A stretch of DNA of 63,287 bases, filler included, from Nemertoderma westbladi (Eukaryota > Animalia > Xenacoelomorpha): NCBI GenBank assembly GCA_032718475.1. It is 3 parts of 3 records of this genome, joined end to end, with 100 filler letters (N's around TTAATTAATTAA, not from the genome) between each part and the next. Parts side by side here need not be neighbours in the genome. Positions count along the whole stretch, not along the records: positions 29,032 to 51,524 come from JAUCBJ010005390.1; 2 more parts are not named here. One strand, given 5' to 3'. The notes below the pieces were generated by a model. That model made no database searches, had not been told where the DNA came from, and saw nothing but the letters and a program-made list of their open reading frames with translations. Of the stretch, positions 1 through 63,287 are shown one piece after another. Position 1 is the stretch's first letter, and each line of letters starts with the position of its first letter. The translations under genes were made by a program, and so were the position numbers.

Positions 1-466
1 AGGAATTCCGTATGCTGCAAGTATGATGAACATACGTAATCGTGAGACTGAATTCCGATTCCTTAAATATGTCAACAAAGGCAATAACCAGATGTCTGTC
101 TTCCTTTGTTTTTGTTAACAACCCTATGTTGAAAAAACTTGGCAATTGCCATTTATTCTTAATCAACATTGTTAAAATTGTTAAAACGTAAGGGAATTAA
201 TTAATTAATTATACTAATTTGTTCATGAAATTAGTAAGGTATATTTTTGCAAAAAAAATATGTTAACTATTATTAAGGAACTTCGTGTCAATATTAATAA
301 CTTTGGCGGATTACTATTATGAAAATAGGAAAATCAATATAGTCTTAAAATATATATTTAAAAAATATAATGTTCAAATTACGGAAACTTATGTGAATAT
401 TAAATTATAATATAAATAATGTTAATATCTTTATGTATATGACATTAATCATCTATTATTTTTTAG

Positions 467-562
467 GCTCGGCGTTTATTGGGTGACTTTGGTATTCCTA
501 TATCGATGGTTCTAATGTGTATTGTAGCAAATGTATGCGAAAATCGGGGTACGCACACTGAG
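467..562 (+). CDS. SLC4: SLC4 (band 3/AE-like) anion exchanger, internal exon (upstream exons lie outside the window)
   Basis: ttttag| acceptor and GAG|gtaggt donor. Translates ARRLLGDFGIPISMVLMCIVANVCENRGTHTE, matching the AE1 RRVIGDFGVPISI (TM7) motif. Confidence 0.9.
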
Positions 563-700
563 GTAGGTAATGAGAGAAAAACGGGATACACACCGCACAC
601 TGAGGTAGGTAATGAGAGAAAAACGGGGTACACTCCGCACACTGAGGGAGGTAATGAGAGAAAAACGGGGTACGCACCGCACACTGAGGGAGGTAATGAA
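540..700 (+). repeat. 42-bp tandem repeat (~4 copies) spanning the SLC4 exon/intron donor
   Basis: CACACTGAGG(T/G)AGGTAATGA recurs with period 42 (TGAGG at 559, 601, 643, 685). Confidence 0.9.
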
Positions 701-748
701 GAATACGGAGTATTAGTTATGGCGAATTAATTAGTAAAACAGATGTTA

Positions 749-1131
749 GGACAATTGCGACCTGGACATTTGCGACCCATGATTTGGGGAAAAATTGATG
801 GGTCGCAATTGACCGGGTCGCAATTGACCGGGTCGCAATTTTCCGGGTCGCAAATTGACCGGGTCGCAATTGTCCGGGTCGCAAATTGACCGGGTCGCAA
901 TTGTCCGGGTCGCAATTGTCCGGGTCGCAAATTGACCGGGTCGCAATTGTCCGGATCCAGATAAAAAGATGTATTGTATATCATTGATAAATATCATTGT
1001 ATCATTGTATATCATTGACAATTGCGACCCGGACAATTGCGATCCATAATTTTTATTTAAAAACATGGGTCGCAATTGACCGGGTCGCAATTTTCCGGGT
1101 CGCAATTGTCCGGGTCGCAATTGTCCGGACT
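749..1131. mobile_element. MITE-like element built from 15-16-bp CCGGGTCGCAATTGT repeats in both orientations (intronic)
   Basis: Tandem GGGTCGCAATTGACC units plus inverted ACAATTGCGACC copies. Confidence 0.55.
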
Positions 1132-1763
1132 CCAGTAAAACAACATTTTATTGTTCGGGAAATATCTGGATGTTTATTGCACCATTAGATAAACAATACC
1201 GGACGTAGGCCTACCATCCCTCATAGGAATCGATGCCTTCAAACAATAATTAGTAATTAACAGATAATCATTTTACCATTCCTGTGCCAAAACATTGATT
1301 TCTGGACTGTCAGATAGTTTCTTTACAAAGCCTGCGGCAAAACATTCAAAATTTTCTGATGATTTTTGGACTGTCAGATAGTTTATTTAACAATGCTTGT
1401 GACAAAAAAACATTCAAAATTTTACGATTTGGAACTATGAGATAGATTTCCTTATGCCTGTGTAAAAGACTCTAAATTTGATAATTTATCGATTATGTCA
1501 GATCGTCGATTTCCAAATATCTGCAGCAAAATATCTTATTTGAGGTTGGATTCTGGCACAAAAATATTATGTGGTGTGATTGATAAAATCCTGGCAGTTT
1601 CAGCACCCTTCCGTGCTAATGGGTTTGCCGTTATTCATAATACTGTAGTACTCCCTCAGTCCCGCACGTATGAAATACTTTCCGGTCCCAGTACTATTTA
1701 TAACTGATCTTTGCTTACTCGGCGGGATATGACTCAATTTTATAAACTGCCTTAATCTTTCAG

Positions 1764-1912
1764 ACAGTGAATGCTCACACCGAGCTAAAATGGTACGTGC
1801 ATCCATTCTCTGGTACAGACGGGCAACTTATGCAATGGTACTGGGTATTTGGGACTTCAGTATCTGGTTTATTCGCCTTCATTCTTATATTCATGGAAGT
1901 CCAAATAACTGA
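1764..1912 (+). CDS. SLC4: SLC4 anion exchanger exon (TM8 region)
   Basis: ctttcag| ... GA|gtaagt. Translates TVNAHTELKWYVHPFSG...LFAFILIFMEVQIT(E), like AE1 WVIHPLG...ILIFLESQIT. Phase matches both neighbouring exons. Confidence 0.9.
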
Positions 1913-3107
1913 GTAAGTTCAATTCGTTATATTTACAGACTGTTAATAAATTAAATAATATTTGTTTAATAGTAGAATTAGGCTTAGTTAAATAAATTTA
2001 ATCAGAAATAGTAACATTAGAACAAAATTATTTCGAGGGCCAGTTATTATGTAACACATTACAATGTCAGAAACTTAGTTATATAAATTTACATTACAAC
2101 CCATGAGAAACTTTCTCAGCATGATACAACATTATCCAGTTTCTACTGCTGGATAGAACAAGATAAGGCCAAGGGTGATCATTTCTACGATATAAGCAAA
2201 AGCCATCAGCCATTCATGCATTGTGGTGATTTGGTTTTAAGAGTTTACGGAAGTTGTACGTACGTGTGTAATTACCAATTTGATAGATGGACATTGTATA
2301 GTGTAGCCCGGAATGATAAGACCTCCAGAGAAAGTTTAATTTCGGAATATGTCCATTCTCTTGATAGTTTATTTATTAATACAGACCATGCCTTGACCTT
2401 CGTATTCGGAGTTCTTCCATAGATCTCCGAATTCAAGACCTTAGGTATTAAAAGTCAGCAACCACCCTATCCAACGACAGAACACACTGATGGTCCACGG
2501 TCTGTTGTGGGGAATCAAAATTTACAGACAGAATTTTACAAACAGACAATTACAAACAGACCATCACTGGATAGCTCTGCATTCCAGAATATTTGTCATC
2601 CTAGGAAACTAAGTTTTAAGGGAAACTAAGTAATGCCATCGCACAACCGTTTAACCGATTGCAAAACGTTGGATATCTTGATTTAGGCCTATTCTATACC
2701 TGTTACTAAGGTAGCTACGACCAATGATTCGGACCGTTAATGAATGGTATAATTTTTTGATTACTAAAGAAAGTTGATTGTAATATTATTTTTGTTAATT
2801 AACAGTGAGCCAGTAATTTTAGGAATTAAATGTTTCTTTATTACCCCTTGACGTATATTAACACTGGCTAGGGAAATTACATACGCAGGGGGGGGGGGGG
2901 GGGGGGGGGCGAGATATAAAGCGAGATTTAACTTCATTGTAATAAAAAATATATGTTACACCATAATAGTTAAACATTATTAGTCGGCCAGTTCGCCAGG
3001 GTAAGATTAGAGACTCTTCTGTCTGAGAGACTCTGAGACTGAGTTCTATGACTGAGGGACTCAGTTAAACTAACTAAGACTTTTATTAAATTTTATCTAC
3101 TTTCCAG

Positions 3108-3361
3108 GGTTATAATAAATAAAAAGGAAAACAGATTACGTAAAGGCACCGGACATTTCCTTGATATGGAAATTATTGGGATACTAACAGCGTTGTCGTC
3201 AGTGTTTGGACTGCCTTGGATGTGCGCTGCTACTGAACGGTGTATCAGCCACGTAAACGCACTAGCAGTATTCTCTAGGACTCACGCACCTGGCGAAAAA
3301 CCTAAACTCATTCGGATTATAGATCAACGCATGACTAACATTCTAACACATATATTAATAG
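3108..3361 (+). CDS. SLC4: SLC4 anion exchanger exon (TM9-TM11)
   Basis: tttccag| ... G|gtgtgt. Translates VIINKKENRLRKGTGHFLDM...FGLPWMCAATERCISHVNAL...APGEKPKLIRIIDQRMT. Confidence 0.95.
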
Positions 3362-3754
3362 GTGTGTATTTATTATCAGTAGTGGTACTACTAATAGTTC
3401 TGTCAATGTAGCATGACACAGGAAGAAATTCGGAATCAATCAAAACTACAATAACTACTACATTATTTTATTTAATTGTACTATAAGATGTAATTCAATA
3501 GAAAATGTATAAAGATAACACTGGCATGTCGCTATTAACTAAACTATTGATTATTTTACATCAAATAATTATTGAAATGAAACACAAATTTAGGAATTGG
3601 ATTATAACAATGTATCTATTAGATCAGCGAGCATGCATACATAAATAAGATAAATGTAAATCAAAAATAGTGGTAAACTAGATAGATAAGCATATCTAAT
3701 CAATGGTGTAATGAATCAATGTTCTTTACTTGCCTACAATATTTTGCATTTAAG

Positions 3755-3927
3755 GTTTATCAATGTTTCTAGAAAAACCAGTTCTAGAACATATTCCTAA
3801 AGCGGTACTATATGGTATCTTTCTTTACATGGGTATAACATCGCTTACTGGAAGCCAATTCTTCGAACGTTGCCAGATGCTATTTATGCCACCTAAACAT
3901 CATCCTGACAACGCCATTGTTCGACGG
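3755..3927 (+). CDS. SLC4: SLC4 anion exchanger exon (TM12)
   Basis: taag| ... CGG|gtaggt. Translates [52 protein letters not shown]. Confidence 0.95.
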
Positions 3928-4334
3928 GTAGGTGCAACCTCAATAATTATTATGCGGGTTGTTGATAATTGAGAAATTATCATGAACTATTAATATTGTG
4001 AATCCTCCTGTATTTTTTTAGTTGGTGCTTAGGAATGTAAATTTTGCAATCAAAGTTTATGCCACACGCTTTTAATAAAGAATGCGTCTATCGGTGATGT
4101 TCCATCGAACGCACCACCACACTAGGTTGGGTGGTTAATATCCGGGTAAACAAACTTTTAACTTCCGCCACTCGTTATTGTCTTTCCAAATCGCTGCGCT
4201 CGTGACGTGCATGGAGAAAAAACATCCAGTGGTTTAAATATGTAAATATTAATTATAATATTAATAATCGCTATAGATTAAAAAGCCTAATATATTATTA
4301 TTTTATATTTTATATATATTTTGTCTCATAATAG

Positions 4335-4508
4335 GTTCCCCTTTGGAAGACACACGTATTCACAATAATTCAATTATTGTGTTTATGCGCCTTGATTATG
4401 ATTAAACTGAGTGAAATAAAGCTTGGATTTCCTTTCTTCCTTTTACTTCTTATTCCTCTTCGGAACTTCCTTCTACCCTACATCTACAACCCAGTCCAAA
4501 TATCTGAG
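4335..4508 (+). CDS. SLC4: SLC4 anion exchanger exon (TM13-14)
   Basis: atag| ... GAG|gtgaga. Translates VPLWKTHVFTIIQLLCL...GFPFFLLLLIPLRNFLLPYIYNPVQISE (58 codons, phase 0). Confidence 0.93.
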
Positions 4509-4582
4509 GTGAGAAATTAAAATATTTATTGATATAAATCTTATCGCGCCAAAATAACTTAATTATAGGAGAAATGAGCGAG

Positions 4583-7500
4583 CAGGTTACAGTACAGTCT
4601 AATCTAACAAAACAATACCACAGGTTACAGTCTAATCTAACAAAAACAATACCACAGGTTACAGTCTAATCTAACAAAAACAATACCACAGGTTACAGTC
4701 TAATCTAACAAAAACAATACCACAGGTTACAGTCTAATCTAACAAAAACAATACCACAGGTTACAGTCTAATATAACAAAAACAATACCACAGGTTACAG
4801 TCTAATCTAACAAAACCAATACCACAGGTTACAGTCTAATCTAACAAATACAATACCACAGGTTACAGTCTAATCTAACAAAAACAATACCACAGGTTAC
4901 AGTCTAATCTAACAAAAACAATACCACAGGTTACAGTCTAATCTAACAAAAACAATACCACAGGTTACAGTCTAATCTAACAAAAACAATACCACAGGTT
5001 ACAGTCTAATCTAACAAAAACAATACCGCAGGTTACAGTCTAATATAACAAAAACAATACCACAGGTTACAGTCTAATATAACAAAAACAATACCACAGG
5101 TTACAGTCTAATATAACAAAAACAATACCACAGGTTACAGTCTAATCTAACAAAAACAATACCACATGTTACAGTCTAATCTAACAAAAACAATACCACT
5201 GGTTACATTCTAATATAACAAAAACAATACCAAAGGTTACAGTCTAATCTAACAAAAACAATACCACAGGTTACAGTCTAATCTATCAAATACAATACCA
5301 CAGGTTGCAGTCTAATCTAACAAAAACAATACCACAGGTTACAGTCTAATCTAACAAAAACAATACCACAGGTTACAGTCTAATCTAACAAAACCAATAC
5401 CACAGGTTACAGTCTAATCTAACAAAAACAATACCACAGGTTACAGTCTAATCTAACAAATACAATACCACAGGTTGCAGTCTAATCTAACACATTACCA
5501 CAGGTTACAGTCTAATGTAACAAAAACAATACCACAGGTTACAGTATAATCTAACAAAAATAATACCACATGTTACAGTCTAATCTAACAAAAACAATAC
5601 CACAGGTTACAGTCTAATCTAACAAAAACAATACCACAGGTTACAGTCTAATCTAACAAATACAATACCACAGGTTACAGTCTAATCTAACAAAAACAAT
5701 ACCACAGGTTACAGTCTAATCTACAAAAACAATACCACAGGTTACAGTCTAATCTATCAAAAACAATACCACAGGTTACAGTCTAATATAACAAAAATAA
5801 TACCACAGGTTACAGTCTAATCTAACAAAAACAATACAACAGGTTACAGTCTAATCTAACAAAAACAATACCACAGGTTACAGTCTAATCCAACAAAAAC
5901 AATACCACAGGTTACAGTCTAATCTAACAAAAACAATACAACAGGTTACAGTCTAATCTAACAAAAACAATACCACAGGTTACAGTCTAATCTAACAAAA
6001 ACAATACCACAGGTTACAGTCTAATATAACAAAAACAATACCACAGGTTACAGTCTAATATAACAAAAACAATACCACAGGTTACAGTTTAATATAACAA
6101 AAACAATACCACAGGTTACAGTCTAATCTAACAAAAACAATACCACAGGTTACAGTCTAATCTAACAAAATAATACCACAGGTTACAGTCTAATCTAACA
6201 AAAACAATACCACAGGTTACAGTCTAATCTAACAAAAACAATACCACTGGTTACATTTAACAAAAACAATACCGCAGGTTACAGTCTAATCTAACAAAAA
6301 CAATACCACAGGTTACAGTCTAATCTAACAAATACAATACCACAGGTTACAGTCTAATCTAACAAAAACAATACCACAGGTTACAGTCTAATCTAACAAA
6401 TACAATACCACAGGTTACAGTCTAATCTAACAAATACAATACTACAGGTTACAGTCTAATCTAACAAAAACAATACCCCAGGTTACAGTCTAACTAACAA
6501 AAACAATACCACAGGTTACAGTCTAATCTAACAAAAACAATACCACAGGTTACTGTCTAATCTAACAAAAACAATACCACATGTTACAGTCTAATCTAAC
6601 AAAAACAATACCACTGGTTACATTCTAATATAACAAAAACAATACCACAGGTTACAGTCTAATCTAACAAAACCAATACCACAGGTTACAGTCTAATCTA
6701 ACAAATACAATACCACAGGTTGCAGTCTAATCTAACAAAAACAATACAACAGGTTACAGTCTAATCTAACAAAAACAATAACACAGGTTACAGTCTAATC
6801 TAACAAAAACAATACCACAGGTTACAGTCTAATATAACAAAAACAATACCACAGGTTACAGTCTAATATAACAAAAACAATACCACAGGTTACAGTCTAA
6901 TATAACAAAAACAATACCACCGGTTACAGTCTAATCTAACAAAAACAATACCACAGGTTACAGTCTAATCTAACAAAAACAATACCACAGGTTACAGTCT
7001 AATCTAACAAAAACAATACCACAGGTTACAGTCTAATCTAACAAAAACAATACCACTGGTTACATTCTAATATAACAAAAACAATACCGCAGGTTACAGT
7101 CTAATCTAACAAAAACAATACCACAGGTTACAGTCTAATCTAACAAATACAATACCACAGGTTACAGTCTAATCTAACAAAAACAATACCACAGGTTACT
7201 GTCTAATATAACAAAAACAATACCACATGTTACAGTCTAATCTAACAAAAACAATACCACTGGTTACATTCTAATATAACAAAAACAATACCACAAGTTA
7301 CAGTCTAATCTAACAAAAACAATACCACAGGTTGCAGTCTAATCTAACAAAAACAATACCACAGGTTACAGTCTAATCTAACAAATACAATACCACAGGT
7401 TGCAGTCTAATCTAACACATTACCACAGGTTACAGTCTAATATAACAAAAACAATACCACAGGTTACAGTCTAATATAACAAAACAATACCACAGGTTAC

Positions 7501-8358
7501 AGTCTAATCTAACAAAAACAATACAACGGTTACAGTCTAATCTAACAAAAACAATACCACAGGTTACAGTCTAATCCAACAAAAACAATACCACAGGTTA
7601 CTGTCTAATATAACAAAAACAATACCACAGGTTACAGTCTAATCTAACAAATACAATCCCACAGGTTACAGTCTAATCTAACAAAAACAATACCACAGGT
7701 TACAGTCTAATCCAACAAAAACAATACCACAGGTTACTGTCTAATATAACAAAAACAATACCACAGGTTACAGTCTAATCTAACAAATACAATCCCACAG
7801 GTTACAGTCTAATCTAACAAATACAATACCACAGGTTACAGTCTAATCTAACAAAAACAATACAACGGTTACAGTCTAATCTAACAAAAACAATACCACA
7901 GGTTACAGTCTAATCCAACAAAAACAATACCACAGGTTACTGTCTAATATAACAAAAACAATACCACAGGTTACAGTCTAATCTAACAAATACAATCCCA
8001 CAGGTTACAGTCTAATCTAACAAAAACAATACCACAGGTTACAGTCTAATCCAACAAAAACAATACCACAGGTTACTGTCTAATATAACAAAAACAATAC
8101 CACAGGTTACAGTCTAATCTAACAAATACAATACCACAGGTTACAGTCTAATCTAACAAATACAATACCACAGGTTACAGTCTAATCTAACAAAAACAAT
8201 ACCACAGGTTACAGTCTAATCCAACAAAAACAATACCACAGGTTACTGTCTAATATAACAAAAACAATACCACAGGTTACAGTCTAATCTAACAAATACA
8301 ATACCACAGGTTACAGTCTAATCTAACAAAAACAATACCACAGGTTACAGTCTAATCT
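4583..8358. repeat. 34-bp minisatellite (~110 copies) filling the last SLC4 intron
   Basis: Unit CAGGTTACAGTCTAATCTAACAAAAACAATACCA, period 34. Confidence 0.97.
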
Positions 8359-8712
8359 TTACTCGTTAATCAGCTGTTATTTGGGTCACGATACGGATGT
8401 TTCAGTCTTTATAGTGTGGAGAGCCCCCAACCCACTCCTCATAACTCCCAACCCACATGTTAATGGATTAATGGTTAACGGCATGTTAATGGATTAAGTC
8501 ACGGTATTCCGAACGAGACATAATATAATACCGGTAGCAAACTGTAGTACAATGTAGGCCTACTAGTGATTATGCAACACTTCGACCTACCCTATATCCT
8601 CCCATGTATTAAATTAAATCTTTTCTAGCATACTGATGTTGTAAGTCTACCCTATGTAACAAGGTATATTTTGATAATTATTTGTTGTTAACCGGTATTT
8701 ATTTATTTGTAG

Positions 8713-8760
8713 TTGGATAAAGAAGGTGAAGATGGTGCTACTTCCGATGATGAATTTTAA
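8713..8760 (+). CDS. SLC4: SLC4 terminal coding exon
   Basis: tttgtag| then LDKEGEDGATSDDEF*, the acidic LD.. C-terminal tail typical of SLC4. AATAAA near 9127. Confidence 0.8.
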   Translation: MDKEGEDGATSDDEF

Positions 8761-9329
8761 AGAAAAATCAAATTAGCTTTCAGGTTATTTCTCCAAGTTA
8801 TCACTAACATGAACAGAGTTTACCCACATATCAAAGTTGTTTCGCCGCCAAGTGCAAGGGAGTGGAAACTGCAGGACGGAGAGGGATAAAAAACATGATT
8901 AGTGTTTGTCAACCTGAACGATTTGACTTGCCATTAATTTTTAGTAGCCTACACATTTTTTGGTTTTGTCTATGTGTGTTAGTTTGTATAAATCTAGTTT
9001 CTACGGTAATATTATAGCCTACGTATTCCAAAAAATATTCTTTATTGATTTTAAGACAAATGTTTTTATATAATTTATAGATAGATTGTTTTATGAAATT
9101 AATTAATGAAATAATACTATAATATAAATAAATAATAATTCTTAAAAATATTATATATTATTTTATTATACCGGCCCTCGTATTATACCATTTTATTATA
9201 AGCCACTAAGGGGATAATAGATTTGGTCAATCTCTCTCAATAGAATGATCCACGTCCGAATGCAGACTGGCAGGAGGACGTGCGCCTCTAGCCCTCCCTC
9301 GCCTCATCAGACGATAGTGGTAATGGAGG

Positions 9330-10130
9330 AATTGGTCTATTGATGAATCCATTTACACATGCAACATTTGACAAAATAAACCAAATAACCAACCGCATCA
9401 TCCGTTGCCAATTCTCATGTTCTGGAAGACTGACTAAGAAGTTTCCTAAGGTGCTTCTGATTGCGTGCTACTCTCCAACTAGTGTTGCACCAGTAGAGGA
9501 GGTGGAAAATTTCTACCACAATCTACAAGCAGCTACTGATGGAGTGGATCAGCATGCATTCTTAACATTCCTGGGAGACTTTAATGCAAGTCTCGATCAA
9601 TCATCAACATAATAATGGGTTTATATCAATAGTGTTAACCGAAATTCCGTCCATCTTCAGGATTTCATCTCTGGAAATGGATTGTTTTCGGCTGGAACTC
9701 AGTTCAAGAAGCTAACTGGAAAGCTATGGACTCATACTAGAATAAACTATCATAAGTAGCAGGTATACCATATTATTATGTTTTCGATACAGAAAGATCT
9801 GTACAAGACTGTAGTGCATTTACACTTCGCCGCTTCTCCAGTGATCATCGTCTTATTGTGGTGTGGTGTGGACAAGGTAAGACTTAGTCTCCGCGCTAGC
9901 AGAGCTAAGAAATGTACTTTTCCACGGCATGATTGTTGCACCATCCCAGTATGAGATCCAGCTTCATACTACAGCTGAGGAACAGGTATGAGGCTCTTGC
10001 TTCTGAGGCAGCAGATCACTGCGAGGGCTATACTGCCTACACAGAGGCAGTTTAGTTAGCAGCTGTAGAAACAGTGCCTCATAGCGAAAAGGCCGACCAT
10101 TAACGATAGAAAACAATGAGCAACGAAGCT
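9330..10130 (+). pseudogene. Degraded non-LTR retrotransposon AP-endonuclease region (RTE-like)
   Basis: ACYSPT...FY..LQ...LGDFNA motif, then KLWT and SDHRL-like motifs with stops and frameshifts. Confidence 0.7.
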
Positions 10131-10251
10131 TTCACTCCTAGGTACCGGATTCGCGCCCCCCATATGATAATTTTCGCCTTGGAGAGTGTTATCATACACC
10201 AAGTTCACCGCCACTCTACTTCACTAATTTTGTATTGTGAATATTCTTGAA

Positions 10252-11113
10252 GGATAGATAGTACTAGATTGTGACAACAGTCGAAAACAGTCGAAAACAG
10301 GCCAAAACAAGCGAAAACAGTTGGAATGTAGGGAAAACAGACGAAAACAGTTGGATTGTTTAAAAATAATCACCCATACATCCAGGTGAAAATAGGTGTA
10401 AAACTGTGTGAAAAAAAGGTGTGAAAATAGGTTAACTTAGGTGTAATTATGGCATTTATAACGTCGCTAACTTAAGATGACGTTCTACCCATATCCAATG
10501 AACAATAACACTGATTACCTGTTGCATGATTATGGATTACTCCAGTACTGCAGTAAGCCTGCAGAGTAGAGTATTCAGTAAGTCTATTGTACCGGCACCC
10601 GTACCGGCACCGATTGAAGAATATGTTGAAGTACGAAGTTCCGGTATCTTCGATTCCAGCTGTTTCCACCATCATCAGAACAAACAAAATCATTTAATGC
10701 TGTAAATGAAATAGGCCTATGTGCTATGTATTTTACGTACCTGGTATCGTTATTACAGACATGGAGTTCACAGACTTAGGCCTACAGTACTAGCTACTAC
10801 AGTACTACTGTATAACAATAAATAAAGTGCATATCTGCAATAATAATAAATTCAATACGGTACTACCCAACCGGTAGAGGCGGACAGTAACTACAACAGG
10901 TACCGGTACGGCAGTACGGGCACTTATATGAGCAGTGTTATTGTACATGGGTAGAGCGTCATCTTAATTTAACGACATCATAAATCCCACTAAATTTTAA
11001 ATCTATTATTACACCTAGTTAATTTCAATATCTACTTTCACCTGGATGATTATTTTTAAACAATCCAACTGTTTTCGTCTGTTTTCGACTGTTGTCACGA
11101 TTTAGTCCTACCC
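10252..11113. mobile_element. Non-autonomous Mutator-like (MULE) element
   Basis: 9-bp TSD ATTCTTGAA (10243-10251 and 11114-11122). Long imperfect TIRs starting GG (GTGACAACAGTCGAAAACAG ... CTGTTTTCGACTGTTGTCAC), plus an inner IR TTAAGATGACG/CGTCATCTTAA. Confidence 0.85.
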
Positions 11114-11289
11114 ATTCTTGAATATCACCGACATTATTAGGTGGTAATTTTCTTACCGACTTTTTTTTAGATAAAATATAAAAAATATTATACTCATTAA
11201 GGGAAGGGGGTGGAGTAATAATATGTCAGCCAAACAATGCTCTCTGTCGTAGTCATTATGCACTTAAAATTTCTAGAACACTCTATTAA

Positions 11290-11311
11290 GGGGGGGGGGG
11301 GGTACACCCCC
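11290..11311. mobile_element. Collapsed TIR-only remnant of a Kolobok-like MITE
   Basis: TTAA-G13TACACCCCC-TTAA; same terminus as the element at 59271-59987. Confidence 0.55.
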
Positions 11312-12169
11312 TTAATGGAGCTTTTTTGCAAATGGCTATAATTTCTACTTGTGTGTAGTTTTGTATATTTTATACCTTTCGGGGGATTAACATATGGCCA
11401 AAGATTGGGTTCAAATAAAAAATTTTCAAATTTGCATCGCCCTCTAACGGCTGTAGCGCTGTTGGAGACCACTACAAAATCATGTAAAAACATAAGGGGA
11501 ACTAATCTAGTTCATATATGTATTACATATAAAGCAGCATAGCAGATAATACACAGCAGCCATAATAACTGCATAAGCTGATGAGTACCGGTAGACTAAT
11601 ACTCCTAAGTCAGTGTCAGGGCGTAGTCCTTGATGATTCATACCTAGTCACTAGCTTGTATGTATAATAGACTGTAATAATAAGACATGCATCCAGCTAA
11701 TATATCAATATAACGACCTAGATTGGCCTAGGAAGGGCCAGTCTATTACAGCGGCCACTAGCGAAATTGTCAATTTCACTAAAAAAACTACTAATCTCAC
11801 AATTTTGGGCGAAAATTTTCGAAACTTCGTTTTTCTGAATCAGCATCCTCGGCTCCACAAAACTTATCCTTTACATTTTTTGTTTAGGTCTTAAATATTT
11901 TATAAATATTATTAACTAATATTAATTATTATTTATAGATATTACGTAACTAATTTGAAGAAATTAATATGGCACAATTCAAAATTCTAACCGATAACTT
12001 TTGATCAAAACCCGAAAAGAAATCGAACAAAAAAACATTTCGAAAATTTGTTAAGAAATGGCCGAGTAGTAGTATTTTGAAAGTGAAAAATACAATTCCG
12101 AGATAAACGCATTTAAAGTATAAAAACAATATTTCAAATGTTCCCGCTATTTTCATGAAGAACATCAAG

Positions 12170-14290
12170 AAGACATCAAGGGTTACACCTATAACACCAG
12201 TTCTAACAAAAATGGGTACTTACTTTTAGACCTAATGGAAGAATGTGAATTTATACCAACAAACAACACATTCGAAAAGAGTAAGGGGAAGCTATAGACC
12301 TTTCAATACCCTAATGGAACCAAAGCACAACTGGATTACATCCTTATAAACAAAAAGTGAAGAAACAGCATGATCAACTGCGGGGCATACAGCTCGTTCA
12401 ACCTAATTGGTTCGGACCACAGAATTGTGACTGCAGAGATCAGACTCAGTTTGAGAGCCAGCAAACCCAGGACAAGCAAGCAAATCAACTATTTATTTAT
12501 TTATTTTATTTATTTATTTACACGAGGGATCAAGTAGTTAAAAACAGAACATAACACAATACAATACACAATACACGAATAAAACAATCGGTCAAACAAA
12601 CACAACATTACAGTAGTTAAGTAACTCGTACATAAGGTAAACAGCAAAACGAATAAAAATAAAACACGGACATGTAAAAAGTAATGTACTGTAGTTGTCG
12701 GTAGCTAAAACAAGTGGTCGTGGGAGAGAACCACCCAGGCTCAGGGCACTTATGGGTGTGAATAATTGTATACATAGTGATTAATATAAAAAATGGTGAT
12801 GATCGAAAATGAAATGAAAAATAAAAAAAAGTAAAGAAAAAAAAAACTGGAATCAACGAGTGAATTTTGCGTGGGTAAGTAAGTCCGTTTTTAAAAATTG
12901 CACGGAGAAAATATTTATACTTTTGGCATCAACAGCTTGTGCTGGTAATGAGTTCCATACGGGCACAACACGGTGAGAAAATGAATGCTTACAGATTTGA
13001 AGTCTACATTGGGGAACATACAGTTTATGATTATGACCACGTAGACCAGCTCTTGGGGCACTTGTGAACATCTTATTGAAATCTATATCTACTAAACCAT
13101 GCTTTATACGATACAACATTTTGAGGTCGAAAATAATTCTACGCACCTCTAACGGTTGCACAGATAGATACTGTATGCGATTGAGGTAACTGACATACGG
13201 TAGTTTGCAGCGAGCGTACAATCGTCTGGTAAAGTACCGTTGTACTTTCTCAACAAGGTCAATACTTTTTTTTGTGAAAGGGGACCATATGGGTGTGCAA
13301 TATTCCAGCAACGGTCTTACCAGAGTCTTGTATGCTGTTAGCAGGGCTTTAATATTAGCTGTCAGTACACTACGAAATATCCAGTTCAGTATTTTGTACG
13401 CTTTTGCAACTTGTTCCCGACAGTATTTATCAAATTTGAGGTCCGTACACACGATTAAACCTAGATGCTTACAGTATGTATCTGATTTAAGCACTGCACC
13501 ATTTAAATTATAAACAAATTTATTATTATTTCCACCTACGTAAACAACCGAGCATTTGTGCGCCGCTACTGTTAGTTGCCATTTTCTAGTCCAGTCTTCC
13601 AAGTTTTGAAGGGCTGAGGCTAGAGAATCACAATCTTCCTCCGGTGCATAAAGCTTAAGGTCATCAGCAAATAGTTTATTACATACAGGTAACAATGCAT
13701 CAGGTAAATCATTAATAAATAAAAGAAACAATACTGGCCCCAAGACACTGCCTTGAATAGTTCCCGATGTAACTACACAGTAGTCCGATGATTCGGTACC
13801 TACAAGTACATTTTGGGTTCTATTACATAGAAATGCACGTATCCATAGAAACAGAATCGAACTATGACTGGGAGAAACTCAGAACTGACAATGCTGTAAA
13901 TACTTACACAGTACAAGTTCAAAACCGCTTTGAAGCACTTCAGTCAATGGATGAAGACCAATCCACCGATTCAATATACCAGAATATAATAACAGCCCAC
14001 AAGGAATCAGCTAAGAGGCATATCCCCCAGAAACCCAAACGAAAACAATATGTGCCATGGCAAAACTCTGAGGTCACTTATAAGAGAGAAGATCTTAAGA
14101 TAGCCTACAAAGTTAAAACCGAACAACCAACAACCGAAAACATTAACAAGGTGGAGAAGGCTAAGGACGATCTTAAATTGGCCTACAACATCAGCCAGGA
14201 AAAGTACATACAGGATAAAATTGAAGCAATTACAACTGCTCACATACAGCAACAATCAAGACTTACCTGGCAAACTGTAAACCAACAAAC
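12170..14290 (+). pseudogene. RTE-like LINE fragment (endonuclease end and linker), split by a CR1-like insertion
   Basis: QLDYILIN...SDHRIVTA..RLSLRASKPRTSKQI|NYDWEKLR...VQNRFEAL reads continuously once 12493-13865 is removed. Confidence 0.8.
12493..13859 (-). mobile_element. 5'-truncated CR1/L2-group LINE (RT C-terminal half, ORF 12853-13743)
   Basis: QGSVLGPVLFLLFINDL, LFADDLK, LVRPLLEYC.PIWSP and LRGH..KL motifs. (TAAA)n 3' tail. 6-bp TSD AACTAT at 12487-12492 and 13860-13865. Confidence 0.92.
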
Positions 14291-14359
14291 AATCGTGGGA
14301 TCTGTCTGCTTCTGGTAGCTGCCAAAATATACAATAAAATTATTCTATATAGAATCAAT

Positions 14360-17300
14360 TCGAATATCTCAACCCCAGCTTCCTGGTTGCTAAACCTAAC
14401 GGTGGTACACGATTAGTAACCGCACCGAAATCCCAACCCGCACTGCACCCTGACATCGAGTCCACCATCCGGTCCCTTGGGCAATTTAAATACAGAGCAA
14501 TACAAGATTAAGGCAGATCTCACTATCGCCTTCTACCAAATCTCCCTCCAGCGCCAGTTGATGCGTTTCTGTGGAGTATCCACGCCCTTCCAGGGCGTCC
14601 GTGTCTACCACCGATGTGCTATGGGCATACCTGGCAGCGAAACTGCATTAGAGGAGTTGATGTCCTGGGTCCTCGGCGATCTACTCAAAGTGTAAAAGCT
14701 TTTGCGGATGTAACAAGCTATTTTTCTCCGCAATATACCGAGTAGGTATTTTAGCGGACATAACAAGCGATTTTGCCCGCTATGTCTGCATGTGTGCTTT
14801 AGCGGACATAAAACGCCATTTTTCTCCGCAATAAGCTCAAATACTCTAAACATCGGAACTCAGATGACGACATCTATCAGCTGTGTCCACGTGTAACTTT
14901 TTCTTTGTTCTTTGTTCGTTCTTTGTTCGGTCGACCAATCAGAGCCGTTTTCACTCTGTGTTGGACATTGTATACAGAAACTCACGCAATTCAGTCAGTG
15001 TGTATTTTTCCTAAGCCTAGAACACCGGCTGTGGAATTATTCTGTGTTTCAGGCTTTAGCCAAACATTAGTAGGCTTTGATCATAGAAACATATAACTGT
15101 TATCGAACCACCGCAACAAACTGGCAAATCAGCCTGTCATATCTCATCCAAACACCGCATTATTTTACTGCTATTTACTGTCGGTTATTAATTATATCAG
15201 TTGATGGAATATTGTTATATTTGGAGAATATCGATAAATAATCAGAAAACCCCAATCTTCTTGATATACTGAAGGTTAGAGAGACCGGTTACATATAACA
15301 ATTGCGACTTACATTATATTGGTTTGGAGTGAATCTAATGCTATTTCATAGGCACTACATGTGTCGGTTGCTGTTCTCTTTATATGTGACTAAAATTAGT
15401 GAAGGTCGGCAGATTGGTGTGCAGCATTGTGCGGTAGTGTGCATGAGTGTGATAGATAACAAAGCATCTCCTAAAGAATGCGCTTTATACGTGAATCAAT
15501 AGTTTTGTTTAATGTAAGTCATAACTCTGTTTACATACTTAGAGCGCCACGTCCTAAAGGAACTGTTAATATTTCCCGAAAGTGAATAATATTGGTCAGA
15601 GATTATATATTAACGATCAATCGAATAATACAGTAGGCCTACATCGCAATAAGGTCAGAGCTTCCGAATCCAGTCTCCCGGGTATATCCAGCGGGTGAAT
15701 GGTCGCGCATAGGCTGGCTTCGGCTAATGTAGTGTATCAAATACTCGTCATAGGCTAAAGTCGATTTATAACCTAGAAGACACCTAAATTTGGCAGGTTA
15801 AACTGCTAAAGGTCTGAAAGCGCGAACACAAAGGTTACGCAGTTAGACTCGCTGATGATATTTATTGCGGCAGAGGCACAATCCCCGACCTCCTCGACAA
15901 TTTTAATGAGATTCTCCACGCTCTCCATCGTGCCAACCTTCGTTTAGCCACAAAGACAACTGTTATCTGACCTCAAACTACTACCATTCTCGGTTGGTCG
16001 TGGTCTAATGGTTCGTTATCTGCGTCCTCCCATGTTACATCGGCACTATCCTGCTGTCCCATTCCCCCAACGGTCCGAGATCTCCGCTCTTACTTGGGAT
16101 CCTACGAGATCCTCGCTCGCATTCTTCGGTCTTGTTCAGCACTTGTCACTCCTTTCGAGTCCCTCCTCATGGCCAAACCTGGTGATACAGTGGCTTGGAC
16201 TCCCGAACTGGACTCCGTCTTTCGTCGCTCCTAGGCTGCCATCAAGTCCTGTCACTCTGTATCCATCCCTTGTCCAACCGATGATCTCTTTCTCGTCACC
16301 GATGATGCCTCCTCCATCAACGGCCTCAGTGCCATTTTATACACGAAGCGCGATAAGGAGCTCCTCCTCGCCGGTTTCTACTCCGCCAAACTGAAGACTC
16401 ACCATCACTCCCGGCTCCCATGCGAGTTGGAAGCACTTGCCATCGCCGCATCTGTTCAACACTTCCTCCCTTACCTAATCGGTTCTACCCGGCAATCCCA
16501 CGTTCTTATGGACAGTAAGCCGTATGTGGACGCATAACGGAAGTAGTCCCGCAGTGCCTATTCCTCGAGTCCTCGACTATCAACTTTTCTATCCAGCGCC
16601 AGTCAGTCTCGGGTTACTATTTCCCACATCAAGGGAGCCACAAACCTTTCTGCTGACTTCCAGAGCTGTAACGTCGTCCCATGTTCTCTGCTGACTTGTC
16701 AAGTCTGTTTCTATGTTGCATCTACAGCCGACACCCCAGTGGTTCGTCTCGCCGCACACCCTCCCGCCACCCCCGATATCCAGCCACTCGCGACTTCACC
16801 GTATTGATTTGCATCAACCGACTTCCCCGATCCCCGCCCCCTCTATGCTGGTCGTCCTGCTTGGCTCACCACCCAACAGAATATGCTGACCTCACCCGCG
16901 TCGCCGAACACCTCGTCTCTGGCACTTGTCCATCCAAGCGCAACACCCATAGTCGTGATGTAAAACGATACCTCGGCATCTGTTCTCTTGCCCCCACCAG
17001 TCTCGTCGTTGTCCGACGCGAGTGTGCCTTCACCTCACCGTATGATGTCATCATCATCCCCCACCCTTCCGTCACTGGTCTCCTCACATCGCTACATGTT
17101 GAACTCCATCACCCATCCCGGTCTCTACTTTGTACAACCTTCTCCTGGTACTTTCATGCCCTGGGTCTCGACCAAGCCCTCGACTAGGTCTCCTCCCAAT
17201 GTCACCAGTGTGTCGCCCTGACCACTGCCCCCCGGCGCGTCATTCCCCAGTCGTCACTCGACGCCCCATCCATTGTCAGTCAGTCATTCGCCGCCGATGC

Positions 17301-17980
17301 ACTCCGCCGCAGCAGTCAACGTATTCTTTTCATTCCGGAGACTGTCTCCTCCTATACAAATGCTGTCATAATTTCATTATCAATTTATTTTACTATCATC
17401 ATAAAAATTACATCAGATCTGTTTATGATATAGACCCCATCACCACACTATTTTACATAAATCTGACAAAGTTTTGATGGTGATGAATTAGGTTAATGTC
17501 TGATCCCTGATGAACAACAAGACACCCTTCGCGATGCACTTATTACGTTAGCATTCGGAGTATGTCCCCTTAGTGCCCCCCCCCCCCCCCACAGTTATTT
17601 GCACTGATCCTGCGCCCGGCTTCCAAGCCCTCGTCGGCGATCCCATTTTGAAATCCCATTATCTCCTCCTTGAAGTTGGAGCCCGTAAATACGTAAATAA
17701 AAATCCCGTCACCGAGCACGCTACCAGCGAATTACTCACTGAGTTGCTTAAACTCCACCCAACGGGCAGTCCGTTTTCCTCCACATCCCTCGCCATAGCT
17801 GTCGCCCACCTCTATATGCTAGTCTTCGCAAACCCCCGGTTTATCAGCGCGTGAGATCCTCTTCCAACGCAATCAGTTCACTGGCGATCAGATCACGTTG
17901 ACCGACTCTGATCTTATCACCACCCAACACGATCGACGTCTTGCGAACCACGAGTCCAGTGCTCACTCCAAGGTACACAC
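14360..17980 (+). mobile_element. Old degraded Gypsy-like LTR retrotransposon pol (RT-RNaseH-integrase)
   Basis: [43 protein letters not shown] and TDPAPGFQAL motifs with many stops and frameshifts. Confidence 0.8.
14691..15828. mobile_element. Solo LTR inserted in the Gypsy RT
   Basis: TG...CA termini with 5-bp TSD CAAAG (14686-14690, 15829-15833). Removing it restores LLKGYAVRLADD. Confidence 0.8.
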
Positions 17981-19216
17981 ACAGCCCTAGAGCTGGGTTC
18001 ACGGCTCCCCGGGTTCACATCACTCCACGTCGGTGACTTGGTACATAAAATTTAAGAAATTCCGCCAAAAATATATTACTTTACTTTTTTCGCCGGGAAA
18101 AAAAGTAAAATCAATGCAATCCTGTGGGTTACTTTTTTTCCCTAGGGAAAAAAGGTGATACTTTTTCTCCCGATTTTGGGGTATATTCGAGCGAAAAAGT
18201 AACAATTTAAGAATAAAAACATTTTATTCTTAGATTGTTACTTCTTTACCATAGGGAAAAGTAAATCAAAATATTTTTGGTGGAATTAAGTTTTTATTAC
18301 ATGTGTTGAAAGATCATCTAAGTAGAAAAGGTTTGCACATAATTTGAGCAAAATCCAGCACACACTCAAAAGTTATTGCAACTTTAGTGACTACACGGCG
18401 TACTCAATAACGGAATTCTGACTAATCGAGTACATGGAAGGGTCTGCGTTAATGTTCCAATATTTACATATAGACAGACAGCACAAGATGTCAGGGCGCA
18501 TACAATGTACCGGTAAGCGGTATATACAGTGTACAGAAGAAGAACATCCTAAGAACAGAAAAAGGTATATATATATATACAGTATAGAGATATTAAGATA
18601 ATAGAGTCATCTAACGGTGATACCCTACAGTAGGTAGGTATATGTTCGTTATCAATAGAACACAAACTCACGGCGTTCTAGAACTACTGTAGTACTAGAA
18701 CACCTTTACACTAACACAATATCCAATATTGGATAATGTATACAAGCGACACACTAGTCACGTAATAAATATTCGAGAACCTTAAATTTATTTAACATTA
18801 ATCAAAGATTTCTAGAATATAGTATTTATTCAGGACACGAAGCTCGCATACAGTGTTAATTTTTTTAGAGGCCGGTCTTTCTTAATACTGTAGTAGCTAC
18901 TGTAAATAAAAGATATCACCTTATGCATACAGTGTACTATTATTATCTGGCAAGGACTTCTGGAACATAGTATATATTCCATATATATACTCATAGTATA
19001 TATTCCATATATATACTATGTCCTAGAAGTCCTTGCAGTAAGTAAGGCAGCATCAGGAGTTGACGAGTACAATAATTGAAATGGCAGTATCTATGGAAGC
19101 AATATAGTAAATTTCAGCAGATCATTTTATTTTGTAGTTCTATTTCGTTCTACCACTAATTAGAGAATTAAGCAACAAAAAAGTACCAATTTAAGAATAA
19201 TAACTATTTATTTATA

Positions 19217-19447
19217 GGGTAGGTGTAAAACGCGGATCCGGATCCGGATCCGGATTCCAAAATTATCCATGAAGGGAAAGGAGCAGGTTACAGTGGCACG
19301 TTATTTTAACCAAAACAATATACTAAAGTCAATAGAAAAGGTTATAGTTTTATTTTTGGGAGTTATAAAAATGTAAAAAAAATTGACTTCCGTAGGGACA
19401 ATGTTAAATGTAGAATCCGGATCCGCATCCGCGTTTTACTATGACCC
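19217..19447. mobile_element. Small MITE
   Basis: TIRs GGGTAGGTGTAAAACGCGGATC / GATCCGCATCCGCGTTTTACTATGACCC. Confidence 0.7.
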
Positions 19448-19670
19448 GTCTTTATATTATAATTCGCATTTTCTAGGAATATTAAAAAAACTTATTTATT
19501 TAAAAAACGCTTTTACTATTTTGAGGAAATGTGGATCATAAGGAGGACAAAAAAATACTCGTTTTCTGTAAAATATAAAAGTTTTCTTTAATTGAAATGT
19601 TCACTTTTGAATTAAAAGTTTAAAGTAACAAAGTTATCGCGAATTTGAGATCAATTGTTTAAATAAATAA

Positions 19671-19862
19671 TACTAGCTACTATATACTAGCTACTATATA
19701 CTAGCTACTATATACTAGCTACTATATACTAGCTACTATATACTAGCTACTATATACTAGCTACTATATACTAGCTACTATATACTAGCTACTATATACT
19801 AGCTACTATATACTAGCTACTATATACTAGCTACTATATACTAGCTACTATATACTAGCTAT
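19671..19862. repeat. 14-bp tandem repeat (TACTAGCTACTATA)n
   Basis: About 13 perfect copies. Confidence 0.95.
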
Positions 19863-20336
19863 ACTTTGCGAGTGAAGATGATATTCCAGAACGTTAATCA
19901 AAAAATCAAACCAAAAATTTGATTAAAATAGTTACCGGTACCGGTACTTGAGCAAAAGATCCTACAACTGAACATTTTAATGCTAAATTTATTAATAATT
20001 ACCAAAGCAATTACTGTTCTAGAATAAATAATGCAAAATCAACATAATAAAATTCTAGGTCATTGATTGGATAGATAGTTTATTATCCGCATTTTTGGAT
20101 GATTGATTAGCTAATTACTTGTTTGTCCTAAATTGCGGACTTGTCCGCACTTTTGGTGTCAATAAAGGGGATATTTTAAAGAAAATTACGTTTTACATGG
20201 AAAAACCTTACAACATTTTTTTTCAATTTTCTCTCTACCCTTTATGCAACGCCTAGGTCTAGGTCTTGTTGCTTTTTAGTTTTTACATACTTAACACGTG
20301 CATACATACATACATACATAAGTAACAAAAACTAGC

Positions 20337-23300
20337 TAATACAAACAATCTGGTTTATGTACCCAACGTGTAGTAATACAAACAATCTGGTCTATGTACC
20401 CAACGTGTAAAATACAAACAATCTGGTCTATGTACCCAACGTGTAGTAATACAAACAATCTGCTCTATGTACCCAACGTGTAGTAATACAAACAATCTGG
20501 TCTATGTACCCAACATGTAGTAATACAAACAATCTGGTCTATGTACCCAACGTGTAGTAATACAAACAATCTGGTCTATGTACCCAACGTGTAGTAATAC
20601 AAACAATCTGCTCTATGTACCCAACGTGTAGTAATACAAACAATCTGGTCTATGTACCCAACGTGTAGTAATACAAACAATCTGCTCTATGTACCCAACG
20701 TGTAGTAATACAAACAATCTGGTCTATGTACCCAACGTGTAGTAATACAAACAATCTGGTCTATGTACCCAACGTGTAGTAATACAAACAATCTGGTCTA
20801 TGTACCCAACGTGTAGTAATACAAACAATCTGGTCTATGTACCCAACGTGTAGTAATACAAACAATCTGGTCTATCTACCCAACGTGTAGTAATACAAAC
20901 AATCTGGTCTATATATGTACCCAACGTGTAGTAATACAAACAATCTGGTCTATGTACCCAACGTGTAGTAATACAAACAATCTGGTCTATGTACCCAACG
21001 TGTAGTAATACAAACAATCTGCTCTATGTACCCAACGTGTAGTAATACAAACAATCTGCTCTATGTACCCAACGTGTAGTAATACAAACAATCTGGTCTA
21101 TGTACCCAACGTGTAGTAATACAAACAATCTGGTCTATGTACCCAACGTGTAGTAATACAAACAATCTGCTCTATGTACCCAACGTGTAGTAATACAAAC
21201 AATCTGGTCTATGTACCCAACGTGTAGTAATACAAACAATCTGCTCTATGTACCCAACGTGTAGTAATACAAACAATCTGGTCTATGTACCCAACGTGTA
21301 GTAATACAAACAATCTGGTCTATGTACCCAACGTGTAGTAATACAAACAATCTGGTCTATCTACCCAACGTGTAGTAATACAAACAATCTGGTCTATATA
21401 TGTACCCAACGTGTAGTAATACAAACAATCTGGTCTATGTACCCAACGTGTAGTAATACAAACAATCTGGTCTATGTACCCAACGTGTAGTAATACAAAC
21501 AATCTGCTCTATGTACCCAACGTGTAGTAATACAAACAATCTGCTCTATGTACCCAACGTGTAGTAATACAAACAATCTGGTCTATGTACCCAACGTGTA
21601 GTAATACAAACAATCTGGTCTATGTACCCAACGTGTAGTAATACAAACAATCTGCTCTATGTACCCAACGTGTAGTAATACAAACAATCTGGTCTATGTA
21701 CCCAACGTGTAGTAATACAAACAATCTGCTCTATGTACCCAACGTGTAGTAATACAAACAATCTGCTCTATGTACCCAACGTGTAGTAATACAAACAATC
21801 TGGTCTATGTACCCAACGTGTAGTAATACAAACAATCTGGTCTATGTACCCAACGTGTAGTAATACAAACAATCTGGTCTATGTACCCAACGTGTAGTAA
21901 TACAAACAATCTGGTCTATGTACCCAACGTGTAGTAATACAAACAATCTGGTCTATGTACCCAACGTGTAGTAATACAAACAATCTGGTCTATGTACCCA
22001 ACGTGTAGTAATACAAACAATCTGGTCTATGTACCCAACGTGTAGTAATACAAACAATCTGGTCTATGTACCCAACGTGTAGTAATACAAACAATCTGCT
22101 CTATGTACCCAACGTGTAGTAATACAAACAATCTGGTCTATGTACCCAACGTGTAGTAATACAAACAATCTGGTCTATATATGTACCCAACGTGTAGTAA
22201 TACAAACAATCTGGTCTATGTACCCAACGTGTAGTAATACAAACAATCTGGTCTATGTACCCAACGTGTAGTAATACAAACAATCTGCTCTATGTACCCA
22301 ACGTGTAGTAATACAAACAATCTGCTCTATGTACCCAACGTGTAGTAATACAAACAATCTGGTCTATGTACCCAGCGTGTAGTAATACAAACAATCTGGT
22401 CTATGTACCCAACGTGTAGTAATACAAACAATCTGGTCTATGTACCCAACGTGTAGTAATACAAACAATCTGGTCTATGTACCCAACGTGTAGTAATACA
22501 AACAATCTGGTCTATGTACCCAACGTGTAGTAATACAAACAATCTGGTCTATGTACCCAACGTGTAGTAATACAAACAATCTGGTCTATGTACCCAGCGT
22601 GTAGTAATACAAACAATCTGGTCTATGTACCCAACGTGTAGTAATACAAACAATCTGGTCTATGTACCCAGCGTGTAGTAATACAAACAATCTGGTCTAT
22701 GTACCCAACGTGTAGTAATACAAACAATCTGGTCTATGTACCCAACGTGTAGTAATACAAACAATCTGGTCTATGTACCCAACGTGTAGTAATACAAACA
22801 ATCTGGTCTATGTACCCAACGTGTAGTAATACAAACAATCTGGTCTATGTACCCAGCGTGTAGTAATACAAACAATCTGGTCTATGTACCCAACGTGTAG
22901 TAATACAAACAATCTGGTCTATGTACCCAACGTGTAGTAATACAAACAATCTGGTCTATGTACCCAACGTGTAGTAATACAAACAATCTGGTCTATGTAC
23001 CCAACGTGTAGTAATACAAACAATCTGGTCTATGTACCCAACGTGTAGTAATACAAACAATCTGCTCTATGTACCCAACGTGTAGTAATACAAACAATCT
23101 GGTCTATGTACCCAACGTGTAGTAATACAAACAATCTGGTCTATGTACCCAACGTGTAGTAATACAAACAATCTGGTCTATGTACCCAACGTGTAGTAAT
23201 ACAAACAATCTGGTCTATGTACCCAACGTGTAGTAATACAAACAATCTGGTCTATGTACCCAACGTGTAGTAATACAAACAATCTGGTCTATGTACCCAA

Positions 23301-26300
23301 CGTGTAGTAATACAAACAATCTGCTCTATGTACCCAACGTGTAGTAATACAAACAATCTGGTCTATACAGTATATGTACCCAACGTGTAGTAATGCAAAC
23401 AATCTGGTCTATACAGTATATGTACCCAACGTGTAGTAATACAAACAATCTGGTCTATGTACCCAACGTGTAGTAATACAAACAATCTGGTCTATGTACC
23501 CAACGTGTAGTAATACAAACAATCTGGTCTATGTACCCAACGTGTAGTAATACAAACAATCTGGTCTATGTACCCAACGTGTAGTAATACAAACAATCTG
23601 GTCTATGTACCCAACGTGTAGTAATACAAACAATCTGGTCTATGTACCCAACGTGTAGTAATACAAACAATCTGGTCTATGTACCCAACGTGTAGTAATA
23701 CAAACAATCTGCTCTATGTACCCAACGTGTAGTAATACAAACAATCTGGTCTATACAGTATATGTACCCAACGTGTAGTAATACAAACAATCTGGTCTAT
23801 GTACCCAACGTGTAGTAATACAAACAATCTGGTCTATGTACCCAACGTGTAGTAATACAAACAATCTGGTCTATGTACCCAACGTGTAGTAATACAAACA
23901 ATCTGGTCTATGTACCCAACGTGTAGTAATACAAACAATCTGGTCTATGTACCCAACGTGTAGTAATACAAACAATCTGGTCTATGTACCCAACGTGTAG
24001 TAATACAAACAATCTGGTCTATGTACCCAACGTGTAGTAATACAAACAATCTGGTCTATGTACCCAACGTGTAGTAATACAAACAATCTGGTCTATGTAC
24101 CCAACGTGTAGTAATACAAACAATCTGGTCTATGTACCCAACGTGTAGTAATACAAACAATCTGGTCTATGTACCCAACGTGTAGTAATACAAACAATCT
24201 GGTCTATGTACCCAACGTGTAGTAATACAAACAATCTGGTCTATGTACCCAACGTGTAGTAATACAAACAATCTGGTCTATGTACCCAACGTGTAGTAAT
24301 ACAAACAATCTGGTCTATGTACCCAACGTGTAGTAATACAAACAATCTGGTCTATGTACCCAACGTGTAGTAATACAAACAATCTGGTCTATGTACCCAA
24401 CGTGTAGTAATACAAACAATCTGGTCTATGTACCCAACGTGTAGTAATACAAACAATCTGGTCTATGTACCCAACGTGTAGTAATACAAACAATCTGGTC
24501 TATGTACCCAACGTGTAGTAATACAAACAATCTGGTCTATGTACCCAACGTGTAGTAATACAAACAATCTGGTCTATGTACCCAACGTGTAGTAATACAA
24601 ACAATCTGGTCTATGTACCCAACGTGTAGTAATACAAACAATCTGGTCTATGTACCCAACGTGTAGTAATACAAACAATCTGGTCTATGTACCCAACGTG
24701 TAGTAATACAAACAATCTGGTCTATGTACCCAACGTGTAGTAATACAAACAATCTGGTCTATTGTACCCAACGTGTAGTAATACAAACAATCTGGTCTAT
24801 GTACCCAACGTGTAGTAATACAAACAATCTGGTCTATGTACCCAACGTGTAGTAATACAAACAATCTGGTCTATGTACCCAACGTGTAGTAATACAAACA
24901 ATCTGGTCTATGTACCCAACGTGTAGTAATACAAACAATCTGGTCTATGTACCCAACGTGTAGTAATACAAACAATCTGGTCTATGTACCCAACGTGTAG
25001 TAATACAAACAATCTGGTCTATGTACCCAACGTGTAGTAATACAAACAATCTGGTCTATGTACCCAACGTGTAGTAATACAAACAATCTGGTCTATGTAC
25101 CCAACGTGTAGTAATACAAACAATCTGGTCTATGTACCCAACGTGTAGTAATACAAACAATCTGGTCTATGTACCCAACGTGTAGTAATACAAACAATCT
25201 GGTCTATGTACCCAACGTGTAGTAATACAAACAATCTGGTCTATGTACCCAACGTGTAGTAATACAAACAATCTGGTCTATATAGTATATGTACCCAACG
25301 TGTAGTAATACAAACAATCTGGTCTATGTACCCAACGTGTAGTAATACAAACAATCTGGTCTATGTACCCAACGTGTAGTAATACAAACAATCTGGTCTA
25401 TGTACCCAACGTGTAGTAATACAAACAATCTGGTCTATGTACCCAACGTGTAGTAATACAAACAATCTGGTCTATGTACCCAACGTGTAGTAATACAAAC
25501 AATCTGGTCTATGTACCCAACGTGTAGTAATACAAACAATCTGGTCTATGTACCCAACGTGTAGTAATACAAACAATCTGGTCTATAAGTATATGTACCC
25601 AACGTGTAGTAATACAAACAATCTGGTCTATGTACCCAACGTGTAGTAATACAAACAATCTGGTCTATGTACCCAACGTGTAGTAATACAAACAATCTGG
25701 TCTATGTACCCAACGTGTAGTAATACAAACAATCTGGTCTATGTACCCAACGTGTAGTAATACAAACAATCTGGTCTATGTACCCAACGTGTAGTAATAC
25801 AAACAATCTGGTCTATGTACCCAACGTGTAGTAATACAAACAATCTGGTCTATGTACCCAACGTGTAGTAATACAAACAATCTGGTCTATAGTATGTACC
25901 CAACGTGTAGTAATACAAACAATCTGGTCTATGTACCCAACGTGTAGTAATACAAACAATCTGGTCTATGTACCCAACGTGTAGTAATACAAACAATCTG
26001 GTCTATGTACCCAACGTGTAGTAATACAAACAATCTGGTCTATGTACCCAACGTGTAGTAATACAAACAATCTGGTCTATGTACCCAACGTGTAGTAATA
26101 CAAACAATCTGGTCTATGTACCCAACGTGTAGTAATACAAACAATCTGGTCTATGTACCCAACGTGTAGTAATACAAACAATCTGGTCTATATAGTATAT
26201 GTACCCAACGTGTAGTAATACAAACAATCTGGTCTATGTACCCAACGTGTAGTAATACAAACAATCTGGTCTATGTACCCAACGTGTAGTAATACAAACA

Positions 26301-28931
26301 ATCTGGTCTATGTACCCAACGTGTAGTAATACAAACAATCTGGTCTATGTACCCAACGTGTAGTAATACAAACAATCTGGTCTATGTACCCAACGTGTAG
26401 TAATACAAACAATCTGGTCTATGTACCCAACGTGTAGTAATACAAACAATCTGGTCTATGTACCCAACGTGTAGTAATACAAACAATCTGGTCTATGTAC
26501 CCAACGTGTAGTAATACAAACAATCTGGTCTATGTACCCAACGTGTAGTAATACAAACAATCTGGTCTATGTACCCAACGTGTAGTAATACAAACAATCT
26601 GGTCTATGTACCCAACGTGTAGTAATACAAACAATCTGGTCTATGTACCCAACGTGTAGTAATACAAACAATCTGGTCTATGTACCCAACGTGTAGTAAT
26701 ACAAACAATCTGGTCTATGTACCCAACGTGTAGTAATACAAACAATCTGGTCTATGTACCCAACGTGTAGTAATACAAACAATCTGGTCTATAGTATATG
26801 TACCCAACGTGTAGTAATACAAACAATCTGGTCTATGTACCCAACGTGTAGTAATACAAACAATCTGGTCTATGTACCCAACGTGTAGTAATACAAACAA
26901 TCTGGTCTATGTACCCAACGTGTAGTAATACAAACAATCTGGTCTATGTACCCAACGTGTAGTAATACAAACAATCTGGTCTATGTACCCAACGTGTAGT
27001 AATACAAACAATCTGGTCTATGTACCCAACGTGTAGTAATACAAACAATCTGGTCTTAGTATATGTACCCAACGTGTAGTAATACAAACAATCTGGTCTA
27101 TGTACCCAACGTGTAGTAATACAAACAATCTGGTCTATGTACCCAACGTGTAGTAATACAAACAATCTGGTCTATGTACCCAACGTGTAGTAATACAAAC
27201 AATCTGGTCTATGTACCCAACGTGTAGTAATACAAACAATCTGGTCTATGTACCCAACGTGTAGTAATACAAACAATCTGGTCTATGTACCCAACGTGTA
27301 GTAATACAAACAATCTGGTCTATGTACCCAACGTGTAGTAATACAAACAATCTGGTCTATAGTATATGTACCCAACGTGTAGTAATACAAACAATCTGGT
27401 CTATGTACCCAACGTGTAGTAATACAAACAATCTGGTCTATGTACCCAACGTGTAGTAATACAAACAATCTGGTCTATGTACCCAACGTGTAGTAATACA
27501 AACAATCTGGTCTATGTACCCAACGTGTAGTAATACAAACAATCTGGTCTATGTACCCAACGTGTAGTAATACAAACAATCTGGTCTATGTACCCAACGT
27601 GTAGTAATACAAACAATCTGGTCTATATAGTAATGTACCCAACGTGTAGTAATACAAACAATCTGGTCTATGTACCCAACGTGTAGTAATACAAACAATC
27701 TGGTCTATGTACCCAACGTGTAGTAATACAAACAATCTGGTCTATGTACCCAACGTGTAGTAATACAAACAATCTGGTCTATGTACCCAACGTGTAGTAA
27801 TACAAACAATCTGGTCTATGTACCCAACGTGTAGTAATACAAACAATCTGGTCTATGTACCCAACGTGTAGTAATACAAACAATCTGGTCTATGTACCCA
27901 ACGTGTAGTAATACAAACAATCTGGTCTATATAGTATATGTACCCAACGTGTAGTAATACAAACAATCTGGTCTATGTACCCAACGTGTAGTAATACAAA
28001 CAATCTGGTCTATGTACCCAACGTGTAGTAATACAAACAATCTGGTCTATGTACCCAACGTGTAGTAATACAAACAATCTGGTCTATGTACCCAACGTGT
28101 AGTAATACAAACAATCTGGTCTATGTACCCAACGTGTAGTAATACAAACAATCTGGTCTATGTACCCAACGTGTAGTAATACAAACAATCTGGTCTATGT
28201 ACCCAACGTGTAGTAATACAAACAATCTGGTCTATGTACCCAACGTGTAGTAATACAAACAATCTGGTCTATGTACCCAACGTGTAGTAATACAAACAAT
28301 CTGGTCTATGTACCCAACGTGTAGTAATACAAACAATCTGGTCTATGTACCCAACGTGTAGTAATACAAACAATCTGGTCTATGTACCCAACGTGTAGTA
28401 ATACAAACAATCTGGTCTATGTACCCAACGTGTAGTAATACAAACAATCTGGTCTATGTACCCAACGTGTAGTAATACAAACAATCTGGTCTATGTACCC
28501 AACGTGTAGTAATACAAACAATCTGGTCTATGTACCCAACGTGTAGTAATACAAACAATCTGGTCTATGTACCCAACGTGTAGTAATACAAACAATCTGG
28601 TCTATGTACCCAACGTGTAGTAATACAAACAATCTGGTCTATGTACCCAACGTGTAGTAATACAAACAATCTGGTCTATGTACCCAACGTGTAGTAATAC
28701 AAACAATCTGGTCTATGTACCCAACGTGTAGTAATACAAACAATCTGGTCTATGTACCCAACGTGTAGTAATACAAACAATCTGGTCTATGTACCCAACG
28801 TGTAGTAATACAAACAATCTGGTCTATGTACCCAACGTGTAGTAATACAAACAATCTGGTCTATGTACCCAACGTGTAGTAATACAAACAATCTGGTCTA
28901 TAGTACCCAACGTGTAGTAATACAAACAATC
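20337..28931. repeat. 37-bp satellite array (~230 copies, runs into the gap)
   Basis: Unit TGTAGTAATACAAACAATCTGGTCTATGTACCCAACG, highly homogeneous. Confidence 0.98.
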
Positions 28932-29031
28932 NNNNNNNNNNNNNNNNNNNNNNNNNNNNNNNNNNNNNNNNNNNNTTAATTAATTAANNNNNNNNNNNNN
29001 NNNNNNNNNNNNNNNNNNNNNNNNNNNNNNN
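28932..29031. other. Assembly gap with six-frame stop linker
   Basis: N44-TTAATTAATTAA-N44. Confidence 0.97.
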
Positions 29032-29989
29032 CTCTCTTACCTTCGGTATATCAAGAATATTGGGTGTCGGGGTTATTTCTCGTTATTCCAATATAATAAT
29101 TCATCAACAAATATAATGAATAACCGACAACAAATAGCAGTATGCAGTATTCACAGATCAATCGTGCCAGTTTGTTTTGATATTTACAGAGTTTAAAGCC
29201 AGGTTGTTTGATGCGTAATTGCAGCCAGTTAAAGGATATATGTCCTTGTAATTAAACCTACTAGTGTTGAGCTAAAAAGCATAAAACATAAAACACTAAA
29301 AAGCCGTTCTTTCGTGGCTATGAAAAACTCGTGACTACTGCTCTATACGAGGATACCAACTCCCTTATTCCACGAAGCTCCCGTTCAACACAGAGAAAGA
29401 GCAGTGAGATAGGAAATTTTCAGTTCAGTACTCTGTGATAGGTCAACATCAAGGATAACTCAAATTCTATTGGGAGATACAAAACAAGGCTATGATGCAA
29501 CCTCCCTAGGCTTGTTGGCCGATTAAACAGAGCCCAGATGCCTGCGTACAGCAAATCAGCCAATAAGCTGGTAACTTGCACTATTTTTAGCTGTAGATCA
29601 CTTTGAGAGTATTCTTAGCGACGGGGGGGGAACTGGCCAACAAGGCAAACAAATCAGTTATCCCACAAAAGCTTTTACAATGAGATTCCCCGAAAAGAAC
29701 CATAGAGTGTTAGGTTGCCCTTCTTGGGAACTGGCACCAACTTAATTGTTTTCATTTCTTGTGGGACTCTCATCATTCTGTACTGTACATGTCTACTAAG
29801 ATGGGGTAAATAAGCTCCAAACACTCTGGCATTTTATTTTAATAATAATAATATATTAATACTACAAGTATTTATTTAGCGCCAATACGCTGTGTTCTAG
29901 GCGCTTACAATATCACTCTTGAAGAAGTGAGGAGACAATAAAAGTTCAGATCTACAACTGAGTAAATCTTTAACCGGATGAGGCCCACT

Positions 29990-30950
29990 TTCAGTAATCA
30001 CGCTTTCAACTAATTGACCTTTGGTTTCATCTAACACTTTCTCACTAAATAACTTTAATTTTGCTCAGATAGTCCTGGCTCAGATACCATGAGTGCCGCG
30101 TGAGCATACTGAAACCCATATGTTATTTGGGTATGATTGTATTTATTAAGTCGATCATATAGTTCAAGATCATTATAATCTGCATCAACAGCTGATTGAC
30201 AGGTCCCCCTCGATTTCAAATAAACACAAATAAAAAATTGATTAAGACGCCGCAATCCCTGTAATGTGTGCCCTGTACGTTGCACCATGCCTTCATTGCC
30301 ATCATATAGAAGCTCCATTTTCAATGAGTATATGGCCTTTGTCAACCATTCTAACAGCTCTAGGTAGTCGACTCATGATTGGACATTATTTAGTTGTTCT
30401 GTGAGAAATTCAATATTATCAGGGGCATCAATGATCAGTTTACTATTACAGTTTGCCTGAGGGGTTGAATTTATATTTAGCCAACTCAATCAAAACTGTC
30501 AACTCAAACAAATCTAAATTTGAAGATCTCTGGTTCAGTTGATTAAGGATCTCTGGTACAGTCGATTTAAGGTTCTCTGGTCCAGTCTAGACACCAAGGC
30601 AGACTTCAAACACTTTGGATAATAGAACTTCCAGCATATGGTGTCTGCAGGCTAATCACAATAGTAGTCTGTGTAATGATACTTCAATAAGTACATTAGC
30701 TCCTAACTCGACATAATGTATTAAAATGCTGTTGTATTGAAGCAGAGGCCAATAACATCATTGGTTGCATTCCATTTCTGGAGCTATATTATTATAGCCT
30801 CTGGCACTGATTTACTAGTTCCAGATGGTAGCTTTAGCGCACCAAGCAACTTTGATGTTCCAGAATTTGATAGAAGCAGATAATTGGTCAACAAATTTTG
30901 GAGATGAACCTTTGCCAGCAATATCAGGTAACATTTTGCCATCAAGTGAA
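29990..30950 (-). pseudogene. Degraded hAT-superfamily (hATm-like) transposase
   Basis: Minus-strand motifs LCFNTTAFN, ACRHHMLEVLLSKVF (CxxH) and WLTKAIYSLK, with frameshifts. Confidence 0.6.
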
Positions 30951-31086
30951 ATATTGATTTTGTTGGAGTATAAGTTTCTATTATCTGTTTTGCTACTTCC
31001 TTACAATGTTTCTTACATAACCGGTGAACTGTCGACTTTGAGAGAACAGATGAGGTTGTGTATGTTGAAGGTCCAGCATTGTTTAA

Positions 31087-32498
31087 CCCTATTAGTACCG
31101 GGCTTTAAAATGTTGTACAAATACCGGTGGGGGGGGGGGGGGGGGGGGGGGGGGGGGTAATATTGATCCTCCCTCTAAAATGGACAAATTATAACGAAAC
31201 TTTCTGATTTTTTGTTTGTACGTAGATTTCACTAATTTGAATCCGACCGAAAAAAATTTCGAAAAACTGTACTGGGGTGGTTATTTTGAGGCACCAAAAT
31301 TTACCAGTAGTGAACAATTTTCATAAAATTTGAAAGTTACTATTTTCGGCTATTTGTTTTTGAATACAGGTTTTCTAGGGCGGAAAATCCATTGAGGTAG
31401 ATATTTAAAATTGATCTGATTAGTATAAATAGCTGTTTTAGTCCTCTATGTAGGCAAAAAATGAAAAAACAAGTAACCAGCACTTTTCACAGTTTGAACA
31501 CAAAATTTTTAATTTTCACATTTTTAATTTTAATTTTCACATTCCCCAGAGGTTTTCTGGGGCGCTGATACTAATGGAATACATTTCTAATTTGCCAGAT
31601 CATAGTCTTCACATGATAGTTCATAGATCATAATTTTATGGCATGATATGGCAAATTTTGGTGCTAGCACCAAATTTCGTACCATACTAAAAATTACAAG
31701 TTTGAGATATCCAGTGCTGTTTTTAATGATTCCATCGGATTCAGGACCCTCAAAAACCCATATAACGTAAGAAAGAAGATGATACTATCCATTGATCAAT
31801 TTGCTTATATTCAAAAATGTTCACCCACCGGCGAAAAATACAAGTTTGAAAACTCTTATGCAATTTTTACTTATTCCATGAATTCAGAGCCCTAAAAATC
31901 CGTTTAACGCAAGAAAAAAGGTGACACAATCAATTGATATATTTGATGGATTTCAAAATTTGGTGCTAGCACTAAATTTTGCACCCACTTCCGAAAAATA
32001 CGAGTTTGAGATGTTTAGTTAGATAATTATTTATTCCATTGAATTCAGAACCGCCATAAATATCTAAAACACGAGAAATAAGTTGTCACAAGCAATTGAA
32101 CTATTGAATGTATTTTCAAAATTTGGTGCTGGCACCAAAAATTGGCACCTGCCGAAAAAAAAACAAGTTTAAATTTCTAAATTAATTTATATGATTCTAC
32201 CTAATTGCAAACACCAAAATACCGGTGTAAATCAAAAATAGAGACATTACAAATCATATTTCATGCAATGTAATTTTCAAAGAACGTCACAAATAAAGTG
32301 CTAAAAGTAGAGTTAAAAATGGTGCTATAACTCGAAAACGATATTTGTGAAAACCGTTTTCACTATTAAGATGACAATAGATTTTTAAGAAAATGTCATA
32401 AAATTTCAGATTCCCAACTGCGTTTGTTTCAGAATTATAACAAAAAAACCACGAAGGTAGGTCATATTGACCCCCCCCCCCCCCGCGGTTTAATAGGG
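31087..32498. mobile_element. piggyBac-like non-autonomous element
   Basis: TTAA|CCCTATTA ... TAATAGGG|TTAA. A related left-end fragment lies at ~44430-44720. Confidence 0.8.
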
Positions 32499-32668
32499 TT
32501 AATGTTGAAGAAATGGATGTTTATGATTTAATGTTGAAGAAATGGATGTTTATGATTTAATGTTGAAGAACCAATTAATTTAACAAGAACAATCTCCTCA
32601 TTGATTATCGATTATCGATTAAACACAATCTTCGGCAATAATATGAATTAAAATTTTTGTGTTGGAAT

Positions 32669-33080
32669 TCAAGGCTTCTCCCCAAAATTGTATAACTTAA
32701 AACCTGCAAGGACAACACGCCATGGTGATGGGGCCCTGTCAAGCAAGAAAACTAGACATCCATGAAAGCACACTTCCTCCAACGCCCATATTAGCCAATT
32801 TGTACAGTAACCCGTTATGATGCACTTTTCGAAAGGTTTGCTTATATCAAGGAATGCGAACTTCTCGCTAACTATCATGCGAACTTCTTTCCCAGAATCG
32901 AGTGCCATAGCTAATGCGTTGTGCTAAGACTGGTAATCATCAACTGGTAAAGAGTCCCCTTACCCTTTTGAAGCCATATTGAATTTTGGATAAGAAATTA
33001 ATAATATAGTTGTAAAGAACACCATATTCTGAACGCCCAAAAAGTTAACCCAAATTGCTAGTCAGTGCAATAGGCCGGAA
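32669..33080 (-). pseudogene. Degraded LINE RT fragment
   Basis: ALDSGKEV...FLDISKPFEK, resembling the FLDISKAFDKV RT motif. Confidence 0.55.
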
Positions 33081-33149
33081 TTGTGTACAAAAAACAAAAT
33101 ATCAGTTTTGAATTGGAGAATCTTTTAGGCTCATTAAAGCCTAGGAATG

Positions 33150-33355
33150 CCTCTTCACCACCATGGGTGATCTTCCACAGTAAACCCTTCCACTCTGTTT
33201 CCCAAGTTGCCTTGGTTCCCATTTATCGACCACTGAAGGATAAAAGCCGGGGTTGGGCTAGGCTGCAGCATTCAAAGTACTGTGCCCAAACAGTGCTGCC
33301 CCATCTAGGGATCGAACCAGGGCCTCGCCCATGAATGCTACCAATAGACCAAGCT
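33150..33355 (-). mobile_element. tRNA-derived SINE-like element
   Basis: Minus strand has A box TGGTCTATTGG and B box GGTTCGATCCC, followed by TTTTATCCTTCAGTGGTCGATAAATGGG, which resembles a conserved metazoan SINE central domain. Confidence 0.55.
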
Positions 33356-33648
33356 GTTAGACAAAATATCAGTTTTAGGTAAGGGAAAAACAAAGCAAGT
33401 ATTCCAGGCTTTAAGTGTGTGTTGCATTGTCAAAAATATATTGAAACAAACGAACTATTTCATTAATAATCACGGGTAAGCCGGCTCTGATAATTATTTT
33501 CATTCAGCTTACAGGGAAATGCTTGTATTCTTCATATGACCGTTTTATGCACTAAACGATTATACAATTTTTATATCACCTAATCATTTTAAACATATAA
33601 TTTATAAATCACATCGAATCATCAAGTTACTAACTCAAATTTTTTATA

Positions 33649-35843
33649 TAGATCATGGTCACGTAAAATAGCCCAATATTGGACATTTGGATTAGTACTT
33701 CATCTGTTATGTTTTGCGTGGTCAAATTGTGGCTGCCTTGCAGTCGTTTTTCTATGTAGATTAAATTGAAATGTGAAATTAGAAAAAGTGAAATTAAAAT
33801 GTAGGTATTTTTTTACGAAGTTAGAACAGTTTGAAACATGTGATTGATTTGTGGCTCGAATTGATGTGGCTCCCAATTCTTACGTTTTCTAAGTGCAATT
33901 TATGTCTAAAATATTATACAATGTTAAACCTATTTCTCGCAGAAAATTTGCTTGAATAATTAATTTGTTTGAAAAAGTGAAAATTTTGAGGTTTCCTATA
34001 TCCCAGAGCATAATATGTGGCTCCAAATCTATGAATAGCTTTATAGTACCACTCGTATATCAATTACATGTAATTTGTTAAAAAATTAGTGATTTTGTTA
34101 GCACTATTTAATAATAATTTAGATATTTTATTATAAGTGATTTAATTGAGGTGGCTTTGACAGTTACTTTGTTTCGACGTTCACTTCATTTTCTTAGATA
34201 AGAATTAATAATTTTCTTCCTTTTTTCAAAGTTTATAAACATTATACAGTACCATACAGTACAACTTAAATGGGCGCTCAAGAATATTTTGTTGAACTAC
34301 AGTATATTTAACTGTAACTCATTCCCTCGGCCAGTGACTTCTTTGCGGCTCTCCTTCCTTCATATTCTTGTTTACTTTCTATGAAATTGGTGATTTATCC
34401 CAAACAATTATTTAAGTGTAGCTGGATCATCGCAGTTCCAGGTTATTGTATTTAAACCATATAGCGATTGTTTCAGCGCTGCACCATATCTATGATCCTG
34501 TGATAAATGCCTATATGAATTAGAGTCTTGCGATTTATTCTGTGTAGGCATATACACACATGTAGTACAAAAGAAGAAAACATTTGTATTGCGGTCAGGC
34601 GTTGTGAAACCAAGTACATCAGACTTAGTGAATGATGATCGTTCTGTAGATTATGATGCTGAAGTACTGTTGAATGAGGGTACCATTTGTGCAGTTGATA
34701 CAAGTAGTATTTCTTGTGAGAGTCTGGTTTGTGTTTGTGGTAAATGAAGGTACAGCATTACAGGAGGCAACTGATGATTTCGGACATGTTGTTGTAGAAA
34801 GGCATCACTATATAACTTGTCATTATATAGAAAAATGCAAATCGTTAAAATGAGGGGAAGTTTACAAGGTAATTCGTAACAAAAAGGCCTATATATTTAA
34901 GGAAAGCATTTTATATTCTTTCGTTAACTTTGAAAGGGATTTCAAGGGGATTAAAGACAATTTATTTCTATCGAACGTTGACTATTATTGCGAGGTTATT
35001 AACTATATAGATCAACTACACTAAATTTCAAAGTTTAATTACATATCGAAGCCGCCTGATCGTCACTTTTAATTAGAAAGATTGTTTATTTTTTTTCAAA
35101 ATAAACACAAGAACAATTTTGCAAGCTTTTGAGCGCACCCATTAAAGTTGTTTAAATTTTTCATATAAAACTTCAAAAACTTACCTGCCTATTGAACCAC
35201 CAAATCAACACATTTAATTTAAAAATTCGTTTTTTATCTTTTGGAAAATGTTGAAAGAACTATTTTTCTAGAATTCTTGTTCACCCACGAGTTTTTTTTT
35301 GCAATTTATAGTCTAAAGTTTCAAAAGATTAAGTTCATATTGAAACCGCCAAATCGTCACATTAAATGAATAAAATACTTTTTTATCTTTTGTAATATGT
35401 TAAAAAACAATTTTGACAATCTTTTGGCGCACTTATACGTATTATTTTTATTTTTTTATTCTTTATAAAGAATACAATTTTGGTTTTATATATTTTTTAT
35501 ATCAAAAAGAAGCCACAAATACTTCCCATTTTCATTTAAAAGTGGATCACATTTATATGCCACGAGAATGAAAGGTATTTAATATGCCCAAATGAATGAG
35601 TTTTATTTCCCTCCCAGAGAATGACACAGCCTGGGAGACTATTAAGTGGTTCGAGCTAACTTTACCTATTGAGCCACTTATATACCACATTTTTCAAAAA
35701 TTTCTTTTGGAAATAAATTTTCTTAGTAAACTGTGAAAATTGCAGGTCATAAAATGTAAAATTGTTCTTTCTATAGAGGTTTAAAGAAAAAAGTGGATTT
35801 TCTGGTACTTTTCAAATGTCCAATTTTATTTGACCATGATCTA
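33649..35843. mobile_element. TIR DNA element with decayed interior, superfamily unresolved
   Basis: TIR TAGATCATGGTCA / TGACCATGATCTA flanked by TA; subterminal TTGGACATTTG / CAAATGTCCAA. Confidence 0.65.
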
Positions 35844-38364
35844 TATTAAAATATGTTTTGTACAATTTTGAATATATACAATTTTGTATATTTGTAATCT
35901 GTACATTGAAAAATATACTTCATAGTATAGGGTCAGCGTATTAGTATAAGTAATATAATTTGTCAATTTTTGTTTAATTTGATGTGGAATAAATAATATA
36001 ATAAGAAAATGTTATTACCCTTACGAATCCTTCCGAGGTCGTTAATTGGGCTAATATAAATAAATCAATCTACTGACATGTGTGGGGGTGACACGCCCAC
36101 CTACTTTATAATGCTGAATGGGGCATATGATGTGGAAGGTAATCGCGGGCTCTGTGGCTTCAGGTTACAAGAAATACATTGTGATAGCACTCGGTCCCTG
36201 TTGGGTTGGTACATGTGGGCGCAAGTACACAAGCAAGAGGTTATTAACCTCTTGCATGTCAAATACCTGAAGTAACTCCTAAATAACATTATGAATTGAA
36301 CTATCTTGTAACTGTCAACCATATAGAGGGGGTTGTTACATGGGAAGACCTTGATGGGGCTCGAACCAGTGGCGGTTGTGCAGATGGCCTTCTTTGGAAG
36401 GATATGCTGCTGTGGCATGATGGCCACAGTTCAGGGCTCAGAGATTTTGAGCGAGTTGGCCTCCCAGCAGGAATAGAGATAGTTGTTTAATTTCATTTTG
36501 TTCGTTCGCAACCTGTGTGACAAATCTGGGGAAATGAAATATGAAGTGAAAGTAGCAGAGGCGAAGAATATAATCATTTCTTTGAACCCTCGTTTTAAAA
36601 AATTTGTTACAAGATAGGAGGATCGTATATAATGAGTTCGCGATCTGCTTCATGTTCTCTCATTTCCAGTGGAGCAACAGCCGCAAAGTTCCTCAATTTC
36701 ATTAACATAAACATCTTACCTTGAAATGTTGAAGGGGACTCAACAACTATCTGTACCTAAATAAATACACAGTGGAGCACAATCTATATGATTAAAAAGA
36801 GTCAAGTTTATTTAATGTAACTATTTATTATAAGTGCATTATAGTACAATTTATTAATTTATAATGACGAGATATATAAAAATTATTAATAATACATAAT
36901 AACATACATATAACAATATATAATAATAATACATTAAAATAATTTATCGTTATTAATTTACTTATAACAAATTAAATCGATCTCAATCAATAAATAATAT
37001 TAATTTATTTATGTAATTTATACAGTAATTAATAAATAATTATTAATTACTGTAGATGAAAGAAGAATAGAAGATACCTACAATGTGGGTAATAAAATAA
37101 TACTAATGTGTTATTATAATAGTGAGTAGGTAGTATAGCTGAATAATATTAGAATGCAAATCCCTTCCCACACACAACCGAACTCTTGGCATTTGATTTG
37201 ATTAGAATGAGATACACTGGAGAAGAAAGGTTGAAGTCACCAAAGTGACCACCTACCAATGAAGATGGAAGAATATAATGCAGCTGGGATTGGTTTGTAG
37301 TTTGATTTCCGGCCATTACGTCAGTAAAAACATATGGATCACAGAGTCCACCAATTCGGCTGGCCGGCATTGCCTATAATTACTGAGGATTAAAATTTCC
37401 ACTCGATGTACTTCTTCTATTATTAACACTAAGGATTCATTAACAGTAAAATTGAACAATGACATAATTAAAGTCAATTCACTTCCTGTTTGCTTTCCCT
37501 TTAGGCTTTTGTAGGTTGATTACAATATGTCTCTCTGAAAGGGTAAAGTGTATGTGGTGTTAGTTAACCTGCTATACAGTTAACATCCGAGGATTTGGTC
37601 TCATCTGTAGGCGAGTCTCAAGTGTTTCCCATACAATAAGACTACTGTATCAGGGATCGTACGGTAGTTACTTTTTGCGGTGGCGGGAGCGCTAACGGTA
37701 TGGCTTTGCGGTAGCGGTTTTTATCGCGGTAGTAAAAAATGTAGCAGGTATTATTGAAGTCAGACGCCCACTTTTGGACAACTTTTTTTTAAAGTGTTAT
37801 TGGCGTTTATTTTTGGTAAATTGTTTTCTATTAATATTATTAATTAAAAAATTTTAATTTCTTTTTGTTTTTGATGACAGAAAAATACGATACAAAACGA
37901 ATCAATTTTTCATATGTAATGTGTAACTGCTCTAATGATGGCTGAACGTTTATTTTGCATGTAATTGTAAGAAAATGCAATATGATACGAAAAAAGTTTT
38001 CTAATTTTTTCGTATCATAAAAAAAATTTATATCTTATTATTTCCATAGTTATACAAAGTCAGGATTATTATTTTAGAAAATTATTTGACGAAATTATTT
38101 GATTATTACCATTGCTGCATTGCTGAACAAACCCATTATATTACACCTTTAATTACAGTTGCAACAGCTCATCTCCAATTTATTTAATTAATATCACCTG
38201 GCAGCAATACTCGAGCTGAATATGTATTTATTTGTACTTCCCTCCTGTTTCACTCTAGTATACTTGATGCCGTTAGGTCCGCTGTTAGAGATAGAATATA
38301 TGCAACTTAAGACTGCCCGTTCAATAGAAGTGGATTAGGTGGGACTGTGAGTGTCAGGGGCTAG

Positions 38365-38457
38365 TGGCTGAGCTGGTTAGCGCTACTGATGAGGCCTGGT
38401 AGGCCGAAACGTACGTATAGCGCTGGTTCAACCCCCGGTGACGCGCTCTCATTTTTT
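38365..38457 (+). promoter_or_regulatory. tRNA-type internal Pol III promoter (A box 38365-38376, B box 38425-38435) and T6 terminator (38452-38457); repeated at +341
   Basis: TGGCTGAGCTGG fits TRGCNNARYNGG; GGTTCAACCCC fits GGTTCRANNCC; TTTTTT follows downstream. Confidence 0.75.
38379..38424 (+). ncRNA. Type I hammerhead ribozyme, copy 1 (predicted cleavage after GUA, 38417)
   Basis: Stem I AGCGCTA/TAGCGCT; core CTGATGA; stem II GGCCT-GGT-AGGCC; GAAA; short stem III AC-GTAC-GT; cleavage triplet GTA. Confidence 0.93.
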
Positions 38458-38719
38458 CCACTTCTGAACAAACCCATTATATTACACCTTTAATTACAGT
38501 TGCAACAGCTCATCTCCAATTTATTTAATTAATATCACCTGGCAGCAATACTCGAGCTGAATATGTATTTATTTGTACTTCCCTCCTGTTTCACTCTAGT
38601 ATACTTGAGGCCGTTAGGTCCGCTGTTAGAGATAGAATATTTGCAACTTAAGACTGCCCGTTCAATAGAAGTGGATTAGGTGGGACTGTGAGTGTCAGGC
38701 ACTAGTGGCTGAGCTGGTT

Positions 38720-38765
38720 AGCGCTACTGATGAGGCCTGCTAGGCCGAAACGTAAGTATAGCGCT
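38720..38765 (+). ncRNA. Type I hammerhead ribozyme, copy 2 (predicted cleavage after 38758)
   Basis: Same core and stems; differs from copy 1 only in loops (GCT in loop II, GTAA in loop III). Confidence 0.93.
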
Positions 38766-39824
38766 GGTTCAACCCCCGGTGACGCGCTCTCATTTTTTCC
38801 ACTTTTGAACAAACCCATTATATTACACGTTTCAGCCTATGACATATGATTGATATGAACTTCAACTTAAGAACTTAAGAACTTAGGAACACAGTTTACA
38901 GTAAAAGTTTTCTTTCTTTGGTACTTATTTTTCAATTATCAATTTAACATAAATTCTATGGGCAGGCAGAAGCAGCACCCCAATTGGAAATTTGTTTATT
39001 GTAAATAGTAAAAACGAATTACCAACTACCGCAAATACTGCAGTAGTTAACATTGGTTGGCATACGTTGGCAGTAGCGGTAGAGGTAGCGGTAGTAAAAA
39101 GCGCGGAATTTGCGGTAGCGGTAGCGGGAGTGCCGTACGATCCCTGCCGTATATATCCCTTACAATACGACTACCGTACGGCGTACATAGCCGTTTGGGT
39201 GATATACCGTTTGGTTAATATCCTTATAAAGTGAATGGCGCATACTAAATCACCTTGGTGATATTGCGGAGTTTTTACAGAATTCGCCATTGTTGTAAAT
39301 TGTTTATCTAAATGATGCAATCCCAAAATGGAAAATGGAAATGCTAATTTCAAATATAAATTTGTTCAATTTTTGCGTAGAATAAAATTAACCCAATCAT
39401 TCCACTTAATTTAGTGGATAAAGAAACCATAAAGAAACCAAAAACTCAACATGCCACGACTGCTCGCCTGCGGCTGCAATTTAAGCCCCTCTGCATAAGA
39501 GCAAATTGACCCATGTATCAATAATACTTTTGAAAAAATGTTTTATGTAATATAGCATTGGTGAATTACAAATTAGGTTGTTAGCTGTTGATTTTTATAT
39601 TGATTTGTCAGTTAGTCACAAACCAATGTCTGAATATCAGTAATGACTTAGCGAGCATGATGAACGCATGACATGACAAGTAAGTATATCATATATTTAT
39701 TACATTATAACATGTGGTGTTAAGACATTCAAGAACCATGACTGCCTCGTATTAACTCTCACTACTTAGATAGTGCAAAGCTGGTTAGTACCTGTCCCAA
39801 AGGGGGAAACTGTCGAAGTTAAGG

Positions 39825-39990
39825 TATACGGACATTTCGTCCTGGAACTTTTCATCCCAGACTTTTCGCTCCGGACTATTCGTTCCAGACTTTTCGCTTT
39901 GGACTTTTCATTCTGGACTTTTCACCCCAGACTTTTCGCACCGGCCTTTTCCTCCCAGACTTTTCGTCCTGGACTTTTCGTACCAGACTG
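39825..39990. repeat. 15-16-bp degenerate tandem (GACTTTTCGTCCT-like), probably a MITE subterminal array
   Basis: About 10 copies of (G/A)GACTTTTC. Confidence 0.6.
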
Positions 39991-40919
39991 TAATGGATTT
40001 CTCGTGCCTCTTGGCACGATAAGCTCCTAAAAAGGCTTTGAATATCTAAAAGTTCCAAGGGGTGCTATCTTTTCCCTTATTGTTTTGTTTCCCGGCTTTC
40101 ATTAAATATTTCCCACAAGAACACAGTCCTTCAATGACTAGTTATTTACGGACATCCACAACCCTTCAAAGATAGTGCAAAAAACACAGTGATTTATGTT
40201 CTTCCCAAGATGTATTGTTCCAATCTGGCATATAAAAATAGTGTACTGTAACGCCATAGAAAAACCTCTGGGATGAGGAAAAAGAGAAACCGGATGAAGG
40301 GTGCTTTGGGTCCGGTAGGATCCAAAGTATAGCCTCAAAATAATCAAATATTCCAAAATACAGAAAAATACAGTATTTTTAGTCGTTTCATTATGCTAAA
40401 AATACTCTGAAATACACAATCAAGTTATAGAAAAAGCCACAGGTTATGGAAAACGTCAAAGTTATGGAAAAAAGTCTTAAACGTCATAATAAACTTGGTG
40501 CAGATTCACGCTATTGGAACTTGGTGATAGTGCAGAACACCAGGTTACCGTCTGAGTCCAAACAGGGGTGGGACCGATTGGACGCAAATGGTTAGCTGTT
40601 ACTTTGCCCTCAAAACTATACCATCGATGCTGGCGAGCCTGGGATGAACTGAATAGCCAGTGGACAGAGTGCACAAGCACTACCGTAACTGACAGAGTCA
40701 AAGCCTCTAGGGACACTGCTACTTTGCCCCCAAAACTAAATTGTCGGTCCTGAGACGAACTAAGTAGCCAGTGGACTAGTTAGCCAGAGATCTCAGTCCT
40801 CGGTGGTAACGTCTTACCTTCCCAGCAACCACGAACCCGCTAATGCCAGCCTGGGAAGAAAGAAGTCCAATATCTTGGAGCAGAGCCTAGTTTAGCTGCA
40901 GAGGCGGCCAACTATGAAG

Positions 40920-42010
40920 ATTCTTGATGAAATTATTGCAGCAATCAGTTCAGTATACGATGGTTCGACAACATTTGTGTCTACTGTTGATGGTGACACA
41001 GAACCATTTGAAGTGTTATGGGGCGTCCTCCAGGGAGACACACTTGCACCATTCTTGTTCATAATTGTGGTTGACTATGTTCTACGCATGTCCTTAGATC
41101 ATCATGATGATGATGGGGTGATGATAACTCCACCTACTGGCTCCAGAAGTCGAGGAAATCCTGCCAAGTACCTAACTGATCTAGACTTTGCTGATGACTT
41201 AGGAGTACTCTCAGAATCAATAGAGGGAGCCCAACGGCTCCTCAGCTCATTAGAACATGCTGCTTCTAGTGTTGGTCTTTTTATTAACTCCAGAAAGACC
41301 AAAATTTTGACAGTTAACTTTGAAAGTTCTAAGCAAGTCTCTGATCGGATGAGCATAAGCTCAAAGGATGGTATGCTTGAGCATGTGGACGACTTCTGTT
41401 ACCTGGGATCATGGATCCAGAAGTCAGGTGAGGACCTTCGAATACGTAAGGGAAAGGCATGAGCAGCCTTGAATAGGCTTTCCAGGATTTGGAAGTCACC
41501 GAGAATTAATCAGAAACTTAAGGTCCGATTATTTAGAGCAGCAGTAGTTCCAGTACTCCTCTATGGGAGTCCATGCTGGGCTCTAACTGCTGAGGACACC
41601 AAATCTCTGGATGGCACATTCACAAGAATGCTACGCCGGGTTCATTGTGTCAAGTACAATGCACACATCTCCAACCAGACACTATTTAACATTGGAGGTG
41701 TCTCATTGGTTCCCCCAAGCTTGACACTAGAACAAAATCGCCTCCGCTTTGCAGGACATTGCTTTCGCCGTGTGGACCAGCCAGTACATAATCTTGTACT
41801 TTGGCAGCCTCATTGAGTAAATAAGCATGGTGGACAGCCCATGACTTTCTTGAGACGCATCTTAAAGGACACTGGCCTTGAAGATGCGGATGATCTAGCA
41901 AATGTCATGGGTCAGATGTGGCGGCGCAATTTTGTCGACAAGCCGGCACAGCATTCTTAAAAATGCAGCTGCAATGCAGCATGCCGATACTAGTAGTAGT
42001 AGTAGTAGTA
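40920..42010 (+). mobile_element. 5'-truncated RTE-clade LINE with ~108-bp flanking direct repeats
   Basis: GVLQGDTLAPFLF, LDFADDL, FCYLGS, VLLYG and RLRFAGH motifs; (TAG)n tail; premature stops. Direct repeat 40811-40919 = 42011-42118. Confidence 0.92.
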
Positions 42011-44726
42011 GTCTTACCTTCCCAGCAACCACGAACCCGCTAAGCCAGCCTGGGAAGAAAGAAGTCCAATACCTTGGAGCAGAGCCTAGTTTAGCTGCAG
42101 AGGCGGCCAACTATGAAGGCTGGTTTTTGGGACTCACTTTTCCATCCGAATATGGCCCCTTTTAAACCCGGTGTGGGGTCAATAAGAAGTTGACCCCTAA
42201 TTATCACTTAAACACAGTTTGTCTTTCTTGTGCAGTGATTTTACGTTCAACCCATGTAAAATATAATTAATACGTGGTTGTTAGACTGACCAATAACCGA
42301 TTACTGATGAATGGCAATAGAGTTTGCTGGTTGTCAATTATTCCTTTGTTAATAACTGGGTGAGATTAATTGGTAGGTGAAGGTTGGTGTGTGTACTAAG
42401 GGGCCAATGTGAGAAAGGAGGGAGGTTGTGTAATGACCTCCTTCATTGGATAGCAATAATTTGTAAGGGAGTAGCTGGCAATATTGGTTGGAAAGGAGGG
42501 TGATTGCGGTTAAGGATATCTGGGATGGAAATTATGTTGTAATATTGGATGTTAAAGGAATGAAATATTACGGTGGGAAAGGGGGAAAAAGGGAATAATT
42601 GTCTAGCGATTATTATGGCATTGTGTAGTTTTAGTGTATTTTTGTATGTTTGCCTACGGAGGCGCGAAAATCGATTACACTCCCCCCATGGCAAATTTGG
42701 AAAAAAAATTGGTCATAAAAAAAAGATTTTGAGCCAAGATTTTGAAAATATATTTTTTGTCCTAAAAAAATAACTGCACCGCGTGAGCTTCTGGTGTCAT
42801 CAAAAATGTTGACCAAAATATATACGCGGTTTCTGTTTGAAGTTATTTAAAATACACCGCACAATAATTAATCTCTTTCCCAGAGGTAATTCATAAATCC
42901 AATCATAAAAATTAACTTTATTTACACAAACGAGACTAATCTTGTTATTGCCTTGTTCCACGTAGGGAACTAGATAGAAGCATATGATTTTATATATATA
43001 TATATATATGCATTGGCCGATAAGGGCCAGTGCGAATATATAACTTTTGAGCATACCCAACAAACTTGCTTAGATGTAAATGAAATACTAATATGATCCA
43101 CTAGGGGGCTCTAATTAACAAGTAATGAGGTATGGCCCTTCCAGAACTTTTTTCCTTCTAAAATATATTTTGAAATAGCAATAAATACCACGATGTTCCA
43201 CGCAGTGGTGGAAGAAAATAATTGACACAATGGCTCTAATTATAGAGTTTTCTTTAAAAAAAAATAATATAGGTAGAATATAGACGCCGAAACAAGGAAA
43301 AGTAGCGAGAAACAGAAGTGCAAAAATGCAGAATCTGATAATTACATATGTTTCTACTCAACGAATTTCCCTGAAATAAATTGAACAGCAATAATTATTG
43401 ATTCATGAATAATTATTATAACTTTTGTTGGGCACAGCTTAGCAAAGTCGAGAATGACGTCCAGATGGTGACCGCCATTTTGGCGCTCTTACCATTCCGC
43501 TAGCGGCTCAGACAAAAAAAAAGGTAGACCTTGAAATACTACCTAATATACCTAGCTCCCCCCATCTGTCAAACCATATCTGCAGCCACTATATTCGATT
43601 CATTGTTATTATGTGCTTCGCCGTCTCTTGTACTTCACTAAGCTGTGCCAAACGGAAGGTTTGATAATTTGCACAAATACAACATGAATACACATGAATA
43701 ATTATGGAAACTTGATTCATTTAGCGGCCACTACAGTTTAACAAAACATAGTTTGAAACCTAAAAAAACAAGGAAATATACTTTAGGATTACAATGTTGC
43801 ATGCTATTTAAGGTATGTATGGTATGGTATATAACTATGCTTGGCATGGTATCGTCCCACCCTTAGTCTTAGGGCATGCTACAGTTTATGTTTGGTTTGC
43901 TGATATAAGATGTATGCTATGCATGCTATGATAACTAACTGTAGATGTTATGTTAGGTATGTATCCTAACATTTCACGACTACTAGAAACGATATTCTAG
44001 CGACAGGAATATAATCCATTAGCAGTTAGTATTGAAAACACTTCAGCCTTACAAATTCAGTATGTGCTACATTATTATAGCCATTATTTATGTGCCTCTA
44101 CAAATTTCATTATTATTCTATATCTATAATATTGTTATAGGGCCTATTCTATATTTGTCATTGTCTCGACCAGCTGAATTATTATATAGTTATGCATTAT
44201 GTTATGTTATGTTATGTATGTATGCTATGGTATTATACTATGCTATGCTATGCTATGCTATGATATGACATTTCCTTCATTGCGTGTATCCAATGGGAGA
44301 TTTGTCTTGAAGGACCCAGACCAATTTAAATGGCCCTTAGGAACAGTGTCTACTGAGGGCCATTTAAGTGGCTCCAATGAGACTTTGTCTTGAATGGGCC
44401 ACTTTAACTTTTTACCCTTTTTACACCTTTAACCCTATTCATACCGGAAATAATAATAAAAAATTTACTCTTATTAGCCTGCTTAAAATCAAATTTTTAG
44501 GTTTTCTGGGGCGCTGATTATAAATATTCCAATTTCTTGGGAAGTTTTTTTTATTAAAATTTTGTTATTAGTTTTGTTTATTATTAATTTGGCACACACC
44601 TCCGAAAAATACAATTTGAAATGTCTAAAGCCGTTTTTATTTATTCCAATGAATTCAGAACCATCGTAAAACACATGTAATGCGGGAAACAAGATGTAGA
44701 AATCAATTCGTATCTATTGCCATCTA

Positions 44727-45105
44727 GGGCCATTTTACATTTAAGTGGCTCAAATGAGACATTGTCTTAAATGGGCCACTTCCTTTTAAATGGCCCTTAC
44801 AAACATTGTTTACTGAGGGCCATTTTACATTTAAGTGGCTCAAATGAGACATTGTCTTGAATGGGCCACTTCCTTTTAAATGGCCCTTACAAACACTGTT
44901 TACTGAGGGCCATTTTACATTTAAGTGGCTCAAATGAGACATTGTCTTAAATGGGCCACTTCCTTTTAAATGGCCCTTACGAACATTGTCTACTCACTAC
45001 TGATGGCTATTTTATATTTACTGTAAGTGGCTCAAATTGGACATTGTCATGAATGGGCCACTTCCTTTTAAATGGCCCTTAGGAACATTGTCTAATGAGG
45101 GCCAC
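44727..45105. repeat. 90-bp tandem repeat (~4 copies; related copy ~44300-44405)
   Basis: GGGCCATTTTACATTTAAGTGGCTCAAATGAGAC at 44727, 44817 and 44907. Confidence 0.85.
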
Positions 45106-45289
45106 AATCATTAATATAGGAATTGAATTGCCGTAATACAATAGGTTACTTTAGGTAGTAACAACACAACCCCCCCCCCCCCCCCCCCCCCCCCCTCATA
45201 AGCGTGAGCGCAACCAACTGACAAAGACAAAATTTTCACCCCTTTGCGAATCCCCTAGTTTCTAATACAAAACATTCCTTGATTTTGAA

Positions 45290-48200
45290 GATACAGAGAT
45301 TTGAAAATATGAAATGGCCCTTAAACCTAAAACAAATATATTAAATGGCCTTCCAAGGAAAACACATCCGTGTTAGATTGTGTTCATATTGTACAGTTAA
45401 ATTACATTAAATTTATTAATAGTGGCCCTAACAAAATATAAAAATATAAAAAATGGCCCTAAATTTACAAAATTACATTCCTAAACTACAATCAGAGGTG
45501 TGACGCTGAATGTGGCTTCTACTAAAAGGCCCGTGCTCCACTGGTAACTCATAAGGTTAGCACGAACTTAGTTCCAATCGCACATTTTCAAAGGCGAACT
45601 TATGTAGTTCCAATTGAAACGCATTTAGTTCCAAAATAAATTTTACAAAGCGAACTTAGTTCCAATCGAGGCGAACTTAGTTCCAATCCCAGAATATCAA
45701 AACGAACTTAGTTCCAATGGAAGCGAATTTAGTTCCAATGGATGTGAATTTAGTTCCAATGCATGCGAATTTAGTTCCAATGGAAGCGAATTTAGTTCCA
45801 ATGCATGCGAATTTAGTTCCAATGGGTACGAACTTAGTTCCAATGTTTCAATCGTGGGGATAGCTACGTGGGTAGCACGAACTTAGTTCCAATCGCACAT
45901 TTTCAAAGGCAAACTTAGTTCCAATTGAAACGAATTTAGTTCCAAAATAAATTTTACAAAGCGAACTTAGTTCAAATCGAGGCGAACTTAGTTCCAATCC
46001 CAGAATATCAAAACGAACTTAGTTCCAATGGATGCGAATTTAGTTCCAATGCATGCGAATTTAGTTCCAATGGATGCGAATTTAGTTCCAATGGAAGCGA
46101 ATTTAGTTCCAATGGGTACGAACTTTTTTCTCTAGTTATTGGAACTAAGTTCGCCTAAATTGGAAATAAATTCGCCAAAATTGGAACTAAATTCGTTTCC
46201 ATTGGAACTAAATTCTTTTCCATTGGAACTAAATTCGCATGAGGCTTAAATTGGAACTAAGTACGGGGAATCGTAATTGCCAATTGCCAAATTATATTTT
46301 CCAATTGGCTGCAATATATTTACTGTAAATCTAAAAGGTCATTTTATATATTTTGATAGGGCCACTGTTAATAAATTTAATGTAATTTAACTGTACAATA
46401 TGAACTCAATCTAACATGAGTGTATTTTCCTAGGAAGGCCATTTAATATGTTTGTTTTGGGTTTTAGGGCCATTTCATATCTCTGTATTTCTAATTCAGG
46501 GAATATTCTAAGGAAATCTTGATATCGCACTTCAATTGGGATTTTGGTGGATATTATTTATTATATAATACAATAACTGCTGTAAACAACGGTATGGGAG
46601 GTATGAGGGGAGGGGGTTAACTATAATATGCTGAGCCTGATATAATCTGAAATTTACAGGTACAGAGATTATAAATGCACGTTTTTGTATGGAAAATGTG
46701 CCTGAGCTAGTATTATGCACCTTAATTATTACTATAATGATTGCCAGGTATCACGTCAAAATGATTATAAAGTATGAAATATCGAAGGTTTTAAATTTTG
46801 TGAAATTTAAAACTGCATATAAAAAACTTAAAAATCTGCATATGGATCATTTTCTCCCCAATGATGCAGCGCAGGTTGTATTATAGTATTGATTTCCAAG
46901 TTTCAGCTTAACGTATCATAAATAACGGAACTGGAGGAGAATTTCTGGAGGATTCATATCTTTGTATTTCTAATTCAGGGCATATTCTAAGGAAATCTTG
47001 ATATCTCGCATTTCAATTGGGATTTGGGTGTAGACCTATATTTTTCATTATATGATACAATAACTGTTGTTAACAATGGTGGCAAGTATGGGGGGGGGGG
47101 ATTAACATCGTGCCCGTGTGTGTCTGAGTCTGTATTCACAGAAATACTCAATATTCAAACCCCTTAACTTTTCCTACAATTAACATAATACGTTTTTAAT
47201 GACTAAATCTGAAACATTTTGAAATCTCAAACTATATTTGAAAGTTATTTTTTGTGGTACTAAATATCGTCTGGTGTGTTTAAAAATGGCCAAACCAAAT
47301 AATTAAAAAAAACAGGCCACAAAATGGCACTCTGCTGTGGCCAAAGGGTGCCTTTTTTTTGCCGTGACAGTGGAACATATGGTGAATGGTGAATCCCTCC
47401 CACCCCCCCCACCCCCTTCTCCATAATTTTAGTCATTCAAAACGTATGATATGAATTTTAAGAAATGTTTCAGATTACTGTTTCCCAGCAAAGTTATTCG
47501 GCAGATCAGATCGGGATCGGGTCTGCTCATTAGATTATATTTGAACAATATCAGGGAGCTAATTATCGGTAATCAAAAACAAAAGCGACCATTGTGATTC
47601 TATAAAAATGTCCTGTATTATATCCTTGCAGTAATTGAGATCAACGTGATTTCATGAAAAGATCCAAACTGTGTTAGGTTACCATCCTTTGGAACTAGCG
47701 CGAATATCATTTTGATTTTTTGAGTGAGTTCTGCACGTGTATTTAGGTTGAATGAGTTCCAGACACTTGAGACCTCGCCGACCTGGGGGGGGGGGGGAGT
47801 CACCATCTGTTCCACTGTCATGGTTGGTATCAATGCTCTATGTAGGAATCATGACTCCAGCAAAGAGTATGTGATTATAGTGCGTATATCTGTGAATACA
47901 GACTCAGACACGCACGGGCACGTTGTACTGTTTCACGCACGGGCACGTTGTACTGTTTCACAGAGTTACCCCCTCCCCTCATATTTCCCACCATTGTTTA
48001 CAGCAGTTATTGTATTATATAATAACTAATATCCACCCAAATCCCAATTGAAATGCGAGATATCAAGATTTCCTTAGAATATGCCCTGATTTAGAAATAC
48101 AGAGATATGAAATGGCCCTAAAACCTAAAACAAATATATTAAATGGCCTTCCTAAGAAAATGCACCCATGTTAGATTGAGTTCATAATCTACAGTTAATT

Positions 48201-50975
48201 ACTTTAAATTTATTAACAGTGGCCCCTTTATAATATCAAAATATAAAATATGGCCCTAAATTTATAAATTAATTTTATTGATGTCTATTGGCAGAAATAG
48301 ATTTGCAGACAGACATGTGTCAAACGGAATAGACAGGGGGAAGGATAATTGGGATTACGATCAGAGATGTGAGGCAAAGGTGGCTTCTACTGCTTGCCTT
48401 GCCATTTGCCCATCGCCTTATAAGTTAATAATAAAAGTAAGTAATAATAGTAAAGTGAAATCCTCCTCCAGTTTCGTTATTTATGATACGTTTAAGCTGA
48501 AACTTGTGAAATCAATACTATAATACAACCTGCGCTGCATCATTGGGGAGAAACTGATCCATATGCAGTTCCCCAGTCCACTGCTAGAGGGCCAAATACT
48601 CAAAATTTTTACCTTCGATATTTCGTATTTTATAATCGTTTTGATGTGACACCTGGCAATCATTATATTAATAATTAAGGTGCATAATACTAGCTCAGGC
48701 ACATTTTCCATACAAAAACATGTAGTTTTAATCTCTGTTAAGAAATTTCAGATTATAACAGACTCAGCATATTATATGATGTTATCGACGCAGATTCCAT
48801 TTTTGCCAAATCTAAGGCTGCCTGACTGGATTGTGAGATGGTTAGAGGGGTCTGGATCAAGCCTTTGCACGCCGGATATAAATAATTATAGAACATAAGG
48901 GAACACATGAGAACACAGTTAGAACATAATTAGAATACACCCCGAACATAGGCTAACACATGCACGCATTGCACACATTAATGCACGCCTGTAATATTGT
49001 TCTTCCAATGTGACTAAACAATTGTAGGATTCCTTATACAAGCAGCTACCTCATTTTGATTGATCTAGGATAAGTGACTTCACCTCTTCCGTTGATGCAT
49101 CCATAGGTCTACGTTTCAATTGACGACAAAAACTATTAGAGTTATTCTTCAAGGATCTTATAATTCTTAATACATCTCCAGATACCTTTTTATCAATTAG
49201 AGACAATATTAGGGGTGAGTACAAAATAAAGAACCAAGGCCCAATTAAGTAACCTGCATAATCTTGTAAAATGTGTTAACTTTCGTTTATTGTTTTGGTT
49301 CCGCCAACACGCTTCTGTAACCTGCTCCTTTACTAACTTGCTCCTTTAAATGGCAATGGGACTTAAAGCGACTTTACCTCTTTGTTTTGTACACTCTAGG
49401 GTCTTTGGTCTTAACATTAAAACTATAATTATTGCTAGCCCTAAAATTAGTTAGAATTAAAACCCAATAGCGCTCAAGGTCTACATTTGTAGACCAAAAG
49501 TAGGTGTTATAATTATTTATGTTGTTATGTTGTTACTCGAATGGGTTTTTGAACAACACATTCGTAGCAAGAAATTGATGTATGCAAGCGCATACATCAC
49601 TGAAACTGATCATTACACATCATCATTAAATAAATTTCCGTATTAAGAAAAAGAAAATGTCTTATACGAAGTAGAATCGAAAAATCTAAAATTTGTCTCT
49701 CCGGAGAAGCGCCATGCCCCTCTTGAAGCACCCCGTAAAATGAACTCAATCTAACATTGGTGTATTTTCCTAGGAAGGCCATTTAATATATTTGTTTTAG
49801 GTTTTAGGGCCATATCTCCGTATTTCTAATTCAGGGAATATTCTAAGGAAATCTTGATATCACACTTCAATTGGGATTTTGGTGGATATTATTTATTATA
49901 TAATACAATAACTGCTGTAAACAACGGTATGGGAGGTATGAGGGGAGGGGGTTAACTATAATATGCTGAGCCTGATATAATCTGAAATTTACAGGTACAG
50001 AGATTATAAATGCACGTTTTTGAATGGAAAATGTGCCTGTGCTAGTATTATGCACCTTAATTATTACTATAATGATTGCCAGGTGTCACGTCAAAATGAT
50101 TATAAAATATGAAATATCGAAGGTTTTAAATTTTATGAAATTTAAAACTGCATATAAAAAACTTAAAAATCTGCATAGGCCCTATGGATCAGTTTCTCCC
50201 CAATGATGCAGCGCAGGTTGTATTATAGTATTGATTTCACAAGTTTCAGCTTAACGTATCATAAATAACGAAACTGGAGGAGGATTTCACTTTACTATTA
50301 TTACTTACTTTTATTATTAACTTATAAGGCAATGGGCAAATGGCAAGGCAAGCAGTAGAAGCCACCTTTGCCTCACATCTCTGATTGTAATCCCAATTAT
50401 CCTTCCCCCTGCCTTTTCCGTTTGACACATGTCTGTCTGCCAGTCTATTTCTGCCAATAGACATCAATAAAATTAATTTATGAATTTAGGGCCATATTTT
50501 ATATTTTGATATTATAAAGGGGCCACTGTTAATAAATTTAATATAATTAACTGTAGATTATGAACTCAATCTAACATGGGTGTATTTTCCTAGGAAGGCC
50601 ATTTAATATATTTGTTTTAGGTTTTAGGGCCATTTCATATCTCTGTATTTCTAATTCAGGGAATATTCTAAGGAAATCTTGATATCGAACTTCAATTGGG
50701 ATTTTGGTGGATATTATTATTATATAATACAATAACTGCTGTAAACAACGGTGGGAGGTATGAGGGGAGTGGGGTAACTATAATATGCTGAGCCTGATAT
50801 AATTTGAAATTTACAAGTACTATAGTACTGATTTCACAAGTTTCAGCTTACATTCATAAATAACGAAACTGGAAAAGGATTTCACTTTACGACCATAATA
50901 ATATAATGCCTTTTGTAAGCGGCTTACAAGCCACTTACGAAACCGATTATTACTTACTTTAATTATTAACTTATA
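45290..50975. repeat. Complex of direct and inverted copies of a ~0.6-0.9-kb AT-rich module
   Basis: Near-identical spurious ORFs recur on both strands (MENVP at 46689+, 48711-, 50024+; MMSIGR at 48278+, 50467-). Confidence 0.8.
45558..46265. mobile_element. MITE-like element of 21-bp GCGAA(C/T)TTAGTTCCAAT repeats, direct on the left and inverted on the right
   Basis: TTAGTTCCAA repeats at 45560-46120 (left block duplicated) and TTGGAACTAA repeats at 46140-46262. Confidence 0.65.
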
Positions 50976-51524
50976 CTACTACTACTACTCGGATCGGCAT
51001 GCTGCATTGCAGCTGCATTTTTAAGAATGCTGTGCCGGCTTGTCAACAAAATTGCACCGCCACAACTCCCTATCACCCATGACATTTGCTAGATCATCCG
51101 CATCTTTAAGGCCAGTGTCCTTTAAGATGCGTCTCAAGAAAGTCATGGGCTGTCCACCATGCTTATTCACTCCATGAGGCTGCCAAAGTACAAGATTATG
51201 CACTGGCTGGTCCTCACGGCGAATGCAATGTCCTGCAAAGCGGAGGCGATTTTGTTCTAGTGTCAAGCTTGGGGGAACCAATGAGACACCTCCAATGTTA
51301 TATAGTGTCTGGTTGGAGATGTGTGCATTGTACTTGACACAATGAACCCGGCGTAGCATTCTTGTGAATGTGCCATCCAGAGATTTGGTGTCCTCAGCAG
51401 TTACAGCCCAGCATGGACTCCCGTAGAGGAGTACTGGAACTACTGCTGCTCTAAATAATCGGACCTTAAGTTTCCGATTAATTCTCGGTGACTTCCAAAT
51501 CCTGGAAAACCTATTCAAGGCTGC
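50974..51524 (-). mobile_element. Second copy of the RTE LINE 3' end (cut by the gap)
   Basis: Near-identical to 41465-42010; (TAG)n tail; ORF 51021-51518 is open. Confidence 0.92.
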
Positions 51525-51624
51525 NNNNNNNNNNNNNNNNNNNNNNNNNNNNNNNNNNNNNNNNNNNNTTAATTAATTAANNNNNNNNNNNNNNNNNNNN
51601 NNNNNNNNNNNNNNNNNNNNNNNN
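51525..51624. other. Assembly gap with six-frame stop linker
   Basis: N44-TTAATTAATTAA-N44. Confidence 0.97.
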
Positions 51625-53338
51625 TCAGATTCAGACTAATAATTCTACTAAGTACGGTTGCGACAAGTATAAGGTGTGCCTCCCATGTCTGAGAATATAG
51701 CACAACATCATCTAAATACACTAACACAAAGTCAATACCTATCATAGCCAGTTGCATTAAGCGTTGACAAGTAGAGGGACAACCTTGCAAACCGTATGGC
51801 ATTCTAGTAAAGTGATAGTTACCGTTGTGTGTGGTAAACCCCGTCTTAATTTGGTCGTCAGGAGTGAGGCCTACTTGCCAAAACATTGAACGAAAGTCCA
51901 ACGCAGTGAAATACTTTGGTTTGGCTGCGCCTACCTCAGCAACCATTTCATCAATGCGTGGGAGTGGCCAAAACTGTGGAACTGAAACTAAATTTAAAGC
52001 GCGAAAATCTACTGCAAACCGATAATTACCATCCGGCTTTCTAACTAGAATAATGGGGGATGCCCATTCACCAGTACCCGGTCGTATTATGTCATGTTGT
52101 AATAAGTTGTCTAACTGTCGTTGCACTTCTGGTCTTAAACCTATAGGTACTGGGTAAGGTTTGGAACGGACAGCTTTAGCGTCTGGCTTTAAACTAATTG
52201 TATGTTCGAACAAATCAGTCTTACCTATATCAAACTCATGGTATGAAAAAGCGCCAGCGTTGTTACAGGCTAAGTTTAAAATTTCAACTTGCTCATCTTT
52301 GGTAAGGTGACCTAAGGGTAGTTCACGTTCTAAATACGAACGGCGTTCTTCTACAGTAGTGGGACTGGGATGCTTTTTACCAACATTCGTTGATGCTGCC
52401 AGGGCCATACACTTAGCTACACGCTGATTGGCATATATTGTTAAGGGATAATTGTTTGGGTTAAGTATCTGCACTGCTACATTACAACCCCCTGAATGTG
52501 TCAATGCTTGTGGGGTTGAAATGCTACGTGCTGTCAAAAAGTTACTCTTAGATGTTTCCATGGGCTCGACAAATACAGAATCATCGCTATCTGCTAGCCT
52601 GTCTATTTTGCCACGAATTATTGTTTGTGTTCCAGCTGGAATTTTCAGACGTTTCGTAGCTTTAATAAAATAGCAAAAAGGGATTGTAGATTGGCGTTGC
52701 TGGGTAGGGGTTGATTCTGTTCTAGAAAAATATACGTGTTCACCAGACTGCATTATTAGACACCGGTTCCTAAAATCTAATGAAATAACGTTTCTATCCA
52801 AAAAATCGAGGCCTAATATCAATGACGGGCCCCCTTCATCAGACACTGTACTAGCCATATCAACAACCTGAAATTCCTGGGTAATGTTGTAACGGGCTGT
52901 AATCGAAATATCTAGGTAAATCACACCCAATACTTTCACTCGTCCACCAATCCCTCGAATCGAACTCAACTGACTGGGTTCGAATTTGACACCTGAAGGG
53001 ACTTGTCGAGAATCTAATACTGAAAAATCACTACCAGGATCTACAAAACTTTCTACTGGACTACCCTGCAATTTGATTGTGAGATGCATATCAGGCCTAT
53101 CTGTGTTTGGTGCTGAATACATAGGTTGACCTTGTGTGTGTTGTTGTCCATACGAGTTGTTGTTTGTATTAGACGCACGGGGTTGCATACAGTTACGGCT
53201 TAAGTGCCCCACCCGTCCACAATTATAGCAGTCTCGAGTCTCACTCTGATATTGCTGATAAGGTTGTCGGTTGTACGTTTGATTAACTGCATTGCGTGGG
53301 TACCAGTACGATCTGTCGTTGGTTCTAGAATCTGGCAT
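51625..53338 (-). CDS. Gypsy retrotransposon gag C-terminus/pol: zinc knuckle, protease, RT (truncated by the gap)
   Basis: CYNCGRVGHLSRNC, FVDPGS, ILGLDFL, WASPIILVRKPDG.YRFAVDFR.LN, MPYGL and YLDD motifs. Confidence 0.95.
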
Positions 53339-54568
53339 GTCTTGTCTAATGGGTTGGTGTTATTATACCTAGGTTGAGGGTCACTAATTAAACTACGTTT
53401 TGGTGCAGTTTGTAACTCAGTTAACTGTTTCTGTAGTTTAACTAATTCTGCTTCAAGATATGAATTATTATTGTTATTATTATTACTGTACCTGTTGGGG
53501 TAGACTTAATGTCAGATCGTGGGTTAAAAGTCTCCCTGTTATTGCCACGTTGTTGCAAGTCCCTAGTATTCTTATTCGTCCAATAATTATTGCCAACAGG
53601 GATACATGTCTCGGTTTTATTTCCCCACCCAGTAGAACCCAAATTTGATTCTTGGAGAAGATACAGTTCTTCGCGTTTTGCACGTCGAACTGCTTCTTCG
53701 AAACATTTTGGCTCAGTAAGTCTAATATTTCTGGCTAAATCGGGAGATATTCCTCGAAAAAACATCGGTAAAAGTAATTTTTCCCTCTCTTCGATAGCCA
53801 TAGATGGCGAAATGACTGCTGCCCCAACCTATGTAAATCTGTAGCATAATCACCAACACTTTCCCCTACTCTCTGTCTACGATCTAGCAAACAATTATAT
53901 AAAAAGGCCGTGTCTTGTGGGCCAAACTTTGCACGTAATGCGGTACAAATTTCCAAAAAATTTTCCTGGTCATCAGTAGAAAGTTCATCTAATACACGTG
54001 CTGCTGCACCTACAATATAAATTGGGACAATCTTACCAAGCATTTCATTAGTCCACTCACGGAGTTTTGCAATCCTGTTGACCGACTTGATCCATGCATC
54101 AACATCCCCAGTCCCATCAAAAGAATCCGGTTCTTTACGAATTCCATCAGCCATCATTGAGTTTGTCGGTGGGTTCGTTGGCGGGTTCGAAGTCGAGTTC
54201 GTTGGCGGGTTCTTTGGCGGGTTCGAAGTCGAGTTCGTTGGCGGGTTCGTTGGCGGGTTCGAAGTCGAGTTCGTTGGCGGGTTCTTTGGCGGGTTCGAAG
54301 TCGAAACGTTTGTTGGATCCAGCGTTGAATACACGATGGCGTCGAGATTCTCATGGAGAACAGCAGATCGCGAATGTAATTGACTTTCAGTTTGTAGCGA
54401 ATTAGATCGAGCACGTTGAATTCTTCGGGTCCTCGAATCGCCAGGAAGTTTGAGACTTGCCGAATTAGCGCGACTCCGAGTGTTAACGTTAGCTTTCAAA
54501 GATACTTTAGCTTTTGGTATTCGTGTTGAGGTTGACATCCAAGGAACGGTAGCCGTTTGTCGATAAAC
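53339..54568 (-). pseudogene. Gypsy gag (frameshifted) with a 36-bp STSNPP(K/T)NPPTN repeat at 54160-54305
   Basis: PDSFDGTGDVDAW...RRQRVGESVGDYATDL, then a frameshift to FFRGISPDL...PKCFEEAV. Confidence 0.85.
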
Positions 54569-54599
54569 ACCTCCCGGACAAGCCCCCACAAGCCCCCAC
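54569..54599 (-). promoter_or_regulatory. tRNA-Pro primer-binding site, inner copy plus a 9-bp partial duplicate
   Basis: Minus strand TGGGGGCTTGTCCGGGA is complementary to the 3' end of tRNA-Pro (canonical PBS TGGGGGCTCGTCCGGGAT). Confidence 0.85.
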
Positions 54600-54827
54600 T
54601 GAGTGACAGTGCTGCTGTACCTACAGGCTGACAGGTGATCTGTCCTCTGTCCAGGTTTCAGACTGTAGCTGGTGGTGGTACGCTGGTACTTTACTCCCCG
54701 ACCCCACTCCCGTCTGCCATTAGCAATTAGCAGTTGTCTGGTTGTTGCATGGCAATAGGCTTACTCAGGTACTGCACTTACTGACTTAAGATACCATACC
54801 GGGACATTACTGTATTATTACAGTATT

Positions 54828-55253
54828 ATGCCTATTGCCTCGAGTAATTTACAAGCACCGGATAAATCAGCGCAGATCCCATCGTTCCAATCTCGAGGTG
54901 GATTATCTGATTTCTCGCAAGAAAGATCGATAACAGACCTACTCCCGAAGCCGGTGAGTTTCTATCGGAACGTTATCCTGCAGACCAAAGATGGCAAACT
55001 AGAGAATTACATTGAACGGAGGTGGAACGACAGGTATTCGGCCCCCGCCTTCCTCGCTCTCCAAAACTTTCTGCTACACCCAGCCACCGGTCTGGGTATT
55101 TGTGTCGGGGTGTTCGCCAAGGCAGCCTCTATCCGACCGCTATGGACTTTGGCTTGTGTTCCTTTTGGATTTGTCCTTGCCCGAAATCGGTGGCTCAATA
55201 AGGAGTTCCGTGGATCAGTTGCCACCGTTGAACCGGAGGCCAAATCTAAATAG
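54828..55253 (+). CDS. Unknown 141-aa ORF with a C-terminal hydrophobic hairpin, inside the captured segment
   Basis: ATG to TAG, with GC-rich composition like the adjacent PPIL4. Hydrophobic segments TGLGICVGVFA and LWTLACVPFGFVLA. No family recognised. Confidence 0.45.
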   Translation: MPIASSNLQAPDKSAQIPSFQSRGGLSDFSQERSITDLLPKPVSFYRNVILQTKDGKLENYIERRWNDRYSAPAFLALQNFLLHPATGLGICVGVFAKAASIRPLWTLACVPFGFVLARNRWLNKEFRGSVATVEPEAKSK

Positions 55254-55328
55254 AGTGTTTAATTTAATTACAGAATTATATCACCAAGTTTATTCACAGT
55301 CCGACAGTGAATAATTTTGTAACTGAAG

Positions 55329-56126
55329 ATGTCAGTTTTGATCGAAACCACATTGGGCGACGTAGTGGTAGACCTGTTCATAGAGGAACGACCTCGAGCG
55401 TGTCTCAACTTCCTCAAACTCTGTAAAATCAAGTATTACAATTACTGTTTGTTCCGCTGCGTAGAACGCGGCTTTATAGCACAGACTGGGGATCCGTCTG
55501 GCGATGGGGGACACAGCGTGTTCGCGCAGCTGTACGGCGAACAAGCGAGATACTTCGAAGCAGAGAAGAGTCCACGGTTGAATCATAGAGAGAAAGGAAC
55601 AGTCTCCATGGTGAACAATGGTTCCGATGGCCATGGTTCCCAGTTCTTTATAACTTTGGGCACCGATCTGGATTACCTCGATGGGGTTCACACCGTGTTC
55701 GGGATGGTAGCCGAAGGGGTCGATGTCGTCGATAAACTCAACGAGACCATCGTCAACAAGGACAGCCGCCCTTACATTGACATCAGGGTCTCCCACACCA
55801 TCGTTCTACACGACCCCTTCGACGACCCTAAAGGTCTCGAGATCCCGACAGCCAGTCCCGAGCCGGATCCCGGTATCCTAGACTCAGAGTTTCTGGCTGC
55901 CGGGGAACCCCTCGATGAGTTCGAAGGTCTCGACGAAGAGGCGGTCAGCGAGATCCGTAAGGAGAAGGAGGCAAAGGCTGCGGCTCAGGTTTTGGAGTTA
56001 GTTGGGGACCTCCCGGACAAGCCCCCACATGTGAGAGTTCACCCCAGGTTCCGGGAGTCAGGGTCGATATGGTTTGTCGTAAATATACAATTTCTTAAAG
56101 TTACAGACTTTATTTTCATTTGCTAA
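55329..56126 (+). pseudogene. PPIL4: Intronless truncated PPIL4 (cyclophilin domain, RRM lost) fused to the antisense PBS/LTR
   Basis: MSVLIETTLGDVVVDL..NFLKLCKIKYYNYC..QTGDP..GTVSMVNNG..GSQFFIT..LDYLDGVHTVFG..DPFDDP..VGDLPD. Homology stops at LPD (56018), where PBS sequence takes over. Confidence 0.92.
56011..56027 (-). promoter_or_regulatory. tRNA-Pro primer-binding site, outer copy adjacent to the LTR
   Basis: TGGGGGCTTGTCCGGGA lies 2 nt downstream of the LTR CA end on the minus strand. Confidence 0.88.
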
Positions 56127-56474
56127 AAGTATCAGCGACAATACATACGGAAATACTACATAAATACAAAAACAAAACCTACACCAACCCACAACCTCGG
56201 ACTCTACACTCTCGGTATAGTACTGCCTATATCAAACCCCGTGCACAGAGCTCCAAATAGATGTAAACCACAGCTGTTTTACCTGTTAAGTGAATACAGG
56301 CTGTTAGCGGTAAGCCTAACAATAGGCTGTTAAGTGAATACAGGCTGTTAGCGGTAAGACTAACAATAGAGTGACACATTTCCCTCTGGGTCCACAATAG
56401 AGCTCTGCACAATATCCCAAATCAACTCAACCAATATCCCCAGGATGAGGCAGCCTATGAGACGTACTATCACA
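56030..56474 (-). mobile_element. 5' LTR of the Gypsy element (445 bp)
   Basis: TGTGAGAG ... CTATCACA terminal inverted repeat; minus-strand AATAAA near 56110; abuts the PBS. Confidence 0.85.
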
Positions 56475-56718
56475 GGTTGCTAGGGAAAGCTCACCCTGTT
56501 GCAATTGAAACGTGCATCAGCGCCTATGTCATTAATAACAATCTTATATTGCTAGTCAGGCTGATTATCCCAAGTTTCAATCATGATTTCATTAATTATA
56601 CAGTGGTTGCTAGGGAAAGGTCAACTGGTTGCTATGGAAACGTGTACACAACTTCTATCTTTAAACCAACCCAGTTATATAAACGTAATTTTTCTATATG
56701 GCGAGTTTCAATAACAGA

Positions 56719-59266
56719 GGGTAGCCACCTAAAAAAAATTTTGCAAAAAAGTTTTTTTTCTTCATTTTGTGCAGGGGATTTGAATCTGCAATCCGTTTCT
56801 TCGTATCTTTTCCCAAAGTCGAGTTATTGGTGAATAACTGCGAGGAAGTTCGGTAAAAATATTGAAATAACGAAAAATTATTTCCAAATGCTGTATAATG
56901 TATGAAGAATGTCACCATTACGTGCCTTATACTTGCACGTGAACCAAAAACGGAAATCCTAGCAGGGGGGTGGGAGGGAAATTCAAATGCATTTTTTATG
57001 CTATAACAGTGTAATAAGCTAAACCTGTAAACCATTTGAAGTTATACCGGTACCAGAAGTTGTAATGGGGAGAAAGAACAGTCAGAAAGCTGCTGCGCTC
57101 CAACGGTCGTGAGGCAGAGGAGGATTCATTCGATCGATCAGCGAGGAAGAGGAACTGCTAGAAATTCTTACTAGTACAGCGTCGGAGCGGAAAATTTGAG
57201 AAATGGCGGACTACTTGAAGGAGGAATATTCGGAGTTATCCGGGTATCGTATCCAGAGTGCGAGTAACATATCCAAGCTTATTAATTTAGCTTCGGTACA
57301 TGGCAGGCATTGCACGGGATGCCAAAATAACTTTCTTACGCTGGGGATTGATTCCATAATGGAGTTTTCGTGCTCGGATTGTTCCTGGCTGCCTGGACCG
57401 AATGTTTGCAAGCTGCTGAAGCGGGGGACGACTCATCTCAATACGACAGAAATAGAGCGGTTATCCTGAACCAGCGAGCAGTTTATGCTATGAGCGAAAT
57501 CGGATCTGGCCTTGAGGATTTATACGAGAACAGGAAGAGTTTGAGGGGCGATTCTGCGACAGAACCTGTGGCTGACCGGTATCCTACGATGGTACGTGGG
57601 GGACTAGAAGCCACACTGCCAATTTTGGAGTCGGAATATGTATTTCAATGGAGTCCGGATTAGTACTGGACTATGGCGTGTACGGTCTAAATTGTGTAAT
57701 ATCTGTGCTTTTGCACCTTTCCCTAAAAAATCCATAGAATATGCGGAATTTCTTGAGAGACATTCCCCTGATTGCCCGGGGAATTACAGTTCATCGAGAG
57801 GGCAAATGGAAGTGGATATAGCTACAGATATTTTCGGTAGGTCTGCCACTCAACTTTTTTCACCCGACCATGGACTTTTATATTCAGAACTGATATGTGA
57901 TGGTGACAGTGCGGCCTATAATAAATTCGCAAATGTATATGGGGTCTGTGGCGGTTGCGAAAAATATCAGTCCATGTCTAGCAAGGAAAAAATAGAATTC
58001 AATGAGAACAATGTAGAACATTGGGATAAGCATGAACTTGGGGAAGTAGACTGTAAGCGAGTTGTGAAAATGGATTGTGTGAACCACGTAGCAAAGCGAC
58101 TGGGAAAGGGTTTACGTGATCTCAAATCTGGAACTAAGGGTAGATTGTCTGATGGAGGCTTTATAGGAGGGAAAAAACACTGACTGACACAAACGACAAT
58201 AGTGAAGTTGACTGGTTATTATGCGAAGGCAATACTGAGTGCTAAACTGCCCAAACTGAAAGTGAAATAGAATCAGCTGTTCACAAAATGAAGCAAAATA
58301 TTCTTGCTTCATTTGGACACGGGATTATGGGTGGCTCAAATGAAAAGCACCACTTCTATTGTCCAGAGGGTAGTGACAGCTGGTGTCCATACAAAAGAGA
58401 TGGGAAACCGGTGGTAGACAAGGACCACCACCTCGATGCTGTTTTCTTGTCCCTCTTATTACCCTTGTATCGTCGCCTTTCTAGTAATCTACTTCTCCTG
58501 CGCTGCCTACCAGGCTACTCAAAGAACGCGAACGAATCCATAAACTCGTTGATCTGGGCGAAGGGCACCAAAACAAAAGTTCTGGGGTCCTGTGCGATCG
58601 AAGCTAGCTGCAGTGTATGCTATATTGCAGTTCAACAAAGGTGCTTCTTGTCGCTCGGAAATCTTATATTATATATATATATATAGAATTATAATAATGT
58701 ATGTGGAACATTAAAAGAATGAAAATAATATTAAACAGATAAGATTTGGCTATAACAGTTTATTATGTATTTATTCCACACTTCAAAAGAGTCCTATACT
58801 GTTATAATTAATGTTTAACAAATGTTTTTTGAAATTAGCAATATTTTGGTACAAAAAAGGCTATTTTTTCACCAATTTTGGTCCATTTGTGTTAAAATTT
58901 GGAACACATGCCCCTGACACCCCACTCATCCAAAATTGTGGTCAAAATTATTATATTTTATTTATTTATTTATTTATTATTTACTGACCACAATTCCACT
59001 AAAGCAATATCTTTCATACATTTCTACCAAATTCCGACGAAAAATAATGATCTTTGGGGCTGTTTTTACATTTTATCCAGGTTAAGGCGAAATATATATA
59101 ATATATATATATAATAAATAATTTTCATAATTTTTTTTCAAGACGTGTACATATATATCCTTCTGCTTCCTACTCAATTTCAGGAATAATTGATATAGTT
59201 TGCACCATCTAGAGGTCATTTAGTGAATGTGGTATTTTAGGTGGCTACCCCCCCTCCCTCCCTCCC
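56719..59266 (+). mobile_element. Kolobok-like DNA transposon with a frameshifted transposase (57060-58670)
   Basis: ICDGDS, DCVNHVAKRLG, CPEGSDSWC and NANESINSLIW motifs. IR GGGTAGCCACCTAAAA (56719-56734) / TTTTAGGTGGCTACCC (59235-59250). Right end CCC|TTAA. Confidence 0.72.
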
Positions 59267-59270
59267 TTAA

Positions 59271-59987
59271 GGGGGGGGGGGGGTACACCATTTTCGGACA
59301 ACTCTTCGATTTATCACTCTCAGCGTTTCAAAATTGTTTGGTTTTGGCTATAATTTGGAATATAAGTGCCTAAGATGCTATTCTACATGACAGGTTAGAA
59401 AATTTTTATTTTTCGCTATTTAATATTAGTTAATACTAGTTAACAACAAAAAAAACTTGGTTGCGCTTAAAACCCTAAGGCTTTTGCAGTTTTGAATCTA
59501 ATCACATGAAAGTTTTTTTATATGATAGATCAAAGATGGGGCAACATAACTATCAGGCGAAATTTTGTGAAAATAATTCTGCACCGCTAGGTGGCGCTGC
59601 AAATTTATGCCTAATTTTTAGGTTTGTTATAAATAGTATTAAATTTTATTAACAAATAATTTCGAAAAGTTGTCTGATACTTTTATGCAGGGTGGCTATG
59701 TAGACACCCACAGAAAGTTTCAGACTAATTGCTCAAAAATTGTAGAAGTAGTAGGGTTTTGAAGTTGACAATTTCATAAAAAAAATATTTTGAGATAATC
59801 GACCTTTCATTATATATAGTAATAGTAATTTCAATAGGAATCCCTAAATGGAAATTGTTATAACTTAAAAACTAAAAGAGCTATTAAATAGCGGTTTTCA
59901 GATTTGGAAACACCATTCAATGGTGCATTATAATAGATCATAAAAAAAATTTCGACATATTTTTGACCAAAATGGTGTACCCCCCCC
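59271..59987. mobile_element. Kolobok-like MITE
   Basis: TTAA|GnTACACCATTTT ... AAAATGGTGTACCn|TTAA; shares its left TTAA with the neighbouring element. Confidence 0.85.
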
Positions 59988-61569
59988 TTAATATAGGATG
60001 GGCCCACTCGCCGCAGTCACCCATCAACTACTGTAGAAGTAAGTAACTTGCTGATATCTATTTTGTAACGACTTTCGATTTTGGTTTAAATAAAACCCCG
60101 AGATATGTGTAGGACTTTTCTAATTCATCCCTGTAATAAGCCCTAGCCTTCCCCATCTTAGTAATTTGATGTCTCTTTTTGTAAGGTTAACCTGTAAACC
60201 ATTGTTTACCGCCCATTGTGCTGCTGCATTTAAAGTCACTAAAGGGACATTTTGGAAACTATTTTTTCATCTTGAGGATTCAAGATAATATTTTTGCTTT
60301 GATTGATTCAAAATTACAAACTCCAGTAGTTAAGGGTACCGGTACTTTAATAAAGTAAGGCTAATTAACAGAACCAACAAACCCATTAGGCAGTTTAAAC
60401 TACCCGCGAAATCGGACCAACCAATCAAATCAAGAAGTATTTATTATCTTGAGCGCAAAATATCTTTAACAACGTTGTGCGGCCATCGATTCTTATTCTT
60501 TTCAAAATATTGTCTTCGATTGAGACTTGTATTTTCAATAGTAATGCCTCGTCTTCGTTCCACTTTTCCTTGTAAAATCAATAGAGACACTTCTGCACGA
60601 ATACAGTAGTCGTTTCCCAGCACCGAAAATCGTTATTAGTTGAATATTTCGTTCTCCAATAAATTTATAGAGTAACACACTGCGCCAATGTTAAGGGAAA
60701 TGAACCAAGTTCAATAAAATAATAATTGTTTATTGAATATAAACCTGAATAACCTACAGTATAACTAATATATGAATAATTTATAAACCTTAATTATAAA
60801 ATATAAGGCCTTTTACTGTTACTGTCATTTCAGTGTTTAAACATTTAGACGTTGAATAAAGGCCTGTTTGCCGCAATATACAGTACGTCATAAATTATTG
60901 TTTATTAATTTTTCTTGGTCAATTTTGGTCTTACTTTAGCTTCAAATATGAATATTGAAGTTGCCGTCTCTGCCTGTCAACAAAGTGTCATCTACTTTAG
61001 GCCACCAATGACTCAGTGGCGGTACCATTTTGGTTTCACAACATTTTGTACTGCGGTAGACGGTGACACATAACGGACAATACCAACCACAAAAGGAAAG
61101 CATTGTGTTCTACGTGTCATAAGTTGCCTTAAACTGCATAACTGCATTTTATGAAATTTGCCGTGAAAGCCACGGCACCTTACTAAATGTGCAGCGGAAA
61201 CGTAAGTCGCACGCCCCATGTTTCGTTGCCACACCCGGCTGCCGTTGCAGAATACTGTATGTGATAACCAAACAAAGTAGCCTACCACTTATCAATCAAC
61301 TTAATCAATCTACCTGAAGAGGGTGTTCTGTCTCTCCACAAAACATGTCATAACAGACACTCTCTCCTTATGCAAGGTACTTACGAGAACCTCTCTATAT
61401 ATGTAACCTTTGTGGACAATAAGCTACTCTCTACCAATATTCGAGTTTCGAATTAATTAATGCGTTCTCCTTCTCCAAATGGGCCTCATTTCACCTCACA
61501 TCAGCAGCATAATGTTTACAAAAATAATGAATTAATTAGTAGAACACTCCAAAGTGAAAAAAAAGGTAC

Positions 61570-61643
61570 TGGCCAATATGGGGGTCGAACCCATGACATT
61601 CGCGTTATTAGCACGACGCTCTAACCAACTGAGCTAACCGGCC
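61570..61643 (-). tRNA. trnI-AAT: tRNA-Ile(AAT)
   Basis: GGCCGGTTAGCTCAGTTGGTTAGAGCGTCGTGCTAATAACGCGAATGTCATGGGTTCGACCCCCATATTGGCCA folds as a cloverleaf with anticodon AAT. T-run terminator about 5 nt downstream. Confidence 0.93.
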
Positions 61644-61782
61644 AGGTGACATCGGCTCCCATTTAATGCACCCAGTAAGAAATTTGATATAATCTTTACC
61701 GTTACGTTGTTCAGAAGATTCAATTCCTAAGGACGGGAGCAACTAAGATCCAAAGATAAAGGAACGGACCGTACCTTTACAT

Positions 61783-62543
61783 GAGCTTAATGGGTAGCAC
61801 TCGGAATGGCAGAACCAATTTAGCTTATGGGGAGCACTCGTTATGACAGAACCAATTAGCTTATGGGGAGCACTCGTAATGGCAGAACCAACTAGCTTAT
61901 GGGTAGTACTCGGAATGGCAGAATCAATTAGCTTATATGGAGAGCACTCGTAATGGCAGAGCCATTTAGCTTATGGGGAGCACTCGTAATGGCAGAACCA
62001 ATTAGCTTATATGGGGTGTACTCGTAATGTCAGAACCATTTAGCTTATGGGGAGCACTCGTAATGGCAGAACCAATTAGCTTATATTGGGAGCAGTAGGA
62101 AGGGCTTAACCAATTAGCTGATGGGGAGCACTTGTAATGGCACGACCAATTAGCTTATATGGGGTGTACTCGTAATGGCAGAACCAATTAGCTTATGGAG
62201 AGCACTCGTAATGGCAGAACGAATTAGCTTATATGGGGTGCACTCGTAATGGCTGAACCAATTAGCTTATATGGGGAGCACTGGAAATGGCAGAACCAAT
62301 TAGATGGGGACCACTCTTAATGATAGAACCATTTAGCTTATGGAGAACACTCGGAATGGCTGAACCAATTAGCTTATGGAGAGCACTCGTAATGGCAGAA
62401 CGAATTAGCTTATATGGGGAGCACTCGTAATGGCAGAACCAATTAGCTTATATTGGGAGCACTCGTAATGGCAGGACCATTTAGATTATGGGGAGCACTC
62501 GTAATGGCAGAACCAATTAGCTTATATTGGGAGCAGTAGGAAC
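61783..62543. repeat. ~36-38-bp minisatellite (~20 copies)
   Basis: Unit AGCTTATGGGGAGCACTCGTAATGGCAGAACCAATT with indels. Confidence 0.92.
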
Positions 62544-63287
62544 CCTGCAAACCAGAAGTATCCGAGGATTAATTTTGTATTGGAAATTTAATGCTGCTAA
62601 AAAGTTGTAATAGTGCAATGAGACAAATTATTTGAGAAAAACCCAAAATTTTACATTTTAATATTGAATTAATCTAAAATAATATTTAAATACTAATATT
62701 AAAGTTTAGATAGTGAAATGACATTCAGAATACATTGGAACATCAATGTTTTTTATTTAACACACTTAATCGCAACATATTTTGAATGATATTCTAATAC
62801 TATATTCCATACTATTGATATTATAATCTATTTCCAATGTTATCGAAATATTCAAATCAGAATATTTTCTTTGGAAATGAATTTGCATTGGGAATGAATC
62901 ATAGCATTGTTATAACAATGATACGAAAAGGTTATTCTAACGTTGTTTTTCGAATGTTGGCGGGTCATACTTCAACTGCGTTGAATAATAATATTATTCT
63001 AATGTTGTCCTAATGTTATCTTTATTAGGCCCTCTGTGGTACAGAACTTTGCACGTGTATTTCCATTGTTTTCATTATCGCTATTGTCCAGTCCTTGCCA
63101 GTGCAGATTGTTTAACACACCTACCTCAGTGCGTGTCAACTAGGCCTACATAACTGTAGGGTGTACAACTATATAATTTTAATTATTTAATTTGCATCCA
63201 CATGAACCAAATGTGTTCATGTTTTGGTTTTCATGGACCGTAACTTACAGTACAGTATATGGATATTTTTCAGTACGGTTTCATACA

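Follow-up and report, generated by a model that had tools for sequence, protein, structure and literature searches.

A tandem repeat of Nemertoderma westbladi that likely wraps a tRNA-derived Pol III promoter around a predicted hammerhead ribozyme

Metazoan non-LTR retrozymes (PMC7229834; PMC7761336; bioRxiv 10.64898/2026.07.22.740005) are high-copy tandem repeats with units of 150-450 bp and a GC content below 50%; each unit carries one canonical type I hammerhead, with no ORF and no LTR features, and Penelope elements are their likely mobiliser. In animals, they are among the most abundant circular RNAs of their hosts, and a review describes them as seemingly promoterless (PMC7761336); the words tRNA, Pol III and promoter are absent from a 2026 preprint (Li et al., bioRxiv 10.64898/2026.07.22.740005). 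The schistosome repeats Sm-alpha and Sj-alpha, as relayed by PMC6765202 and PMC2770079, are SINE-like tandem repeats that combine a tRNA-derived Pol III promoter with a type I hammerhead. According to PMC6765202, cleavage of Sm-alpha leaves a monomer without a working promoter, hence the need for tandems. In the same literature, tRNAscan-SE assigned 2,342 copies of Sm-alpha-like SINEs to tRNA-Gln-TTG, whether as genes or as pseudogenes, which implies an intact tRNA head in these SINEs. Here we analyse an array of N. westbladi that resembles the retrozymes in all the structural features listed above, Penelope as likely mobiliser included. Whereas retrozymes are described as promoterless and their circles have been demonstrated, this array has a tRNA-type A box, a B box and a T6 run around its ribozyme, and its circles are predicted.

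The window, that is, the whole stretch of 63,287 nucleotides that was analysed, contains a tandem array on the plus strand from 38123 to about 38828, made of two units and a tail of about 25 bp. The proposed 341-bp unit was borne out by tandem-repeat analysis (period 341 bp, 2.1 copies, 97% matches); the proposed extent, 38345..38800, was too short, since the repeat runs from 38123 to about 38828-38832. Unit 1 (38123..38463) is composed of an AT-rich body of about 220 bp (37% GC) followed by a GC-rich head (60% GC), giving a unit GC of 0.44. Unit 2 (38464..38804) is 98.2% identical to it, with six differences, and the A/C-rich, Penelope-like tail (38805..38828) is a third copy of the first ~25 nt of the unit. 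The two units share differences from the family majority at 38224/38565 and 38259/38600, as expected if both came from one template. An ORF scan of the window found no ORF of at least 120 aa overlapping the array, and no Penelope ORF among the window's 18 ORFs of that size, five of which were scanned with Pfam. A PPIL4-like ORF elsewhere in the window is about 56-66% identical to all the matches listed, mostly from animals. SnoRNA-like Rfam matches at 38060-38131 lie far under the cut-off and were taken as chance.

The array sits inside a non-coding DNA transposon-like element (MITE-like; 37651..39146, no strand assigned) that carries a 14-bp inverted repeat at its termini (37651-37664 and 39133-39146), and further copies of this host element start at 37651 with different flanks in contigs of public DNA runs. 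One paralogous copy is without the ribozyme array: in this empty-site contig, 38090 is joined to 38853 with 53 letters in between. The empty site and the ends demonstrate that the array is an insertion, which spans 38123..38828 with a right end at 38828-38832, as placed by the repeat period and the empty site. No target-site duplication accompanies it, the longest direct repeat across the junctions being 5 bp and off the ends. The 25-bp sequence present three times was considered as a target duplication and rejected, the empty site having no room for it.

Each unit carries, in the predicted order, an A box (from 38365/38706), a hammerhead (38379/38720), a B box (38425/38766) and a T6 run (38452/38793). 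The conserved core (CUGANGA, GAAA and UH) and helices I to III are present in type I order in both copies, with helix I and the core running from 38379/38720 and GAAAC at 38406/38747. In copy 1 (38379..38424, plus strand), helix I has 6-7 bp, CUGAUGA lies at 38386-92, helix II has 4-5 bp and GAAA lies at 38406-09; helix III has 2 bp with a palindromic loop, GUA precedes the cut predicted after 38417 and a U occupies position 1.7. Copy 2 (38720..38765, plus strand) has its predicted cut after 38758 and a GUAA loop III that breaks the palindrome of the family. This geometry matches that of canonical metazoan type I hammerheads (helix I of 6 bp, helix II of 4 bp and a short palindromic helix III; PMC4209133), and the array has both U1.7 and the loop II terminal A, between which a contact is described in PMC11875169. 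A type I descriptor matched exactly twice on the two strands of the window, at these two copies, and found no hammerhead across 200 simulated 63-kb windows. A chance origin of the motifs was rejected, and the anticipated cut sites agree with the descriptor. The Rfam check proposed originally failed: Hammerhead_1 gave no match and Hammerhead_3 only weak ones, scoring 19.4 and 14.8 bits where the cut-off is 48.5. The two hammerheads are predicted, from their sequence, to self-cleave after 38417 and 38758, which would release a cut-to-cut monomer of 341 nt (38418..38758, plus strand) as circle precursor. Weighing against this prediction, a published in vitro assay of nine predicted Xenopus retrozyme dimers saw cleavage in only one.

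The boxes, too, are unlikely to be fortuitous: three A-box to B-box pairs occur in the window, namely the two array copies and a real tRNA-Ile, against 0.005 per simulated window. Those of the array lie on the plus strand, with the A box at 38365..38376 (tRNA positions 8-19) and 38706..38717, the B box at 38425..38435 and 38766..38776 and the T6 run, a predicted Pol III terminator, at 38452..38457 and 38793..38798. They match the consensus, and their origin from a tRNA is supported by the window's own tRNA-Ile, with which they share 15 of 19 and 11 of 12 positions. The tRNA-Ile (61570-61643) is the sole tRNA found in the window, and neither ARAGORN nor Rfam reports one at the array. Neither the acceptor stem nor the T stem of a canonical tRNA is retained, and there is no cloverleaf; with the anticodon arm and the acceptor stem missing, the array was rejected as a tRNA gene. 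The hammerhead is located between the boxes, where the anticodon and variable arms of a tRNA would be. These motifs suggest that the array likely carries its own tRNA-derived Pol III promoter, wrapped around the ribozyme. T6 is the only run of at least four T in the unit, an absence of other runs that is not significant (19% of shuffles likewise), and it lies only 34 nt 3' of the predicted cut. Pol III should hence mostly give an RNA of about 110 nt, predicted in copy 1 at 38346..38457 (plus strand) with a start placed about 19 nt before the A box and ends predicted to pair, so that the 341-nt monomer would need either terminator read-through or another polymerase.

The boxes may also pair with each other. 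The fold model pairs A-box positions 38369-38374 with the B box (probability 0.58-0.77 in copy 1 and 0.75-1.0 in copy 2) as the outer part of helix I. A GGGG:CCCC pairing had been put forward for the outer helix; it is absent from copy 2, where 38700-01 is CA instead of the GG of 38359-60 and the model places the outer stem in a different register. For the same reason, the idea that the copies differ only in loops is right within the ribozyme (38399/38740 and 38414/38755) and fails at 38359-60/38700-01. A circular fold of the 341-nt monomer keeps helices I and II with a stability no better than that of shuffles (z -0.37), and the head fold is likewise not above shuffles (z 0.19).

Such pairing is central to a reading that we hold to be rather unlikely, in which an ordinary non-LTR retrozyme is transcribed by read-through from host promoters and the boxes are kept for mutual pairing as outer helix I, or for TFIIIC binding without firing, and not as a promoter. 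The strongly predicted A:B pairing accounts equally well for the change tolerated at 38372, retrozymes appear to depend on read-through (review PMC7761336), and T6 would stop Pol III before monomer length. Against it, box positions outside the predicted A:B helix, such as T8, G10, G18 and G19 of the A box, also fit the consensus and have no variant at 2% or above, and the T-run is placed at a tRNA-gene-like distance and retained in diverged copies.

These variants come from the family to which the array belongs. It is a high-copy mobile family keeping the core, the B box and the T-run, as seen in contigs of public DNA runs: 1464 and 752 contigs from two DNA studies align on 166 bp of the head, more than 1000 of them in one run, which indicates a multi-copy family, and the empty paralogous site indicates a mobile one. 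Summed depth is thousands of times higher on the head than on junction contigs, a ratio that is not a copy number. Because the outermost ~30 nt at either end of this 166-bp segment are unreliable (its variant list misses a majority difference known at 38478), variants were counted only within 38365-38461; the threshold was 2%. Eight positions vary, none of them in the 12 core bases, helix I, the B box, where copy 1 has no variant at this threshold, or the T-run, the last being kept in diverged family copies as well. Three of the eight fall in predicted pairs, and pairing is retained in each: G>A at 38372 makes an A-U pair and leaves a purine in the A box, and C>T makes a G-U pair both at 38405 and at 38444. 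Of the loop III changes, the more frequent one (38413 A>G) preserves the palindrome through wobble. A conservation test was weak, giving P = 0.038 for all structural and box positions and 0.29 with loop III, on sets chosen post hoc. No two-sided compensatory change was found among the common family variants, and one subfamily consensus (agreement 0.57, 11 contigs) is without the A-box GG. In run X4, which has a different organism label and is RNA only by guess, one 371-nt contig (depth 5.5) returns to its own start (341 + 30), with the minority loop III allele and flanks without real cover; a circle, a tandem transcript and trace DNA of a high-copy tandem all fit this contig, and it is therefore not evidence.

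The ends of the insertion bear on how the family moves. Relative to the cut phase, both ends of the insertion lie 47 to 71 nt downstream and not at the cut itself; it begins about 240 bp 5' of the A box and finishes with an A/C-rich, unit-derived tail. The tail phase ranks first of 341 for A+C content (0.72 against a mean of 0.47, computed on unit 1). Penelope elements have as hallmarks a tail of 30-40 bp and an internal A/C-rich start of reverse transcription, and by analogy with PMC11167929 the tail region of the array is likely where reverse transcription starts. Both the Penelope-type tail and the missing target duplication speak for mobilisation by Penelope over a LINE. A classical SINE was rejected: A and B boxes are present, but there is no target duplication, the start is not at the tRNA head and the tail is unit-derived instead of poly(A) or simple-repeat. 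The original prediction further held that a cut-to-cut monomer regains an intact promoter only as a circle or a tandem, a logic known from Sm-alpha (PMC6765202). An insertion with ends 47 to 71 nt past the cut phase would keep an intact promoter even with one unit; the tandem would then be needed to supply two ribozymes.

Two further readings involve Penelope in another manner. In the first, which we consider improbable, Pol III makes the short hairpin RNA only and the family spreads from long, uncut, linear read-through RNA via a Penelope enzyme, with no circle and a ribozyme incidental to mobility. It would explain insertion ends away from the cut site, and the anole Penelope element inserts in vitro without ribozyme cleavage, uncut RNA being the main template (PMC11167929); however, a linear template would have to exceed 700 nt, leave both ribozymes uncut and run past two terminators, core and helix I have no common variants, and circles are the main form of coral, mussel and axolotl retrozymes (PMC7229834). 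The second, which is very improbable in our view, sees in the unit a terminal repeat (pLTR) belonging to an autonomous Penelope-like element that captured a tRNA; the pair would then be a partial, truncated tandem or the product of local duplication, and not an element in its own right. The tail and absent target duplication fit, and Xenopus retrozymes are related to Penelope pLTRs (bioRxiv 10.64898/2026.07.22.740005), but contigs running into unlike sequence are few (share 0.01 in X1 and X3), no dominant continuation past the tail appears among the loose ends listed, and metazoan Penelope ribozymes are usually minimal variants (PMC4209133) when that of the array is canonical.

We favour, with somewhat more confidence than doubt, a dimeric insertion of a high-copy, protein-free repeat, likely a non-LTR retrozyme that brings a Pol III promoter along and is predicted to self-cleave, to form a 341-nt circle and to be copied back by a Penelope-type reverse transcriptase. 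The motifs and their array, the abundance and variant pattern of the family, the empty site and the insertion ends are observed; the cycle that follows is our inference. With TFIIIC on both boxes, Pol III would start about 20 nt upstream, most transcripts ending at T6 as a hairpin RNA of about 110 nt. A minority would pass one T6, or be supplied by Pol II read-through, and reach the next ribozyme. In the RNA, A box to B box pairing would extend helix I, the same bases serving as DNA promoter and as RNA ribozyme scaffold. Cuts after 38417 and 38758, made as a monomer or in a dimer aided by the palindromic helix III, would free the monomer with its ends held by the A:B-extended helix, and a host RtcB-type ligase would seal it, rejoining A box to B box. 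Starting within the A/C-rich stretch, some 70 nt past the cut, a Penelope enzyme would then copy about 2.07 turns, giving two units and a tail with no target duplication. The T6 run right after the B box opposes a unit-length Pol III RNA, and the dimer could also stem from local duplication.

More tentatively, and with considerable doubt, the array may be a split-promoter retrozyme, in which the cut falls between the boxes, the ribozyme uses the pairing of the boxes as a helix of its own and the promoter is copied back to DNA only from resealed RNA, which would act as a circularisation checkpoint. It would be a natural circle factory built from Pol III, a ribozyme and tRNA ligase, the ~110-nt RNA being possibly a trans partner of the ribozyme, and such a design may have arisen more than once. 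This last point refers to an unrelated repeat end in four metagenome contigs (L013, L016, L019 and L027), which bears a type III hammerhead with a perfect tRNA D-arm as its helix I and a B box after it. Family-specific patterns were found in none of the metagenome contigs and prokaryote genomes searched, and generic ones at eight and eight viral and 21 metagenome loci; none of these 37 has a type I hammerhead with a helix I of at least 5 bp and a helix II of at least 3 bp, and eight of the nine metagenome loci run against Rfam gave sub-threshold Hammerhead_3 matches.

With consensus Pol III boxes on either side of the cut, the question of retrozyme transcription can be put to single-base mutants; since compensating A/B changes should restore cleavage and not transcription, promoter function is separable from ribozyme structure. 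If the favoured reading is true, ribozyme and promoter are encoded by the same bases, and SINEs, retrozymes and Penelope elements are linked.

Penelope-like elements such as the anole PAc (Frangieh 2024, PMC11167929; Craig 2021, bioRxiv 10.1101/2021.04.23.441226) share with the array tandem copies, a terminal tail and an AT-rich target, and the A/C-rich end lies about 85-92 nt after the hammerhead cut in PAc against about 70 in the array. The array differs in having no ORF, a canonical instead of a minimal hammerhead, tRNA-type boxes and a shorter tail (about 25 against 30-40 bp; ~25-28 bp at this one locus), for which a stem-loop of the anole type is not predicted. The TRIMp3 elements Helenus, Ajax and Cassandra (Kojima 2024, PMC10886601) are likewise non-autonomous with a small-RNA-derived Pol III promoter in a repeated unit, but they are of LTR type, with PBS, PPT and target duplications of 4-5 bp. 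No ribozyme in them is described in PMC10886601, where 'hammerhead' occurs once, in a reference; in the Helenus supplement, two examined passages out of five core-motif occurrences are unlike hammerheads. The A box-ribozyme-B box layout was not found in the papers searched. Sm-alpha has its whole promoter upstream of the hammerhead, as far as a review legend indicates, whereas in the array both hammerhead and cut are between the boxes; judged by the same secondary accounts, a ribozyme replacing the anticodon arm and boxes predicted to pair mutually are particular to the array. The combined logic of promoter, hammerhead and tandem is already known from Sm-alpha, from which the array differs by its interleaved layout of boxes.

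The original prediction had placed at 38345-38800 a hammerhead ribozyme between tRNA-type A and B boxes, and direct inspection confirmed that the sequence has this layout. Tandem Repeats Finder delimited an array at 38123-38832 (period 341, 2.1 copies), whose two units differ at six positions (38268, 38300, 38359, 38360, 38399 and 38414, in unit 1 coordinates). Using a type I descriptor on both strands of the window, we recovered exactly two hammerheads, with predicted cuts after 38417 and 38758; 200 simulated first-order Markov windows yielded no hammerhead. In the Rfam search proposed as a check with the prediction, neither was recognised at Rfam cut-offs. Boxes were scanned with patterns that we took to be the A-box and B-box consensus. 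The window holds three A-box to B-box pairs, one in each copy and one in the genuine tRNA-Ile at 61570-61643; simulated windows average 0.005. The patterns agree with the box consensus quoted in a passage of PMC10886601. The combination of hammerhead and boxes in the array is a real feature.

The boxes almost certainly descend from a tRNA, judging by their similarity to the tRNA-Ile(AAT) gene of the window (minus strand, adjoining a 36/74-bp tandem array at 61784-62535): 15 of 19 positions are identical over 38365-38383 and 11 of 12 in the B-box region. What was once the end of the D-arm now forms the 5' strand of helix I, the ribozyme stands in place of the anticodon and variable arms, and neither the canonical T stem nor the acceptor stem is retained. 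The A box (38369-38374) is predicted to pair with the B box (38425-38430), with probabilities of 0.58-0.77 and 0.75-1.0 in the two copies, prolonging helix I beyond a 4-nt bulge. The T6 run is the unit's sole run of at least four T, and 19% of shuffles likewise lack another. Pol III probably uses the boxes; T6 predicts mostly a ~110-nt RNA from this polymerase, and therefore each monomer would need one read-through, or Pol II.

Helix I consists of 6 bp and an A-U pair at 1.7, helix II of 4 bp with a loop ending in A, and helix III of 2 bp with a tetraloop. This geometry is the canonical metazoan form as described in a section of PMC4209133; invertebrate ribozymes typically have a helix III of 2 bp and cleave efficiently in monomeric form (excerpt of PMC7229834), and U1.7 and the last A of loop II form a contact in hammerhead crystal structures (excerpt of PMC11875169). 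For each copy, fold prediction puts the catalytic fold ~2 kcal/mol higher than the free minimum. The helix III region of copy 1 is a perfect 8-nt palindrome (predicted duplex, -9.8 kcal/mol), and the loop change of copy 2 weakens this duplex (-4.0 kcal/mol predicted with copy 1). The array ribozyme is very probably active; this grading, like those for the boxes, circles, Penelope and the full model, is a judgement.

Parts of the stretch are present in five public runs from four studies. Contigs placed on 38335-38500 at 80% likeness numbered 1464 and 752 in two DNA studies, and the complete table of variants reaching at least 2% has nine rows at eight positions, plus one 2-nt insertion: 38372 G>A (26% and 43% in the two studies), 38399 to A or T (nearly all contigs), 38405 C>T (27%, 32%), 38411 G>A (0.7%, 2%), 38413 A>G (14%, 2%), 38444 C>T (4%, 7%), changes at 38449 and 38461, and TT inserted after 38446. 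No variant at this threshold fell in the core, helix I, B box or T-run in the two DNA studies. Variants at predicted paired positions preserve pairing, and no two-sided compensatory changes occur among the family variants; the A-box GG is absent in one low-agreement group of 11 contigs. The conservation test, of small statistical weight, gave P = 0.038 for 2 of 8 variants within 59 of 97 structural positions, P = 0.29 once loop III joins the structural set, and P = 0.007 solely with a set dropping helix II post hoc.

A pattern search of metagenome contigs returned, from one metagenome, L013:37-112, L016, L019 and L027 (+), which have a common repeat end of ~110-125 nt and differing flanks. The type III hammerhead that it carries scores 27.6 bits with Rfam, under the cut-off, and has as its helix I a tRNA D-arm with A-box-like sequence (4/4 D-stem pairs); the cut is predicted just after tRNA position 8, and a B box lies downstream. 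The pattern that selected them required the B box and did not include the D-arm. This repeat end is an independent candidate hammerhead-tRNA fusion, and contig L009 holds an apparent decayed relative. Type III hammerheads also lie on both sides of a short ORF-like stretch in L011 (575-654 and 1195-1249), L018, L015 and L021; in L011 and L018 each locus has a pair spaced by 620 nt, the first of which is followed by a B-box-like hairpin. These four may be small circular coding RNA replicons, or else retrozymes of the LTR type.

The array is nested in a multi-copy element that runs from 37651 to 39146 and is bounded by 14-bp inverted repeats. This element is MITE-like, with subterminal GCGGTAG repeats and no clean target duplication, and the public sequencing run X5 contains a copy that internal deletion has left very short. 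In one diverged contig, 38090 and 38853 are separated by 53 letters; this contig, lacking ~709 bp, is one paralogous copy, not a proven empty allele. Relative to the cut phase, the ends of the insertion lie downstream by 47 nt (start) and ~71 nt (end), and the leftover third copy of ~25 nt is the most A/C-rich phase of the 341. No target duplication was seen at the array junctions; a 6-bp inverted repeat across both (38122-38127 and 38831-38836) could reflect chance or a minute inversion of the Penelope type.

The inserted DNA begins ~240 bp upstream of the first A box and contains two intact ribozyme motifs; neither a transcript driven by its own first promoter nor a cleaved linear monomer can have been the template. 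A sealed circle copied ~2.07 times would give two units and the tail. Such copying would explain the array most simply and would fit the positions at which both copies depart alike from the family majority, while an uncut multimer or a local duplication are possible sources. Copy 2 also has private changes at 38700-01 and at the counterpart of 38414, since the family majority has G at the former and 38414 has no common variant. Returning to circle copying, we consider it quite probable that circles formed.

Mobilisation of the family by a Penelope-type enzyme is likely on our analysis. The array tail is shorter than that of Penelope elements (~25 nt against 30-40 bp, in a part of bioRxiv 10.1101/2021.04.23.441226) and is predicted to be unstructured, whereas reverse transcription by the anole enzyme is initiated at an internal, A/C-rich stem-loop; this enzyme cuts AT-rich DNA (both from sections of PMC11167929). 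No Penelope ORF was seen among the 18 ORFs of at least 120 aa in the window, of which 5 were Pfam-scanned; the scanned ORFs are RT fragments, a protease/RT polyprotein, a Mutator-like piece and a cyclophilin. The last, PPIL4-like (55326-56123, plus strand, ~235 codons uninterrupted), has 56-66% identity to homologues among the matches listed and is possibly a retrocopy or an intron-poor gene. Judging by these matches, the host is probably an animal that has no near relatives in the database. The window further contains fragments of two RT-bearing non-LTR-like elements, an LTR-type gag/protease/RT element and a Mutator-like transposase (12853-13878, 40896-41462, 51569-54760 and 57608-58686), and long minisatellites of 34 bp (111 copies, 4593-8358) and 37 bp (229 copies, 20337-28931).

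Taken as a whole, we lean towards a Pol III-promoted, self-cleaving, circular retrozyme inserted by a Penelope-type enzyme. By sequence criteria the array belongs with the non-LTR retrozymes; a classical SINE and a tRNA gene were rejected on such criteria. Our literature search turned up no published description of a hammerhead flanked by A and B boxes; subscription papers, Repbase entries or supplements might contain one. The portion of PMC11722881 consulted held nothing further on this arrangement. Retrozymes are seemingly without promoters in a passage of the review PMC7761336, and a term search of a 2026 animal retrozyme preprint (bioRxiv 10.64898/2026.07.22.740005) gave no mention of tRNA or promoters. 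The nearest precedent is Sm-alpha, which has Pol III, a hammerhead and dependence on tandems in common with the array; its layout is 'a promoter followed by a hammerhead', whereas here the hammerhead lies between the boxes, a contrast that comes from secondary text (passages of PMC6765202 and PMC2770079).
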